Assembly (NCBI GenBank): GCA_964234715.1
Contig: OZ174281.1
From: Podarcis melisellensis
Lineage: Eukaryota
DNA length: 64,000 nt
Reading direction: 5' to 3' (one strand)
The notes below the pieces were generated by a model. That model had not been told where the DNA came from and did not search any database. It worked only from the letters and a program-made list of their open reading frames with translations. A program made the translations under genes and the position numbers. This document shows positions 1-64,000 of the stretch, one piece after another. Positions within the stretch are counted from its first letter, which is position 1. Each line of letters starts with the position of its first letter.

Positions 1-916
1 CCCAAGGTTCCCGACCCTAGCAGTGAAGATACAGTATCTTAACACAAGAACACAATATAGCAATTTGGAGTGCTATCCTGTCATAGCTACTATAAGAGAC
101 TTTCATTAATGCTTCTCATCTCTGTTGTCCACTTTCCTGACACTTCGCAAATACAAAATTTTATCAGCATTTGCCTTTTCCCACAATAGCTGCTCTTCCC
201 GATTTCCCAGGAACTGACCAAAAACCGGCACAGAGCGGATGAACCTGGCTAAATCCCAAGCCAGAGAAAGAAAGAGCCTATTGGTAAGCACATCTGGAAC
301 GAGTTATGTCTATGCGGTTCCTTTTCCCCTTATGAGGATTACATTTTAATTGAACTGGTTTGATAAGTTTCATGTTTAAAGCTGGAAAAGTGAGTCCATG
401 GCAAAATATTCACCCAGTTGCTCAGCCATGAGAACCCAGGCTGCCACCCACCTCACTTCTTATGGAAACCCACTGGTAGAAAGTTTGTACCGGAGTTATC
501 AGATTATTGGAAAAGAGAATGGGGTTAAATGAAAAGAGCAAACACATAACACACAGCACGTTGAGCAGCAGCAAAACTACACAAATATAGTTGATACTTT
601 ACTTTAGCATGTCCTCACATACTTGCGTTCTTATATCCCCCTCCTTTTTTCCCCTTTTTGCAATTACCTCCCATAGTTTAGGAAGCTGCCTTAGGCTAAG
701 TGACATTACTGGTGTATTTAGCTCAGCATTTACATGGACTTGGAAGCAAGGACTATCTGGAGATTTTTAGATAATGGGACTCAACCTGGGACTTTCTGCT
801 TTGCATGTGCTCTACCACTACAACTACAGCTTGCTTGTGCGGGGCCCTGGGGGTGCAGAGAACAGTAATGTTCAGAGACTGTCACTTATCATTTAGGCAG
901 GTATATATGATATATT

Positions 917-1282
917 AAGGGACGCGGGTGGCGCTGTGGGTTAAAGCCTCAGCACCTAGGGCTTGCCGATCGAAAGGTCGGCGGTTCGAATCCCCGCGGC
1001 GGGGTGCGCTCCCGTTGCTCGGTCCCAGCGCCTGCCAACCTAGCAGTTCGAAAGCACCCCCGGGTGCAAGTAGATAAATAGGGACTGCTTACTAGCGGAA
1101 AGGTAAACGGCGTTTCCGTGTGCAGCTCTGGCTCGCCAGAGCAGCGATGTCACGCTGGCCACGTGACCCGGAAGTGTCTCCGGACAGCGCTGGCCCCTGG
1201 CCTCTTAAGTGAGATGGGCGCACAACCCCAGAGTCTGTCAAGACTGGCCCGTACGGGCAGGGGTACCTTTACCTTTACCTTT
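917..1282 (+). mobile_element. Full-length Sauria SINE
   Basis: tRNA-like head (GGTGGCGCTGTGGG...GGTTCGAATCC), typical Sauria body, (ACCTTT)n tail, 13-bp TSD TATATGATATATT at 904-916 and 1283-1295. Confidence 0.92.
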
Positions 1283-2516
1283 TATATGATATATTGATGG
1301 ATTGTAAGATGTTTCTAAGGTTCATTTGATAGAGCAAACTCTTTTCGCACAAAAGCATGTTAAAATTAATAGATATTAACCAGCAAGTCCTTCTCTGCAC
1401 AGTTAACAAATTTTGCTATTCCAGTCACTAGGATAAGTATTATAAAAGAATTACTGTAGTTCATGGATAATTTGTAATAGATTGCATGTCAAAGGGACTC
1501 TGTGGGAAGGCTCCACGAGCCCAGAGGGTGTGGCAGGTAAGGCAGCACATGGAAGTTATCCAACTCATTGTCCTTGGGAATCCATAGATCTCCCAAACTA
1601 AAGTAGTTTTTACTCTAAGGAAGTAACATATTAGCTTCATAATGACATAAAACTGAAACCATCCTAATCAGAGCTACCAAAAGACTAGTAAGAGTACACT
1701 AAATTCCAAGAGATAAAAACAAACCCAGATGCATTTCCATAGCAGAAAAATATTTAGCTAGCACAGCAATTGATTCTATGCAACTTACTCAAAAGTAAAG
1801 CCACTAGTTTATTTAGTTATTAAGTTTATACCCTGTCCTCCCTCCTAAAGGAGCCCAAGGAAGCAAACAAACAATAAAACAATGAAAATATCTTAAAAAC
1901 TAGTTCAATTATATAACTCGCAATGTGTTTGTAGGACTGCAGCCTTAAACACCAGTCCCATATATTAAGGATTTGGTTTCACTGGTTTCTCAATGAAAAA
2001 TAAAAGAAGTCAGAATTAGACAATCTTTTTTTTTTTGGAGCGGGGTGAAAAGAGAGTAAGGAACATTCATTGGCTCCAGACAAATAAATATCCTATCTGG
2101 TCTTGTAAATTACCATATTAGTGATAGGAAATCCTTTATGATTCATCGAACAAGTCTCTTTCCTAAAAACACATGCCAAAAACACGGACATCAAAGGGAT
2201 GAAGGAACCACGCTAAATTAATGGCACTTTTTTTATTACTACAAATATACATACATGAACATTCTTCTCAGTATACTAAGAACTCGGTGCCCAGTGATAT
2301 TTATCAAGCAGCTGCAAACACATCTGTACACAATGGTGCTCCTCACATGACTGCCTCTCTCCATATTGCCAGCAGCTTGTCATCAGTTCAAGCAGTGAGT
2401 ATCATGGTAGGAGGTGGCCATTAAAAAAAAAATAATCAGCAGGATTTCTTGCAAGTGGAACAAGGCGCAGGGTTGCAACCCAATGGCATGCCCACTTTTA
2501 AAATTTGCTCAATATA

Positions 2517-2907
2517 CTATACTTTTCCGTGTATAAGACAAAGGATTTTTCACCCAAAAATAAAGTTTTAAATTGGGGGGATCTTATACATGGGTAGTGC
2601 AGAGGGGGGACGACAACAGGTGATTGGTTGCAGCCGCAAGCAGGACCTTGCGATTGGGTGGGTGAATGGAGTCTGCTGCAAGGGTTGCTTTGGATTGGCT
2701 GCTGCTTTGTCAAATGGGTGGGTTATTAGCGGATGCGGCAAGGGCTGCTTTGGATTGGCTTTGGCAATTTGGCAGGTGTCGCGATTGTTAGCATTCGTCA
2801 GTTGGGTGAGTGATTTTCGGCAATCTTCCCCCATTTTCTTTAATTTTAGTCCCCCAAAATAGGGGGCATCTTATACATGGGGGCATGTTATACACAGAAA
2901 AATATGG
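2517..2907. mobile_element. Tc1/mariner-pogo-type MITE
   Basis: Imperfect TIRs (CTATACTTTTCCGTGTATAAGAC ... TTATACACAGAAAAATATGG), TA at the left flank, subterminal TCTTATACATGGG repeats. Confidence 0.6.
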
Positions 2908-4274
2908 CAAGTGCAAGGCATGGATCAAATGGATTTCTTTACTATTTGCACTTGCAAGGCTGCAACCAGGCATATATAAATAACATTTCCATTATGTAGC
3001 GCCAAACCACATTACGGTGAGGGAAAATGTAGAAAGTTGTCAAGCTAGCAGTTCAGCTATACTTCTAAACTCAAAGGGGTGACTCCTTAAACGTAAGCCT
3101 TTTATCTTCTCCAATTTCATGCTAAATTTTACATTGATTAAAAGTGAGGAGGGGGAGCTTTGTTTTATCTCATTTCTACGAAGCTTATGTTTTAATTCAT
3201 GGAACTTGAGGGGGGGTGTATTTTATTTTACTAACAGTGGGATTACAGAGTTAGCAAATGCTGTGTCACCAGTTATTAATTTTGTCACTTTTGACCTAAA
3301 CGGAACAGTCTCTTCCTGAAAGGAAGGATTGCTCTTGGAGTTACACAATTTCATAGATTCATAAAAACAAAGACAGTTCTGTTGTAGTAGTATAGTTTTG
3401 CTGTGGGCAGGAAGAGAAAGAAATGGTATCTACTTGTCTTATAATTAAATTAAATAAAAGGAGGCAACAATAGATTTGCAGTCTTATGGCTATAAACAGC
3501 CATGAATAGACATTAAAAGACTACCTTAAATCAGTATTACTTTGAGGCTTTTACAAATGCTTAATTTTGCTGCAATATAAATCTTTAATATCTCACACAG
3601 TTGATTTGATTGTAAGCAAACAAGAGGTAAGACTGTTTAGGATCAAAATGTCATGCAGCATCAAGAGTAAACACAAGTGTGTCTATACAGATGAAAGTAT
3701 GCAACTGTTGTCACCTGGAATACCAATGGAAATACAATATGAATATTGATAAGGGCGGGGCATTATTTGTAACTACACAGATTTCTCAACATTCACTATA
3801 GTTCTGGGGACCATGCCTAAAGCCAAAATTGGTCATGGGTTCAATGGCAGGTGGGATTGCCAAAGTCTTTTCCCCCCAGACACTGACACCTTTCCACCCC
3901 TTATTTGTTTGTCTTTTGCCAAGCAGATAAAGCGGAATGTGCACAAGTTAAATGTGCATACGTTGCGTGCTTATTATATTTCCTTCTAACTGAATGTACA
4001 TTATTTCCGTTGACAGAACAGACCACAAAGCTGCATAGATGTCCACATGGAAAATCCTTTCTACATAATGGGCTGTAGCCAGAAGAAACCAGGCATGCTT
4101 TAGTTGGCTCCTGCAGAGCAGTGGTTCCCAAACTTCCTTTCGCCATGAACCACTTGAAAAGAGCTAAGGTTCCTGGCAGAACCTTGTTTTCTGCCTGTTG
4201 TAGCAACTGTAATGCACTTTGCTAGATGCTATATGATCTTTAGTTGTATTTTTATTGCTTCTTATTTTCTTATA

Positions 4275-4516
4275 CAGTGGTACCTCAGTTTACGAACTTA
4301 ATCTATTCCGGAAGTCTGTTCTTAAACTGAAACTGTTCTTAAACCGAGACGTGCTTTCCCTAATGAGGCCTCCTGCCGCCGGTGCCCTTCCACTGTTCGG
4401 CTTCCGTTCTTAGACTGAGGTAAAGTTCGCAAACCAGGATACTATTTCCAGTTTTGCGGCGTTCTTAAACCGGAATAGTTCATAAACAGGGCTGTTGTTA
4501 AACCGAGGTACCACTG
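4275..4516. mobile_element. Tc1/mariner-type MITE (CAGTGGTACCTC TIR)
   Basis: TIR CAGTGGTACCTC...GAGGTACCACTG with TA on both sides. Confidence 0.85.
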
Positions 4517-4630
4517 TAATGCATTTTATTGTAACAGAATTTGAATGCCATCAAATTTTATGGAATTCAAATTGTAACTGTTCTTCACAGATATGCTGTG
4601 GACGACCTAAATGAAGCTTGTGGACAACTA

Positions 4631-4864
4631 CAGTGGTACCTCAGGTTACAGACGCTTCAGGTCACAGACACTTCAGGTTACAGACTCCACTAACCCAGAA
4701 ATAGTACCTCGGGTTAAGAACTTTGCTTCAGGATGAGAACAGAAATTGTGCGGCGGCCGCAGCAGGAGGCCCCATTAGCTAAAGTGGTACCTCAGGTTAA
4801 GAACAGTTTCAGGTTAAGAACGGACCTCCAGAATGAATTAAGTTCTTAACCAGGGGTACCACTG
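4631..4864 (+). mobile_element. Tc1/mariner-type MITE (CAGTGGTACCTC family)
   Basis: TIRs plus TA TSD; closely similar to the copy at 11426-11667. Confidence 0.85.
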
Positions 4865-5355
4865 TAGTTGCCTGTGGAACACAGTTTGGGAGTTGCTACT
4901 CTAGAGAGCAAAACTAGCCCAGAAAACAACAAGAAGAGATCTGTGTAACAAAGAAACCAACAGAAACTAATGCAAAATGAATTTGCCCATCCAGCTGAGT
5001 TGCAAATAGGGGTTTTGAAGGTTAGATTCAAAGCAATAACCATGGTCATTAATTTTCACATCAAGTATTTCCATAGAGTCCTAATCTCATGTTCTACTCA
5101 TCTATGCAAAGCTTACTTCTGAATCTGCATAGAAGTACAAAAGCCAGCATTCAGATATGAGAGTGAAAATCAACCTTGTTCCACGAAAGTCATCCTAAAG
5201 GTTTTACATGATTTTTTGAAGTTTGACGATTCAAGACTGAAGAAAATCCTTTGCTGCCATGATCTTGGAGTACTGACACTGCATGGCAAACACCTCAGCA
5301 CAGACTTTCTTAATCTGGGATCTTGAATACATCACAATGCTCTAAAAACATAAAT

Positions 5356-5358
<3 letters not shown>

Positions 5359-5387
<29 letters not shown>
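5359..5387. repeat. (TA)n microsatellite
   Basis: Direct reading. Confidence 0.9.
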
Positions 5388-5389
<2 letters not shown>

Positions 5390-7771
5390 CTGCAACTTGT
5401 TGTCTTGCAATCTATACATTTATTTATTTTACTGCACTTTTCTCCTGCTTTTTTGCCAAAGAAGCTTAAGCGGGGTGGCTTCTCAATCCCATTACCACAT
5501 AAGTAACATTGTGTAGTGAACAGGATACAGTTTTCTCTGTAGCGGCAGCCCAACTATGGAATGCTCTCCAAGCATCAACAGTTTACTTTTCCGTGTCAGC
5601 TGAAATACATCTCTCTTTCAATAGGCTTTTACAGATATTTGATTCCATTTGACCAGCTACAAAATAATGGGTTACCTGTCTGCTCTGGTAATAATACAGT
5701 TTTACTTGAAATGAAATTGTAATGGCTGTATCTTATAATCAACACTATGATTTATCAATTACTTCTCCACCTCAACATAGGGCAAATCATTATCATGCTT
5801 CTGAGAACATTAACATTATGAAATGAAATACAAGATTTCAGGCAACTCATTGGTAAAGGAATATTGCTCAATTGACCAGTCAAATATTATCAAAGAGTAG
5901 ACAAGTATTTAAATCATCAACTTAAGAGAAGTGCGCATGAGACACTGACATCACTTACAAAACAGAACCAAGTCCATCAACTGTTATTATGACATGATGA
6001 AATAAAATGGTTAACTATTTTAAGGGAAATTACCAAGAATGTTCTGTAAATACAAAGGTACATAATACTGAAGAGAATAAAGAGTTCTTAGTTTTCATCA
6101 TGGAATCTCAGGAAGAGCCCAAAGAGATATTTTTAAAAATGAAGTTAAACAAATAAAATACAGAGTACATATGAAACACACATGTTGAATGCACAGCAAA
6201 AGCCAGATTTTAAATGTGGTGAAGGTTACACTAAGACATCAGGCCAACACAAGCATTTTTGCTTCATATTATCCAACTCAGATGCTTCAGTGTCATCACC
6301 TTTCTCATCAGTATCCCCCACCCTCCTCTTGTATACTCCTGCTCACTGACACAAGTCTTAATCAGGCATTCTTCACAACTTAAAACTGAGATATGCGGAT
6401 ATCAGTCTTACGACAATGGAAGGCTTGAAACTGATTTCTGGCTCTTGGAAAGTTGATTCTGCAAGCTGACCAATTCCATTCCGCACTAGCAGCAACACAA
6501 TAATTTCTACCACTATGGCTGATCCATAAGGAAGGCTCCACCCTTTCCACTATCATGAAGGAGCAAGCTGCCTTGATTGATCCGCTGGAATTTCACATCA
6601 CATTGTTGTAGCAACCAAGAGATTTCCCCGCCCCCATTTCATTATTTGCTACCTCCATCACAATTGTCTGATCGTTTTACAAATGGTTAAGACTTAGGAC
6701 CCTGGCATTCCTGAAGCTGACTGTGGCAGGGTGCAGCAAGGAGCTCCTTGTATTTCCTATCAGGAGACATCATGATTGAGATAAAAAAGGTACATCGCCA
6801 TTTCCATTAAAAGGATACATGACATATATCTGACTACTGTGAAACCAGTGCTCAGTTGACTGACTAACAAAATAACCTCTAAAGAGCTAGAGAATATATA
6901 AGGAAGTATAGTCTCTATGTATCTTTTTAGCATTTTTGCCGCACTAGGTTCACCTCTCTGAAAAGAAAGAGCATCCCTTTGAAATCTGACCAGTTACCAA
7001 CCTTTTATTTAAAAACGTTACCCTCACAGGAGCCTAATTTAATGTAGTGTTGTGACAGATGTGTACCAGATTTGGAACAGGACAGAGGTCTGGGTTAGAG
7101 GAAGGAACCTTGTGTTTATTCATTCATCATAAAAGAATTAAAGCACATTGGACAACCCCAAGATCAAGTCATAAATATGTAATCTTTCTAGGCCAGTGTT
7201 GTTATAGTTTTAAATTTTATTAACAGCTTTTCAATGATCCTGTAAGGAGCAGCTTACTCAGGACCATTTAAGTGAAGCAAAATTGCTCAATGAATTAAAT
7301 CAAAAAAAGTATTTCAGACATACAACAGGCCCAAGACAAATTCTTGATGTAAGGAAGAACTAACCTGGATTTATATTTGCACTGGCTCAATAGTTTTTCC
7401 ACTGAGTTTGCTGTTCATAACATATCCTGAAGTCAAATGCTTATTAATGCAATTTCTCTTGATACCAGTGAGATTTTTTTTTGAATGTAAAAATTTTTTG
7501 CTTCCATTTTCACAAAGCTACTAAAAGGTCCATTCAAATATTGCAGCCCACGAGGATAGCGATGAAAAATGCTTTTGCAGAGGGCAAGAGATGCTCTACA
7601 AACAAGGCTGCACGTGGAATGGCCATGAAGAGTCTCTTATACCAGTGGTTTTAGAACTCTCTGTCTTCAGGAAACCTCTTCTGCATCAACTTATCTGCCA
7701 GGAATACATACAACTACATACTTGCTACAGAACATTAGCACATGACCAAAAAGTCCTTGTATACTGTAGGG

Positions 7772-7910
7772 CAAGGTTGAGGAACCTGTGACCCTCCAAA
7801 TACTGCTGACCTAAAACTTCCATCAGTTCTAGTCAGTTATGACCAATGGTCAGGAATGATGGGAGTTGTAGTTCAGCAATATTTGGACAGACACAGGTTC
7901 CCCATCTCTG
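7772..7910. mobile_element. Short hAT-like MITE
   Basis: Imperfect palindromic ends, GGGAGTTGTAGT core, 8-bp flanks CTGTAGGG / TTGTAGGA; a related copy lies at ~58745-58865. Confidence 0.55.
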
Positions 7911-8394
7911 TTGTAGGAGATCATGCACTGCAATCATCAGGCACTGGCCATACATTTTGAGCTCCACTGTTATCCTATGTGCACCCATAAGCGTGCCTTA
8001 AATGCACCCAACATCTTCTGGCAAAACTGTTCAGGAAAGAAAGATCAATAATGGAGGACTAAATGTAATGAACTTTGTCTAACATCATAGGTCTTCTCAC
8101 TAAAGAATGCACTGATAAGTTCTCCAAAAAGAACCAGGATTCCCTAGAAGGGTTTTAAAACTATGACTGGGGAGGTGGCATGGAGTAAATAGCTTTAAGC
8201 CTACTGTATAGAATGCCACCACAAGCAAGAATTTTACATAGCCTCTTCATGAGGCCCATTCATATCTAAGCAGTTCTAGTACATAACCTGTTGTCTAACT
8301 GGTTGAATATTTCATGTTTTCTTAAAAGTTACTATAACAGCCCTATGCAGTAGGCCATTACTGTATTCTTATCCTCACACTACAAATGGGCTCA

Positions 8395-8523
8395 GTTAGC
8401 TCAGGTGGTTAGAGAATGGTGTTGATAATGCCAAGGTCATGAGTTTGAGCCCCATACGGGCCACCTGCCTATGAACTAGGTGACCCTTAGAGTCCCTTCC
8501 AACTCTACAATTACATGATTCTA
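8395..8523 (+). mobile_element. tRNA-derived SINE with CR1-type 3' tail
   Basis: A box (TAGCTCAGGTGG) and degraded B box, then GTCCCTTCCAACTCTAC...ATGATTCTA tail. Confidence 0.65.
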
Positions 8524-8985
8524 AAAGGGGAGGGAGAAAGTCCCCCCCCCCAATTTAGATGAGATTTTAAGTAGAATCTTCCCACATCACAACTTATACT
8601 CCTAGCCACTATACCACATCTATGGATGAGACTGAGATCATAATATTGCCATTACAAGGACCTGCACTAAAATGAAATGACACTGATGAAAGAAGTTTGG
8701 CAGGCAAGTATCATGGATGTTTTAGGTAAGGAAAGCCTGTGTGAAAAGTCCTCCTCTGGATCCGTGCCATTACTAGAAGTCTAGGATACTGCCTTAACAC
8801 AATTTATTCAGTTGCAACTGTAACTCCAGTTCCCACCCAACAGGTGCACCTCAAATGTGAAAACACAGTTGTCCTCCAATAATGCAGCCCTATGGATGTT
8901 TACTTGGAAGCAAGTCCCACTGTGCTTAGTTCCACTTACGCCCCAAGTAAATGTTCCTAGGACTGCAACCAAAAACACTGCTGAA

Positions 8986-8989
<4 letters not shown>

Positions 8990-9025
<36 letters not shown>
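8990..9025. repeat. (GA)n microsatellite
   Basis: Direct reading. Confidence 0.9.
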
Positions 9026-9030
<5 letters not shown>

Positions 9031-9839
9031 ATTAAAGCTGAAACCCTAAAAATACTTACCAGGGAGTAAACTCCAATGAGTATGGCTTCTGAGGATTGCC
9101 ATGCACAATGCCAAAAGCAAACTATTCACAACATACATATTCTCAGGAGCCATACAGCCTATTCCTGTGCATGCTTACTCAAAAATAATCTCACCTAAGG
9201 TGAAGAGAGACTGATCATCACAAGTGTGGTGCTGGTGCTCTCAAGCAAACTGTAGCAATTATTTGGGGCGGGGAGGATGTTCGTTCAAAGCAGCTCCCCC
9301 CCAACTTTGGCTGTCTTCAGCCCAAGTTCAGGCATCCCCAGTAAGTATGCACGTGATCCCAGCCTCGGGATGCAACAGCGATACTAGCAAGACTTTGGAA
9401 CCAGAAGCTGCTGCACCTGGATCTCAGCAACCAACAGCTCTTCCGCTTCCCAGGCAGAGTCAACAGAATCCTCTTGGCAGCTCTGGGTATCCAACCTTTT
9501 GCTATTCTCCTGGAATTACTTCCATCTCTGGAGATCTGCAAGGCAACAAGCCTGCCTCTCTCTACGCACACGCAGATAACCCACCCTCCTCTCTGCAGTA
9601 CAAACCCGGTTTACACGAGCAACCTCCCCCCAAAACCTGCCCCCACTTCCTGCTTCTAACCCAAATATCTCCGATAGACTGGAAGAACAATGCCCTTTTG
9701 GGGGGGGGCTCAGTCCAGGTGGTTGGCGCATGCACAAAGCAAGCAAGCCCCCCCCCCCTTTCCCAAAGGTCTCAGCTGCTGCTATTTCAACGGGCAGCAG
9801 CGTTGCTTGCTGGCTTGCTTGCCTGTGCTTATAGCCATT

Positions 9840-10960
9840 GCAACAAAACAAGGCACAGGCGCTCCAGTCAGAGCAGCCGAGATGTGAGGGGGTTGGGGAG
9901 GGCAGACGAGACGGAGCTGTAGCTGCGCCAGACAACGAGCGCGACAGACAGCCAGCCAGCCACCCTTCTCCACACACCCCTCCGGTATTCTTCCGCCGCC
10001 GCCACCGGTCCCGAGGCGCCCGGATTCCCTCTCCGTTTCTCTCAGAAGCACCCTTACCTGCCGCGCCTCTCCTCAGAGATACCAAGCCCCGCGCCAGGCG
10101 ACGCCAGCTCCCGTGGAAAGGGGAGACGAGGCGGCGAACCGCTGAGGGGGCGCGGGAGCAGCGCAGCCCGCTAAGGCGTCCTGCCGGCGCGCGCGGGGCT
10201 CCCTCCACGCGCTGAATGAAACTCTCCCACGACCGAGCTGCTGCTGCTGCTGCTGCCACAGCTAGAGCCGCTGGCTGCGGCGGCGGCGCCGAGCTCCGTC
10301 CTTCCCACTGCCTCGCCAACGCGGAGGGGGAGTCGAGGGATAGAAGCTGCCTTGCTCCGGGGCTGCCTTTTCTCCATGGGCGGCCTCGCAGGGTCTAGCC
10401 AAAAAGCAGCCAGAAGCCCCGGTTCGAGCTCCGGCCTTGAGCTCTGGGGAGAGCGCGGCTGGGCCAAGGGGCTGGCATGCTCCTTTCCCCGCTGCCTCTG
10501 GGGCCCCCTCGACTTCGGGATGGTTTGGTCCAGGCTGAAATGGGGAAGGGGGCGGGGCGGGGGATGCTGCTGCCCGCACACAATAGGCTTGAATCGGCCC
10601 CCTCCGTGTAACGGAGCAGACGCTGCCGAGAAAGCGGCGCTCTCGCCATCCCCTCCCTTTTCTTTCTTTTTAAAGGCAATGCTCTGGGTTTGGACCAAGA
10701 CGTGTGAGGGGAGGAAGAGAGAGAAGGCAGCCAGCCAATGCAGGCGTCCAAATAAATGAATAGTAAGCCAGGGAAAGGTCCCCCCCTTCCCCCCTTTAAA
10801 CCAGTCATAATTTGGATTGCGAGAACTGTGACGATCTATTCTTCCGCATTCGGCTTTGTTGTTTTAGCAGCATGTGCGAAGCTGCGCAAAGTGATTTGCG
10901 CGCAAGCCCTCGCCCTCCCCTGAGAACTAGCAGCCTAAAAGCCTCTGCGCTTTTCCTCCG
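9840..10960. promoter_or_regulatory. CpG island promoter
   Basis: Sharp rise in GC and CpG density over the flanks; GC box GGGGCGGGGCGG at ~10548-10560; CCAAT at ~10735. Confidence 0.85.
10058..10330 (-). other. Probable non-coding first exon (5' UTR) of an unidentified gene running toward lower coordinates
   Basis: Consensus donor CAG|GTAAGG at 10058/10057 inside the CpG island; (GCA)n and GCC runs; no ATG seen in the exon; the upstream boundary is approximate. Confidence 0.6.
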
Positions 10961-11425
10961 AAGTAACATCGGTTCAGTTAAAGTTTACTCTCAGGTTAAA
11001 AAAAAAAAGAGTATAGGATTAAAGCTTGAGAAAGAGGGTGTTTTCTCACACTGGTTTTGTGTGGCCTGAACCAGTTCTTAGTTTGGCCTGGTGTTACTTA
11101 AACTTCTCCCCCCCCCCTCTCAGAAAACAGAGGCTAGGATGCCAATTTGAAACTCAGTGTAGTATACTGTCAGTTTAAAGCTGGCGCTAGGAAACGGAAT
11201 TCTTCACACACACTATGGATGGATGGTATCCGTGATTTGTAAATAATGAGCCAATGGCCAAATGTTTCCCTGCAAGGCATATGTAATTGGGGTCAGATAT
11301 ACTTACAGTGTACATAGACTGCAGTCTTAAAACAGGTCTTCTTGCAAGCAGACACTATTGAATTTAATAGGACTTACTCCCTGGTAAATGGAAGTAGGAT
11401 TGCAACCTAAGTCCCATCATAATTA

Positions 11426-11667
11426 CAGTGGTACCTCGGGTTACAGATGCTTCAGGTTACAGATGCTTCAGGTTACAGACTCCGCTAACTCAGAAATAGT
11501 ACCTCGGGTTAAGAACTTTGCTTCAGGATGAGAACAGAAATCGTGTTCTGGCGGCACGGCAGCAGCGGGATGCCCCATTAGCTAAAGTGGTGCTTCAGGT
11601 TAAGAACAGTTTCAGGTTAAGAACGGACCTCCAGAACGAATTAAGTTCTTAACCAGAGGTACCACTG
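11426..11667 (+). mobile_element. Tc1/mariner-type MITE (CAGTGGTACCTC family)
   Basis: TIRs plus TA TSD. Confidence 0.85.
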
Positions 11668-14147
11668 TATATACTGACTCGTTACTACCATGCTTCATTT
11701 TGGTTCCGCCCCCTCCTTATAAAAAAAAATGTATGAAAAGGCCCTGCCAATGCAATTCCAGTAAAAATGCAATCTCTTAGCCTGCTATTTCAGGATGGGA
11801 GACCATGGTTGAAGGTGTCAGTTATGACAGTCCTGTAGTGTAGTCAGTGCTTCAAGTCATGGTTGGGGCTTTGGATGGAAGGGGATACAAATTAGTCTAT
11901 CAGGCTGCAGCAAAGGTCAATCTACCTAAATTGTTTTTGATTTTCCACTATGTTGTATAGAATATTAATGTGTTACATTATTCCCATCCTTTCTATGTAT
12001 AGCACATAGTTCTATATATATATGTGTATATTTTTAAAATGAGAATTGCTGGAAGACCCTTTGGGTGACAAGTGACAATTAAGCGTAATAATAAAAATAT
12101 AGTTCCTCGGAAGTCTTCCCAGCTCAATGAAAACCTTGGCTGCATGCAGCAGTCTTATTGTTTTGAAGGTAGAAGTGTTGCACTTTTAATTCCCCCCCCC
12201 ATATCACATGAAATAAGATTATATTGAGAAAGAGCAGAAACCATTTTGCTGCGTTCCTCCCCTTTTTTTAGGGAAGGGGGCTTGTTGGTGCACCTGGAAT
12301 GAAGACTTGACATAGGAATATGTTTAAAGCTTATATTGATTAAAATATAGCAAGGGCAGCTTGCACCAAACCAAGCGGAAGTGCAGGAAAGTATAACCTG
12401 TGCCTGCTGCTAAAGGCCAAACCACCTCAGAACAACTCCCTCATGCAAGTTATCCTGTAGGAAGCCAAACCATCTTCCCATAAAGGGAAGCCTTGACCAT
12501 CCCACCCTATGCTGTTCAGCGTTCCGCAGGTGGCACCTATAGATATGTTTGTAGTGAAGGAGCTCTGTGTGGAGTAGGGACACTCTGTTCATTTTCTAGT
12601 CTGCTTCTATGGCTCTCTAGACTTTCCCAACCTTGGGTCCTCTCTCCAGATGTTGTTGGACTATAACTCCCATCATCCCTAGCCTGCAGAACCAGTAGGG
12701 GAGGGGGAAAGCTGGTCTAGACAAGTCACTGGCTAAGCCTCATTTTCCTGTCCATAAAATGAGACCATTAATTATCTAATTAGGGCTGTTGTGGGTATAA
12801 AGCATTAGGTTGGGATTCTTATAGAAGTGATAATCGCTTTCTTTATGTGTATTTATTTGGATTTCATCTACAGCGTACTGCACAGATGTCTCGCAAAGCT
12901 GCTGTTAATATGACTGATTTTGAAGAACATGGCAAAGCTTTATTGCTAATCCTCCTAACTCTATGATAAATCTTCACTGTTTTGTTCAAATACACACTAT
13001 GACACAATGTGGCTGTGCTTCTTGCCACATCTTATCATGTTTCATTTTGCAAATCTCAGGACCTCGAGATTAGGATAAACACTATAAAATTTAAATGCTG
13101 TGGCTTAGCCTTACTATATATATAAACTTTTACTCCATTTTTAATGTATGATTTATCTTGCAGGATTTAGTCACTGGATTTCTGTATTATAATAGATTTA
13201 CAAGCTTCGGGAGCCAAACAGTTTTAGAATCTATAGGTGGATTCAAGAGCCCATGATGAATCCATAACCTGCTTTGGTACCAAAACCATGCTTCCATTCC
13301 AGCAGAAAAACAAATCTAGTGAATTGCTTCCAGATTAGGGTGGTGGGATTGGCTAACTCTCCTCCACATGTCCCTTTGAGATGAATGTGGGGCTGACTAT
13401 GGAAGATAGTCTAATGGCATGCTTGTTGTTGTCTGTTGATTTTATTGCTCTTTCCATTTCTGGTCCTAACTTGGCTTCTCCCAAGTTGTGTATGCTGACG
13501 CAGGTAGGACAGCTAGAACAGGTGAAAAGCACAGTGCCCTACTGCTGGCCAGCAGAGGCTCACCCAACTGGGTTGTGGCATGGATGACAAAGTGAGAGGA
13601 GCTGGAGGAAAAGGGATTGACCTAAGGCCCCTATCCCAAGAACAGATCCAAAAGGATAGAGACTCATGAAAATTGAGTGCATCCTCTATACAGTGCATGG
13701 CATGTATTAGCTAGGTTTCTGTCTATTTCCAGAAGAAAACACTAAATAGGTACTGTCTACCTGTGAAAGTATAATGGGGAGTTTAGATATTTAGGAAATT
13801 ATTCTGTATTGCATCTCCTGCACATTACTTCCTGCTGAGCCATGAAACTCCAACTCTGCCCATTTTTAAAAATGCAAACTCAATATTATACACTTTTACA
13901 GGGGGACAGTACCTATTGAGTTAGTGTTTTCTTCTGGAAGGAGACAGAGAAGGGGGGCTTGGAATGCCTTGTTCTTGTTACTACATTCCCTCAGAGGTAA
14001 AAGCTGTCCATTTCTGCACTGTAGTGCAAATGGGATCCATTCACGATAAAGTTGGCTATAAGTAGTTATGCTTTTAGCTGTCATAACCATTAAATCCAAA
14101 CATCAGTTCCCTTAGTATATTCTAGCAACACTTTTGCCATCTGATAA

Positions 14148-14431
14148 TCCCCTTCATGGATCATTGCCTTGCCATGGCGAAGGCGCTTGAATAACTCAGA
14201 GAAGCTATGAACTGTGCCGAGCAGGGCATCTAAGATGGACAGGTCATAGTGGAGAGTTTTGACCAAACATGATCCACCTGGAGCAGGAACCGGCAAGCCA
14301 CTCCAGTATCCCTGCCAAGAAAAACTCCATGGACAAAGACAACAGGCATATAAAATGAGTTTGACCAAACTGCGGGAGGCAGTGGAAGACAGGAGTGCCT
14401 GGCGTGCTCTGGTCAATGGGGTCACGAAGAG
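14148..14431 (+). mobile_element. Internally deleted BovB (RTE LINE) derivative
   Basis: BovB 5'-region motif (GGCAAGCCACTCCAGTATCCCTGCC) joined directly to the BovB 3' end (ATGAGTTTGACCAAACTGCGGGAG...GGGGTCACGAAGAGT). Confidence 0.7.
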
Positions 14432-14837
14432 TGAATTGACAGTTCACTGGTTTTCATATTTCAAACTATTTCATAGCACAGGTTGAAGAAAAGCATTCAT
14501 ATTAGAACCCATAACTTCAGGCACTACTTGAAATGTAAGCTGCTAATAAGCCAATGAGATAATCTTGGTGGCAATTCACTGTACTTCTGAGATCACTTCT
14601 TAAAATCTGCAAAACAGAAATCTCTTTAATTTATAATATATTCATCAGTGAAAGCTCCTGATTAGATGAATATATTTTAGCAGCATGAATTTTAATATTT
14701 GTATTTTCCCTTTGTTATTAAGTCTCACTTGATGGAACAGAATTTGCTCATTTTAGTGTAATGAAACTACCTAAAACCAGTAGTAGTAGTAGTAATAGTA
14801 GTATTAGAAAAAGAAGAAGAAGAGGAGGAGGAGGAGT

Positions 14838-15068
14838 AGTTTGGATTTAATATCCCACCTTTCACTCCCTTTAAGGAGTCTCAAAGCGGCTAACATTCTC
14901 CTTTCCCTTCCTCCCCCACAACAAACACTCTGTGAGGTGAGTGGGGCTGAGAGAGTTCAAAGAAGTGTGACTGGCCCAAGGTCACCCAGCAGCTGCATGT
15001 GGAGGAGCGGAGACGCGAGCCCGGTTCCCCCGATTACGAGTCCACTGCTCTTAACCACTACACCACAC
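14838..15068 (-). mobile_element. tRNA-derived CORE-type SINE (Squam3-like)
   Basis: On the minus strand: GTGTGGTGTAGTGGTTAAGAGC head, CORE-like middle, simple-repeat tail; partial copy at ~23915-24010. Confidence 0.7.
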
Positions 15069-15879
15069 AAATAAGAAAAGACTTAACAATCAAAGGATGT
15101 TTAGATCTGACATCTCTTCTATAGAGGAATGTCTACTGTTGTAGCCATAGGAAAATTGGGAAGCAGGCTCACTCCATCAGCTCTGGTGAAAGGCCAGCTC
15201 CATCCCTCAACTTTTCCCACTCTAGCTATTATAAGAGCTTTTACCTTTAATAATTGGTGCCTCCTTCTGTTTGCTCTCCTCTTCACTCACTATACTTTCT
15301 TCCTTTTGTTTTGTATCTGCCCGTAGGCAGAGACTGTTTTTGTTTCTATGGGTTATATGTAAGCTCCTCCGAGAGTCTCTTTGGCTTAACAGTGCAGGTA
15401 AAAATGATCTGAATGAATAAATAATGCATTCTAAAGAAAATGGCTAAGATTAGCTTGTCTTAATGCAAGCCTTGAAGATTTTTTTTAGAATATTGCTCTC
15501 TCATTTTTTAAGAAAAGAATTCCTTCCACATTATACTGACATATCCTTGCCTGGAAGAGCCTATAGCAAACCTTTCAGCGTGCATGGGATTGTGGCTTTT
15601 GTCATTATTAAAAGCTGCTGACCTCATAGGACACCTTTGCAAGACAGGCATAGAAATGAAGACTTGGAATCACTGCCATAAGTTGAGTAAGCAATTGTCT
15701 GAAAAGCTCCCCAAACAAAAGGAACAAGCACATGTACATCAGAGTGGAAAGAAGAAATCTAGATGTATTTGAGGATGCTATTCCATGTGTTTTGCAATGA
15801 CCTGATTGAAGGGGATGATACAGAGTTTTAAGGTTATCACTACAGTAGCAAGTCCTGCAGTAAAACCATGCCTGCCCCT

Positions 15880-16130
15880 CTGAGGTCCAGATCTGAGGGC
15901 CTTCTGGCAGTTCCCTCACTGTGAGAACTGAAGTCACAGGGAATCAGACAAAGGGCCTTCTTGGCAGTTGCACCCTCCCTATGGAATACCCTCCATCAGT
16001 TGTAAAGGAAGTAAATAACTACACAACTTTTAGAAGACACCTGAAGGCAGCACTCTACTATAGGGAAGTTTTTAATGCTTGCCCAAGTGGCTGGGGCAAC
16101 CCATTCAGATAGGTGGGGTACAAAATATAA
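15880..16130 (+). mobile_element. L2-clade LINE 3' fragment
   Basis: Similar to the copies at 19936-20130 and 51685-52075. Confidence 0.65.
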
Positions 16131-17769
16131 ATGTTGTTGTTGTTATAAATAATAATATAACAGCAAGCCAGGGGGCATGTCAACTGTTGGATCAACAGAA
16201 CAGCCTGTGTAGCCATGCCTTGAACCTGCTGCACCTTTGAACTTTGCCTTGCTTATGTATCACCATACTGACTGGTGGTATATTACATTTTTGGCAGAAA
16301 ATGGTAATCGTCCTTTGTCCAGCCTGAGCCAGGACAGGTTGTGAGCCTCTTCTGGATCCCCAGTGCAGCCCTTTGCTGTTAGATAGTTCAGAAATGAACC
16401 TATAATGGACCGTGCTGACAGTAGATCAGTTGATTTATGTATTTTCTGGTGCAAAGATGTTAAATAATGGCAAGTTCAACTAGCACTGATACCGTAAAGG
16501 CACTTAAAGCAATGTTTATGAGCTTGATACAGGAAAACACTAGGACATGTTTCATTTTGGGCATACAGTCTACTTCACTAAAACATGAACAAGGTGGAAT
16601 TACACATTTACCTGGAAATAAGACCCAGTGAACGCAGTGGGGGTTATTTTTGCATAGACATCATGCTCCACAGCATAGATATAAATATCATCTAGCTTTC
16701 TAATTTGTGGGAAATGCTTAGTACATTTGGAACATTAAAAGAAAATTAAAACATGTTGAATTTTTCATGATGCCAAATGTAATAGCCTTTTGTTTCCACA
16801 AAAGCTCTCAGGCAATCAAGATTGTTATTACTAATAAACTTTCCCTAGTGAATGTGTCTTATTTGCAGAAAAATATATATTTAATTCTTAACTGGTGCTA
16901 TTTTCAACTGATATTTTTCAAAAAATTTATTTTATGCCATCATCTTACACTTCTCCTAGTAAATAAATAATGGACAAACCTTTCATTCACAAAAGGTGTG
17001 CATATTCTTTTTAAGCAATGCACAACCCATTCAATTGTTTGTTTCCTTGAATGCAAAACCCACTGACTTAGGTGAGATGTATTTGAGTAAGGATACATAA
17101 CATTGAAACAAGTGCTTCCAAGTATACATACATTGTCATATAATTCAGGAACTCATCAACCATTTAACTGCATGGATACACCAGCTGGAAATTATTAGGG
17201 TAAAAAAAATCAAATCAACCTGACCTCTCTTCATTTACCATTTTGTAAGCATTTTATAATGTTTTACCCCAGAACCACCACCACTCCAACTTCCAAAACG
17301 GAAATGTATATGAATGCGGCAAATATTTATGCATTCAGTACTGTATTTTAAAATAGTAGATGAAGGATTCTGTTTCCTTACAGTTCATAATGTACTTATT
17401 TCTACTGTGGGGTTCACGGCTTAATTCAAAACTAAAGAGAGAATGTATCGATTAGTGTTAAAGTGAGCATATAAAGAGCCACTGTCTGTGCAAATTCTAA
17501 ATCACACAGTTTTGATAGGGTCTCATGTGGGCTTCCTTTGTGCTGCAGCAAAAGAAGTAAACCCCGGTTAAGAGGAGACTGCATAGCTTAATTTATGCAT
17601 GGTCTCTTTCCTGGGAAGACTTGTGACTAAGTTTACATGCTAACTCTGAGTAATCCCCCAAATAATGTGGTGTGGTCATAAGGTCAGCAGGGTTTGAACG
17701 AGATTGTTAAATTCATCCTCTCTACTGAGTTGTAATGCACATACCAAACACCAAACACAAATGCACATA

Positions 17770-17986
17770 CAGTGGTACCTCGGGTTAAGTACTTAATTCA
17801 TTCCGGAGGTCTGTTCTTAACCTGAAACTGTTCTTAATCTGAAGCACCACTTTAGCTAATGGGGCCTCCTGCTGCCACCGTGCTGCCGGAGCCCGATTTC
17901 TGTTCTTATCCTGAAGCAAACTTCTTAACCTGAAGCACTATTTCTGACTTAGTGGAGTGTGCAACCTGTAACCCGAGGTACCACTG
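17770..17986 (-). mobile_element. Tc1/mariner-type MITE (CAGTGGTACCTC family)
   Basis: TIRs plus TA TSD; inverted relative to the 11426 copy. Confidence 0.85.
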
Positions 17987-18810
17987 TACTCCCCAACCCT
18001 GAAGTAAATGAAGAAACTCTTGTTTGCACAAAGTTCTGTATGCTCATTAGTGTCTCTGCAAATGTCCCTTGAGCAATGGCTATGGGATACTGACTGCTTG
18101 ATTGTGATTATGGTTTAATGGCACAGTTAAGCATGTGGATCAGTATATAAGAAGTACCCTGCTGGATCAGACCAAAAGTTTATTTCCTTGACTATTCTAG
18201 TTCCCCCAGTGGCTATACAGATGCTCTGGGAAGTCTAGGTGCAGTGCATGTGGGCAATGGCCTTCTCTAGCTGTTGCCACACAAGGCTGATACATGCTGA
18301 TGCTGGACCTTCCTGAACGGCACCTCCTAAGCAGCATTGTGAGAATGTGTCAGTTGTGCATTTGCAATAAGAAGCCGAGTTAGAACTCTATAAAATGTCC
18401 TTTAAAAAGCAAAGCACCCATTCACAGATGCCACTCATTGTTTCTGGCCTGTTTATGATTTGCATCAAGAAAGTTCTGCCCCATCTTGACAGGTTCTGTG
18501 GGAAAGCACTGAAACACACAACAGTGAGTCACATTTATAGTCCACAACACTTCACAGTGTGTACCCCCCCAAGTATTTCATTCCATACAATGAAAAAGCT
18601 GAAAAGTAGAAGAAAGTCAATATATTTTTCATAATGAAAAAATTAAGCTAGATTAGGACAAAATTAAAACCAGTAACGACCCTGGAAAAGCTGCTTGTGC
18701 ATCTTTATAGCTTGGAACATAAATTTGCAACAGATCAGTATTTACAATAGTTTTGTAAAGTTCTGTTTCCATGACCCGGAAGTCCATATACCACTTTCTG
18801 GGAACCACTT

Positions 18811-18962
18811 AGAACCATACAGTCATAGAATGGCAGAACTGGAAGGGGTGCTAACGGTCATCTAGTCCAACCCCCTGCCATGCAGGAATCTTTTGCCCAA
18901 CGTGGGGCTCGAACCCATGACCCTAAGTTTAAGAGTCTCGTGCTCTGCTGACTGAACTAGCC
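18811..18962 (-). mobile_element. tRNA-derived SINE with CR1-type tail
   Basis: On the minus strand: tRNA-like head containing GGGTTCGAGCCCC and a CCCTTCCAGTTCT tail; same family as 61664-61808. Confidence 0.7.
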
Positions 18963-19029
18963 TCAGTGGGTACATCTGCTGGGCTATACTGTCTCTCTAA
19001 AAATCACACAAGAGTAACACATAGGCCCC

Positions 19030-19215
19030 TGCCCTATACTGAGGAAGACCATTGGCCCATCTAGCTCACAATTGCCATGCACTGACTGGAAGTAGGTTTC
19101 CAGGATTTCAGACAGAAACAATTCCAAGCCTTACCTGGAGATGCTGGAGACTGAGCCAATAACCTTCTGCATGCAAAGTACTGTAGAAGTTATTTTTCTG
19201 CTGAGCTACAGCCCT
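19030..19215 (-). mobile_element. tRNA-derived SINE (Squam2-like), degraded
   Basis: Reverse-complement similarity to 26602-26780. Confidence 0.55.
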
Positions 19216-19289
19216 TCCCCAAATGCATGCAATTTGCATATGGAATGCCATTAAAACCAGCTTCCAAAGCAGATGTGGGGAGAACATTT

Positions 19290-19440
19290 AAGTGAATTAG
19301 TATAAATGCTTTCCTATATTCTGGAAGACATAACCTCAACAGGAATTCCATTATTTTTATTATAAACTTTGAAGTGAATTAGTGTAAATGCTTTCCACTA
19401 TTTGGGGAGAAATAATGATCTCAACAGGAAATTCATTACG
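19290..19440. repeat. Degenerate ~82-bp tandem duplication
   Basis: AAGTGAATTAGTRTAAATGCTTTCC...CTCAACAGGAA occurs at 19290 and 19372. Confidence 0.7.
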
Positions 19441-19935
19441 TGCATTGCTAAATCATTAACTGGCTACTTAAAAGTAACATTTTGCAGTGTGTGTGTTTAT
19501 AGAATGGATCAAAATTATTGGCTTAATTACTGAAAGAAGGTAAATCACTGAAAGAATTTTTTTATTCCATTTGCAAGAAAGTATTGATCTACCTTGTGAC
19601 AGGTGAAGGCAGCCCTGAAATTGGACTCTGTGTAAGATCTAAACCAGCGTAACCTGGATCAAGCCAGTTGAAGTCTTGGACAAAGAAGTTCCTATCTGTT
19701 CATAAGATAGGTATGGACTGCAGAGAGTCAGTACCGTGTAGTGGCTGCAGTGTTACACTAAGGCTGGGAGATCAGAGTTAAAATCCCAGTGTAGCCCTGA
19801 AACTCACTGGATGCCATGAAACCCACCCAGAGATAGTCATAGTTTCTCTCAGCCTAACCTACAGGATTGTTGTGAAGAATTGGAGACAGTGTCCTTGTAT
19901 AGCAGCTTGAGCTCCTTGGCAGAAAGGTGGGATAT

Positions 19936-20130
19936 ACTGAGGTCCTCCTCCTCTGAAGGTCTTCTGCTAGTTCACTCACTGAAAGAAGTGAAGTTACAGG
20001 GAACCAGGCAGAGAGCCTTCTCAGTAGTGGCGCCCTCCCTGTGGAACATACTCCCTTCAGTTGTCAAGGAGATAAAGAATTACACAACTTTTAGAAGACA
20101 TCTGAAGGTAGCCTTGTATCAGGAGGTTTT
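19936..20130 (+). mobile_element. L2-clade LINE 3' fragment
   Basis: Translates as LRSSS..GLL...RAFSVVAPSLWNILP...TFRRHLK, a typical L2/CR1 ORF2 C-terminus. Confidence 0.75.
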
Positions 20131-21037
20131 CCCCTCATGTTCCAATGCCTAAATTAATACCCACCTACAAAAGCAGAAATACAAATGGAAGAAATTGACA
20201 CAAAACCAAATGCTAGATGCAGACGTGGCCAAACCCTTTTTTGTTTGGCCATATGACCTTCTAGGCAGCCCTGTATAGGGCACATGCCACTTGTGGATGA
20301 GTTCAGAGGCTAAAGTGAGTGGAACAATGAATTTAAATTTTACTTTTGTACAATTGTCCCTAACACACATTCACCACCCCCTTTATCCTCTATTCAGGCA
20401 ACTGTGAAGCATCAGAGGTCAAGGGTACATTCCAGCCAGAAAAAAACCAAAAATATTCCAAGATGGTATGAAGCACAGCTGGTCAGAGGTGTGGCCTGAG
20501 GGGAGAAGGTATGGCCTGAGGAGGTGGTGTGGCCTGGAGAAAGTCCCAAGGGCCAGAAAGGCCTGGAAGGACACATTTGGCCTGCAGGCCTGAGGTTCCC
20601 CACCCCTGCACTAAGGGCTGCATGTCTGTGGTGAGTATGGCAAAATTGCATACACTGCAACATTTCTCTAATGAAAATAGGTACGTTCTATTTCATCACC
20701 ACCATCACCATCACCATTTTTTTATTTATACCCCGCACATCTAACTGGGTTGCCCCAACCACTATGGGTGGCTTTCAACATATATAAAAAACATAATAAA
20801 ACATTAAGCATCTGTCTTTAGATGTCTTCTAAAGCTAGTATAGTAAATTATCTGCTTGGCTCAGGGGTCGCATAACTCTGTACCCTCCACCATTTATCTG
20901 ATGAAAATAGGGATGTCCTAAGGAAAAACGGGACATTTCAGGATCAAATCAAAACCTGGGACGATCTTGATCAAATCAAAATCCAGAACTTGGGGACACT
21001 TAGAGGGTCTGAAATTGGCCAGCACAAACTCCCTCTG

Positions 21038-21042
<5 letters not shown>

Positions 21043-21069
<27 letters not shown>
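21043..21069. repeat. (CA)n microsatellite
   Basis: Direct reading. Confidence 0.9.
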
Positions 21070-21956
21070 TGTACTTGCTAATTCAGAGAATGTCCATACA
21101 CATTCAGACAAACATGTCCATGGACACACACATATTCAGTAACTAGAGCCTTTGCCCCTGAGCTCTTTTTTTCCAGAAGGCTAGTTTGAGGAGGGACGGA
21201 AAGTTGGTCCCATTCCACAAAGAGAATTAATAGATAATCACCTTGCCACAGCCAGTCCTCCTACATATTCTTCTTAACTCTGAGTGGGCACTGGGAACCA
21301 TGCCCCCAAGGAAGCCACATTTGATTCTGGTCTTCCTAAGCCTTAAAATTGTCCTCCTCATACATTAACACTTAATATAAACCTTCGCACACAATGAAGG
21401 TTTGCAATCTTCACTTCCTTTGTGATCTGTGGCCACAACCACTCTAAATATAATGCAGCTTTTCATAATTTAAATGATGTAACATAACATGTAATTTCAT
21501 CAGAAATTGGAGTTAATACAGTGTGAATTAATAGGCTACATCTATTTCCTGTTTATTTAAGACGTTCTAGGAGAGAACCACAGCGGACCCATTTGAACGA
21601 AAGCTCTGTGGCATTGGTTTACACAGTTATACGCAAAGCAGCAATAGAAAATTAGATTACATAGCACAGCCTTGATAAAATGTTTAGTTAAAGCATGTTT
21701 AATTTGACCTGTTGGTTTGAGGCCAAATTTTGCAGTCAGCCATGAAGCAGTTGGGCAGCATGTGTGAAATTGAGGTTAGAACTGCTGCTGCTATACTTAA
21801 GTCTGCTGCAAGCTCATTAAATCACTGCTCTGTCCAAAACCCAAAAAAGGTCAATTAAAAGAAGAGGGGGGAAGTGCCACTTTTGGTGCACCCAGTGGAT
21901 TTAGCAGGACCAGTGCTATGTTGTGACTTGTTTCCTTTTTTAGATTTTATAGTCTT

Positions 21957-22007
<51 letters not shown>

Positions 22008-22035
22008 TGTGTGTATGTATGTATGTATGTATGTA
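21957..22035. repeat. Compound (ATTT)n/(ATGT)n microsatellite
   Basis: Direct reading. Confidence 0.9.
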
Positions 22036-23504
22036 TCTATTTATTTAAAAAAGGCTTGTCGTGTGGCACAAGGAGAAGCTGTTTGAGACACATGAGACCA
22101 AATTCCCCTAAGACATAGCTTACCTAGTTGCACAGTTTTGGTTTTGGTTTGTTTTTTACTCCAAGCTGTTATATTTATCTGGCCTGCCTGTTTTTGCTCC
22201 AGATTTGGACTTTAAACATAGCAATGTGGCACAATTCTATACTACTTAGAATTCAGTCCAACTGAATTTAAGGAGACTCATAAGTGGGCAAAATATTGCA
22301 GTCTTGTGTGCTAAGCAGCAAATTTACACTCACTTGCCATAAACTAAGTCCCCTTGAACACAATGGGATTCATTTGTGAGAACAACTACATTACACATTC
22401 AGTAGGGATGGGCGAATCCATCAATTGCAGCTTCTCATTTTTCAAGTCTTCAGTTGTCCACATTTCAACATCAGTTTGCTTTAACTTATGAAAACTCACC
22501 AGCATTTTAGTGCAAAATTCCCCAATATTTCTGTATGCAATTCTACCTAATACACACATTTTTCAAATTCATTTTTATATCTTATTTTCACTATGATATG
22601 CATTTGATGCAAATTTTATCCTAGCATATGCATTCTGTACACATAGGGTCCATATCATATGGTTTAACATGCAGCGTGGTAGCTGCCAACAAATGGACCT
22701 CAGTTAGCAACACTGCACTATATGGAAACCTGCCTGCATGAAGCAGCTCCTGCTGGCATCTTCCAACAGCTCACCACTTTCTCCTCATTCAAATTTTCCC
22801 CAGGATTGTACAGGTCAAAATTACTTGGTCTTGTTTCTGAAGTAGAACTGATGAATTTGAATCCACCATGATTTGATTGATTTTTATTTTTTAGCTTTGC
22901 TCAGAGCACTGTGAATGCACGGCTATCGATTCCTTCAATTCATTTGTGACTCTTCTCCACCCCACTCTGTATTACCAAATGTGTGTGTGTGTTTCTAAAG
23001 CACTGCCAAAAAGCTGCACTCTCAGTGCAATTATTATATGATTGCATCCATATTTTTGTTAATGCATAAGTGCACATGTGTATATTAATAAAAAGCTGCA
23101 CAAAAGGAATTGTTGTTGTTGTTGTTGTTGTAATATTTTATTACCCACCCTTCAGCCTAAGATTCCATACTCATATTATTATCACACTAAGACTTCACTT
23201 ATTTTGGCAGTGTGCTAGCTGTACACACATGCACATTTGATTATGTACAGATTTTAAAATATGGACATTTTCTGAAGAAACTGAACTCCATGGCAAACTA
23301 GACAAGTTCCTATTCCATAAATAGTTTCAAAAATTGTCCTATTTTAGTAGCTAGAGAGACATGTTATTTATTGGCCTGTCAGTTACAATTTAATCCATAT
23401 GCTCACATTAAATTAACACATATGGGGTAATGCAGATCTGAAGACAGAGAAGTAGTCTTGGGAGAAATGGTTAGAATGTGGAATATATACATTATACCAG
23501 CTGA

Positions 23505-23837
23505 GAGGCTCAGACTGAGATTTGCCAATCGGAAGGTGGGCAGTTCAAATCGCTGCGAAGGCGTGAGCTCCCGTTGCTCGGTCGCTGCTCCTGCCCACCT
23601 AGCAGTTTGAAAGCATGTCAAGTGCAAGTAGATAAATAGGTACCACTCTGGCGGGAAGGTAAACAATGTTTCTGTGCGCTGTTCTGGTTTGCCAGAATCG
23701 GCTTAGTCATGCTGGCCACATGACTCGGAAGCTGTCTGCAGACAACCCTGGCTCCCTCGGCCTATAGAGCGAGATGAGCACACAACCCCAGAGTCATCCG
23801 CAACTGGACCTAATGGTCAGGGGTACCTTTACCTTTA
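23505..23837 (+). mobile_element. 5'-truncated Sauria SINE
   Basis: Body and GGGTACCTTTACCTTT tail homologous to 917-1282. Confidence 0.85.
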
Positions 23838-24902
23838 AACTGTTTGGTACTTACAGAAAACTAAACCCATGTTTAAGCCATGTTAAATGGATTTTGGTAA
23901 GGTAGAAGTTTATAAGGTCACCCAGCAGCTGCACGTGGAGGAGCGGAGACATGAACCCGGTTCCCCAGATTACGAGTCTACCGCTCTTAACCACTACACC
24001 ACACTGGCTCTCTGCGGAGAAGTGTGGAGCAGGGAATTAGAAGGTATTATACAATGTAAACAATGGAAAATTGGTATAGAGTCTATACAAAATGTTTCTT
24101 TAGACGTCAAACTGAGATTGGTGCAGGAAAATGCAGTCTTTTGAGCATACTACAACATTTGCATAGGAAAGCATTTATAATACAGATGTGGAAGATGTAA
24201 TGCTGAGAATGCCTCTTATGACGTCAGCTTCTCCAGTGATATCTACCCTTTGGTCTTAATTTGTTACAGCACTTTTGTATTGGTGAAATCCTTGATATTT
24301 ACAGATTTTCATGTACTTTTAAACTATATTCCTGTAGTATGGGGATTAATGGATGGACAGTGAAAGTTGAGTTTTTTTATACTTCAAGTCTGGAAAGAAA
24401 AATACCCAATGGCATTTATAGTAGTCTTAGGACCTCACTGCCCTAGCTACTTTTCATATAGGCATCCATTTCATATGCATGTTGTCTGTTAAATTAATAT
24501 ACATTCTGATTTGCTGAGAGTAGGGTTGAAAGGATCTGCCAGTTTAGGTTCTCTCTTGTTTCTCATTTTTACAAATCAAATTAAGTTCTCCACATCTTAC
24601 AGCAATTTGCAACAAAAATCCTCATTAAAATTCATTACCATTTTAGTGCAAATTTTTCCTAGTAAACACACTTTATATGCAGTTTTCAGAAATGTGTGTA
24701 AGTCCCCCTAATATAATGCATATTTGTATGTTCCTTTCATGAATATAATTATTTTTATGCATACTTCCCCACAATATATGCATCTTTGTAAACATTGGTT
24801 GGAGAACTGCGTCACAATGTGTATTCCGGTTCATATGTTGTTTTGGAAAGTGTGGGTTCAACAGTGTTAAATGAATCAAATTTCTCCTCCATTCCCCAGT
24901 TA

Positions 24903-25144
24903 CAGTGGTACTTCGGGTTAAGTACTTAATTCGTTCCGGAGGGCCGTACTTAACCTGAAGCTGTTCTTAACCTGAAGCACCACTTTAGCTAATGGGGCCT
25001 CCTGCTGTTGCTGTGCCGCCGGAGCATGATTTCTGTTCTCAACCTGAAGCAAAGTTCTTAACCTGAAGCACTATTTCTTGGTTAGCAGAGTCTGTAACCT
25101 GAAGCATATGTAACCTGAAGCGTATGTAACCTGAGGTCCCACTG
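24903..25144 (-). mobile_element. Tc1/mariner-type MITE (CAGTGGTACCTC family)
   Basis: TIRs plus TA TSD. Confidence 0.85.
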
Positions 25145-26601
25145 TAGTGGAAAGGTTAGATAATGTTGTATCCAAGCAAGTGTTGCCCACCCTTTCCAGT
25201 GCAGTTCCCTGTCACTTTCCTTCTTGCCAAACGTTCAATACTTTGAAGAAGCAGGTCTGTTACACAAGACCTTCCAATCAAGTATAATTGTGCAACCTGC
25301 TGGTTTGTGATTGACTCTCACTAGTAAATAGCAACAGTCTAGAAGCATCCCATGTCCATTTTCTCTAAACTATATATAACTCTATACACTTTGATCATGT
25401 CACCATTTAATATATGGCACCATGCTTGTGTATTTTGTGACTGGCACATTATAAACTGCAGCTTCAGATATCTGGAAGGAGGCAGGTTATCTAACCACAA
25501 AAAAAGAACAGCAAAAGATAACTCTCCTTCACTTTTATAATTAACAGTGAATAATAATTTTTGCACAAATGTGTAGCCATCTTTTGTGACCTAGTGCCAC
25601 TTGAAGAGAATGGGAAAGAAATCAGTTTAAAAGAGCCATTGGAGTCTGACCTTGGGGTAGACAACAGGAATTAATAAACAACTTGGATCAGATATAATAA
25701 CAGTAATGGAAACTTGCCGTCATAGAAATGAAATGCCATTCTGCACACAAGCAGGACTCGGCTTTTTGAATCCATCACACTGATTCAGGCAAATATTCAC
25801 AAGGCTTTGAATGTGATTGAAAAGAGGGATGCCAAGGTTACCCTCTGCCTACGCAGTGTGATAAATACACTGACACATCTCCTGAAGTGACAAACTTGCA
25901 TGTGAAAATGGAACTTAACTCATTGGCATAGGATGATGGCGATGATGCAGCCACAGGTGTTGGGTGACGGATGGAGCTGACATTTGGAGGTTATTCTGAG
26001 AATGAGCTCTCGCCTGAGCATTTCATATAGCTAGATGTGTGGCAAAATGAAGTTCTGATGTGCTATACTAGTATTCTATGAGACGTGTTTCCTCAAGATT
26101 CCATGCTAGTTATCAACAGATGTGTTAAATCTTTCTGTATGGCATTCCAGGATGATTTGCAAAGGGAGGGGATTGCTACAGTAGGGGAACATAATATAAC
26201 AATATTTAAACAGGACAAGGTCTGCAACTTTGGTTGCTAACATGGTGACCTCCAGATGTTGTTGGACTACAACTCATTATTTAGTATTAGATTTTATTTG
26301 GCTACCCTTAACTTACTTAGTATAGATTATAAGAAGATGTACGGTTGGAGCAGAGCCATCATGACCATGAGAGTCTTAGGAAGATAAGAATTCTGACTGG
26401 AATTCAGTGCTTTACTGGGGTAGGAGTTTGGGAATGGTAGATAAGCTGTTAAATCCATCTGCCTGCCTATTCCTTAGCTACCCTGCTGACCTGGGCTATT
26501 TCTTTCTCTTGGTTGATCTTGGAGGGAGAGAACTGAAACCAGCTGTGTGTAATGTGAAAGACCTGGCCCATAGACTTATTTAAAGGGTGCTGCTGTTTGA
26601 A

Positions 26602-26780
26602 GGGTCATAGCTCAGTGGCAGAGTGTCTGCCTTGCAAGCAGAAGTTTCCTGGTTCAATCCCTAACATGTCCAGTTAGGGTTGGGAGAGACTCCTCTCTGA
26701 AATCCTGGTGAGCTGCCAACAGTACTGAGCTAGTTGGACTAATGGTCTGACCTGGTATAAGGCCGCTTCCTAAGTTCCTA
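26602..26780 (+). mobile_element. tRNA-derived SINE (Squam2-like)
   Basis: TAGCTCAGTGGCAGAG A box, GGTTCAATCCC B box, non-tRNA body, TTCCTAAGTTCCTA tail. Confidence 0.7.
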
Positions 26781-28599
26781 ACTCTCAGTAGTAGATTATT
26801 ATTATTATTTTAACCTTCTCTTTCTCTTTCCTTCCCCTTTCTATTTTGGGTTCCCACAGTTTCCTCTTCCTTTCTTCTCTTCTTCCCTGCTCAGTTTTCT
26901 GTTTGTTTTGGAAGGTACGAAGGTTATAGTAGTTGGTCTGATGGGTGGTTGGGAGTGGGAGTTTATAGCTCAGGGAAAGAGCCTGAGCAGCTGGAATATT
27001 GGTGAGATAAAGTTGCTCACTGATGTTTGGGGCAAGAATTTTATCGACACAGAGCTGCCTTTGGGGATGAGGCAAGGAGACGACATTATTGATTTATCTT
27101 TACTTTAATTCCAAGGCTGTATAAGTTGTTATCTGGTCAGCTGTCTTTGCTTGACAGAGTGTTTAGGATTTTCCAATCATTACTGGTTTAAAAATGGTTT
27201 ATTTGATTATTCATATTTCGTACTCTATTTGATTTTTCTTTTGTATTCTGTTTTGAGATGTATTTATTTATTGTCTTTGAGTTCTGCTTGGTATATTATT
27301 TGATTTTTTGGTATTGTATTTTGACCAACACTTTACATGTAGTTTTCAGATTCTTTTATACATACTATCTTTGATTTTCATATTCTATATCAACTTGAGC
27401 TTTTGTTTATTCCATATTCGATCTATATTTTGTCCATGGCTTTGAGGTTCTTTCATATGCTACAAGATCTCTACTTAGTATTATGCCTTGAAACACTGGT
27501 TTATTGTATTTGATTTTGATTTTCTGTACATCACTTTGAGATTCTAAAGCAATTGGGACATTTTCTAAATAGCTAGATAGAGCTATCCTATAACTGTTGG
27601 ACAACGAGGCCACATAAGAATATCAATATACAATATCTTTATTGTCATTGTCCCATACAGAACAATGAAATTGAAAATCTACATAAAACATTCAAAAACC
27701 CCTAAAAACTCTGAAACCCCATTTTAAAATATAATATACTATAGAGACTCCTTATGCTGCATTTAGAACCAGAATTGCATTTGTGGAATATCACCAACTT
27801 TGTTGGTTGTTTTATATTGCTACTGTTTGTGGGGCCTGGAAGATGATTCATTTCAGTGAGAGTGAAGTCCCAGAGGAAGAGGTGTAGATGAGAGCTTGAG
27901 TTTAAAGGACAGCAGCTTGACTGGGAGTAGGGCTGCTGCCCACGCCCACACATCTATATGATTTGGATGCTTGTTACACTACAGATCTCTTTGTAGGCAT
28001 TTCTGTTGGATCATAGTCCTCTTGTATGCTGGCCATGTAGTTTTATGAAGTGAGTGGAGAGAATAATTATTGGACTATTCTTGGTAGTAGTGGTGAGTAT
28101 AATAATGCTTAGCTCACTCTTTAGTTGCTGTATTTTTAAAATAGGTTAGAATTATTTATAGTTGTCTTATTAATGACCTGCTAATTATATAAGCTATGCT
28201 GTAACTATGGTGTTTTTTGTTTGTTGTTGTTGTTTATTGCTTGCAGGCCCCTTCGGCTTATTTTGAATGGAAAGTGGCATAGAAATGCAATTAATCAAAT
28301 CAATAAGCAAGAGGTTCAAATCAGGGAAAGCAGAATATCCAATTATGAAGACTGAATCCTGGCAGCAGAAGTGGCATGCAATAGGGAGAAATGTGCCAAC
28401 ACTGACAGTTCAAAAGATCCATGAAGAAACAGAGGAATGAGAAATGCAACTCTGTATTAAAGGGACGTTCTCCCCAACACTGTTCTGATACTGGAAGCAA
28501 CCCAGGCTGGGGAGGAGGTGAAATGCATGAAACAAGGAGGGAGGAGAGTAAGAATGGGGGTGGCTTCAGATCACTTTGGGCATGCATCCATTTGCAAAT

Positions 28600-28659
28600 T
28601 GTTGTTGTTTAGTCGTGTCCAACTCTTCATGACCCCATGGACCAGAGCACGCCAGGCAC
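28600..28659 (-). mobile_element. Very short BovB 3'-end insertion
   Basis: BovB terminus with (CAA)n tail; TSD TTGCAAAT at 28592-28599 and 28660-28667. Confidence 0.8.
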
Positions 28660-28689
28660 TTGCAAATATTATTTATTTAATAATATTAG

Positions 28690-29210
28690 TTTTATAGGTG
28701 CAGAACAAGAAAAGGAAAAACAAATCCCCAACTCTCCCTCTTCACCCTCTCCTTGGTTGCACCAGTGAGCATTATGTAATCCATCCCATCCCAAAATGCT
28801 TTCCCACATGTGTCTATGCATCCCCGGTGGATGCAATACATGATCTTTTGCTGTAGCATATGTCATCAAACTTGAAAGAGCTTGGTATAGAACTTGTCAG
28901 TTGAATGTTCATTTCTCATGAGTCAAGTTTCCCATTAATGCCCAGGTCCATATTTAGGTAGTTCATTCCAACAAGTCTCCGACCACAGTTCTCCAGTGCT
29001 TAGCAATTGTCAGACCAGTTGCTACAATAAGATACTGTATATCGCTAAGTCTTTATAGAACAACGTTTCAAAGACGGGATCAAAAAGAGAATGGAGAGTG
29101 GACTTAGGGTCAGGCAAAATTTTCTTCTTAGTTATGTGTTTGATTTCCTGAAACTCTTTTCAGCAAAAATAAAACAACTTTAGGGTAAGATCACCAAATG
29201 AAGTAAAAGA
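28690..29210 (-). mobile_element. Degraded L1/Tx1-like LINE 3' fragment
   Basis: Minus-strand translation contains ..IAKHW.. and other motifs resembling an L1 ORF2 C-terminus; heavily mutated. Confidence 0.45.
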
Positions 29211-30996
29211 AGTTGGAGGCCCCTGTGCCCTCTTTCCTAGTATATTGATTCTAATCACCCAATGTCCACAGAGTGGTTTACATAAAAAAAAGATAAACCA
29301 CATCATTACAACTCACAGAACACAATTAAAATAGCAATAATAAAACCATGCATGCAAAACAATTGCTATAAAACCAAAGATGCTCAAGGTTCAAACACAG
29401 TCTAACTGTAGTCACCAAAAGCTAGGGAAAAAAACAACAACTAAATTTCCGTCAAACAGTGAAAGCCCAACAATGACTAATGTTTGATGTTTTATCGTCT
29501 TTTAAATATTTTGTTGGGAGCCACCCAGAGTGGCTGGGGAAACCCAGCCAGATGAGCAGGGTATAAATAATAAAACTGATAACAACAACAACAACAACAT
29601 ATCCTTTAAGCACTCTCCAGGTGTTCTCTAAATGTATTAACTAAGCACACAAGGAGGTTAGCAGAGATGAGTGTGGCACCCACTATTATCATTTTCCCTG
29701 GCAAAGTTCTAAAAAGTGCTGGTTAGCTACATAAGTTCAGGGGTCTCCTGACTTCAGACTGTTGCCCTCCAACTTGTGAAGGGCAATGAGAATAATGATG
29801 TGGGCCTGGAGCTAGCATGCTCCTCCCAACTACCCCCCTTGCATGTTCAGTTAACACATTTAGATGATGCCTGGAGAGGGCTACATATGCATTGGAACCA
29901 GTGTAGGAGCCTAACTTCTGCGGGAAAGCGTGTGGTGTCCTTGCCATTTTGAAAACTCATAAATCACAATTTGCATAGAGTTTGCTACTCCCTAAATGCT
30001 GGTGATTGAGTTATAAAAAATTCTGTTGGACAAGGCAGTAGTGAGCGCATTAGAAAGATCTGTAATGACTGCATTGCTGCAAAAGAAGTGTTAGAGATAA
30101 TCCACTGCCATCTGTCTTTATTTTGCAAAGCCACTCAACTGGAGACCATATTTACAAAGGAAAAACAACAACACTTATTACAAGAAAGAGCTGGAAGACT
30201 AGTGCAAAATTATCTTCACAGAGATACAGCTGCATTCCAAACAGTACTATGTTCATTCAGTTACCCAATTTTAATTTGAAGCCTCGCAAGCAAAGCTTTT
30301 ATTAAAAAATAAATAAATGTAAAAATGCAGATCTTTGTGTAATCAGAATACACAGGATACATAGGTGTGCACTGAGTGTTACTTCTGGGCATAATTTTCT
30401 TCTAAATGATTTCTTTTCAGTGTGTCACACAGCAGTAAATTAATCATGCAGAGTCTTCTTCATAAACAAATTAAAACTTTACTGAAGAAAATAAACTTGT
30501 TCATAAACAGGATAGTTAAAGCGCATACACAGAGTGCTCATAGCTGCTACCTGCCTCTTCACAGAGGCACAGTCTTAGTTAGTGATTTACTAGAGTCCTG
30601 GAGCCACTCTGTCTGCCTTAGCTTTACACAGCAGCAGCAACAACAGCACCATTCCACAGACTACTCCATACACAATCCATACAGCTCTCTGATGGAGGCC
30701 CATAGCGAGACTGGCTACTTTTATTGGGAGAATGAGTCACAGTGATTTAGCAGTTTGCTGTTAACAGTTAGCAGGCTTAGGCTTGAATGATTTTGTTGGC
30801 CTTACTGCTTCTACTGCTCTCAGGAATCTTTGTCTCATGACACTGTGGCCACAACATTATCACACAGGGTTGGTTTACTGAATATGAAATATGAACAGCA
30901 TACAATCAAACAGAAAAATTGTTGAACATCCTACAAGGTGGAGCTAGATTGCCTAATGTGCAGAAATATAGTACACAATTTGCAAGAAAGGAAAAG

Positions 30997-32147
30997 TGTA
31001 GCACCCTGCTTGTGGTTAACGCTTAGCTGGAATGAAATATTCAACGCAGCAACAGAGAAATTAAAATAATAATTTATTTGTCAGACAAATAAATGAGAGG
31101 CACAGTGGTATATGGTTACCAAGCTCTGGCCTGGCCTCCTGCCATTCTGGCCAGCACTTATATTCCCTTAATCCAGCCCCCTTTGCTCCTCCTTGGGCTG
31201 CCTCTGTTCAATCAGCCTGGTTGGATTTCCTATTGGCTGATTGCTATAACTAATCACAAAAAGATACACCCATATCCTCCTGTCCTTATAAGGGAGACAA
31301 AGAGCTATATATAAATGACAAATAAGTAATAATATATCTTACATGGAATCTTAATTACCAGCTCACCTCTTGCCCTCCTTGCCCTATTGCCTTCTAAAAC
31401 AAATGGTTAATCTTACATTTTTATCTTCAAGGATCTTGAGTTAATCATCATTGAAAGATCTCCTTCATTTGAGGGTCTTTTAAACAAATGCCTGACAACT
31501 ATATATCAGAAGTGTTCGATGGCGTCTCCTGTCTGGCAAGGGGGGCTAGGCTCATTTGCCCCTCTGGTCTCCTATTGCAATATGACTCTATGAATCTAGC
31601 ATTTCTTAAATCCTTTGCATAATTACATTTAAGCCAGCATATTTCATACATAACATATATAGCTTTTTAGAAGGATAAATCTCCTCAAAGTAAAAGGAAG
31701 GAACAGTTTACAGCCTCAAAATAAAAAGTGAAGAAAAAAGTCTCTTCCCCTGTTTACACTCCCCCCCTTCTCCAGCCAGTTGTTTTCAAAACCATTTGCT
31801 CTTGGCCTTTTACCCTGTGGCTCAAGTTTAAGAAAGGCCCATGGTATCATTTTACTATTTGCCCATTCCTAATTGTGTTTTCTCAGCCTTTTTTATGTTC
31901 TGTAACATGCAGGATCAGTGTCCTTGCTCTCAGTCTGTAATTTCCTCTTTTTTTAAACGACTTTGAGAATTGTTTTTCCTGCTATAAATCAGGGGGGGGG
32001 CCCTTGTTCAGGAGGAAAACATTGCCAAGGTTCCTCTGCCTGGCATGAAACATTTGAAAATCTAAGCCCATTTAATTTAGGAACCTGATCAAGATATAAG
32101 CCAATATAAGTCTTGATTAAAAATGCAGTCTATATTCAGATGCCACA
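30997..32147 (-). repeat. 3' LTR
   Basis: Identical by eye to 36812-37962; minus-strand CCAAT at ~31232, TATAAG at 31157-31162, AATAAA at 31073-31078. Confidence 0.97.
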
Positions 32148-32158
32148 TTCCCCCCTTT
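32148..32158 (-). other. Polypurine tract
   Basis: AAAGGGGGGAA immediately 5' of the 3' LTR. Confidence 0.9.
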
Positions 32159-32176
32159 CAAGCTCAAGGACCTTGC

Positions 32177-33611
32177 TTACCAAGCGTCCTTGATAGCTTG
32201 ATCTTCATCATATTCCTGAGGTAAAGCTCTGTATAGGGCCATGATATGAGGTAGAGTTTCATTCGAAATCATCTTGCTAATTGTACTTCTAAAACATGAG
32301 ATGATACATGGCACCATACATAAAACCATTATTACTACCGTCAAGAAAAACAAGCAAGACAATAATATCCCTTTGAGTCCCGCAACATTAGGTAACCAAT
32401 TGGTGAGCCATCCCATATCCCATCCTTCCCATGTTTGTACTTGGACATGTGCTATATTCTCCATCTTTGTAGCCAACACACGGATTGCCTCACCATTATC
32501 AGAAATGTTAAAGCAACAGGCATTCCCTGTCAAGTTCAAGACTCCACATAGGCCTCCCTGCCTGGCAAGTACATAATCCATTCCCATTTTCAGCTGCAAA
32601 ATGGCGGCTCTACTTTCATCCAACTGTTATGCAATAAGTCTCAAACTCTGGGCCGTTGCATTGGTTACAAGTTCCACTACTGCTTGCAATCGAATTATTC
32701 TGTTTAGATTATAAATAGGATCCCGTGCCCCTTGTATGAGCTCACCAGGATTCCAGGAGGCAGGATCATAATAGGCTATAATGCGCTCTGGCGGCCAATC
32801 ATCAGTACCGCTCCAACTTTGGGTACTTCCTCCTGCTATACGAGAAATATCAGCATTCCTTCGTGTTCGCTTAGCTGAACTAGTGGGCATAATCCACATT
32901 GGTGGTAATACCCATCCCAGGAAACAAGTCCCACTCCATTTGGAAGGGAGTTTCTTGTATGCCCATTCTCCACATATCCACCACAACCATCGGGTCTGAG
33001 GTTTTTGGTACGTGGAGTACAGAAGGCGAAAATATCAAAAGAGGTAGAGAGTTCACAGTGCAGTATGTTAGATTGCCTTTTTCTGTCACAGTTATGTTCC
33101 ACACCACTTTCCATGCATGAATAAAAGGAGGTGCACAGGGCAAGGTATTCCGAGTTCGATACGTAGTACCGTTTGCCCAGGTTTGACTATTCTTAATATA
33201 ATCCCAAGTATAGTGGCAATGAGAAGAGCCTATCATGGTAGGATCAGCTGCATCTGATGATTTATGCACACAGATTTCCCCTTGCACAGGTATAACTCGT
33301 ATTGGTTTAGTTGAGTTCCAACCGGGGAAATTCTGTACTTCTGTTTGGTGTGGCATTTCGCTTACCATACCAATGGCACTTAATGGTATTGGTAATAAGG
33401 GCATACCTCCCTCTGAATCATCTGGCCCAAGAGAGCAAACAAGGCAATTGGTCCTATTTGCAACATTGGCTACCATTTCAGCTAAACCTACCCACATATT
33501 GTGGTCATGGCTGAATCCATATTTAGCAAATTTGGTCAGATTCAAGGACCCTTCCCTTTCCCAAGGGATCAGGATTAATAATAAAATCATGTTGATGTCT
33601 AGCATATGCAT
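32177..33611 (-). pseudogene. env: Disrupted env (ERV3/HERV-E-like gamma-type SU-TM)
   Basis: Signal peptide MLDINMILLLILIP, CxxC (CLVC), WWICG..AY.KLP..WSGTC, furin site RTRR, WPPERII.YY.PA.W, LNRIIRLQAV, Cys loop, TM helix; frameshift(s) at ~32987-33050 and an in-frame TAA at 32627-32629. Confidence 0.93.
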
Positions 33612-33711
33612 TCCTTCCACAAAAGATTACCTTATTGTGATAGCAAATAATTATTAGTCCCAATATAATTCCCCCAGTGACAGAAATGGGGAACCACCAA
33701 GACCAAAACAT
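33523..33711 (-). CDS. Candidate small hydrophobic pre-env ORF (62 aa)
   Basis: MFWSWWFPISVTGGIILGLIIICY...; one TM-like segment; overlaps the env start in another frame. Confidence 0.3.
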   Translation of the reverse strand: MFWSWWFPISVTGGIILGLIIICYHNKVIFCGRNAYARHQHDFIINPDPLGKGRVLESDQIC

Positions 33712-33922
33712 ATATCCCAAGGATCCCCAATGTGTAATATCTCTGATAATTGTTCCACAAGGGGGCAGTCAATCAATTGTATAAGAGAATCTTCCCGTTC
33801 ACAATTGCTGGTTTAGACGCTCCTCAAGCTCCAGGCGTGCGCAGGTCAGCCAGCTTCCAGGTTGTGGCTGCAGCAGGCCGGTCGTCTAATGTTGCCCGTG
33901 ACCTAACCCGTTCCCGGTAGGG

Positions 33923-34409
33923 CTAGATACAGGGGTTTTTGGAGAGAGTCAGTTTTAAAGGATTAGAGGGGTCACCTTTGCACGTCCAACTGCCTCCGGA
34001 CTTCTTCAAACGAGAGTGATGAATCCAGGGGGTCACCTCAGCTACCTTCACCGCTGTTAGAATAGAGAGCAGGACGGTGTAAGGTCCACGCCACTTAGGT
34101 GCAAGTGGATCACGTTTCCACTCTTTCACCCATATGCTATGCCAGCCTGGAGCTGATGAATCGGCTTGGCAATGCTGCACGGCGTGTGCTTGAGGGCCCA
34201 CCTGTTAAGATAAAAAAACAAACAAACACGGGAGAGAGACAAAAACACGGGAGAGATTGCACTTGTCCCTGTGTCACATGGTCTCCTATTTGTTTGAGGT
34301 CAGTTGGAATATCCTGAACAAAGGAGGGCGGCCTCCCATACAGGAGCTCAAAAGGTGACAACTTAAGTCTTTTTGTGGGTGCGCACCGAACACGAAACAG
34401 TGTTATGGG
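33923..34409 (-). pseudogene. pol: pol remnant: integrase C-terminal part only
   Basis: PITLFRVRCAP...LSPFELLYGRPP, then WVKEW...LAPKWRGPYTVLL...AVKV..VTPWIHHSRLK (GPY/F module); contains an insertion and a frameshift. Confidence 0.92.
34201..34258 (-). promoter_or_regulatory. Probable env splice acceptor
   Basis: Long pyrimidine-rich tract ending ...TTTTTATCTTAACAG|G (intron end 34202). Confidence 0.6.
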
Positions 34410-34999
34410 TCAGCAAGCACATGGGGATATTAAAGCAGCCTGTGCTTTTCCTTTGCAGGCTTGGCACAGCCCGGCCTGGTCCCTGGGGTGCAGGGCCGTA
34501 AGAGATGGAGGCAGGCTGGGCCCTCTCCCTCCTGGGTGAAGCACCTGCCGGAAGCCTCGTGGCAATCATCCCCCCCCCCGGGGGCACACGCAACAGACAC
34601 TGGGGCCAACGGAGCGTGGTGGGTTAGGGTGGCAAATGCCTCTCTGAGCTCCGCAGAAAAGCTGAACTTGCACCAGAGCCGCCTCTGACCCACATAATGG
34701 GCTATTGCCAGCTTGTATTTTAGGGAGCTGGTTTCTTGTTTTCAGCCTTGCAGCAGCAGTACCCGACTGCACACACTTAATGTGATCTCACAACAATCCT
34801 AGGAGGTAGGCCATGGTTATTCCCATTGTAGAAGAGAGGAGAAACGGAGTGATATAATGCCAGCAGTAGTATAAATATGTCCCCATACATGCACCATACA
34901 AATAAAGAGTGGACACATAGTCCTACAGATACAACCGGCCCTTTGAGGGTGACCAAACTGTTGATGCGGCCCCCGATGAATTTGAGTTTGACACCCCTG
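34410..34999. other. Non-retroviral cargo replacing most of gag-pol
   Basis: No retroviral reading frame seen; contains a GC-rich exon/intron-like piece (34410-34775), a MIR/CORE-like fragment (~34780-34850) and a hAT terminus (~34850-34999). Confidence 0.8.
34850..34999 (-). mobile_element. One end of a hAT (Charlie-like) DNA transposon
   Basis: Begins CAGGGGTGTCAAACTCAAATTC on the minus strand; the adjacent 8 bp are GTCTAAAG; no second TIR found. Confidence 0.75.
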
Positions 35000-36310
35000 C
35001 TTTAGACATATTAGTGGGCTTCTGGCATGCCCTGCAGATGCCTTGCACAAGCGTCTGGCGGTAGGTAGTAAGCCTGGCCAGGTGAATTGCATTGTTTGGA
35101 TCCCAATTAGGATCTTCCAAGGGAAAGTTGTCCTGGAGATGATGGTCAATATTATAAATATTTCCCACTCTGGCCTGCTCACGCAAATATATCTGTGCCT
35201 TTTCAATTATGTCTCTCCTTTCCTCAGTGGTGAAAAGAGTATTCAGGAGCTGGCGACAATCTGTCCAAATAGGACTATTACTATTAAGGTCACCAAGTCC
35301 ATCATAGCCTGAGGTTTTTCTGCGAAAGATGGGGTGTTTTCCAATTCATCAGATCTGTAGTTGTGAATGGAATACATTGCAGGGTCGAAGTTCGAGGTGG
35401 CCGTGGTCCAGGTTGCCCATTAACCAGCACAGGCTCCTCAAGTGCATCAAATACTCTTCTAAGAGGGGCTACTACGTGACCTTTTTCTTCACTTTGCTCT
35501 AGGGGCCTCAAATCATAGGGGATGGTATTTGTCCCAAGGCGTTCTTTTAGCAGCTTTATACGCCTGGCTGTATTGCTTGCTGACCGATTAAGGTCTCCCT
35601 GTAACTTCTGTAATAATTCTCTAGGACTTGGATGTACAGGGGTTTGGGGTAGGCAATCAGTTGTTCCACTAAAAGAGACTGTAGATGGAGTTCTACTGGG
35701 ACTCACAGGTGGAATAACCACTTCTGCTTGGGCTTCATTATAGGACTCCAATGCCTCCTGAAGATATTTATCATAATCTATCAAGGAATCAAGCTCTGTG
35801 ACTCCACCCCCATTATTCGTTCCACTTTCTTGCCTTGGGGTTACAACTGGTGGAGGGTTTGAATTAGGCTCCCTTCGATGTGGAGCATAGGGGGGAGGTG
35901 GAAGCACCTCTTCCTCTGGTCCCTCAAAAATGGGTTTAAGTTTATTTGGCAAGATTCCTTTCCTAGCTTCGGCTTTTACAGCCAATAATTTGCATCGTTG
36001 GACTTTGCATTCCCTTATCCATGGAGGATTTTTTTATTTAATGTGCTCAGCCAGGAATCTATATATGAAAATTGTTCTGGGCACCCTCCAGTTTCTTTGG
36101 TGATGTTAGACCAAAGTTTGCTTACTAAATTTATATCAAAGGTTCCCTGGGATGGCCATCCAGTACTTTGTTTTGGCTACCCTAATTCACATAACGTTCT
36201 CAAGCGCTCTGGCGTCATTTTGACTCCATATGCCCCTGAGAAGGCTTTCTTAAAATTATTTAACATACATTCAAGAGGTGTATTTCCCCCTTTGAACCCC
36301 CAACTCCCAT
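35000..36310 (-). pseudogene. gag: Disrupted, 3'-truncated gag (MA, late domain, CA N-terminal part)
   Basis: MGVGGSK myristoylation motif, TPLECMLNNFKK, LRTLCE..GWPSQGTF, PPPY, PFTTTDLMNWK, PIWTDCRQLLNTLFTTEER, FPLEDPNWDPN, KPTNMSK; about 4 frameshifts and a TAG at 36177-36179; no MHR or NC. Confidence 0.93.
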
Positions 36311-36601
36311 TGTATGGCCCTGTGAAGTATCCACTCAGTCACTCACACACACGCCTTACTGGGAAACGAAGTAGTACTCACTCCACACTTAGGTCAGCTA
36401 CACATTGTACTTTCTCACACATGCAATGTGCTAGATACTTCAACCACACTCTACCTCCCAATCTTCCCTTTTCCCTACACCAGATCACCATCTGATGTAC
36501 CCAGCCACCTAGCGTACTCAGTTCCCCTTTACTGAGACGCAGAAGTTTGATCAGGACTTCTCTTCCTCCCAATTAATTGGAGGGCCAAAACCCCTTAGTG
36601 C

Positions 36602-36610
36602 ACTTACCCT
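36602..36610 (-). promoter_or_regulatory. Major splice donor of the provirus
   Basis: AGG|GTAAGT consensus in the leader between PBS and gag. Confidence 0.75.
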
Positions 36611-36787
36611 TAGCTGGTTGCCTGTTTCCCCCGGTCCGTCGCCGCCAGTGAGCAGGGTATCAGACAGACGAGACTTCTGCGTTCCCCCTGGAAAAATTTA
36701 CCAGTGCGCGCTGGGAAGCAGTTTAGAGATCCTCTCTCTTGTACCCTGTCCAATAGGGCGAAGGGGCTGCGTTCCAGCAGACCACTT

Positions 36788-36806
36788 ATCCGAGTCGCAG
36801 GCACCA
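36788..36806 (-). other. Primer-binding site, tRNA-His-like
   Basis: TGGTGCCTGCGACTCGGAT versus the tRNA-His(GTG) complement TGGTGCCGTGACTCGGAT: one extra base and one substitution. Confidence 0.8.
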
Positions 36807-36811
36807 TAAAA

Positions 36812-37962
36812 TGTAGCACCCTGCTTGTGGTTAACGCTTAGCTGGAATGAAATATTCAACGCAGCAACAGAGAAATTAAAATAATAATTTATTTGTCAGA
36901 CAAATAAATGAGAGGCACAGTGGTATATGGTTACCAAGCTCTGGCCTGGCCTCCTGCCATTCTGGCCAGCACTTATATTCCCTTAATCCAGCCCCCTTTG
37001 CTCCTCCTTGGGCTGCCTCTGTTCAATCAGCCTGGTTGGATTTCCTATTGGCTGATTGCTATAACTAATCACAAAAAGATACACCCATATCCTCCTGTCC
37101 TTATAAGGGAGACAAAGAGCTATATATAAATGACAAATAAGTAATAATATATCTTACATGGAATCTTAATTACCAGCTCACCTCTTGCCCTCCTTGCCCT
37201 ATTGCCTTCTAAAACAAATGGTTAATCTTACATTTTTATCTTCAAGGATCTTGAGTTAATCATCATTGAAAGATCTCCTTCATTTGAGGGTCTTTTAAAC
37301 AAATGCCTGACAACTATATATCAGAAGTGTTCGATGGCGTCTCCTGTCTGGCAAGGGGGGCTAGGCTCATTTGCCCCTCTGGTCTCCTATTGCAATATGA
37401 CTCTATGAATCTAGCATTTCTTAAATCCTTTGCATAATTACATTTAAGCCAGCATATTTCATACATAACATATATAGCTTTTTAGAAGGATAAATCTCCT
37501 CAAAGTAAAAGGAAGGAACAGTTTACAGCCTCAAAATAAAAAGTGAAGAAAAAAGTCTCTTCCCCTGTTTACACTCCCCCCCTTCTCCAGCCAGTTGTTT
37601 TCAAAACCATTTGCTCTTGGCCTTTTACCCTGTGGCTCAAGTTTAAGAAAGGCCCATGGTATCATTTTACTATTTGCCCATTCCTAATTGTGTTTTCTCA
37701 GCCTTTTTTATGTTCTGTAACATGCAGGATCAGTGTCCTTGCTCTCAGTCTGTAATTTCCTCTTTTTTTAAACGACTTTGAGAATTGTTTTTCCTGCTAT
37801 AAATCAGGGGGGGGGCCCTTGTTCAGGAGGAAAACATTGCCAAGGTTCCTCTGCCTGGCATGAAACATTTGAAAATCTAAGCCCATTTAATTTAGGAACC
37901 TGATCAAGATATAAGCCAATATAAGTCTTGATTAAAAATGCAGTCTATATTCAGATGCCACA
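36812..37962 (-). repeat. 5' LTR
   Basis: TGTGGCA...GCTACA; CCAAT at ~37047, TATAAG at 36972-36977, AATAAA at 36888-36893. Confidence 0.97.
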
Positions 37963-38693
37963 AAAGGACTAACAGTGCTGAGAGTGCCATTCTAAATGCA
38001 CCTACAAGCCTCATAATTCTAAGTATAGGATTACCATTGCAAATGAGTGACTTGTAGGGAAAACTGGTGGCAATCATTTTAGGCGCATCCAAATGACACA
38101 TGATTGGCAACACGTGGGTGCTTTGGGACCTGGTAGAAGGCAGAATGGGGGGTTGCAGGGAATAGAATGGGGCATAGCAGGGCTGAAATACAATGCTTGG
38201 AGTACAATGTTTACTTACTTTGGTTTTGATCTGAAACAGCAATATTGACATTTTTATTGTGTTTTGTTTACTTCTTAATACATTAATTTAATATCAGTGT
38301 AGTATAGGTGATTATGCCTTTTGGCAAGACAGGTGAGATGTTATGATTTGTTTATTCGTTCATGGAAGATCCTTACATCTCACTTTTTCTCCTATCTGGA
38401 GCATAAAGCATCTAACATCCAATAGATAAACAATTATACAAAATAACACATAACTGAAACCACAAAATTGTACTCTGTCTCAAGTGACAGCTGAGATTTC
38501 AGTGTATAGCACTTAATAATCCAACAGCAATTCAACTAATAAGTGAGGCAATAAAAATATAACCATCAGCTAATAGTGGAACAATAAAATAAATCCCAAA
38601 TAATCAACTAATAACAGAAATAAAAGCACACATTATAATTTACCCTCTGCCTTTCCCTTCCTCAGTAGCAACAGCATTTTACGCTGTTTAATC

Positions 38694-38698
<5 letters not shown>

Positions 38699-38741
<43 letters not shown>
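38699..38741. repeat. (CA)n microsatellite
   Basis: Direct reading. Confidence 0.9.
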
Positions 38742-38743
<2 letters not shown>

Positions 38744-41700
38744 CTTATACAGGATTTAGCAGCTCAACCACTACCATTTCCACAATTGATGTCAATACTG
38801 GTAACTACAGTCTTCTCCACAGTATCACATTTTTTCTCTTCCAGTCACGTCAGGGGTTGCCCTCCCCACTGGAAGCAGTCTACACCTCAATCTCCCACCC
38901 TGGGGTGCCTTTTCTTGACTCTCACTCAATGATCCCTTCAACCCATCAGTCATTTTTAGAGGGGTGCTCCATCCATGTTGCTTCTGAAGCAGTCACTTCC
39001 CTACTTCCCAAAAGCAGTTAATGGGATGCAGCAGAGTCACAACCCCAGCTCCACAGCAGGTGAGACACTGCTGCTTACCAGGAGACGGGAGGCAGCACAA
39101 CACAAACACATCAACAGAGCCAATCTGGCACCTCTGTCAATGTGTTTGCACCACACTGACCTCCCTGTCCCCTCCCACTCTCCCTCCTGTTCTCTCTGTC
39201 TCCTGGAGACAAATGGAAACATCCACTCTCACATTATAGTGTAGTCGCGATGTGCTACTTTGCTTCCATTAGAACAGATTAGAATTTTATTGTGCATTCC
39301 CTCTGTCCACACCTCATACTAAATATGCATTCAGTCTCACACTGGAACTGGTGCAGTAGCAGATACAGTCGTAAACATTCTGCCAACGTATCAATGCTAG
39401 CATAGTAAGCAAATTATTCTTTTCATGCCCAGAAATGGCGTCATCCATTTAAAATGACTAAAACCCTTCTGCATTTGCCAGCTGTGCAGCATATGGTACT
39501 TATTCTTTGACCTGAAGCTTTGAGCATCTCGAGAGAAATTCTGCCAGGTACTATTAACACTGATCTCTTGTGCTGACTCCCCAAGCCATACCTTCATCCT
39601 TACACAAGGTTTATACCTAGAGCTATAATCGCATAATGAGCATAACCTACTAATTGGAGTGAAGAAGAGAGGAGAGAGGGAATAAATTTCCATATTTCTT
39701 TATGTAACTTTGTTGGGATAAACTACGCAATTTTTATAACTTCTTCTTTTGAATTTTTGAACTCATTTGTTCACCCAGGGTTTCCCTGATGGATAAGCCA
39801 GCTATGTTGAATGTCCTAAGCTGATCTACTGATTTGTGACTAATTTTGTTGATTTTATGCTGTTTTATGCACTTTGGTATTTTTGCTTAATATTGATGAC
39901 ATAGAAAAATCTGCAAATAAAATAAATAAATTATAGGTAACCCCTTTTCTACAGATACTGAGTTCCCAGTGCTAGGCCTAGCTATGCTAGGATTTGCATG
40001 TGCACTTTGTTACCTTATGCCCAAATTCCTGTGTCAAAGCAGCAACAGCCATTAACCAGTCTCCATAGATGAGGCCCTGATTCCAGCTTAAAAGTAAGCT
40101 TTGCAGACGTGTGGGCCAAGATACTTTGATCTACATTTTTGGGGTGCCTTCTGAAAGAAGTTCACCTGGCGGTACTCCTTTATGAGTTCAGGAGAATGAG
40201 AAAGCCACACTTTTGCTGCCGGGTGTTTTGCCAGTAATTGGTAGCTGGTGCTGGTTGGCTCTGTAATCTTTTTGGATATAATTAGTAGCAGCTGCTTTAA
40301 ACGTTATTTTTTTTTTAAAAAAAAACTATGTCAGCTGTGATTATGGGTGTTGCAAGCATTTGATCAGAGTGCTTGTAAATGCAAGCACCCTTGACTGAAA
40401 ACTTGAAAGTCAGGGCCAGTCATACTATTAGGCAGAGTGAGGCAACAGATACTGGAGAGCAGCAGCTGTACTTCCTGAGCCCCGGTTCATTCCCTTCTGT
40501 TGACACACAGACTGTTATGCCCCCCAATCTGTCCCACTGCTTTAGATTTGGTGCAGGATCAGATCCCATCACCATGGCCAAGGTAAGATGTAACTGTCAG
40601 GCCAGTTGGCTTCTGTACATGGGATAGGGAAGGGGTGCCACCCCAGAGGGTGGAAAGATCATTTTAAAAAGGAAATAGTTCTAGTAGAACATGTCCAAAA
40701 TAATTCCAGTTCACATTTGACCACTTACAAAACAAACTAATTTGGGGTCACATTCAAATCAGAGTTCCAGTTCATCCAAATGATCCTCAGCAAAGATTTT
40801 TTAAAATTAAGTGTTTTAACCGTATTTTAGTATTTTTCTTAGAATGAAAAGTGAATATTGTCTCCTTTTTATTTATTTCCTCTTCAGCCAAGCAACTTCT
40901 TGCTATATATTCCAAGGAAAAACTTGTTACTTCCTATCACTCATGCAACTACTTTCAAGAAGGAATAAATGCCACATGCCACTTATTTATTAATATTATT
41001 ACTACTACTATTTATTATTTAGTTTAAAATAAAGCTCTTCAGCAAGCAATATGTCTATCATATTTTGGAATAATGTGGAAGGGAAAGCGGCATTTTGGTT
41101 CTATAAGTATTGCACTGATTTCCAATTTGATTTTATTCATGAGGATAATGGGTTTTGATGGTTCAGCTTTTTAAATACAACTGAAGGTTTCACAGAATGA
41201 AGAATGGATCTATTGTGTGCTCTGACACTACTAGTCAAAATACATAACAAAACAAAACAAAAAAAAACTTTTAGTAGGGAGAAGCAATACTTTCAGTCTG
41301 TGTTCCTTTTTTTAAATGCACTCCTTCCTTTATGAATGATTATTATTTGAACTTACTAGTTATTTTCTACACAGCAAAGGTCTCCAAATGACTTACAAAA
41401 ATACAGCAATAAAAACATCAATAAAATAGTGATTTTATGTTGTGGTTTTTCCTACTTGAGGAAGGGGCTGAAATGAAACCCATCATGAAAGTAGTTAAGA
41501 TGTGTGTGCTAATTCTAAAGTGATGTTCTTAAATGAAAAATTTGAAATTGTGCATCCTGTGTGGTTAGAAAATTTCAATGATCTGTCTATAAAGCTAGTT
41601 CAAATGAGCTTCATTTATCCCCCCCCCATCATTTTTAATGGACCCATTGTGCATTGGCTTCATGCCTACAAACACAACTGCCATGAGCAATCTAAGGTGC

Positions 41701-43153
41701 AATTCATCTTTAAGATGGAGAATCCATATTGCAGGCTGACAGTGTTGAATTATGAAAGGCCAGGATGGTATTTGTTCTAGATGTCACAGTTCCCCTGGTG
41801 TTTGAGGTACCAATGAGTTATTCCTTCCACTTTTTCCTGAATGGCCTGGGAAGTAGGGATGAATCCAAAAAAAAATTGGCATGCAGGAATATCCTAGGCA
41901 AAATATATGCAGTCAACCCCAAGATGTCAACTTTGAAGACAGTACAGTTAACCTGTATCCATTCAGGAGAGACAGTTGAGGTGCTATACTGGTTCTTGGA
42001 GGTGGTAATTGCTGGTTGTGTGCCAATAAACTGAATCCTAAAAAAAAGAGGCATTATGTGTTCCAAGTTCTCCAGTATGAGAGGTGGGGAAGGCATTTGT
42101 TATGGGTGTCATTTGGGCCTTGTCCTTGAAAGCTACTGATATTTCAATATGATCGTACCAGAGAAAGAAAATATAGTCAATTGCTTTGGTTCTGCAGATA
42201 TTGATTAAAGGTTCTGAACTTCTGAGTACTACTGTTTATGCCTGAAGCAACAATATGCAGTGGTGGACTTTCAAATTTCAGCAACACCCTGTGCAACGCC
42301 CAAATTCAGAGTCCCCCACCTCTCACCTTCTGTTCTACATCATTGTTCTGGTGCCTCTCAGCACCCAGTATGGGCAAGCTGGTTGCACTCCCCATAATCT
42401 GCCTCTGCAGTCACAGAGAGAAAACTTAATGTTGCCAGGCTATGCAGAGTAAATGGGAAGCCATTTTACCTGATGGGTTTTTCCAGCTCATATTGCAATG
42501 GTAAGAAAATTTTGGTACCTACTGATGCGTCAAGTGTTTACATATGCGTTTTGCTGTATTATCTATCCATAGTGCCATACCTTTTCTGGTGATCTTTGGG
42601 AGCTCTCCTTTATCTAGTTTGTAAGAGTGTATCATTGTGTGTTTGATAAAACTGGCTGGTGTGCATGTTATTGTAATTTACAAGATGCAGAGCAGTGCAC
42701 ATTCTATATTTGGGGGTTCAGTTAATCCCTTAGCACACCAGAAATCTCTCAGTACAGCAAAGGATTTGATAATTGGACAGATGAAGCATGAAGGAATAAG
42801 GCGAAAGTGCAGGAGCCAGATATTCTCATTTAAATCAACCAATCCCAGCACAATTTTTTTTAAAACTTTAGGCCTAGGCCATGTATTGGTGGAGAGAGAG
42901 GTCTTCCTTGCCACCAGTACATTCTTCAAGGTTGCATTCTTAAAATTCCACATGAAACTTGCTAAAATCTTATAAACTTTTTTTAAAAAGTAAGAAGTAT
43001 TGATTCATTAAGTGCTATGTGCTGAATTAAATCAGAATGCAGAAATTGTCATGGCCCATGATCTGGAGACTAGCGTGTGGTGGACTCTAAAGGGGATGCT
43101 TTTCAGGCTATTTCCTTGGGTGCAGAACTATAGGGACCGCATTTGGTGCCCCC

Positions 43154-44117
43154 TGTGACGGCGCGACAGCACTTTTTCACCCTGGTGCCGTTGGGCCGGC
43201 CCTCATTTAAATATAGTGCCACCACCGCACAGTATACCAATTACGTGAATTTCTACAAATTACCCCAGATTATCTAGTGGGGGACTTGTGTGAGGGAAAA
43301 CTTAATGATTTGGAGTCTCAGGTAGGATTTGATCAAATAAACAAGAAAGATTGTATTAAACAAAGGACACTTCAGGTTATAATGTTATTTCAGGTAACCG
43401 TTCACCTAATAATATTTATACTAAATCTAACTGTTGTTATGGACTTCTAATCAAGCACAGTTTCTTTTAAATTTCAGTTGCTTATGTTAAGTTACTTGGC
43501 TTCAGGTAGATGTTACAGGTTTATAGACTAAAGGATAAATGCTCAGCTTATTTCCAGTTATTTCATCTCAGTTCTTTCTCAGTTGTTGTACAGCTGTTGC
43601 CGCTTAATACTTTGATTCTTAACAAGGTGGTATTTTCTTACAGTTACACACCCCTTTGACAACCTTACTCCTGAGGTCCTCCAAGTAACAGACCCAAGGG
43701 ATCACCACACCCCTCTTAACTGGTTTGGGAGTCTTCTCTTTTTGTAGCAGAATCTCTCCCCTTCTAACTGGAATGAGACCTAAGTAGACTGTATCTTTCC
43801 AGCTTCTACTTCTCCTGGCTCAGCCTCAGTCTCCCAGTTAATTCCTGGCCTATTACTCTCACTGGACACCACACACTGTCCTTCACACTAAGCTCAGAGA
43901 CTCCTTTCTGTAGCTTTTGTTACACTCCTCAGAGTGGATGTTTCTACCCAGAACCAACTCTCTCTCCTCTCCCAACATGTCTCCCAACCTCTCCTTTTCA
44001 ACTCCCTCTCCTGGAACCCCAGCCAATCAGAAGCTGAATTTCATTAACCGTTTGCTGGCAGGGAAAAAGAAAAAGAAAACACTTGGTGACCCAACCCACC
44101 CAGCACACCCCGTCACA
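43154..44117 (-). mobile_element. Solo LTR (964 bp) of a different family, Gypsy or ERV
   Basis: Perfect 8-bp terminal inverted repeat TGTGACGG...CCGTCACA, CCCCC on both flanks, no internal genes; strand is tentative. Confidence 0.75.
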
Positions 44118-47100
44118 CCCCCTGGCCTGAAAACACAGCCTTCCACTATCCTCTGACCCATAGGATAATATCCCCACTATATCCCCAGCCATGCAGAAGC
44201 TCCAGATTGCAAAATAAGGTGAGGGCTTTTTAGCCTCTTAGGCAGTTCCTCCAGAGAGGTGGAGCGTCCTACACTGCATGTCTAGACAGTTTCAGATGGC
44301 TCTAGGTCCCTGCAGACCTAGGTTCCCCCCCTGTAGCTGTCTTAGGGGGGAAGAAAGTTGCTGAGCAGAGACCCTCCTAGAGCTGTCCAAGGTGCTGTTC
44401 TCATCTGACTTATTTTTTTCTTAAAATTTCTTTTTCAATTTAATGAAAAACATACAACAAACAATACCCATCTCACTCCCACCCCACAAGAATCTTTCCA
44501 TGCATATACAAAGTAAATGATACAGTCATGCAGGTTTGATTATAGCAGTTAAGGGTCTTCTACACTTTCTTCTTAACAGATTGTCCCAGAGTGAGCCATG
44601 GGTAGCTGGTGGTAAGGGGACAACATTGCCATTTCAGATGTACTAAATAAACACGGACAATACATTTTCAAAATATACTTTGGTCTTTGTGTTTGTCTGA
44701 CTTCTTAACTGGACTCTGCCTCCTTTCTCCGTGAGCTTCAAGTCCAATGGAAATGAACAGAAAGATGAGAAAATACCCACTCCACATTGGACTTTTGAAG
44801 ACTAACTTTATTTAATGGCATGAAAGATATCATTTGTGCTCTATTTGTGTTCTATTTGTTCACATACTCGCCATACTGGGTTGAATAGGTGGAACATGTC
44901 AAGCTAAAACACCCCTTCCCCTGGTCAAACCTGGCCTTCCTAGTTACTCATTTACACCACCCATCCCCTAATGAGAGGGTCTCCTTTGGTCCCCTATAAA
45001 CCTATTTGTTAACCCCTGTCCTTGACACTAGAAATAGCATCAAGCCTGGAATCATATTAGTGATAGCCTTGCCCTCAGTGGAAAGGGCAGGCTCCTTTAT
45101 TTTCTTCTGTTATCCTTATTTCTATTCAGCCCAAGTCTACAGTGGCCCCATGGCAATAAGAAAAAATAGTCAAGATAACTGATTTAAACCAAGCCCAAAC
45201 CACAACAGACAGATTCACTAACTATCAACTCTAGGAGAGCACCATCAACAAAATGAAAATACATCCACCGAGTTAGGCTTCATGATAGACATGATAGTAT
45301 CAGTATAAGAGAATTATAAAACAAATCAATAAATCTGCCAGAAAATAAATACCTTCCTTCCCATAATACAAAGTAAGAAGCTAAGCCAATGAGGGCATGG
45401 ATCCATAAGGATGTGTGTGTCTTGAACTGGGATTCCTGGCAATCAGGATGTGGTGACTAAAACTCTACTACCTCCACATATAAGGGCGCCATCTAACCTA
45501 CAGTACCTCTGCAAGCTGGTGGTGCAAGGGTGTCATCTATGCTGTGCTGGACTAGAGGAGCCTTTGGTCTGATCAAGCAGGTTCTTTTTAATGTTCTTAT
45601 TTTTGCAGTACTGCTAGCAGATGCTATGTTCTAAATGAATACTTTTAGAGGTGTTCCTGGACATTCCAGGGTGTTTTTTTCTTTCTGTAACATAAAAGAC
45701 TGCTCTGACTGCAAACTCTCAAACATGAAAGATACCCAGGAAAGCTAGTCTCTGACGATCTTAGTTTCTAGTAATGGGATTTGAGAAGTTTCTGAAAGCA
45801 GTCTTTCTTTCATTTATCACCAATGGGCCAAGAGGGGAAAAGAAACTGAGTTTTTATGAAATGTCTTGTGAATTACTGACCTAGAAAGACAGTCCTGAAA
45901 ATCTTTTCTGTGAAAAACATGTCCAGAAAGTGATTGCATTCATCTCCTTCCATCTCTCTGCTGGATTATTGGATTGGACAAGAAAGGCAGTGTCCAATTA
46001 AAAAACAGGGCATTCAAAGAAAGACTCCACATTGCTAGGACTAAACCCAGAATACTTTGCAGAAGACACAATAAAAAAGAGAAAACAAATTCACATGGAA
46101 AAATTGTCTATTAATATTACTGAGCTCTAAATTCCTGTTCAAGAAGAAAATATGTTATTATTTATTTTATTTTATCTATTTTGTATTGAACAAGTAACCA
46201 GTTCAATAAAGATAAAAATCAGAAAAAACTATAAAATTAGAATTCAATGCCTGCTGGAAATGAAAAGTCCTCAGTAGGTGCCACACATTCAGCAGGAAGA
46301 AGGCCTATCTAACCTCAACTGGAAGGGATTTCCATAAAATGGGGCTCATAGTACTAGATGCTGGAGGATACAAACCATGCATCTAAGCCAAAGGAGATGA
46401 TTAACAGTGATTCCCCGAAAGACCTCAGTTATTTTGGGCAGCGAATTGAGGAATCATGTGGTCCTTGAGGAATCCTGGACCCAAGTTCTTAAGACCTTGT
46501 AAATTAACACAATAACCTCGAACGTCACCTGCTAGCATATGGTTGAAACAAATGACTGATCTGGATGTTAGGAATAAAATAATTACATCTGAAAATTTAG
46601 TTCTTTGAATCTTTATCAGTGTGTGCAGATTTGGTTATTCTGGAGCCATTGTATAGTATATTGTTTAAAGTAACTAACAGAATTTACTGAATTTGAGTGA
46701 ATTGTGTTCTCTTTAGGAATAGGGATGTTGGAGGAATTCATTCTTTGTGTATTCTGATATTGGTCTTGCGGGCACATCCTACCTGTACCTGGTTGTCTGA
46801 TGCTGCCAGATGTGGTTGGCTCCAGCTGACTGCTCCAGCGGCACTGAAAATGGCGGCCTCCCCAGACCCACCACAGTCATGGCAAGGACTGCCCACCCAG
46901 AGCTCCAGGTGAGTGGATATTCTCTTTGTAGTCTGATATGAACCAACATTGATAGATTTTTTTTTAATGAATACTGATACAAGCAAAGTAGTTTACAACA
47001 ATTGTACATCAAACCTCCGGAATGTTCCAACATCTTTCTTGGGTCAAAAACATATACAGTACAAATGTCTTTTAAGATGTGTATTTTGAGGTGGGAGGGG

Positions 47101-50100
47101 GGATGTATTTTAAATGCAGAAATGGGATGGATTGGACTTACGAATGAAAAATGTGAAAATGCCGTACCCTGGTCATCCATGCCTCTGTAATAGAAACACA
47201 GGAAGCTGGTTTATACCCGCTCAAACTTTATGTGCATCTAGTCAAGTCGTGTCTCCTCTGCCTGGCAGCAACTCTCCAGCCCTGAAGGGAAGAGGAACAG
47301 ATGGGGTTAAGCAGCAGTGAGGCCAAGCAAGGACTGTTAGGCCTCATAGCAGCCCTACTGCCTCCACCTGAGCCCAAGCTCAGAGACAGAGATGGAATCC
47401 CCACCCTGCCATTGGGCCAGTCACTATATCTCAATGTAACCCTCCTCACAAGGTTGCTGTGAGGATAAACTAGGGAAGAACCATGTCTATCTCCTTGAAG
47501 GAAAGGCAGGATATTTAAATGGGGGGGGGGCAATTAATTGCAGCATCACTAAAAATATTCTCAAACAGCATTATAATTATGGTATAACACCCCACAACAA
47601 TGTTTCAGCGATGATATGTTAGAAACAGTGCATTATCCTATCTCCCCATATATATTTTTAATTAGGGTGCGGAGGGTGGTGGGATCACTTTGCAAATCTT
47701 TGCCACTTAAAAAAAATAAATAGTGGCATGTATGAAATGGGCAGCACAATCCAAACTATCCAACCTCCCTTGCATGCACTAAAAAACTTTCATAAAAGCT
47801 TTTAAAATGGCATGACATCACACAGTTTCCAAACAATTAAGACTGCAATCCTATCCCCATTTACCCAGGAGAAAAGTTCAGAGGGACTTCAAAATAAACA
47901 AGCATCGCATTACACTATATGTCTCGGTGAACACTGTGGAACACTTCTGGGTAAACAAGCATAGGATTGTACTGGACAAAGTCTAAAAACAAAACAAAAA
48001 ACCCCATAATTTAAAATGGATTAAAAATAGATCAGTATGCTTGAGCTACTAATGTAATATTGTTGAAGGGGAGAGATTCTGTCACAGGACACTAATTACA
48101 GAATAGGTGACATTCAGGCAACCGCATTTCGTACCGCAATGGCAATGGGTACACAATGTGAAGGAAGTATTGTGCTTTTCTAGGTAAAATATCCTTTGAC
48201 TGCCTGGAAAATGCATTGACCTTGAGACAGAAATATCTATAGATTCTTTGAAGCCCATGGGGATCTCTTGATTTGGGAATTGCAGGCTCATGGGGAGTGC
48301 AGTCCTCAGGCCCATCCCCTCTGTCAGGACACCTTCTAGCTCAAAGCTTGTTTTCATTGTGGTTTGACTGTTATCAACTGGTATCGTGCCAGGGTCGGGT
48401 GTTTTTTAATCATTGTCAACCCCCTTAGAGGCTCTTATTGGGGCTTTGTATAGCTGTTTCTACAAATACATCAAGGGACAGTGGAGCTGAGCTATTCCCC
48501 ATGTTGCCTATGTCTTGGAAGAAGATCTGCTTCCTTGGTCTGGGGTTTGGAAAGCAGACAAACTGAATGACTCAACTTCCCCATACAAGCTTTTACAATG
48601 TGACAGCATTAAGACTCAACATATCCTATTTGCCCTTTCCTCAAGAGTTCTCTTAGGATTACTTGAAGTAGACTTGCATTTGGGAATAAGCAGCAGGGCT
48701 GTTGTATCATCAGCCCCCCCACACTTCGGGAGACCCTGCCATTATCCCCACCAAACACACACACAGACACACACACACGAAACAGGAAGCCAGATTCACA
48801 CTGTATATATTATACACACAGAAAGAGACTGTGCAAAAGTCCAATAACCATTTCCTGTTCTTTTGTTGTGTAGAATTACTGTGTAATTCTAGATTAAAAA
48901 TAAATAAATTCTGCCACCGGCAAGGCAGATATGATGAATGCTGTGTCTTATGAACATCCAGCTTGCTGCTCAAAGTATTAAGGTCACATTCCATACATTC
49001 TGGAAATAGCCTGATTCCACAAAACTTAACTGAGATTCCAAAGCAGAAGGGAACTGGGACAAGGTATGTGCTGACAGTGTCCTAGAGATTTTTATTAGAA
49101 TGAAATTGGCTTTCAGGGCAAACATACCTGTGATCCATCCTTGGCTCCCAGAGTCTTTGGCCTCCATGAAAGACAATTGCCTGGGACTTTGTTTTCAGTA
49201 ATGTGAAGTCTGTCCTGTGCTAGCAAAGGGTGAAAGAATTGCAGTTTGCAAGAGTTCCCATCTAAGATATACTAGCTTTGCTTTCAAGTGGATCAGGAAA
49301 AGATGGCTATATGAGGAGCAACAACATTTTGTACAAAGCAACAGTGGTTGAGGTATACCTAGGTAAGTACTATGCCTACCTATAGCTTGACTTGCAGTAA
49401 GTATGGTGTATCTGAAATGTCTTATTTATTGGCCTGCTAATTGTGGGCAAATAATCTTAAATTTAGATGGATGAATTTCATCTGTTCTATGCGTATATTG
49501 AAAATAGAGACAGATTCACTTTCCCACTTCTGGATCCACGAAGATGCTTGTCATGATTAGAAGCATTTTCACTATAATGTGTCAAATTGGCAAAGCAAAA
49601 AGAATGCCCCATAGTGACAGAAACAGAAACAGGATCAAAAATTGCCTGTGTTGGTTTCTTCAACCCATGACCAGAACAGAAATCAATCCAATAAATATGG
49701 TTGGCATCCACTGTTTTTGTTGCTTTCAACCTTCAAACCATGCATAATTGATCATACTTCCCCATGAGGTGGAATAACACAATGACAGCATAATTTATGT
49801 AATTTATATAATTAATTACATAAATGACACAAGTTGCATAATTTTGCCACAGAGGACATTGAGATGAATAAAGTCAATTTTGGCAGAAGGCAAACTGCAG
49901 CAGAACAGAAATGCCAATAAAAATAAACAGACACTTATTTTCCCTTCAAATCTTCCTTGTAATTTTGAAGGCTTCCTTAAAACAAACAAACAAACAGCAA
50001 CATTGTGCCAAAATTCTTGAGTCATTCTGTTTGATGGACCCATAATCCTTGCACCACTAGCAGGGTGAGAGCTTCCTGTAAGTACATTTCATAACACTTA

Positions 50101-51684
50101 GGAAGCGTGCAGTAGCATTTGAAGAAGTGAACTCTTACTTAAAGAGCTTACTATTGCTCATGCAGAGTTTGGAAATCTGAAACACGTCATGGAAGCTGCA
50201 GAAATCATTGTCCCTGCCAGATATGCAGAGGGAGTATCAAGGTTGTTATTTCTCTAGGGTCCATTCAGCCGAGGCCTGTTAATTTATTTGGGAGTTAATC
50301 CGAAAAACCTCAGAGACAGGGTGGAACAAAGAAGGATTGATTTCCAAAAACCAAAAACAGACAGAGCAGTCATTTTCTTACTGAAGTGGCCTGAATTAAA
50401 GAATAGTAATGGGTTATTCCAACAAGCCTTGCTTTATTGTTTTACCAATAACAGGATTTCTCTTGTCATTTCAAAGGGGAGGCATGCCAAGGGTTCAGCA
50501 AAGTTTCTTGCCCTGTAGCGATAGCTTTCAGTATGTTCCTCCAGGCAAGAGTGGGCTGCTGACTAGTTAGAGAAGCATAATCCTGCTGCATGGACTCTTT
50601 CATTGTGAGTCAGATGTTTTCTTTCCCTTTTGTTTAGGAAAGGAAAATACGTTGTGGGCAGGGAATTATTACTTTTTCCTGACGACATACATAATTATGC
50701 CTCATGACTGTTCAGAAGAACGTCAAGATGAGGAATCAGTTCGTTCCTGTGCGTCAGCTCTTCTGAAAACAACCAGCCATCTCAGAGTCGAGAAATGCTT
50801 TCTCTTTAGGGCAGGAGTGGGTGGGCAGATGTCAGGCTTGCGAGATCTGCTATGTTTGCTGTCAGGACCCCCAAGATCCACCAACCGCAGCCTGGCACAA
50901 AAGGTATGCACATAGAATTAAAGAATTCTTAGTCCAGGAATTTGTTTTGAGTTCTAGAATGAACAGAGCTCATAGTCTTTCCATAGAAAAACCCACTGCT
51001 GGTTATCCTACTTTAATTCTAGCAGTATACCTTAGGCTAAAACGTTCAATGACATAAACATTCAATACCAGGGAAGCAGTCATTTTGTTGCTGTTTTTAT
51101 TTAACAACTGGGAATCAGAAATACTTGCTGATCTATTGCAAATCAACCTTCTGCTCATTTGAGATTAAGAGCACAATGCAACAAGAAACTACCCTGCACA
51201 ACTTCCATTGACATGAATGGGAGAAGTGCAAGGGATCAGAATATGAGTTCTTGGAGAGCCTCCCTTCATTTTACTGGTGCAGGTGTGTTGCCTATAGAGA
51301 CTTCTAAAAAGAAATAACCTGGAAGATTGTGTTTACCACTGTTATCTTACAGAAGAAGACAGCTGCCACCAAAGGAAGTAATTCTTGAGTTATCCTTTGG
51401 GCAATCCTAGTCAGAATCTCAGAAAGTGCTGGAAAAAGAGGGGGAGAAAAAGAGAAGTCATGTTGGTAGTGTCTTGTTATTTCTGCTGTTTTCATTACAA
51501 TCTGCTTTCAGTATTATTTTGATAGAAAAGTGGGTTTAAATATTAACTTCTAATCTAGTAAGCAACATGATGGTGCAGTGTATTGGATTCGTAGCATTTA
51601 AACATTTTGTAAGCTTTCTAACTCTGACAATCCATCATCTAAAAAAAAAAGTAGTCCAAGCAACATTAGAACAATTTTTTACGT

Positions 51685-52075
51685 TTCGGAGCACAATTCA
51701 AAAGTGTTGGTGCTGACCATTAAAGCCCTAAATGGCCTTGGCCCAGTATGCCTGAAGGAGTGTCTCCACCCTCATCATTCAGCCCAGTCACTGAGGTCCA
51801 GCGCCAAGGGCCTTCTGATGGTTCCCTCACTGCGAGATGTGAAGTTACAGGGAACCAGGCAGAGGGCCTTCTCAGTTGTGGTGCCCACCCTGTGGAAGGC
51901 CCTCCCATCAGATGTCAAGGAAATAAACAACTGACTTTTAGAAGACAGCTGAAGGCAGCTCTGTTTAGGGAAATTTTTAATGTTTTATGTTTTATCGTGC
52001 TTTTAATAGTCTGTTAGAAGCTGCCCATAGTGGCTGGGGAAATCTAGCCAGATGGGTGGCATATAAATAATAAGT
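51685..52075 (+). mobile_element. L2-clade LINE 3' end
   Basis: VLVLTIKALNGLGP..LKE.L....LRSS...RAFSVV.PTLW.ALP, followed by 3' UTR and AAAT tail. Confidence 0.8.
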
Positions 52076-52442
52076 TATTGCTATTGCTATTATCTCTGGA
52101 CTACTCTGGACTATTCTGTGTTGAGAACAAGGATCATAGTATTTTAACAAAGTCCTGCCTCTTACAGTGTCTTACAGTGGGCTGGATTGAAAGAAGGACT
52201 TTAGTTTCTATAAGCCATAAAAATGAAGCAAATGAGGCCAATAACTTCACAAGGGTAGAGCAATGCTCATCATCTTGCATTTAGGTTTCAAAGGACTCAA
52301 GTTATGATTGTTTCTCTCACAATACATGCCACAGAACTGTCAGGCACAGGAGGGGTGCTAGTGCAAGGCCCAAGCTCCACTTAAGGAAGGTCAGCAGTCC
52401 TTGATGTTGTGGCTGCATCAGTACACTGCAGTGATCAGGTGA

Positions 52443-52512
52443 GTCATAGAATCATAGAACTGGAAGGGACAGGAGGGTCATCTAGTCCATCCCTCTGCAA
52501 TGCAGGAATCTC
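52443..52512 (-). mobile_element. CR1-type 3' tail fragment
   Basis: CATAGAATCATAGAACTGGAAGGGAC, the reverse complement of the CR1 (ATTCTRTG)n terminus. Confidence 0.7.
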
Positions 52513-53937
52513 AACTAAATACAATCCCCAGAGTTTCATGGAAAGAAGGGATGATTGATAAACCACTCTGGGAAGCGTAGCTTTGTGAGGGGAATAGTTC
52601 ACAACACAAAATGTGGAAGTGAGCAAACATGTGGATTCACTTTAAGGGAAATGTTCAAATGTCAGTTGTGACACAATGCTATTGAAGACATGCGTTTTGG
52701 ATAAATTATTTTTATTTTCTACTTTAAAAAGTGTATACTAACACATTTAACATGCAGAAGTGTCATTATTTGACAGTCTGTTGAGTCCAGATTTATTTGG
52801 ATGTGGATAGCTCATACTAGTTTTAGATGCCCACAATGCCATTTACATGAGATTATATTGTATCTTGTGACTTTTGAAGGCCTCATGCAGAAACACTGTT
52901 GTATTTTTTCATGGTGAGGTGTTTTGAAAAAAGGTTTCTTAAGTATTTTTCTTTGGTGTGGTATCCCCTCCCCCCCCCCACACACATGGAGGCTATTCTC
53001 AAGAATACCTCACCATGTGAAAATAATGTGGTAAGTCATTGCATGAAGGTTTTGCTATGTCAACAAATAATGTGGGAACTGACCTTCATTGCTTAGAGAG
53101 TTTAAAAAGAACTATCAGGGAAACCTGGCTGAAGGCTATGCACAAACACTCTTTCTCTTTTTACCTCCCTTCTGAATCTCACTGCAGCTGGAAAGTATCA
53201 TAGCACAGATGTGTTCTCAGGAAGCTATTCATTAGAATTCAAGAGCGGTATAAATCAAAATGCATTTTTCACTTTTTTGAAAAGAAAAACAAAACTGTCT
53301 GCATAAATTTCCTCTCGTTTTCCTTCCTCAGGTTTCTCTTCTGTCCTCACAACTCAGGGATGAGATAAAATAAACAAAAGAACATCTGAAGATCACCTTT
53401 TAAAATTAATTTCACTTACAGTTATTACAGGTGATTCATTCCCACACATTCAAAGTGGGAGGCAAGGCTGACAAATCAAAGTGACTTCTAGAGGAATCCC
53501 ATTTTCTTAAGATCTTTCTATGTTCACTTTTGACCTTGCTCCGACTACTTCCATCACCAGTCTTAATAATTCTTACATTAATATCCTGCCACCATCTATT
53601 CTAGAAGACAATTAGAAGATTCTCAGATTCACCGTGGCAACAAACATCCGGAGTCTCTTAAATGTCGTGCTGCCTGGAAAGAGAACAAATGCCTGGGTCG
53701 CCCATAACCTTTTCAAATGTTTGTTCCATGTTCAGTAGTGAAAGTGGACAGGGACAGGAAGGGGCAGGGATAGAGTTGAAGCAAAACATTGCCGATCTTC
53801 TGCCGGCACAGTCGTGCTGTCATTGCTGCCTACACTGGTGTCTTGTTTCTTTTAAGAAAATGATACTCGCTGAGATGGGTTAGAAGAGTGAATCAGAGAC
53901 TGATTCTCTGCATCTTCACTGCACAGCCAACTAATGG

Positions 53938-54003
53938 AAGAAGAAGAAGAAGAAGAAGAAGAAGAAGAAGAAGAAGAAGAAGAAGAAGAAGAAGAAGAAG
54001 AAG
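53938..54003. repeat. (AAG)22 microsatellite
   Basis: Direct reading. Confidence 0.92.
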
Positions 54004-54737
54004 AGCGGCAACATAACGCATAGAGCTGTGTAGAAATGGCTTCTCAAAATTCTTCTTTGTTGGCAAAGAAATTTGGGGAATTTCCATAGGAAGCGGAGAA
54101 ATTCTTTAACTGTTTTTTTGGGGGGGTCCACTCATAGCAGTGACATTACCTTAGCTTCCTTCTTTTAAATTCCTTCCTTTCTTCCTTTGAGCCAATGGGG
54201 GGGGGGGTATAACATGACGGGGAAGAAGAGGGAGGAACCCCCCCTCAAAGCAAAAGTCCTTACATGGGCTTCTGCTAGCAGGAACAGTTCGTTGAATCTG
54301 GCTCCAAGCTTCCATTTATCCATTCTACTCTGGGTGGCAGATAAAATGCTCTCATCCTCTGCTCTGCTCGTGCAAGACCCTCTGCCAACACTGGATAATT
54401 CCTCATCCTCGCTGAAGCCCTGTAAGGCACATCTCACAATGCCTCCTAGGTCCCCTCAACTATCTAGAGAGATTTTTTAGGGAATAGATGGGGTTGCAGG
54501 GAAGAGGAGGGGAAGAGAAATATCTGTTGGTTCAGTTGCACTCTTCTTGCATAGTATTGAGTACAACCCATACACCACAGTGGACCTAGAAGGAATATTA
54601 AACCAGAAATGATAGCAGAGAAGGAGGAGTTTTCTTGGCTCTGATAGAAGGAGAAGGCAATGCAATGATAACATGGTTCCTGACTACACTAAAGACATGA
54701 GGCTCTGTCTACCCATTGGATTGGTTCAACTCAGAGT

Positions 54738-54832
54738 GGTGGTGTTGTTTAGTCATTTAGTCGTGTCTGACAAGAAAATAAAATCTCTCACTGCCTCCAT
54801 TTCTTCCCCTTCTATTTGCCAGGAGGTGATGA
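54738..54832 (-). mobile_element. Mini BovB insertion with internal deletion
   Basis: BovB tail joined to an RT-region fragment that is also seen at ~58075-58100; 12-bp TSD TCAACTCAGAGT at 54726-54737 and 54833-54844. Confidence 0.75.
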
Positions 54833-57671
54833 TCAACTCAGAGTAGACACATTCAAATCAAGTGGCTTAACTTATTCATTTTGCAACTAGTGTACACTGA
54901 ATTTATACAATTCTGGAAGTGTTACTGCATGCTGACCTTTTCTTGTTTCTGTTTCATGGTGCATTTTTCTTTTCCCCCACCATCAATCAGATTTATATAA
55001 AACTAACGTCAGAAAAGCTAAAAATTTCTTTGGTCTTAGGACATAGTTATATATAAATTTGACTGCCTCACAGGAGTGCATTATTCATAAGAAAACATCA
55101 TCAAAGAAGACCATTTTAAAATCACAGTAACTTTCTATGATCTTTTATGACAGGATAACTTTCAGTGGATACAACCAGACATTTGTATAAAGTTCACAAA
55201 ATATTTGGCAGCACCAGTTTAAAAGTTTTGCTACTTGTGCTTTAAAATCCTTTGGATAGCCTACAGTGCTAAAGGTCTCATAATTTTGCTTTTATAATTT
55301 ACTTTTGGTATGTGTGCATATGAACATGTTGATCTTTTGGGAATCAGACATTTTACTTCTGAAAACTGAGGACAAATAACCCCTTAGATTTGGTTCAGAA
55401 TTTATTTGCAGACTGCTTGTGTTTATTGAGTTTTCAAAAACAACAACGTACAAGCAAGACAAACAATAGAAAAGAACCGTGCTGATCACATTATTGCAGT
55501 TAGAATAAAATATGCAGAAGGCTTATTTTTTGCAGACTTTCAAGTATCATATGAGGTCAAGTGATTTTGTTCTCAGAGTACCTAGCAGACTTGTAGCAGG
55601 CCTTGGATGATTCTAACACCCCATTACCTGGGGCAGGGGACAGCACCTTCTTTACCACACAAAAGAGCTCTGCTGAGTAGCTTCTTGAGCATGCAATGGA
55701 GGCAGCAATACAGATATTTTTTCCTGCCTTTATTGCCATATGATAGAAACAATTATACACTCTGATATTCAGTCAGCTTCACACTGGCTCTTGCACCACT
55801 TCTGCTATATAACCTTTAGAAGACAACAACTTTTCTGTCCGGATTTTCACTGTTTGAAATATGGCAACCCTATGTATAGAAAAGCTTTTTAATGTGTAAT
55901 GTTTTATTATGCTTTTATATACATTGGAAGGCACAAAGAGTGGCTGGGGCAACCCAGTCAGATGGTAGGGTATTGCTCCTCCTCCTCCGCCTCAAAACTC
56001 CATAGTTAGAGTTTACAAACATTTGGACCAAATTGCTCTTAGTTTATCAATTTAATTTATTAAAAAAAGTTTACACTCCAACCTTCTTCAGTTGAACTTA
56101 AGGTGACCAACAAGGGTAACTTAAAACAATTATAACAATTATAAAATAAGAGTAAATCACTTGAAAGCTGCAGTAGAAAAATTGCCTCAATACAAAGAAT
56201 GGTTTCTTGGGGGCTTTTGCATTAATATTTGTTTGTAGAGAGAGTTTTCTGTCACCTTTTGTTCCCTAATAGGATATACTTACTGATATTTTTAAGGAAA
56301 TTTAGAATTCAGTTTTATTTCAGCTGAACTCAACAGACAGGCAAGAATGCTGAGGAATGAGACCAAGGGAAAACGAAAGCTCATATCACTCACCAGAGAA
56401 ATTTTAAAATGCCTTTGCCTATGGTGGTAGCAATGTGTGCTTTGGGACCACAGTGTTGTGTGTCATGAACTTCAAGCTTGTTTTAATGTCAGCCAACGAG
56501 CCACCATTTCATCTCTAGGTAAGTGTTCAGATGGTGCCCAGCTGTAACTCAATCTGATCACAATCTGTCCAGGATTTCTTATTTGTACAACTAACCATAT
56601 GAAGGCAAGCCAAGCTGAGTTGGGGGTGTAGCTGGCATAGACATTTTAGAGTACTGAAGGCAAAGGGAGAAGTTGGCCATTGGGTCATGTTTCCTTCCTG
56701 TCTTTTAGGGAAAGAAGAATGTTTTTTGTAAGGAATTAATTTTGCTTTTCTACCTCAGTATCCCTCTTTCGGGGCATTGAATGGCTTGCGATTTGGCACC
56801 AGCTGAGGCCAGAGAAGTCCATTTGACAATCTGACGTTTATTGTGCTGTAATCCATTTTGAAGGAACAGTGAAGGAAAATGGACATAACCAGACAACGGG
56901 GCCTATTAAACAAAATGAAAGGTAGAGCAGGCTGCCAAGCTCGCTGGAGAGTTGCCTTTATCCAGTGCTGTGATGTTTACAAAATAGATGTGATGTAATG
57001 TTCAGCTGCATTTTACAAGGATGCTGACACTTAGAGAGGGTCCTGAACTTCTACAATTACTTTTCCTGTCCTTTGAAGACCACCTGGTTTTGTTTAACAG
57101 ATTTTAAAAGGGCACTAGTAGGATTTGGCTGAAATAAACCACGTCTCATGTTTATGAGAGCCAAATGGAAGGGTAGTACTGTGGACAAACAGTGCACTTA
57201 GAGATATTTTCCCAAGATTGGTGCAAATGCTCTTTTGTTTTTCTTGGTGGAAGTAGGTAAAAAGGGCTTATGGTAAGTTGGGGGAGGGGTAGTCCCTCTG
57301 GTGAAGGACACATCATGCTCCTTCTGGGGTAATTTGTACACCTTTGGTCCCCACCCTGCACTCACCTATCACCTGTGGCTCCTAGAAGCTGTCACCATGT
57401 GACAGCAGGCACAGCTCAGGAATGGCTTTGACTGGCTGGCTAAACCAGATGACAGTGGCTGATGAGTCTCAAACCCTTGGTGAGTTAGGGATTTCTCCTG
57501 CATGCAGGCTCCGGTGGATTGAGAGGGTGAAACCAATAGTGGGTCCAACAATCAAGAAGGTGGTTTCTGAACCTGCTATAGAGGGAAGTGAAGGGCAGAT
57601 GGGGCTCATCAACCTGGAAAGGAGACAAAAAGTTCTTATCCTAAACTACCACTGCCTTGTGCAATCACTTC

Positions 57672-58108
57672 GAGAGAAGAGTCTTTTCCAGGGAGTCTTC
57701 TCTTCTCATGAGGTGGCCATTGGAGCCTCAGCTTCAGGATCTGTCCTTCCAGTGAGCACTCAGGGCTGATTTCGTTAAGAATGGATAGGTTTGATCTTCT
57801 TGCAGTCCATGGGACTCTCAAGAGTCTCCTCCAGCACCATAATTCAAAAGCATGAATTCTTTGGCAATCAGCCTTCTTTATGGTCCAGTTCTCACTTCCA
57901 TACATCACTACTGGGAAAACCATAGCTTTTACTATATGGACCTTTGTTGGCAAGGTGATGTCTCTGCTTTTTAAGATGCTGTCTAGGTTTGTCATCACTT
58001 TTCTCCCAAGAAGCAGGCATCTTTTAATTTTGTGGCTGCTGTCACCATCTGCAGTGATCATGGAACCCAAGAAATCCCCTTCTATTTGGCAGGAGGTGAT
58101 GGGACCAG
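57672..58108 (-). mobile_element. BovB (RTE) LINE fragment, C-terminal part of the ORF
   Basis: GSMITADGDSSHKIKRCLLLGRKVMTNLDSILKSRDITLPTKV.IVKAMVFPVVMYG.E.WTIKKA...AFELWCWRRLLRVPWTARRSN. Confidence 0.93.
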
Positions 58109-61100
58109 TGGAAAATACAGTGGAAAAAAATGAAATTTAAAACCCTTCCTAATTGTCCTTGTTTCATTCTTTCCCTCTGTCTTTTCCATATTAATCTTTT
58201 CTTCCATGATCTATCCATTTTTTGCAGAGTATATTTTCAATTATAAATAGCCCTTATAACAACACACTGAACTGAAGCTTCTGCAATTTCTAAACACACG
58301 TTCTTCTAACTAAGGGAGAATTCTTTATCTCCAAATGTACAGGAAATTGGTTCAGCTGGTATTTATTTGAGTTGGGGGAGATGAAAAAACATCCTCTTTC
58401 ACAGCTTTTACACGATATGATTTTTATCTGTACTATACAAGTGTAAGTCTAGAGAACCAATTAAACTACCTCTTTTGGGTTATGGAGAAACTGAGAGGAG
58501 ACAGGGTGGGGAAAACCCTGATAGTCTTGGGGAAATCAGTTAAATGTCAGAGGACACATTTATTTTGTATTTATTTGTTAAAACTATTAGAATTTTTGGT
58601 CTAAAAAGCCATGGATGTGAACTCCCAGGGATGATGAGAGTTGCAGTCCAAAACCACATGGAAAGCCACAGATCCCTGAACCCTGTACTAAGCTGTGTAT
58701 TCTTCTGAGTTTGTTTTTACACTGAGAACCTGTTGCAGTGATGCAGGAATGGGAAACCTGTGCATCCCCAGCTGTTGCTCTCCTCCAGTTCCCATGGCTC
58801 TGCTGGCTGGGACTGATGGGAGTAGGAGTCTAAAAACATTCAGAGGAGCACAGGTCCCCATTCAAGCAGTAATGGGTGGTCAGCACAACCACAGAGTGCT
58901 TCCTTTCCAAAAAGGCCATGCTCCATGGTCTGAAATAGCATGATACAAGCTTCTTGCCCTCTCCCATTCTTCCTCAGTAAACACAAGCAGCAGACCAGAC
59001 GCTCCTTGAAGGGTTCAACTCCATGGGTATTTAGATACAGATTGCAATAAAACAAAAAGAAAGAAATTAATCCTGTCCATGTATAATGTTCTTTTTAAAC
59101 TGTAAGAAATAAATTAAACCTAAATACCAGCTGTCAGAATTAGGACTTCCCTTCAAAAGAATGCCTATTGTTAGAAAATGCTAAAACTGTTTTTACTGAT
59201 GAAGTTGCTGCTTGAAAGCTGGATGGTTTTCGCCGACTTTTGAAGTGGTGGTGAACATTGCTGGCAGTTCCAGAACTTTCTTGACAATGTGATTGTTCGT
59301 TTGCCTCTGCAGCATATGGGTCATTTCCTCTAAGCATGGAGATGTCACCAGGCGCCCAGCTGCTGGTGTGGTGCTGAACACCCTTCCTGCTATCTCCTGG
59401 CCAAGCCTCTTCTGCTTTCAGTCAAATGCTGCCATGCTTCAGCTCTGGCCCAGGTCTTTTAATGAGGTCAGTCAGGTGGATCATGTACAGTGGTTGCTAA
59501 GCAACGTTCGTTTTGACTGAAAGCTACAAAATTTAAGACGCAGCTCTTTTTCTTTTTAACCTAAGAGATTTGTATCTTATTCATTATTAAAGTTGTTAGG
59601 TGCTCTGGTTTCTTCAGATAGAGAAAGAGTGACTTAGGTTACAGTCCTGTGCAGTTGCTTGTGTCAGTTTCCTGCAGTCTAAGCATCCTTGCTGTATTCA
59701 AACATTACCAAATAGGAGGCCTTGCTGCTTTGATCGTATCTGTGCTTTTGCACCCTTCATTGTTAATGTGCACTTCTTGATGTAAATGTTAGGATGTACA
59801 ACTGGGTATACTGTTGGAGGAAATGGATCGTGTCCGTTAGCTCCTCCCTTCTCCATGTGTTTGGACTGGCACAACTTCTGGAAGTTTCTGTATGTGTATG
59901 TGGACCCTGGTGATACACACAGCATATACATTCAGTATGTGCTCATGTTGGCTTTTTCAGAAGTTATGAAAAGCAGCTCCCTGAGTGGGGCAGAGCAGCT
60001 GTGCTAACTTCCTGACAGCTGGGCTGCTTTTGCTTCTTGGGGTGGAGAGGTTTAGGTGGTGGGGAGGTTGGTGCAGTGTGAATGCACTGGCGGGGCCAGT
60101 TCCAGGGATGAGTGTTTTTGTTTGTCAGGTTAGGAAAGGCTGTCCCATGCTGTACTTCTTACTAGTCACAGCAGCCAGCCTATCTACCTGCTTCCTAGCT
60201 GGAGTGGGTCTCTGGTTGTCACCCACTGCACTATCAGCCCTCATCCATTTTGTTCGTCTCACCTGGGCACAATTATAAATTACTCAACTCTCAGGTAATT
60301 GTATAGAGACTCCTTTATTGCTCCATTTTATGCTGTCATGATGCACTTGTGTTCCTTCTTCTTTTCCTCCACTACCTACATGGCAGAGCATTGGTGAAGG
60401 TTTTTAGAGACTCTGATATCCAAGGGAATTGATAATGGGATGAGATTATCTTCCTTTCTCATCACAGTCTCTTTCATCCTCCATTATCCCTAATTGAGAA
60501 GGAAGCAGCAGAATCAGCAGAAAATTAATCTGCTTCTAGATCAATAAGAGAAGATTCTACTTCTAAGGTTTCCTCAATACATACTGTATTCTTTCTGCAA
60601 TCCAGTCATTAAATGAGATCTGACACACTTAAATCAGAGATAGATTAGCTTCTGATTCAAATGGCTAATCCTAAATGATGTAATATGTTCATTCAACAAT
60701 CCTAGACAAATCTGGGTAATAATTAGACCAAGATCTATGTGAAAGAATGTATCACATGAAAGAATGTCTGCCAAAGCACACATTATGTGGCCATCAACTC
60801 TCTATCTTGCCAACTCCCAGTTCCTTTATTTCACCTTGTCATATAAGGCTAGATGATCAGGGAATATAAGTAGGGCAGCTGTTTCCAGAAAAATTGCAGG
60901 GCAGAATATTTACACATGCAAAGTAGGAACATATCTACCAGAAGCCTTGTGCAGGCATTTGGTACTCATGGATTCTCAATGCTTGAAGGGGCTACTGAGA
61001 ATGTGCTAGTTCCACATATTAGATGGCAACATGCACAACAGCCACATTCTCCAGTTGATTCATAATTGGCATGGTTGGTGGCTGAAGTTATGAATGGAAT

Positions 61101-61114
61101 TGTGGTAGCTACTA

Positions 61115-61585
61115 GGGATGAGGGAGAAATGTGATTCTGTTCTCATTTAAAGGAGAGCTTACCTAATTCAAACTTCTCCAAACAATTTGAACCAAAACAC
61201 AGCTACCTTTTGAAATTCACTCACCTCTGATAGTGTGCAATTGAGTTCTCCAGCCAGGTAGTGGTACAAAAACCCACGTGCTCTGGTAAAGGATGACTAT
61301 AATGAATATTAGTGAAAATGAGTTGTAAATCTGCACTATATTAGGAGAAATTGCTTTGCAAAAAGTGGGCATTAGATATACAAAATGCATACAAAAATGT
61401 GTGTTAGGAAAAATTTGCACTAAAATCCTGATGAATTTCCACAAGGACTTTCTTTTCTTTTTCTTTTTCTTGAAAAAACACACCCTCAAACTGATGTGGA
61501 AATGTAGAGAACTGAATTCAAGATTAGAAAAAAAAATTAAAATTGGGAGATGCAGAAATGGACAGATTAACTCATTTCTAGTCCC
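61115..61585. mobile_element. Interspersed repeat, MITE-like
   Basis: Reverse-complement similarity to ~24520-24895 and ~22400-22640. Confidence 0.5.
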
Positions 61586-61663
61586 AGTTCTTGTCAATTA
61601 TACTCTCCAACAATACCTAGTGTTCTCCTGTCACTTCCTGTTTTTGTCTCAACACACATTTAG

Positions 61664-61808
61664 AATCATATAATCATAGAAACTTAGAGTTGGAAGGGAC
61701 CACAAGGTCCCTATTTCAATCCCCTGCAATGCGGGATTTTTTGCCCAACGTGGGGGTTGAACCCACAACCCTAGAATTGAGAGTCTTATGCTCTACCTAC
61801 TGAACTAT
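61664..61808 (-). mobile_element. tRNA-derived SINE with CR1-type tail
   Basis: Same family as 18811-18962. Confidence 0.7.
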
Positions 61809-64000
61809 CCATCTCTACAAGCCACTTTTGTAGATAAAATTTCCCTAAGCACTTATATAATCCCAGTGGTTCCTTGAGAATGTTTGTGTAGTGTAACAGT
61901 ATGCACGATTCCTAGGTAAATAGGTTTCAGATTGTAGCTTTAATTAAATTCACGCATTTACTTTGTCTGTTCTAACAAAGAATAAGGATCACTGACAAAT
62001 ATTCCAGGTCCCTGTAACACGTAAAATAACCCATTTCAGACATCTATTTCCAGCTTCATCCCATCATTTCTTTTTCAGATCCTTTGCCAGTGTTGTACAC
62101 CCCTAAGCATCCATGCCACCTTGAATTTAACCCTTGTCCAGACAGCTGTATAAAAATATAGTGGCTGATGTAGCTCTCTGGAAACTCATCTCCTCATCCT
62201 TGATCTTGAAGTGAAGTCCTAGTGCTACATACAATTGTGGCATCCCATCCATTTCCATGGCAACAGATTGCAATTTCACAGACACAGGATTATCACAGAC
62301 ACTGCAGGATAAAAACAGCGAGGCAGTGTTACGGAGGAAGGCGTTTGCATTCAAACAAAAAAGAGCTTTAAAATGTTGCAAGATATAATTATTGGCAAAT
62401 AAATAAAATAGAATTTCACGATGATCTCTATTTTTATATCTCTTTTTACAATGGTATGAAAGTTTCTAATTTAAAATTGCAGCTGTGGTGATGGAAACTG
62501 GGAAGGGCAGTAGATCAGTGGCAAAATATCTATGGGTATCCTCAGGATTTTTTCTTGTGTGGGGGACAAAGTAAAACACTAGAAGAGGGAGAAGAGTAGT
62601 TTCTCTCTCACACACAAAAATGAGAGATGAATATTATACCTCATAACAGATTCTACAAATGCTAGAAAATAACCCTTAAAAAGAAAGAAAAACATCGGAG
62701 ATATGGTTGAATATTATGGTTCATTGGGGTGGGGGACCTTTTCCCCCGTTTAGTAGAATCCCATGAGAACATCTGCTTTGCATGCAGAAGGTCCATGGTT
62801 TAGCTGTCCAAGGTTCCTTGGCAGCTGTCTCTGATGTGTGGTGAAATTCTCCTTACCATTTGGCAAGAAGATATAGCACAAAATAAAACTATGGTATTCA
62901 CACAGTGCACAGTTAAGCTCTGGAATTTGTTCCTTCAAGAAGCAGTGATGGCCATAATCTTAGATACTAAATAGGATTAGATAAATTCATGGAGGATAAA
63001 AGATTCTCCATGGCTACTGGCCAAGATGGCTGCGTTCTCCTCCTTCTGTCAGAGGCAGTATGCCTCTGATTGCCAGCTACTGGGAATCACAAGTGGCAAG
63101 AGTGCTGCTGCATTCAGGTCTTGATTCTGGGCTTCCAATAAGCATCTGGTAGGTCACTGTGAAAACAGGATACTGGGCTAGATGTGATACTGATGACCCA
63201 GGTATCCTAGAGTGAGAGAGAATCTGTTACCTGTGTGGACTCCAGATGCATGTCAGTCCAATGATGGACCATCCTAATGGTGAACCAATAGTACACTTTG
63301 GTCTTTTGTTCAAGTGTCCACAGTGTTGGTTAATCCCAGGTGGTATTCAGCATTGATCATGAACTGGCTAAGAATAGGAATCCTTTTTCTATACACTTCT
63401 CTACCATAGTTTGGTTTCCCGCCTCTGCCAGTAGTAAATCCTGCCACACTTTTCTTTACCGTGAATGTAAAATGGAGCAATATAAGTTTAAGAATCAGAG
63501 TTGTTGTTTTAAATAACATGTGTAGTAAAATGCAGTTTGATTTCCACAGGTAGCAGTTTCCACTATTAGTAAGAAACAGAGTGAAAAACTGAGCCATGGG
63601 CAAAAAGACAAACAAATCCAAGAGTGCTTCTTTGTAAATCCCTGGCATATGCATGTAACACATCTTTGTACTTACAGTTTGTAGTACTGGGTTGTTGTGA
63701 TGTTGTCATCCAGCCTCTAAGAGATGCTTTGACACCATTTTGTACTTTTGGCAGCTGATCAATGGAGGCCTTCTGGCATCGTAGGTATGGACCAATTTTC
63801 CATCAGTGGGAATGGAGCAGGAGTTTGTTTATATAATGTGGTTGTCCAGGGGATGAACGAAACCAAAAAGGCAGGGGATGTTTTGTGGGATTAATGCCAC
63901 AGCAACAAAGCTACAGTGAGTCTGAATCCAGAGCAGCTTAATTTCTTCCACATAAGGGTCATTGTTACTGGATACACTGAGTGTTTATGGGGATTAAAAA

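Follow-up and report, generated by a model that had tools for sequence, protein, structure and literature searches.

Mouse, koala and cattle all provide documented examples of defective endogenous retroviruses (ERVs) copied with helper proteins, and such elements have been proposed as drivers of ERV family extinction (PMC10924933). Among VL30 elements, 42 of the 86 full-length copies combine identical LTRs with the lack of any intact ORF (PMC4859993), and in cattle D-type elements dominate the de novo insertions (PMC10924933). In the part of the literature covered by our search, we found no report of a helper-copied defective ERV in lacertids or other squamates. Among the closest described systems is a Podarcis ERV (bioRxiv 10.1101/2024.03.17.585361; UniRef A0A670IH61; P. 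raffonei LOC128411581). The available text of the preprint covers Env structure rather than provirus age or mobility; it reports a TM CX9CC motif for group 1 of the EnvR supergroup alone, and places the group 1 CXXC ~40 residues beyond the mature N-terminus, with another ~175 to the SU C-terminus. So far, EnvR-supergroup (ERV3-like) retroviruses have been described as endogenous sequences.

The element described here is a provirus of 6,966 bp on the minus strand, at positions 30997–37962 of the window, the whole 64-kb stretch of DNA that was analysed, which has zero N and leaves the provirus clean, unique flanks. Two direct LTRs with TG..CA ends, a short target site duplication (TSD), a PPT and a gag-(pol)-env order identify it as an integrated LTR retrovirus. 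As the first-pass annotation had claimed, the 1151-bp LTRs are identical, homopolymers included: alignment of the 3′ LTR (30997–32147, minus strand) with the 5′ LTR (36812–37962, minus strand) gave 0 differences over 1151/1151 bases, the identity breaking off exactly at both ends, and all six mononucleotide runs of at least 6 bases had equal lengths in both copies. The LTR termini form a 6/7 inverted repeat, and CCAAT (37047–37051), TATAA (36973–36977) and the AATAAA poly(A) signal (31073–31078) follow in that order. The other signals claimed earlier were also located, namely the TSD (AAAG at 30993–30996 and 37963–37966), the PPT adjoining the 3′ LTR (32148–32161, minus strand) and a splice-donor motif in the leader (36602–36609, minus strand), while the PBS (36788–36806, minus strand, 5 nt from the LTR) is present in imperfect form. 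Its 19 nt are tRNA-His-like, agreeing with the first 7 and last 9 bases of the published 18-nt primer and differing in the middle. The leader folded no better than its shuffles (z −1.35; 17 of 200 equally good), so that a packaging signal is not supported. A processed copy made by L1 was ruled out by the two complete LTRs, the 4-bp TSD and the absent poly(A) tail. None of the 256 flanking ORFs of at least 58 aa matched Pfam at E≤0.001, and no host gene context was seen in this search.

The coding remnants of gag, IN and env together span ~3.2 kb and carry ~9 lesions, two of them IN frame changes judged by eye, in agreement with the earlier count of about 8 or more. The gag remnant (35000–36310, minus strand; Pfam Gag_MA, and Gag_p30 at 3e-16) comprises MA, a proline-rich spacer and the CA N-terminal domain, and is 89–93% identical in amino acids to its relatives P0001 and P0002; tblastn with these close relatives placed 4 frame changes in it, along with 1 premature stop. 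The similarity breaks off at residue 440 of 642, ahead of the MHR-like motif (445) and the CCHC finger (568), and tblastn with the PR/RT/RNase H portion of P0002 found nothing below E=3 anywhere in the window, which bears out the annotated absence of MHR, NC, PR, RT and RNase H. A remnant of the IN C-terminus, split over more than one frame, lies at 33923–34409 (minus strand; Pfam MLVIN_C, E=7e-12), its upstream part assigned by eye. The ~2 additional frame changes that it appears to carry were read from the frames with the help of integrase motifs, and the IN core remnant matched 0 solved structures. The IN C-terminus retrieved 581 library matches at E≤0.001, the best at 66% identity, some of which may be human ERV proteins. 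A long pyrimidine tract ending in AACAG, with a 14-bp direct duplication inside (34202–34256, minus strand), is a candidate env splice acceptor. The env remnant (32177–33611, minus strand; Pfam TLV_coat, 2e-6) is full length, with a frame change at ~33031 and a premature stop at ~32628. It is 95–98% identical in amino acids to the Podarcis muralis env P0003, to which it was aligned by tblastn, and shows an SU CXXC, a furin site and a TM CX9CC. An 81-codon frame upstream of env gave a top score of 0.76 in an atlas search, with no meaningful match. The element has no coding capacity for a usable Gag or for PR/RT/RNase H, and neither its IN nor its Env is intact.

The first-pass annotation had left the segment at 34410–34999 (minus strand) without an identity; it is non-viral. 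This insert of 590 bp, whose IN-side boundary is approximate, occupies the place of the gag end, pro, RT, RNase H and the IN start, and matched nothing in P0001, P0002, Pfam or the rest of the 64-kb window, while a PDB search returned two chance matches only (E=0.5). By eye some of its frames resembled the RT connection; a hidden pol was rejected when P0002 tblastn, six-frame Pfam and PDB searches found nothing. A protein search with the chimeric gag-insert frame, weak on account of length and word limits, gave 0 significant hits among 5 candidates. At the gag side the insert starts with a single hAT-type transposon terminus of 16 bp (34984–34999, minus strand), which begins CAGG and agrees at 13/16 positions with the TIR of Anolis hAT-N5_AC and at 10/16 with that of hAT-HT2N1_AC. 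Immediately before it stands a gag-derived 8-mer (35000–35007, minus strand) fitting the hAT target consensus NYYTARRN/NTNTANAN, and NYYTARRN fits at only 6 of 1314 positions of the gag remnant. A hAT-type end directly after a target-consensus 8-mer points to a DNA-level insertion into a chromosomal provirus. No second hAT end was found at up to 5 mismatches, nor a target copy at the IN-side junction; this pattern would be consistent with a later deletion, and we call the insert hAT-like only.

The close relatives are 89–98% identical to the remnants, and two come from Podarcis. P0001, from a cluster of 16 whose longest contig is 8497 bp, has an open 642-aa gag with the CCHC finger; P0002, from Podarcis raffonei, carries PR-RT-RNase H with YVDD; and P0003, from P. 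muralis and a cluster of 56, is a 481-aa env. Compared with the P. raffonei model, the gag remnant is 90–100% identical within matched stretches. Since P0002 is a partial gene model without NC, it is no proof of an intact provirus; the three proteins are candidate helpers known at the protein level. Gag_MA/Gag_p30, an MLV-type IN C-terminus and a gamma-type TM assign the element to class I, and by sequence it combines a gamma-like pol with an EnvR/ERV3-type env. For the RT of P0002, used as a proxy for the element's missing RT and compared by score, the nearest solved structure was MLV/XMRV RT (the top p80 RT chain scored 781 bits, foamy Pr125Pol 165 bits and chain 7sr6 82 bits). The TM motif is CX9CC and not the CX6CC described as typical, which sets the element outside the genus Gammaretrovirus proper (MLV-related). 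Its env is, judging from sequence, a member of the described Podarcis group 1 of the EnvR (ERV3-like) supergroup; this membership and the hAT-like end in the gap filler are new beyond the earlier annotation.

To date the integration, zero differences between the LTRs were converted into a divergence bound of ≤0.26% (95%), that is <0.3–1.3 My if the rate is assumed to lie between 4.5e-9 and 1e-9 per site per year. The earlier wording 'very recent' is overstated, since the assumed rates allow nothing narrower than that range. That the element decayed on site while its LTRs stayed untouched is unlikely: for 5 frameshifts and 2 stops in gag/env with none in 2302 LTR bases, the joint P was 1.1–1.3e-4, rising to 7–8e-4 when three run-associated frameshifts were removed as possible sequencing errors and to 2.4–2.8e-3 with the two stops alone, in a test that counts inactivating lesions only, assumes equal LTR and coding mutation rates and is blind to gene conversion. 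Stops and frameshifts alone were used because an open-frame relative carries as many private missense changes: window-private missense affected 10/341 columns, against 9/341 for P0001 and 4/341 for P0002, and a missense dating (1.3% per non-synonymous site, P ~1e-6 against decay in place) was dropped on that account. The description 'long-dead' is overstated as well, the decay implied by the two stops being just ~1.5–1.7%. As a statistical result, the lesions are older than the integration (P ~1e-4 to 3e-3), in line with the first-pass annotation, and this, with open-frame relatives in existence, supports mobilisation of a defective genome in trans. The main warning from the single locus is that identical LTRs give the age of the latest integration and say nothing of when function was lost.

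Taken together, these results are best explained if a damaged chromosomal copy was transcribed and then re-integrated with helper proteins, which we regard as probable. This reading is favoured because the identical LTRs, with exact TG..CA ends and a TSD, form an integrase-made junction, and because the element has no Gag-Pol coding capacity. Against it we count that the element was observed at one locus, with neither a sister copy nor a donor seen, that its private missense is not above the P0001 level and that the irregular PBS middle could lower priming. An imperfect PBS also fits an element without recent replication, as would be the case if an old provirus had decayed on site and its LTRs had recently been made identical over their full length, whether by gene conversion or by sister-copy recombination. 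LTR–LTR conversion is a recognised source of false youth (PMC3228705, as far as its text was available), and the LTR appears host-aged, its CpG observed/expected ratio of 0.12 being as low as in the flanks (0.15–0.19) and below the coding remnants (0.29–0.53). An old chromosomal donor, however, would be expected to give the same low LTR CpG, and at ~1.5% decay per lineage ~30 LTR differences are expected, so that a single conversion tract would have to span all 1151 bp; in the same partial text, conversion events are termed quite infrequent for HML-2 (PMC3228705). We consider homogenisation unlikely.

Multi-copy repeats polish badly. In an assembly artefact, one LTR consensus would have been placed twice, or many frameshifts would be homopolymer errors of long reads left by poor polishing, or both. 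In favour of this, cluster sizes indicate a multi-copy family, and by eye 3, arguably 4, of the 5 gag/env frame changes fall within mononucleotide runs or next to them. Yet the stretch is free of N, the flanks and TSD are clean, and the 6/6 long LTR runs agree in length between the copies; premature stops, a large deletion and a 590-bp insert are not homopolymer-type errors, and LTRs differing every ~40 bp should be separable with short reads, which makes an assembly artefact very unlikely. Least probable of all, and hardly credible, is that a competent virus integrated recently and took all its damage in that replication round or later on site, with a helper unneeded. The remnants' 89–98% identity to open-frame relatives would suit such a history, and the hAT insertion and the deletion are each feasible within a million years, but seven mapped small lesions with the LTRs spared have P ~1e-4 under host-clock decay. 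A single reverse-transcription round introduces errors of the order of one per genome or fewer, far below the lesion count.

For the preferred reading, mobilisation in trans, we infer the order of events, the helper and the date from the observed anatomy, lesions, hAT-like end, target motif and open-frame relatives. A provirus of the same family elsewhere in a lizard germline chromosome would have decayed, gaining stops and frameshifts; a hAT DNA transposon would then have inserted into its gag, and a deletion of ~3.5–4 kb would have taken the transposon's far end, the MHR, NC, PR, RT, RNase H and the IN start. That the hAT insertion and the deletion came before integration would follow solely from relative time spans. 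With the LTR, PBS, leader and PPT still usable, the RNA may have been packaged, reverse-transcribed and integrated by the proteins of a competent relative, optionally with a template switch onto helper RNA during reverse transcription. Integration, within the last few hundred thousand to ~1 million years, would have reset the LTRs to identity and made a new 4-bp TSD. The hAT end serves as a natural barcode, in that any other locus sharing this gag junction must go back to one and the same donor. If sister copies and empty sites exist, the element would be a reptile test case, would show that an ERV3-like class I lineage was replicating as late as roughly the last million years, and would clearly exemplify how retroviral reverse transcription can spread a DNA-transposon fragment. 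The parasitic satellite lineage and the currently active virus of the first-pass annotation would call for further loci besides the one observed, and that part of its reading is overstated. More speculatively, and with the balance of probability on the other side, wall lizards might host a still-active ERV3-like (EnvR) retrovirus driving a multi-copy, insertion-polymorphic satellite whose centre, instead of an old retroelement, is a hAT end carried through the RNA cycle; if true, virus and satellite would parallel KoRV and recKoRV in a reptile, their passenger being of class II.

Compared with known systems, the element resembles the Podarcis EnvR group 1 ERV in env identity (95–98%), TM CX9CC and a CXXC near the SU N-terminus, and differs from it in being broken in all genes. 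In P0003 the CXXC at precursor residue 56 and the furin site at 248–251 are ~195 residues apart, against the ~175 given in the available preprint text. The Anolis elements hAT-N5_AC, hAT-N4_AC and hAT-HT2N (PMC3014272) share with the insert the 16-bp CAGG terminus and the 8-mer NYYTARRN/NTNTANAN, whereas the insert keeps one end and one target 8-mer, the comparison covering the terminus and the 8-mer. Like VL30 (PMC4859993) and, as cited in PMC10924933, ETn/MusD and IAP I-delta-1, the element has (near-)identical LTRs, a PBS and PPT, multiple stops and no intact ORF; VL30, in contrast, has no env and 86 full-length copies with their own LTRs, whereas the lizard element has a whole broken env at one locus. 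The cattle ERVK[2-1-LTR] D-type elements (PMC10924933) are likewise defective and full length, keep their cis ends intact alongside remnants of gag and env, and are trans-complemented by competent copies, but they belong to a class II (ERVK) clade, make up 85% of the catalogue and have had their de novo mobilisation measured, while the lizard element is known from sequence alone. The koala recKoRV (PMC6112702) is alike in its kept gag and env ends, foreign centre, TSD and inferred remobilisation by a co-resident virus; its centre is the old retroelement PhER, acquired by recombination, whereas that of the lizard element is a DNA-transposon end at a target motif, and recKoRV has been shown at many loci and the lizard element at one. 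By analogy, the element would be a new case of a known kind, alongside VL30, ETn, recKoRV and the cattle D-type elements.

The provirus (30997-37962, minus strand, 6,966 bp) is bounded by two LTRs of 1151 bp each (30997-32147 and 36812-37962), and their alignment bore out the identity claimed in the first-pass annotation, with 0 differences over 1151 bp and identity stopping precisely at either terminus, in a window without any N. The LTR starts with TGTGGCA, ends with TGCTACA and carries CCAAT, TATAA and AATAAA in that order. The poly(A) signal, the 4-bp TSD (AAAG on either side), the PPT adjoining the 3′ LTR and a splice-donor motif (36602-36609, minus) were all confirmed in the sequence. 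The annotated PBS is present (36788-36811, minus, including the 5-nt spacer that separates it from the LTR) but imperfect: it is 19 nt long, one base more than the 18-nt tRNA-His primer as listed in PMC3253121, agreeing with that primer over 7 bases at the start and 9 at the end and deviating in the middle. The LTR holds just 5 CpGs (o/e 0.12), depleted as in the host flanks, while the leader and integrase (IN) remnant have an o/e of 0.53.

The insertion site looks intergenic or intronic, with 0 of 256 flanking ORFs of at least 58 aa matching Pfam. At 9000-11000 lies a GC-rich island (GC 0.53-0.62), whose long ORFs are of low complexity and match nothing in Pfam; it may be a host CpG island, promoter or first exon. 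Weak tRNA matches at 8389-8465, 26603-26672 and 61750-61807 (ARAGORN tRNA-Ile; Rfam 32-36 bits) are probably tRNA-derived SINE heads. A dispersed repeat family in both orientations (4272-4866, 11421-11671, 17767-17968 and 24900-25148; 78-94% alike), MITE-like with inverted ends at 4273-4348/4791-4866, is presumably of Tc1/mariner type, and we take two two-copy repeats (963-1277 with 23522-23837; 14978-15068 with 23914-24004) to resemble squamate SINEs. A 166-codon frame at 57636-58136 (minus), with no Pfam match at E<=0.001, resembles a LINE protein of the RTE/BovB type (C-terminal part). Long microsatellites occur at 53937-54004, (GAA) x 22.7, and 21956-22047, (TTTA) x 23.

Six-frame Pfam searches matched Gag_MA, Gag_p30, MLVIN_C and TLV_coat in separate frames, and homolog searches yielded three close relatives: P0001, an open gag frame of 642 aa that includes MA, p30 and a CCHC finger (in a cluster of 16 whose longest contig has 8497 bp); P0002, a partial gag-PR-RT-RNase H model from Podarcis raffonei; and P0003, a 481-aa env from P. 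muralis (cluster of 56). By tblastn, gag survives as five pieces in different frames (89-93% identity), with four frame changes (near 36290, 36033, 35330 and 35283, minus) and a premature stop near 36178, and env as two pieces (95-98%), with a frame change near 33031 and a premature stop near 32628 (both minus). The IN remnant (33923-34409, minus; MLVIN_C) appears to add about two further frame changes, read by eye from the six-frame translation with known integrase motifs, so the earlier count of about eight or more frameshifts and stops was right. Equally correct was the reported absence of pro, RT, RNase H, MHR and NC: gag homology stops at residue 440 of 642, ahead of the MHR-like motif (445) and CCHC finger (568), and tblastn with P0002 found no PR, RT or RNase H match in the window. 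Judging from the relatives' lengths and a typical IN length, roughly 3.5-4 kb would be missing. Within the IN remnant, a long run of pyrimidines that ends in AACAG (34202-34256, minus), containing a 14-bp direct duplication, resembles a candidate env splice acceptor whose tract has lengthened. An 81-codon stop-free frame with a hydrophobic stretch between IN and env (33523-33768, minus), overlapping the env start, had no Pfam match and a best Atlas score of just 0.76, and is possibly a small accessory membrane protein or due to chance.

The TM motif is CX9CC, which the consulted part of preprint 10.1101/2024.03.17.585361 reports for a single group, group 1 of the EnvR (ERV3-like) supergroup, Podarcis sequences included, a supergroup it describes as made of endogenous sequences; CX6CC is given as the typical gamma-type TM (PMC9967133). 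In a solved-structure search, the P0002 RT reached 781 bits with the top p80 RT chain, compared with 165 for foamy Pr125Pol. This motif and these scores, the latter by proxy of the relative, place the element among class I ERVs, with an env of ERV3 type, and outside Gammaretrovirus proper; the env family is already described in that preprint. The relatives point to a lacertid host.

The absence of LTR differences bounds their divergence at 0.26% (95%), or an age under 0.29-1.3 My with rates assumed at 4.5e-9 to 1e-9 per site and year, so that 'very recent' overstates what identical LTRs allow. Missense-based dating of the decay was set aside because P0001 carries nearly as many private changes (9, against 10 in the window and 4 in P0002, over 341 columns compared three ways), and such changes may be viral divergence. 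Decay in place was evaluated from inactivating events only, presuming equal rates; the remnants, with 2673 sites, provide 118-130 nonsense site-equivalents, and the LTRs have 2302 sites. The probability of two stops with no LTR substitution was 0.0024-0.0028 and that of five indels with none in the LTRs 0.045, giving a joint P of about 1e-4, or 7-8e-4 without three run-associated frameshifts. This supports the claim that the lesions are older than the integration, and makes damage after a recent autonomous integration very improbable. The test cannot detect gene conversion across the whole LTR of an old provirus, a reading that agrees with an LTR CpG o/e like that of the flanks; it is nonetheless unlikely, since about 30 differences would have to vanish end to end and such events are described as quite infrequent for HML-2 in the consulted part of PMC3228705. 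Base runs contain or adjoin three or four of the frame changes, as an assembly artefact might produce, but all 6 long LTR runs are equal in the two copies, and neither the stops nor the deletion and the insert resemble base-run errors, leaving this explanation improbable. The two stops imply neutral decay of about 1.5-1.7%, with wide error, which would correspond to several My by the host clock, or to a shorter time if some of it came from reverse-transcription errors; 'long-dead' thus fits only modestly.

Between the gag and IN remnants lies a 590-bp filler (34410-34999, minus), non-viral by six-frame Pfam, tblastn with the relatives and PDB searches. Its first 16-mer on the minus strand matches the terminus of Anolis hAT-N5_AC at 13/16 positions and that of hAT-HT2N1_AC at 10/16, as these are given in PMC3014272, and the 8 gag-derived bases directly before it fit the hAT target consensuses listed there, NYYTARRN and NTNTANAN; NYYTARRN fits at just 6 of 1314 positions of the gag remnant. 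A search allowing up to 5 mismatches found no second terminus, and no copy of the 8-bp target was found at the other junction, so that the family assignment is based on a single end. The simplest reading is that a hAT transposon inserted into gag of a chromosomal provirus and that a later deletion would have taken away most of pol along with the transposon's far end. Both events more probably belong to the donor phase, before the present integration, because that phase (about 1.5%) would be at least 10 times as long as the interval from integration to the present (<=0.13% per lineage).

Most likely, then, a decayed donor was mobilised in trans by a competent relative. A donor in the chromosome, with the hAT end and deletion already in place, would have been transcribed from its own LTR and its RNA packaged, reverse-transcribed and integrated by that relative, perhaps with the template switching to helper RNA; an ERV3-like reptile lineage is the likely helper. 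Against this stand the imperfect PBS, a leader whose folding does not surpass that of shuffled sequences (z -1.35), the single locus in the window (self-comparison of the 64 kb found no second element-like sequence), a protein search for a gag-insert chimera that found 0 of 5 candidates, and the partial state of the P0002 model, which leaves it a candidate helper. The original interpretation is supported in part, namely in the trans mobilisation of a pre-damaged genome and not in its wording on age.

Our literature search, with most subscription journals and Repbase/Dfam outside it, turned up no lacertid report of elements like this one. Comparable ones are described in the consulted parts of reports on other hosts: mouse VL30 has identical LTRs in 42 of 86 full-length copies and an intact ORF in none (PMC4859993); koala recKoRV joins KoRV ends around a PhER centre, with TSDs (PMC6112702); and in cattle, D-type elements account for 85% of their clade and predominate among new insertions, the common pattern being a swapped central segment between retained gag and env flanks (PMC10924933). 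By analogy, the Podarcis element would work like these; known here from a single locus, it is a candidate for a propagating family, which takes multiple loci. It departs from them in its centre, a DNA-transposon end in place of an old retroelement; the hAT passenger is an unusual detail of an otherwise known kind of element.

Follow-up and report, generated by a model that had tools for sequence, protein, structure and literature searches.

How a stretch of DNA that does not look retroviral came to stand inside an endogenous retrovirus (ERV), where the coding region should run on from gag into integrase (IN), is the question raised by this locus. The provirus occupies positions 30997-37962, minus strand, of the window, by which we mean the whole stretch of DNA that was analysed (64,000 nt).

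The provirus and its broken genes

The element is a gamma-like (class I) ERV, as it has the LTR and target-duplication structure of a provirus and domains of MLV-type gag, integrase and env, recognised by Pfam as Gag_MA, Gag_p30, MLVIN_C and TLV_coat. Its features are the following.

36812-37962, minus strand: 5' LTR, 1151 bp, TG...CA ends, 0 mismatches to the 3' LTR
30997-32147, minus strand: 3' LTR, 1151 bp
30993-30996: left copy of the 4-bp target-site duplication, AAAG
37963-37966: right copy of the 4-bp target-site duplication, AAAG
36788-36806, minus strand: primer-binding-site-like stretch read from the sequence, beginning TGG 5 nt past the LTR
36602-36610 (36607), minus strand: probable major splice donor in the leader, score 6.3 in our own matrix
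35000-36338, minus strand: broken gag (matrix, proline-rich region and capsid N-terminal domain), final residues KPTNMSK
33926-34409, minus strand: integrase remnant, end of the core and C-terminal domain (MLVIN_C; MLV IN CTD 2m9u)
near 34201, minus strand: probable env splice acceptor, placed by eye
32177-33626, minus strand: broken env, with a frame change near 33030 and a stop at 32627-32629 that TLV_coat flanks on both sides
32148-32159, minus strand: polypurine tract, read from the sequence

The flanks of the AAAG duplications are unique, and there is no N anywhere in the window. The LTRs are long and CpG-poor (observed/expected 0.12, against 0.30-0.54 in the internal region), and yet they are identical to each other. 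We take the primer-binding-site-like stretch to be of the tRNA-His type. Splice sites were scored with our own weight matrix, built from assumed frequencies, in which 22 of 6661 GT sites score at least as high as the leader donor. The probable env acceptor stays below a score of 7 in this matrix, and another acceptor, at 34313, scores 7.6. Ahead of the env acceptor, within the integrase remnant, 34202-34260 (minus strand) is a pyrimidine tract in which a 14-mer occurs twice (34224-34237 and 34243-34256).

The provirus has no protease, RT or RNase H, and all the genes that are left are broken. Gag was identified through Gag_MA, Gag_p30 (E 3e-16, Pfam) and MLV capsid structures including 6hww; in the frame map it is interrupted by a stop at 36177-36179 and shifts frame near 36030 and near 35290-35340. 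The frame PITLFRVR opens at 34409 and leads into the MLVIN_C domain, with a frame change near 34140-34204. Since the core part of this remnant was recognised only by reading its motifs, and Pfam and PDB searches were silent on 34140-34409, the IN-side boundary may be misplaced by a few tens of bases. By eye, 34410-34470 (minus strand) echoes, across shifting frames, the integrase helix that precedes PITLFRVR; this could be microhomology at the junction, decayed IN or chance. Over gag, IN and env the lesions amount to about seven (two premature stops and about five frame changes), about three of them supported by domain matches and the others read by eye. In protein P0026 the same capsid end is fused to the same integrase region, which suggests that a gag-to-IN deletion like this one may recur in other ERVs.

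The insert and its junction with gag

The end of gag at 35000 and the integrase restart near 34409 are separated by 590 bp. In the preliminary description gag stopped at KPTNMSK, integrase resumed at PITLFRVR and the DNA between them was non-retroviral. These statements stand: both ends are seen in the frame map and the domain matches, and 0 of the 19 stop-free segments of the six frames match a retroviral Pfam family; nor did Pfam find a retroviral domain in the insert read through with X. It is thus supported that non-retroviral, host-like DNA has taken the place of pro, most of pol and the last part of gag. The possibility that the insert is a rearranged piece of this ERV was also considered and was rejected, shuffled sequences scoring as high in 6/30 and 21/30 cases. 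The insert and its margin on the gag side comprise these features.

35000-35007, minus strand: hAT-type 8-bp target site GTCTAAAG, formed by the last codons of gag, single copy in the provirus
34984-34999, minus strand: hAT-like terminal inverted repeat (TIR), 13/16 to the Anolis hAT-N5 TIR
34861-34983, minus strand: presumed hAT subterminal body and a short AT-richer stretch, assigned from position
34781-34860, plus strand: presumed MIR/CORE-SINE-like piece
34410-34700, plus strand: GC-rich host-like DNA, 62% GC, CpG-poor (observed/expected 0.36)
34440-34503, plus strand: strong 3' splice acceptor with a candidate exon of 39 nt (34459-34497) and a weak donor, GTAAGA, all antisense to the provirus

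The insert had been described as a mosaic of three parts, and two of them were recovered, the hAT-like terminus by its TIR and the GC-rich part by its composition: 62% GC is matched by 8 of 6092 tiles outside the CpG island of the window, no other part of the ERV exceeds 56% and the flanks have 39-40%. The label of the middle part was confirmed neither within the window nor from the literature consulted. We took 34781-34860 (plus strand) to resemble MIR/CORE-SINE, and its best relative, in a comparison made within the window, scored 47.5 against shuffle null maxima of 39-50.5. A second copy or a donor of the insert was absent from the 64-kb window (blastn, word size 7, best E 0.12). Rfam gave two chance-level matches in the window, neither of them inside the insert.

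The window is vertebrate DNA, with repeats of a presumably lacertid type, and some features elsewhere in it may be recorded here. A GC-rich island with long overlapping ORFs at 9200-10900 (62% GC at 10001-11000) is probably a promoter or first exon; no Pfam match was obtained for the four of its ORFs that were tested (4/4). ARAGORN predicts a tRNA-Ile with a GAT anticodon at 8389-8465 (plus strand), an anticodon that we assume to be unusual for this tRNA in a vertebrate, and the site may be a tRNA-derived repeat. Repeats of about 250 bp, 84-94% alike and in both orientations, lie at 4272-4876, 11421-11671, 17758-17968 and 24900-25148 and are presumably MITE-like. The ORF at 57636-58136 (minus strand), which we take to resemble the end of an RTE/BovB reverse transcriptase, has no Pfam match.

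The junction with gag is the most informative part of the insert. The insert opens with CAGGGGTGTCAAACTC, whose first base is the first base of the hAT-like TIR, directly behind the last codons of gag; it begins CAGGG, in agreement with the hAT terminal motif YARNG, and its short TIR is the one that agrees with hAT-N5. In table 1 of PMC3014272 the Anolis hAT-N5 TIR is listed with the target pattern NTNTANAN, families related to it have NYYTARRN or NTCTAGAN (PMC3014272), and the Buster target consensus is given as nnnTAnnn (PMC3517528). The 8-mer GTCTAAAG fits NTNTANAN, as do 19 of 4657 internal 8-mers, and NYYTARRN (16/4657), both patterns being fitted by 6/4657; it also fits nnnTAnnn (275/4657), is one base off NTCTAGAN and does not fit NHCTAGRN, all this to be read in the light of several patterns having been compared and the choice made after the 8-mer had been seen. 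MLV capsid runs PTNLAKV, with Val after the same Lys, and therefore all eight target bases, including the last G, can be gag's own.

No partner TIR was found in the provirus, the best candidates having four mismatches (outside the provirus) and five (in env) and neither of them being followed by the 8-mer, and GTCTAAAG occurs only once in the provirus. The assignment to hAT consequently rests on one end, and 34984-34999 can be called a hAT-like end but falls short of a complete element. On the two strands of the window a TIR match of 13/16 is reached by three sites, the two others without such a target. A complete hAT with a target duplication, which could serve as an internal control, was not found in the window. 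Lone hAT-like ends were seen at 4119, 7910, 20608 and 29225, and the sole pair in range, 4119-7910, has 4/8 flanking bases alike and so is no complete element. An inverted echo of a hAT subterminal motif at 34579-34596 was discarded as chance, 151/300 shuffles being as good. Because the TIR starts exactly behind a preferred hAT target inside gag, it is most likely that a transposase, and not reverse transcriptase, made the gag-side junction. The idea that the insert is host DNA transduced by the retrovirus is thus not the best account of this junction, where a TIR meets a hAT target; capture at the RNA level could still account for the IN-side junction or for the parts that are MIR-like and GC-rich.

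The acceptor before 34459 (plus strand) scores highest of the 8805 AG sites in the window, and the donor that closes the 39-nt exon scores -0.3, GTAAG being present 101 times in the window. Of the splice signals proposed on the strand opposite to the provirus, the acceptor is therefore confirmed and the donor is not; the host gene fragment, the surviving intron and the multi-copy family put forward in the same description stay hypothetical. As no protein matched, 34459-34497 is regarded as a candidate exon only. If 34410-34470 is decayed IN, the strong acceptor could be a by-product of purine-rich viral sequence. A second candidate exon, 34746-34805, was rejected, as no stop-free frame spans it.

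On the provirus strand of the cargo the best acceptor scores 4.7 and the best donor 1.3, none of them strong, and neither AATAAA nor ATTAAA occurs, which fits the survival of the cargo in genomic RNA. Moreover, the cargo has the probable leader donor on one side and the probable env acceptor on the other, so that it would be carried by unspliced RNA only. The cargo RNA (34410-34999, minus strand) folds less stably than its shuffles (z +2.0; 98/100 shuffles as stable).

The searches with the cargo frames were negative in the collections covered. In the search for a host protein, the first 41 aa of the plus frame, compared with longer proteins, had no match at E 10 among 11 candidates, and the 103-aa minus frame had none with its single candidate; PDB returned only four weak matches (E 0.33-5), Pfam sub-threshold matches only (best E 0.002) and ESM Atlas no match. 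These negatives weigh little, since the collections searched seem thin in reptile proteins. With the low-complexity filter off, one gag-like protein weakly matched the proline/glycine-rich minus frame of the insert (32 aa, 37.5%, E 0.003). The read-through of gag into the cargo, used as a marker of the family, was found in 0/5 candidates at near length; against a representative library it gave 221 matches, the best stretches of which stop by residue 129/140. Exact look-up of ten ORFs found 0/10.

Proposed delivery of the cargo and probable passage through RNA

As the LTRs have 0/1151 differences around broken gag, IN and env, the genome was likely defective before it integrated and needed a helper. 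LTR identity caps divergence at about 0.13-0.2%, and if 15-30% of changes are assumed to be disabling, at most 0.6-2.0 lesions are expected after integration, against about seven seen; under these assumed rates the probability of seven or more is 5e-6 to 4e-3 and that of five or more 5e-4 to 0.05. The provirus genome was thus probably already defective at integration, which suggests that the defective genome was copied later by the enzymes of a helper. LTR conversion or assembly polishing may, for their part, be the source of the LTR identity. The old lesions in gag, IN and env do not date the cargo itself; that it was aboard at integration follows from the little time left for a later arrival, and it is very probably older than the last integration. 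The earlier suggestion that the insert had been copied through RNA is accordingly upheld as probable, on the grounds of identical LTRs around broken genes.

For the whole history we propose, giving it an even chance, that a cargo-bearing hAT end is nested in a re-mobilised defective ERV and that the cargo was delivered at the DNA level. A hAT transposase would have joined a hAT end to its preferred 8-bp target in an older provirus, within gag. Behind that end, and still at the DNA level, host DNA (the MIR-like piece and the GC-rich, probably genic DNA) would have entered. In the likeliest form of these events the vehicle would be a non-autonomous hAT bearing the cargo, its far end being lost in the same deletion by which gag would have lost its last part and the provirus its pro, RT, RNase H and most of IN. 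The picture left by end bypass or by an adjacent deletion would be identical. The defective genome, with its LTRs, primer-binding site, leader and polypurine tract, would afterwards have been packaged and reverse-transcribed by a helper, whose part in the mobilisation we infer, and integrated recently. Having its splice signals on the opposite strand, the cargo would have outlasted the copying of RNA.

Anolis hobo hATs are described as incorporating genomic DNA, including old TE fragments (PMC3014272, section 8), and PMC8277862 reports Pack-hATs in frog, some of them without one end, and multicopy Pack-TIRs that favour GC-rich DNA. Since Anolis hATs and frog Pack-hATs carry genomic DNA, a cargo-bearing hAT with a lost far end is the simplest account, and arrival of the cargo with the hAT takes somewhat over half of the weight that we place on a transposase origin of the junction.

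Capture at the RNA level is a possible course, to which we give clearly less credence than to delivery by the hAT. Reverse transcriptase would have switched from the viral RNA to an unspliced host transcript that was packaged with it and ran antisense to a gene, and then back, either taking up all 590 bp at once, with the target duplication of a host hAT as microhomology, or, after an ordinary hAT insertion into gag, swapping the remainder of the hAT and pol for host sequence. This would agree with a hAT that is one-ended, with the strongest splice signal being antisense to the provirus and with internal ORFs that are replaced and not interrupted, as in LTR-mediated retroposition (PMC5131818). 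In the Drosophila cases described there, microsimilarity was present at 25/29 junctions, with a median of 6 bp (PMC5131818), and the same eight bases could come from a host hAT flanked by a target duplication of its own. However, a switching reverse transcriptase has no reason to hit exactly the point where a TIR begins behind a target of hAT type, and the cases available for comparison were copies of spliced mRNA (PMC5131818).

A more ambitious form of DNA-level delivery, which we think rather unlikely, is a relay of transposon classes, in which the hAT transposase brings part of a host gene, intron and exon, into the ERV, or fuses it there by adjacent deletion, and the ERV becomes a young multi-copy family that spreads the piece, with RNA antisense to the donor gene and a very strong splice acceptor planted wherever it lands opposite to a host gene.

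That the insert never passed through RNA, being a one-off DNA accident after integration (a hAT insertion with deletion or repair filler, the LTRs being identical through youth or gene conversion), we hold to be improbable. The single copy in the 64-kb window would agree with it, as would the animal Pack-TIRs, mostly single-copy products of gap filling (PMC8277862). Nevertheless, insertion, capture and a large deletion would all have to fall within a divergence below about 0.13-0.2%, or else the full 1151 bp would have to be converted; moreover, according to the same source, single-copy Pack-TIRs mostly use nearby DNA, and the source of this insert is absent from the window. An assembly artefact, or decayed retroviral sequence taken for host DNA, is least probable of all: collapsed or polished repeats can yield perfect LTR identity, the IN-side boundary has no domain match and 34410-34470 echoes the integrase helix, but the 4-bp duplications match, the flanks are unique, there is no N, the junction of TIR and target is clean, the GC content of the insert is above all else in the provirus and neither the 19 frames nor the read-through with X gave a retroviral domain.

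Significance and relation to known systems

If delivery by the hAT followed by retroviral copying is true, unspliced host DNA travels first by DNA transposon and then by retroviral copy-and-paste, and host cargo inside an ERV need not come by reverse transcriptase capture. In the classical model, oncogene capture begins with a DNA-level fusion, and the locus would be a natural and young case for asking whether capture of this style does so. If the insert is single-copy, it amounts to an ordinary nested insertion with a deletion. Among titles and the beginnings of abstracts, which included few subscription papers, there was no report of this provirus, and none of a lizard ERV carrying a hAT-ended cargo.

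With class I ERVs the provirus shares the four Pfam domains, TG...CA LTRs, a primer-binding site, a polypurine tract and the 4-bp duplication; in contrast to them it has no protease, RT or RNase H, and the 150 gag-like matches listed are at most 48% identical. Both routes by which host DNA may be picked up are already known. In LTR-mediated retroposition (Tan et al. 2016, PMC5131818) host sequence likewise stands for the internal ORFs between intact LTR ends; the HERV capture of FAM8A1 and maize Bs1 are examples, and such chimeras can be recopied as non-autonomous elements. The difference is that mRNA retrocopies joined by microsimilarity are described there, whereas the present cargo seems to be genomic DNA with antisense splice signals, and one of its junctions looks like the work of a transposase.

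Pack-TIRs (Tan et al. 2021, PMC8277862) and the hobo_AC hATs of Anolis (PMC3014272) resemble the insert in that a hAT end leads into genomic DNA that was captured together with old TE fragments. Unlike them, as far as these sources describe them, the provirus holds one TIR and one target copy, its TIR is Charlie/Buster-like and not hobo, and the hAT unit lies inside an ERV that is apparently now the carrier. The koala recKoRV (PMC6112702) is also a gammaretroviral genome that a non-cognate middle segment has disabled, with LTRs and target duplications intact; it is reported at several loci, with the retroelement PhER as its middle, whereas the present provirus is known from one copy in 64 kb. 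Thus, what this locus adds to these systems is a combination of known processes in an uncommon order.
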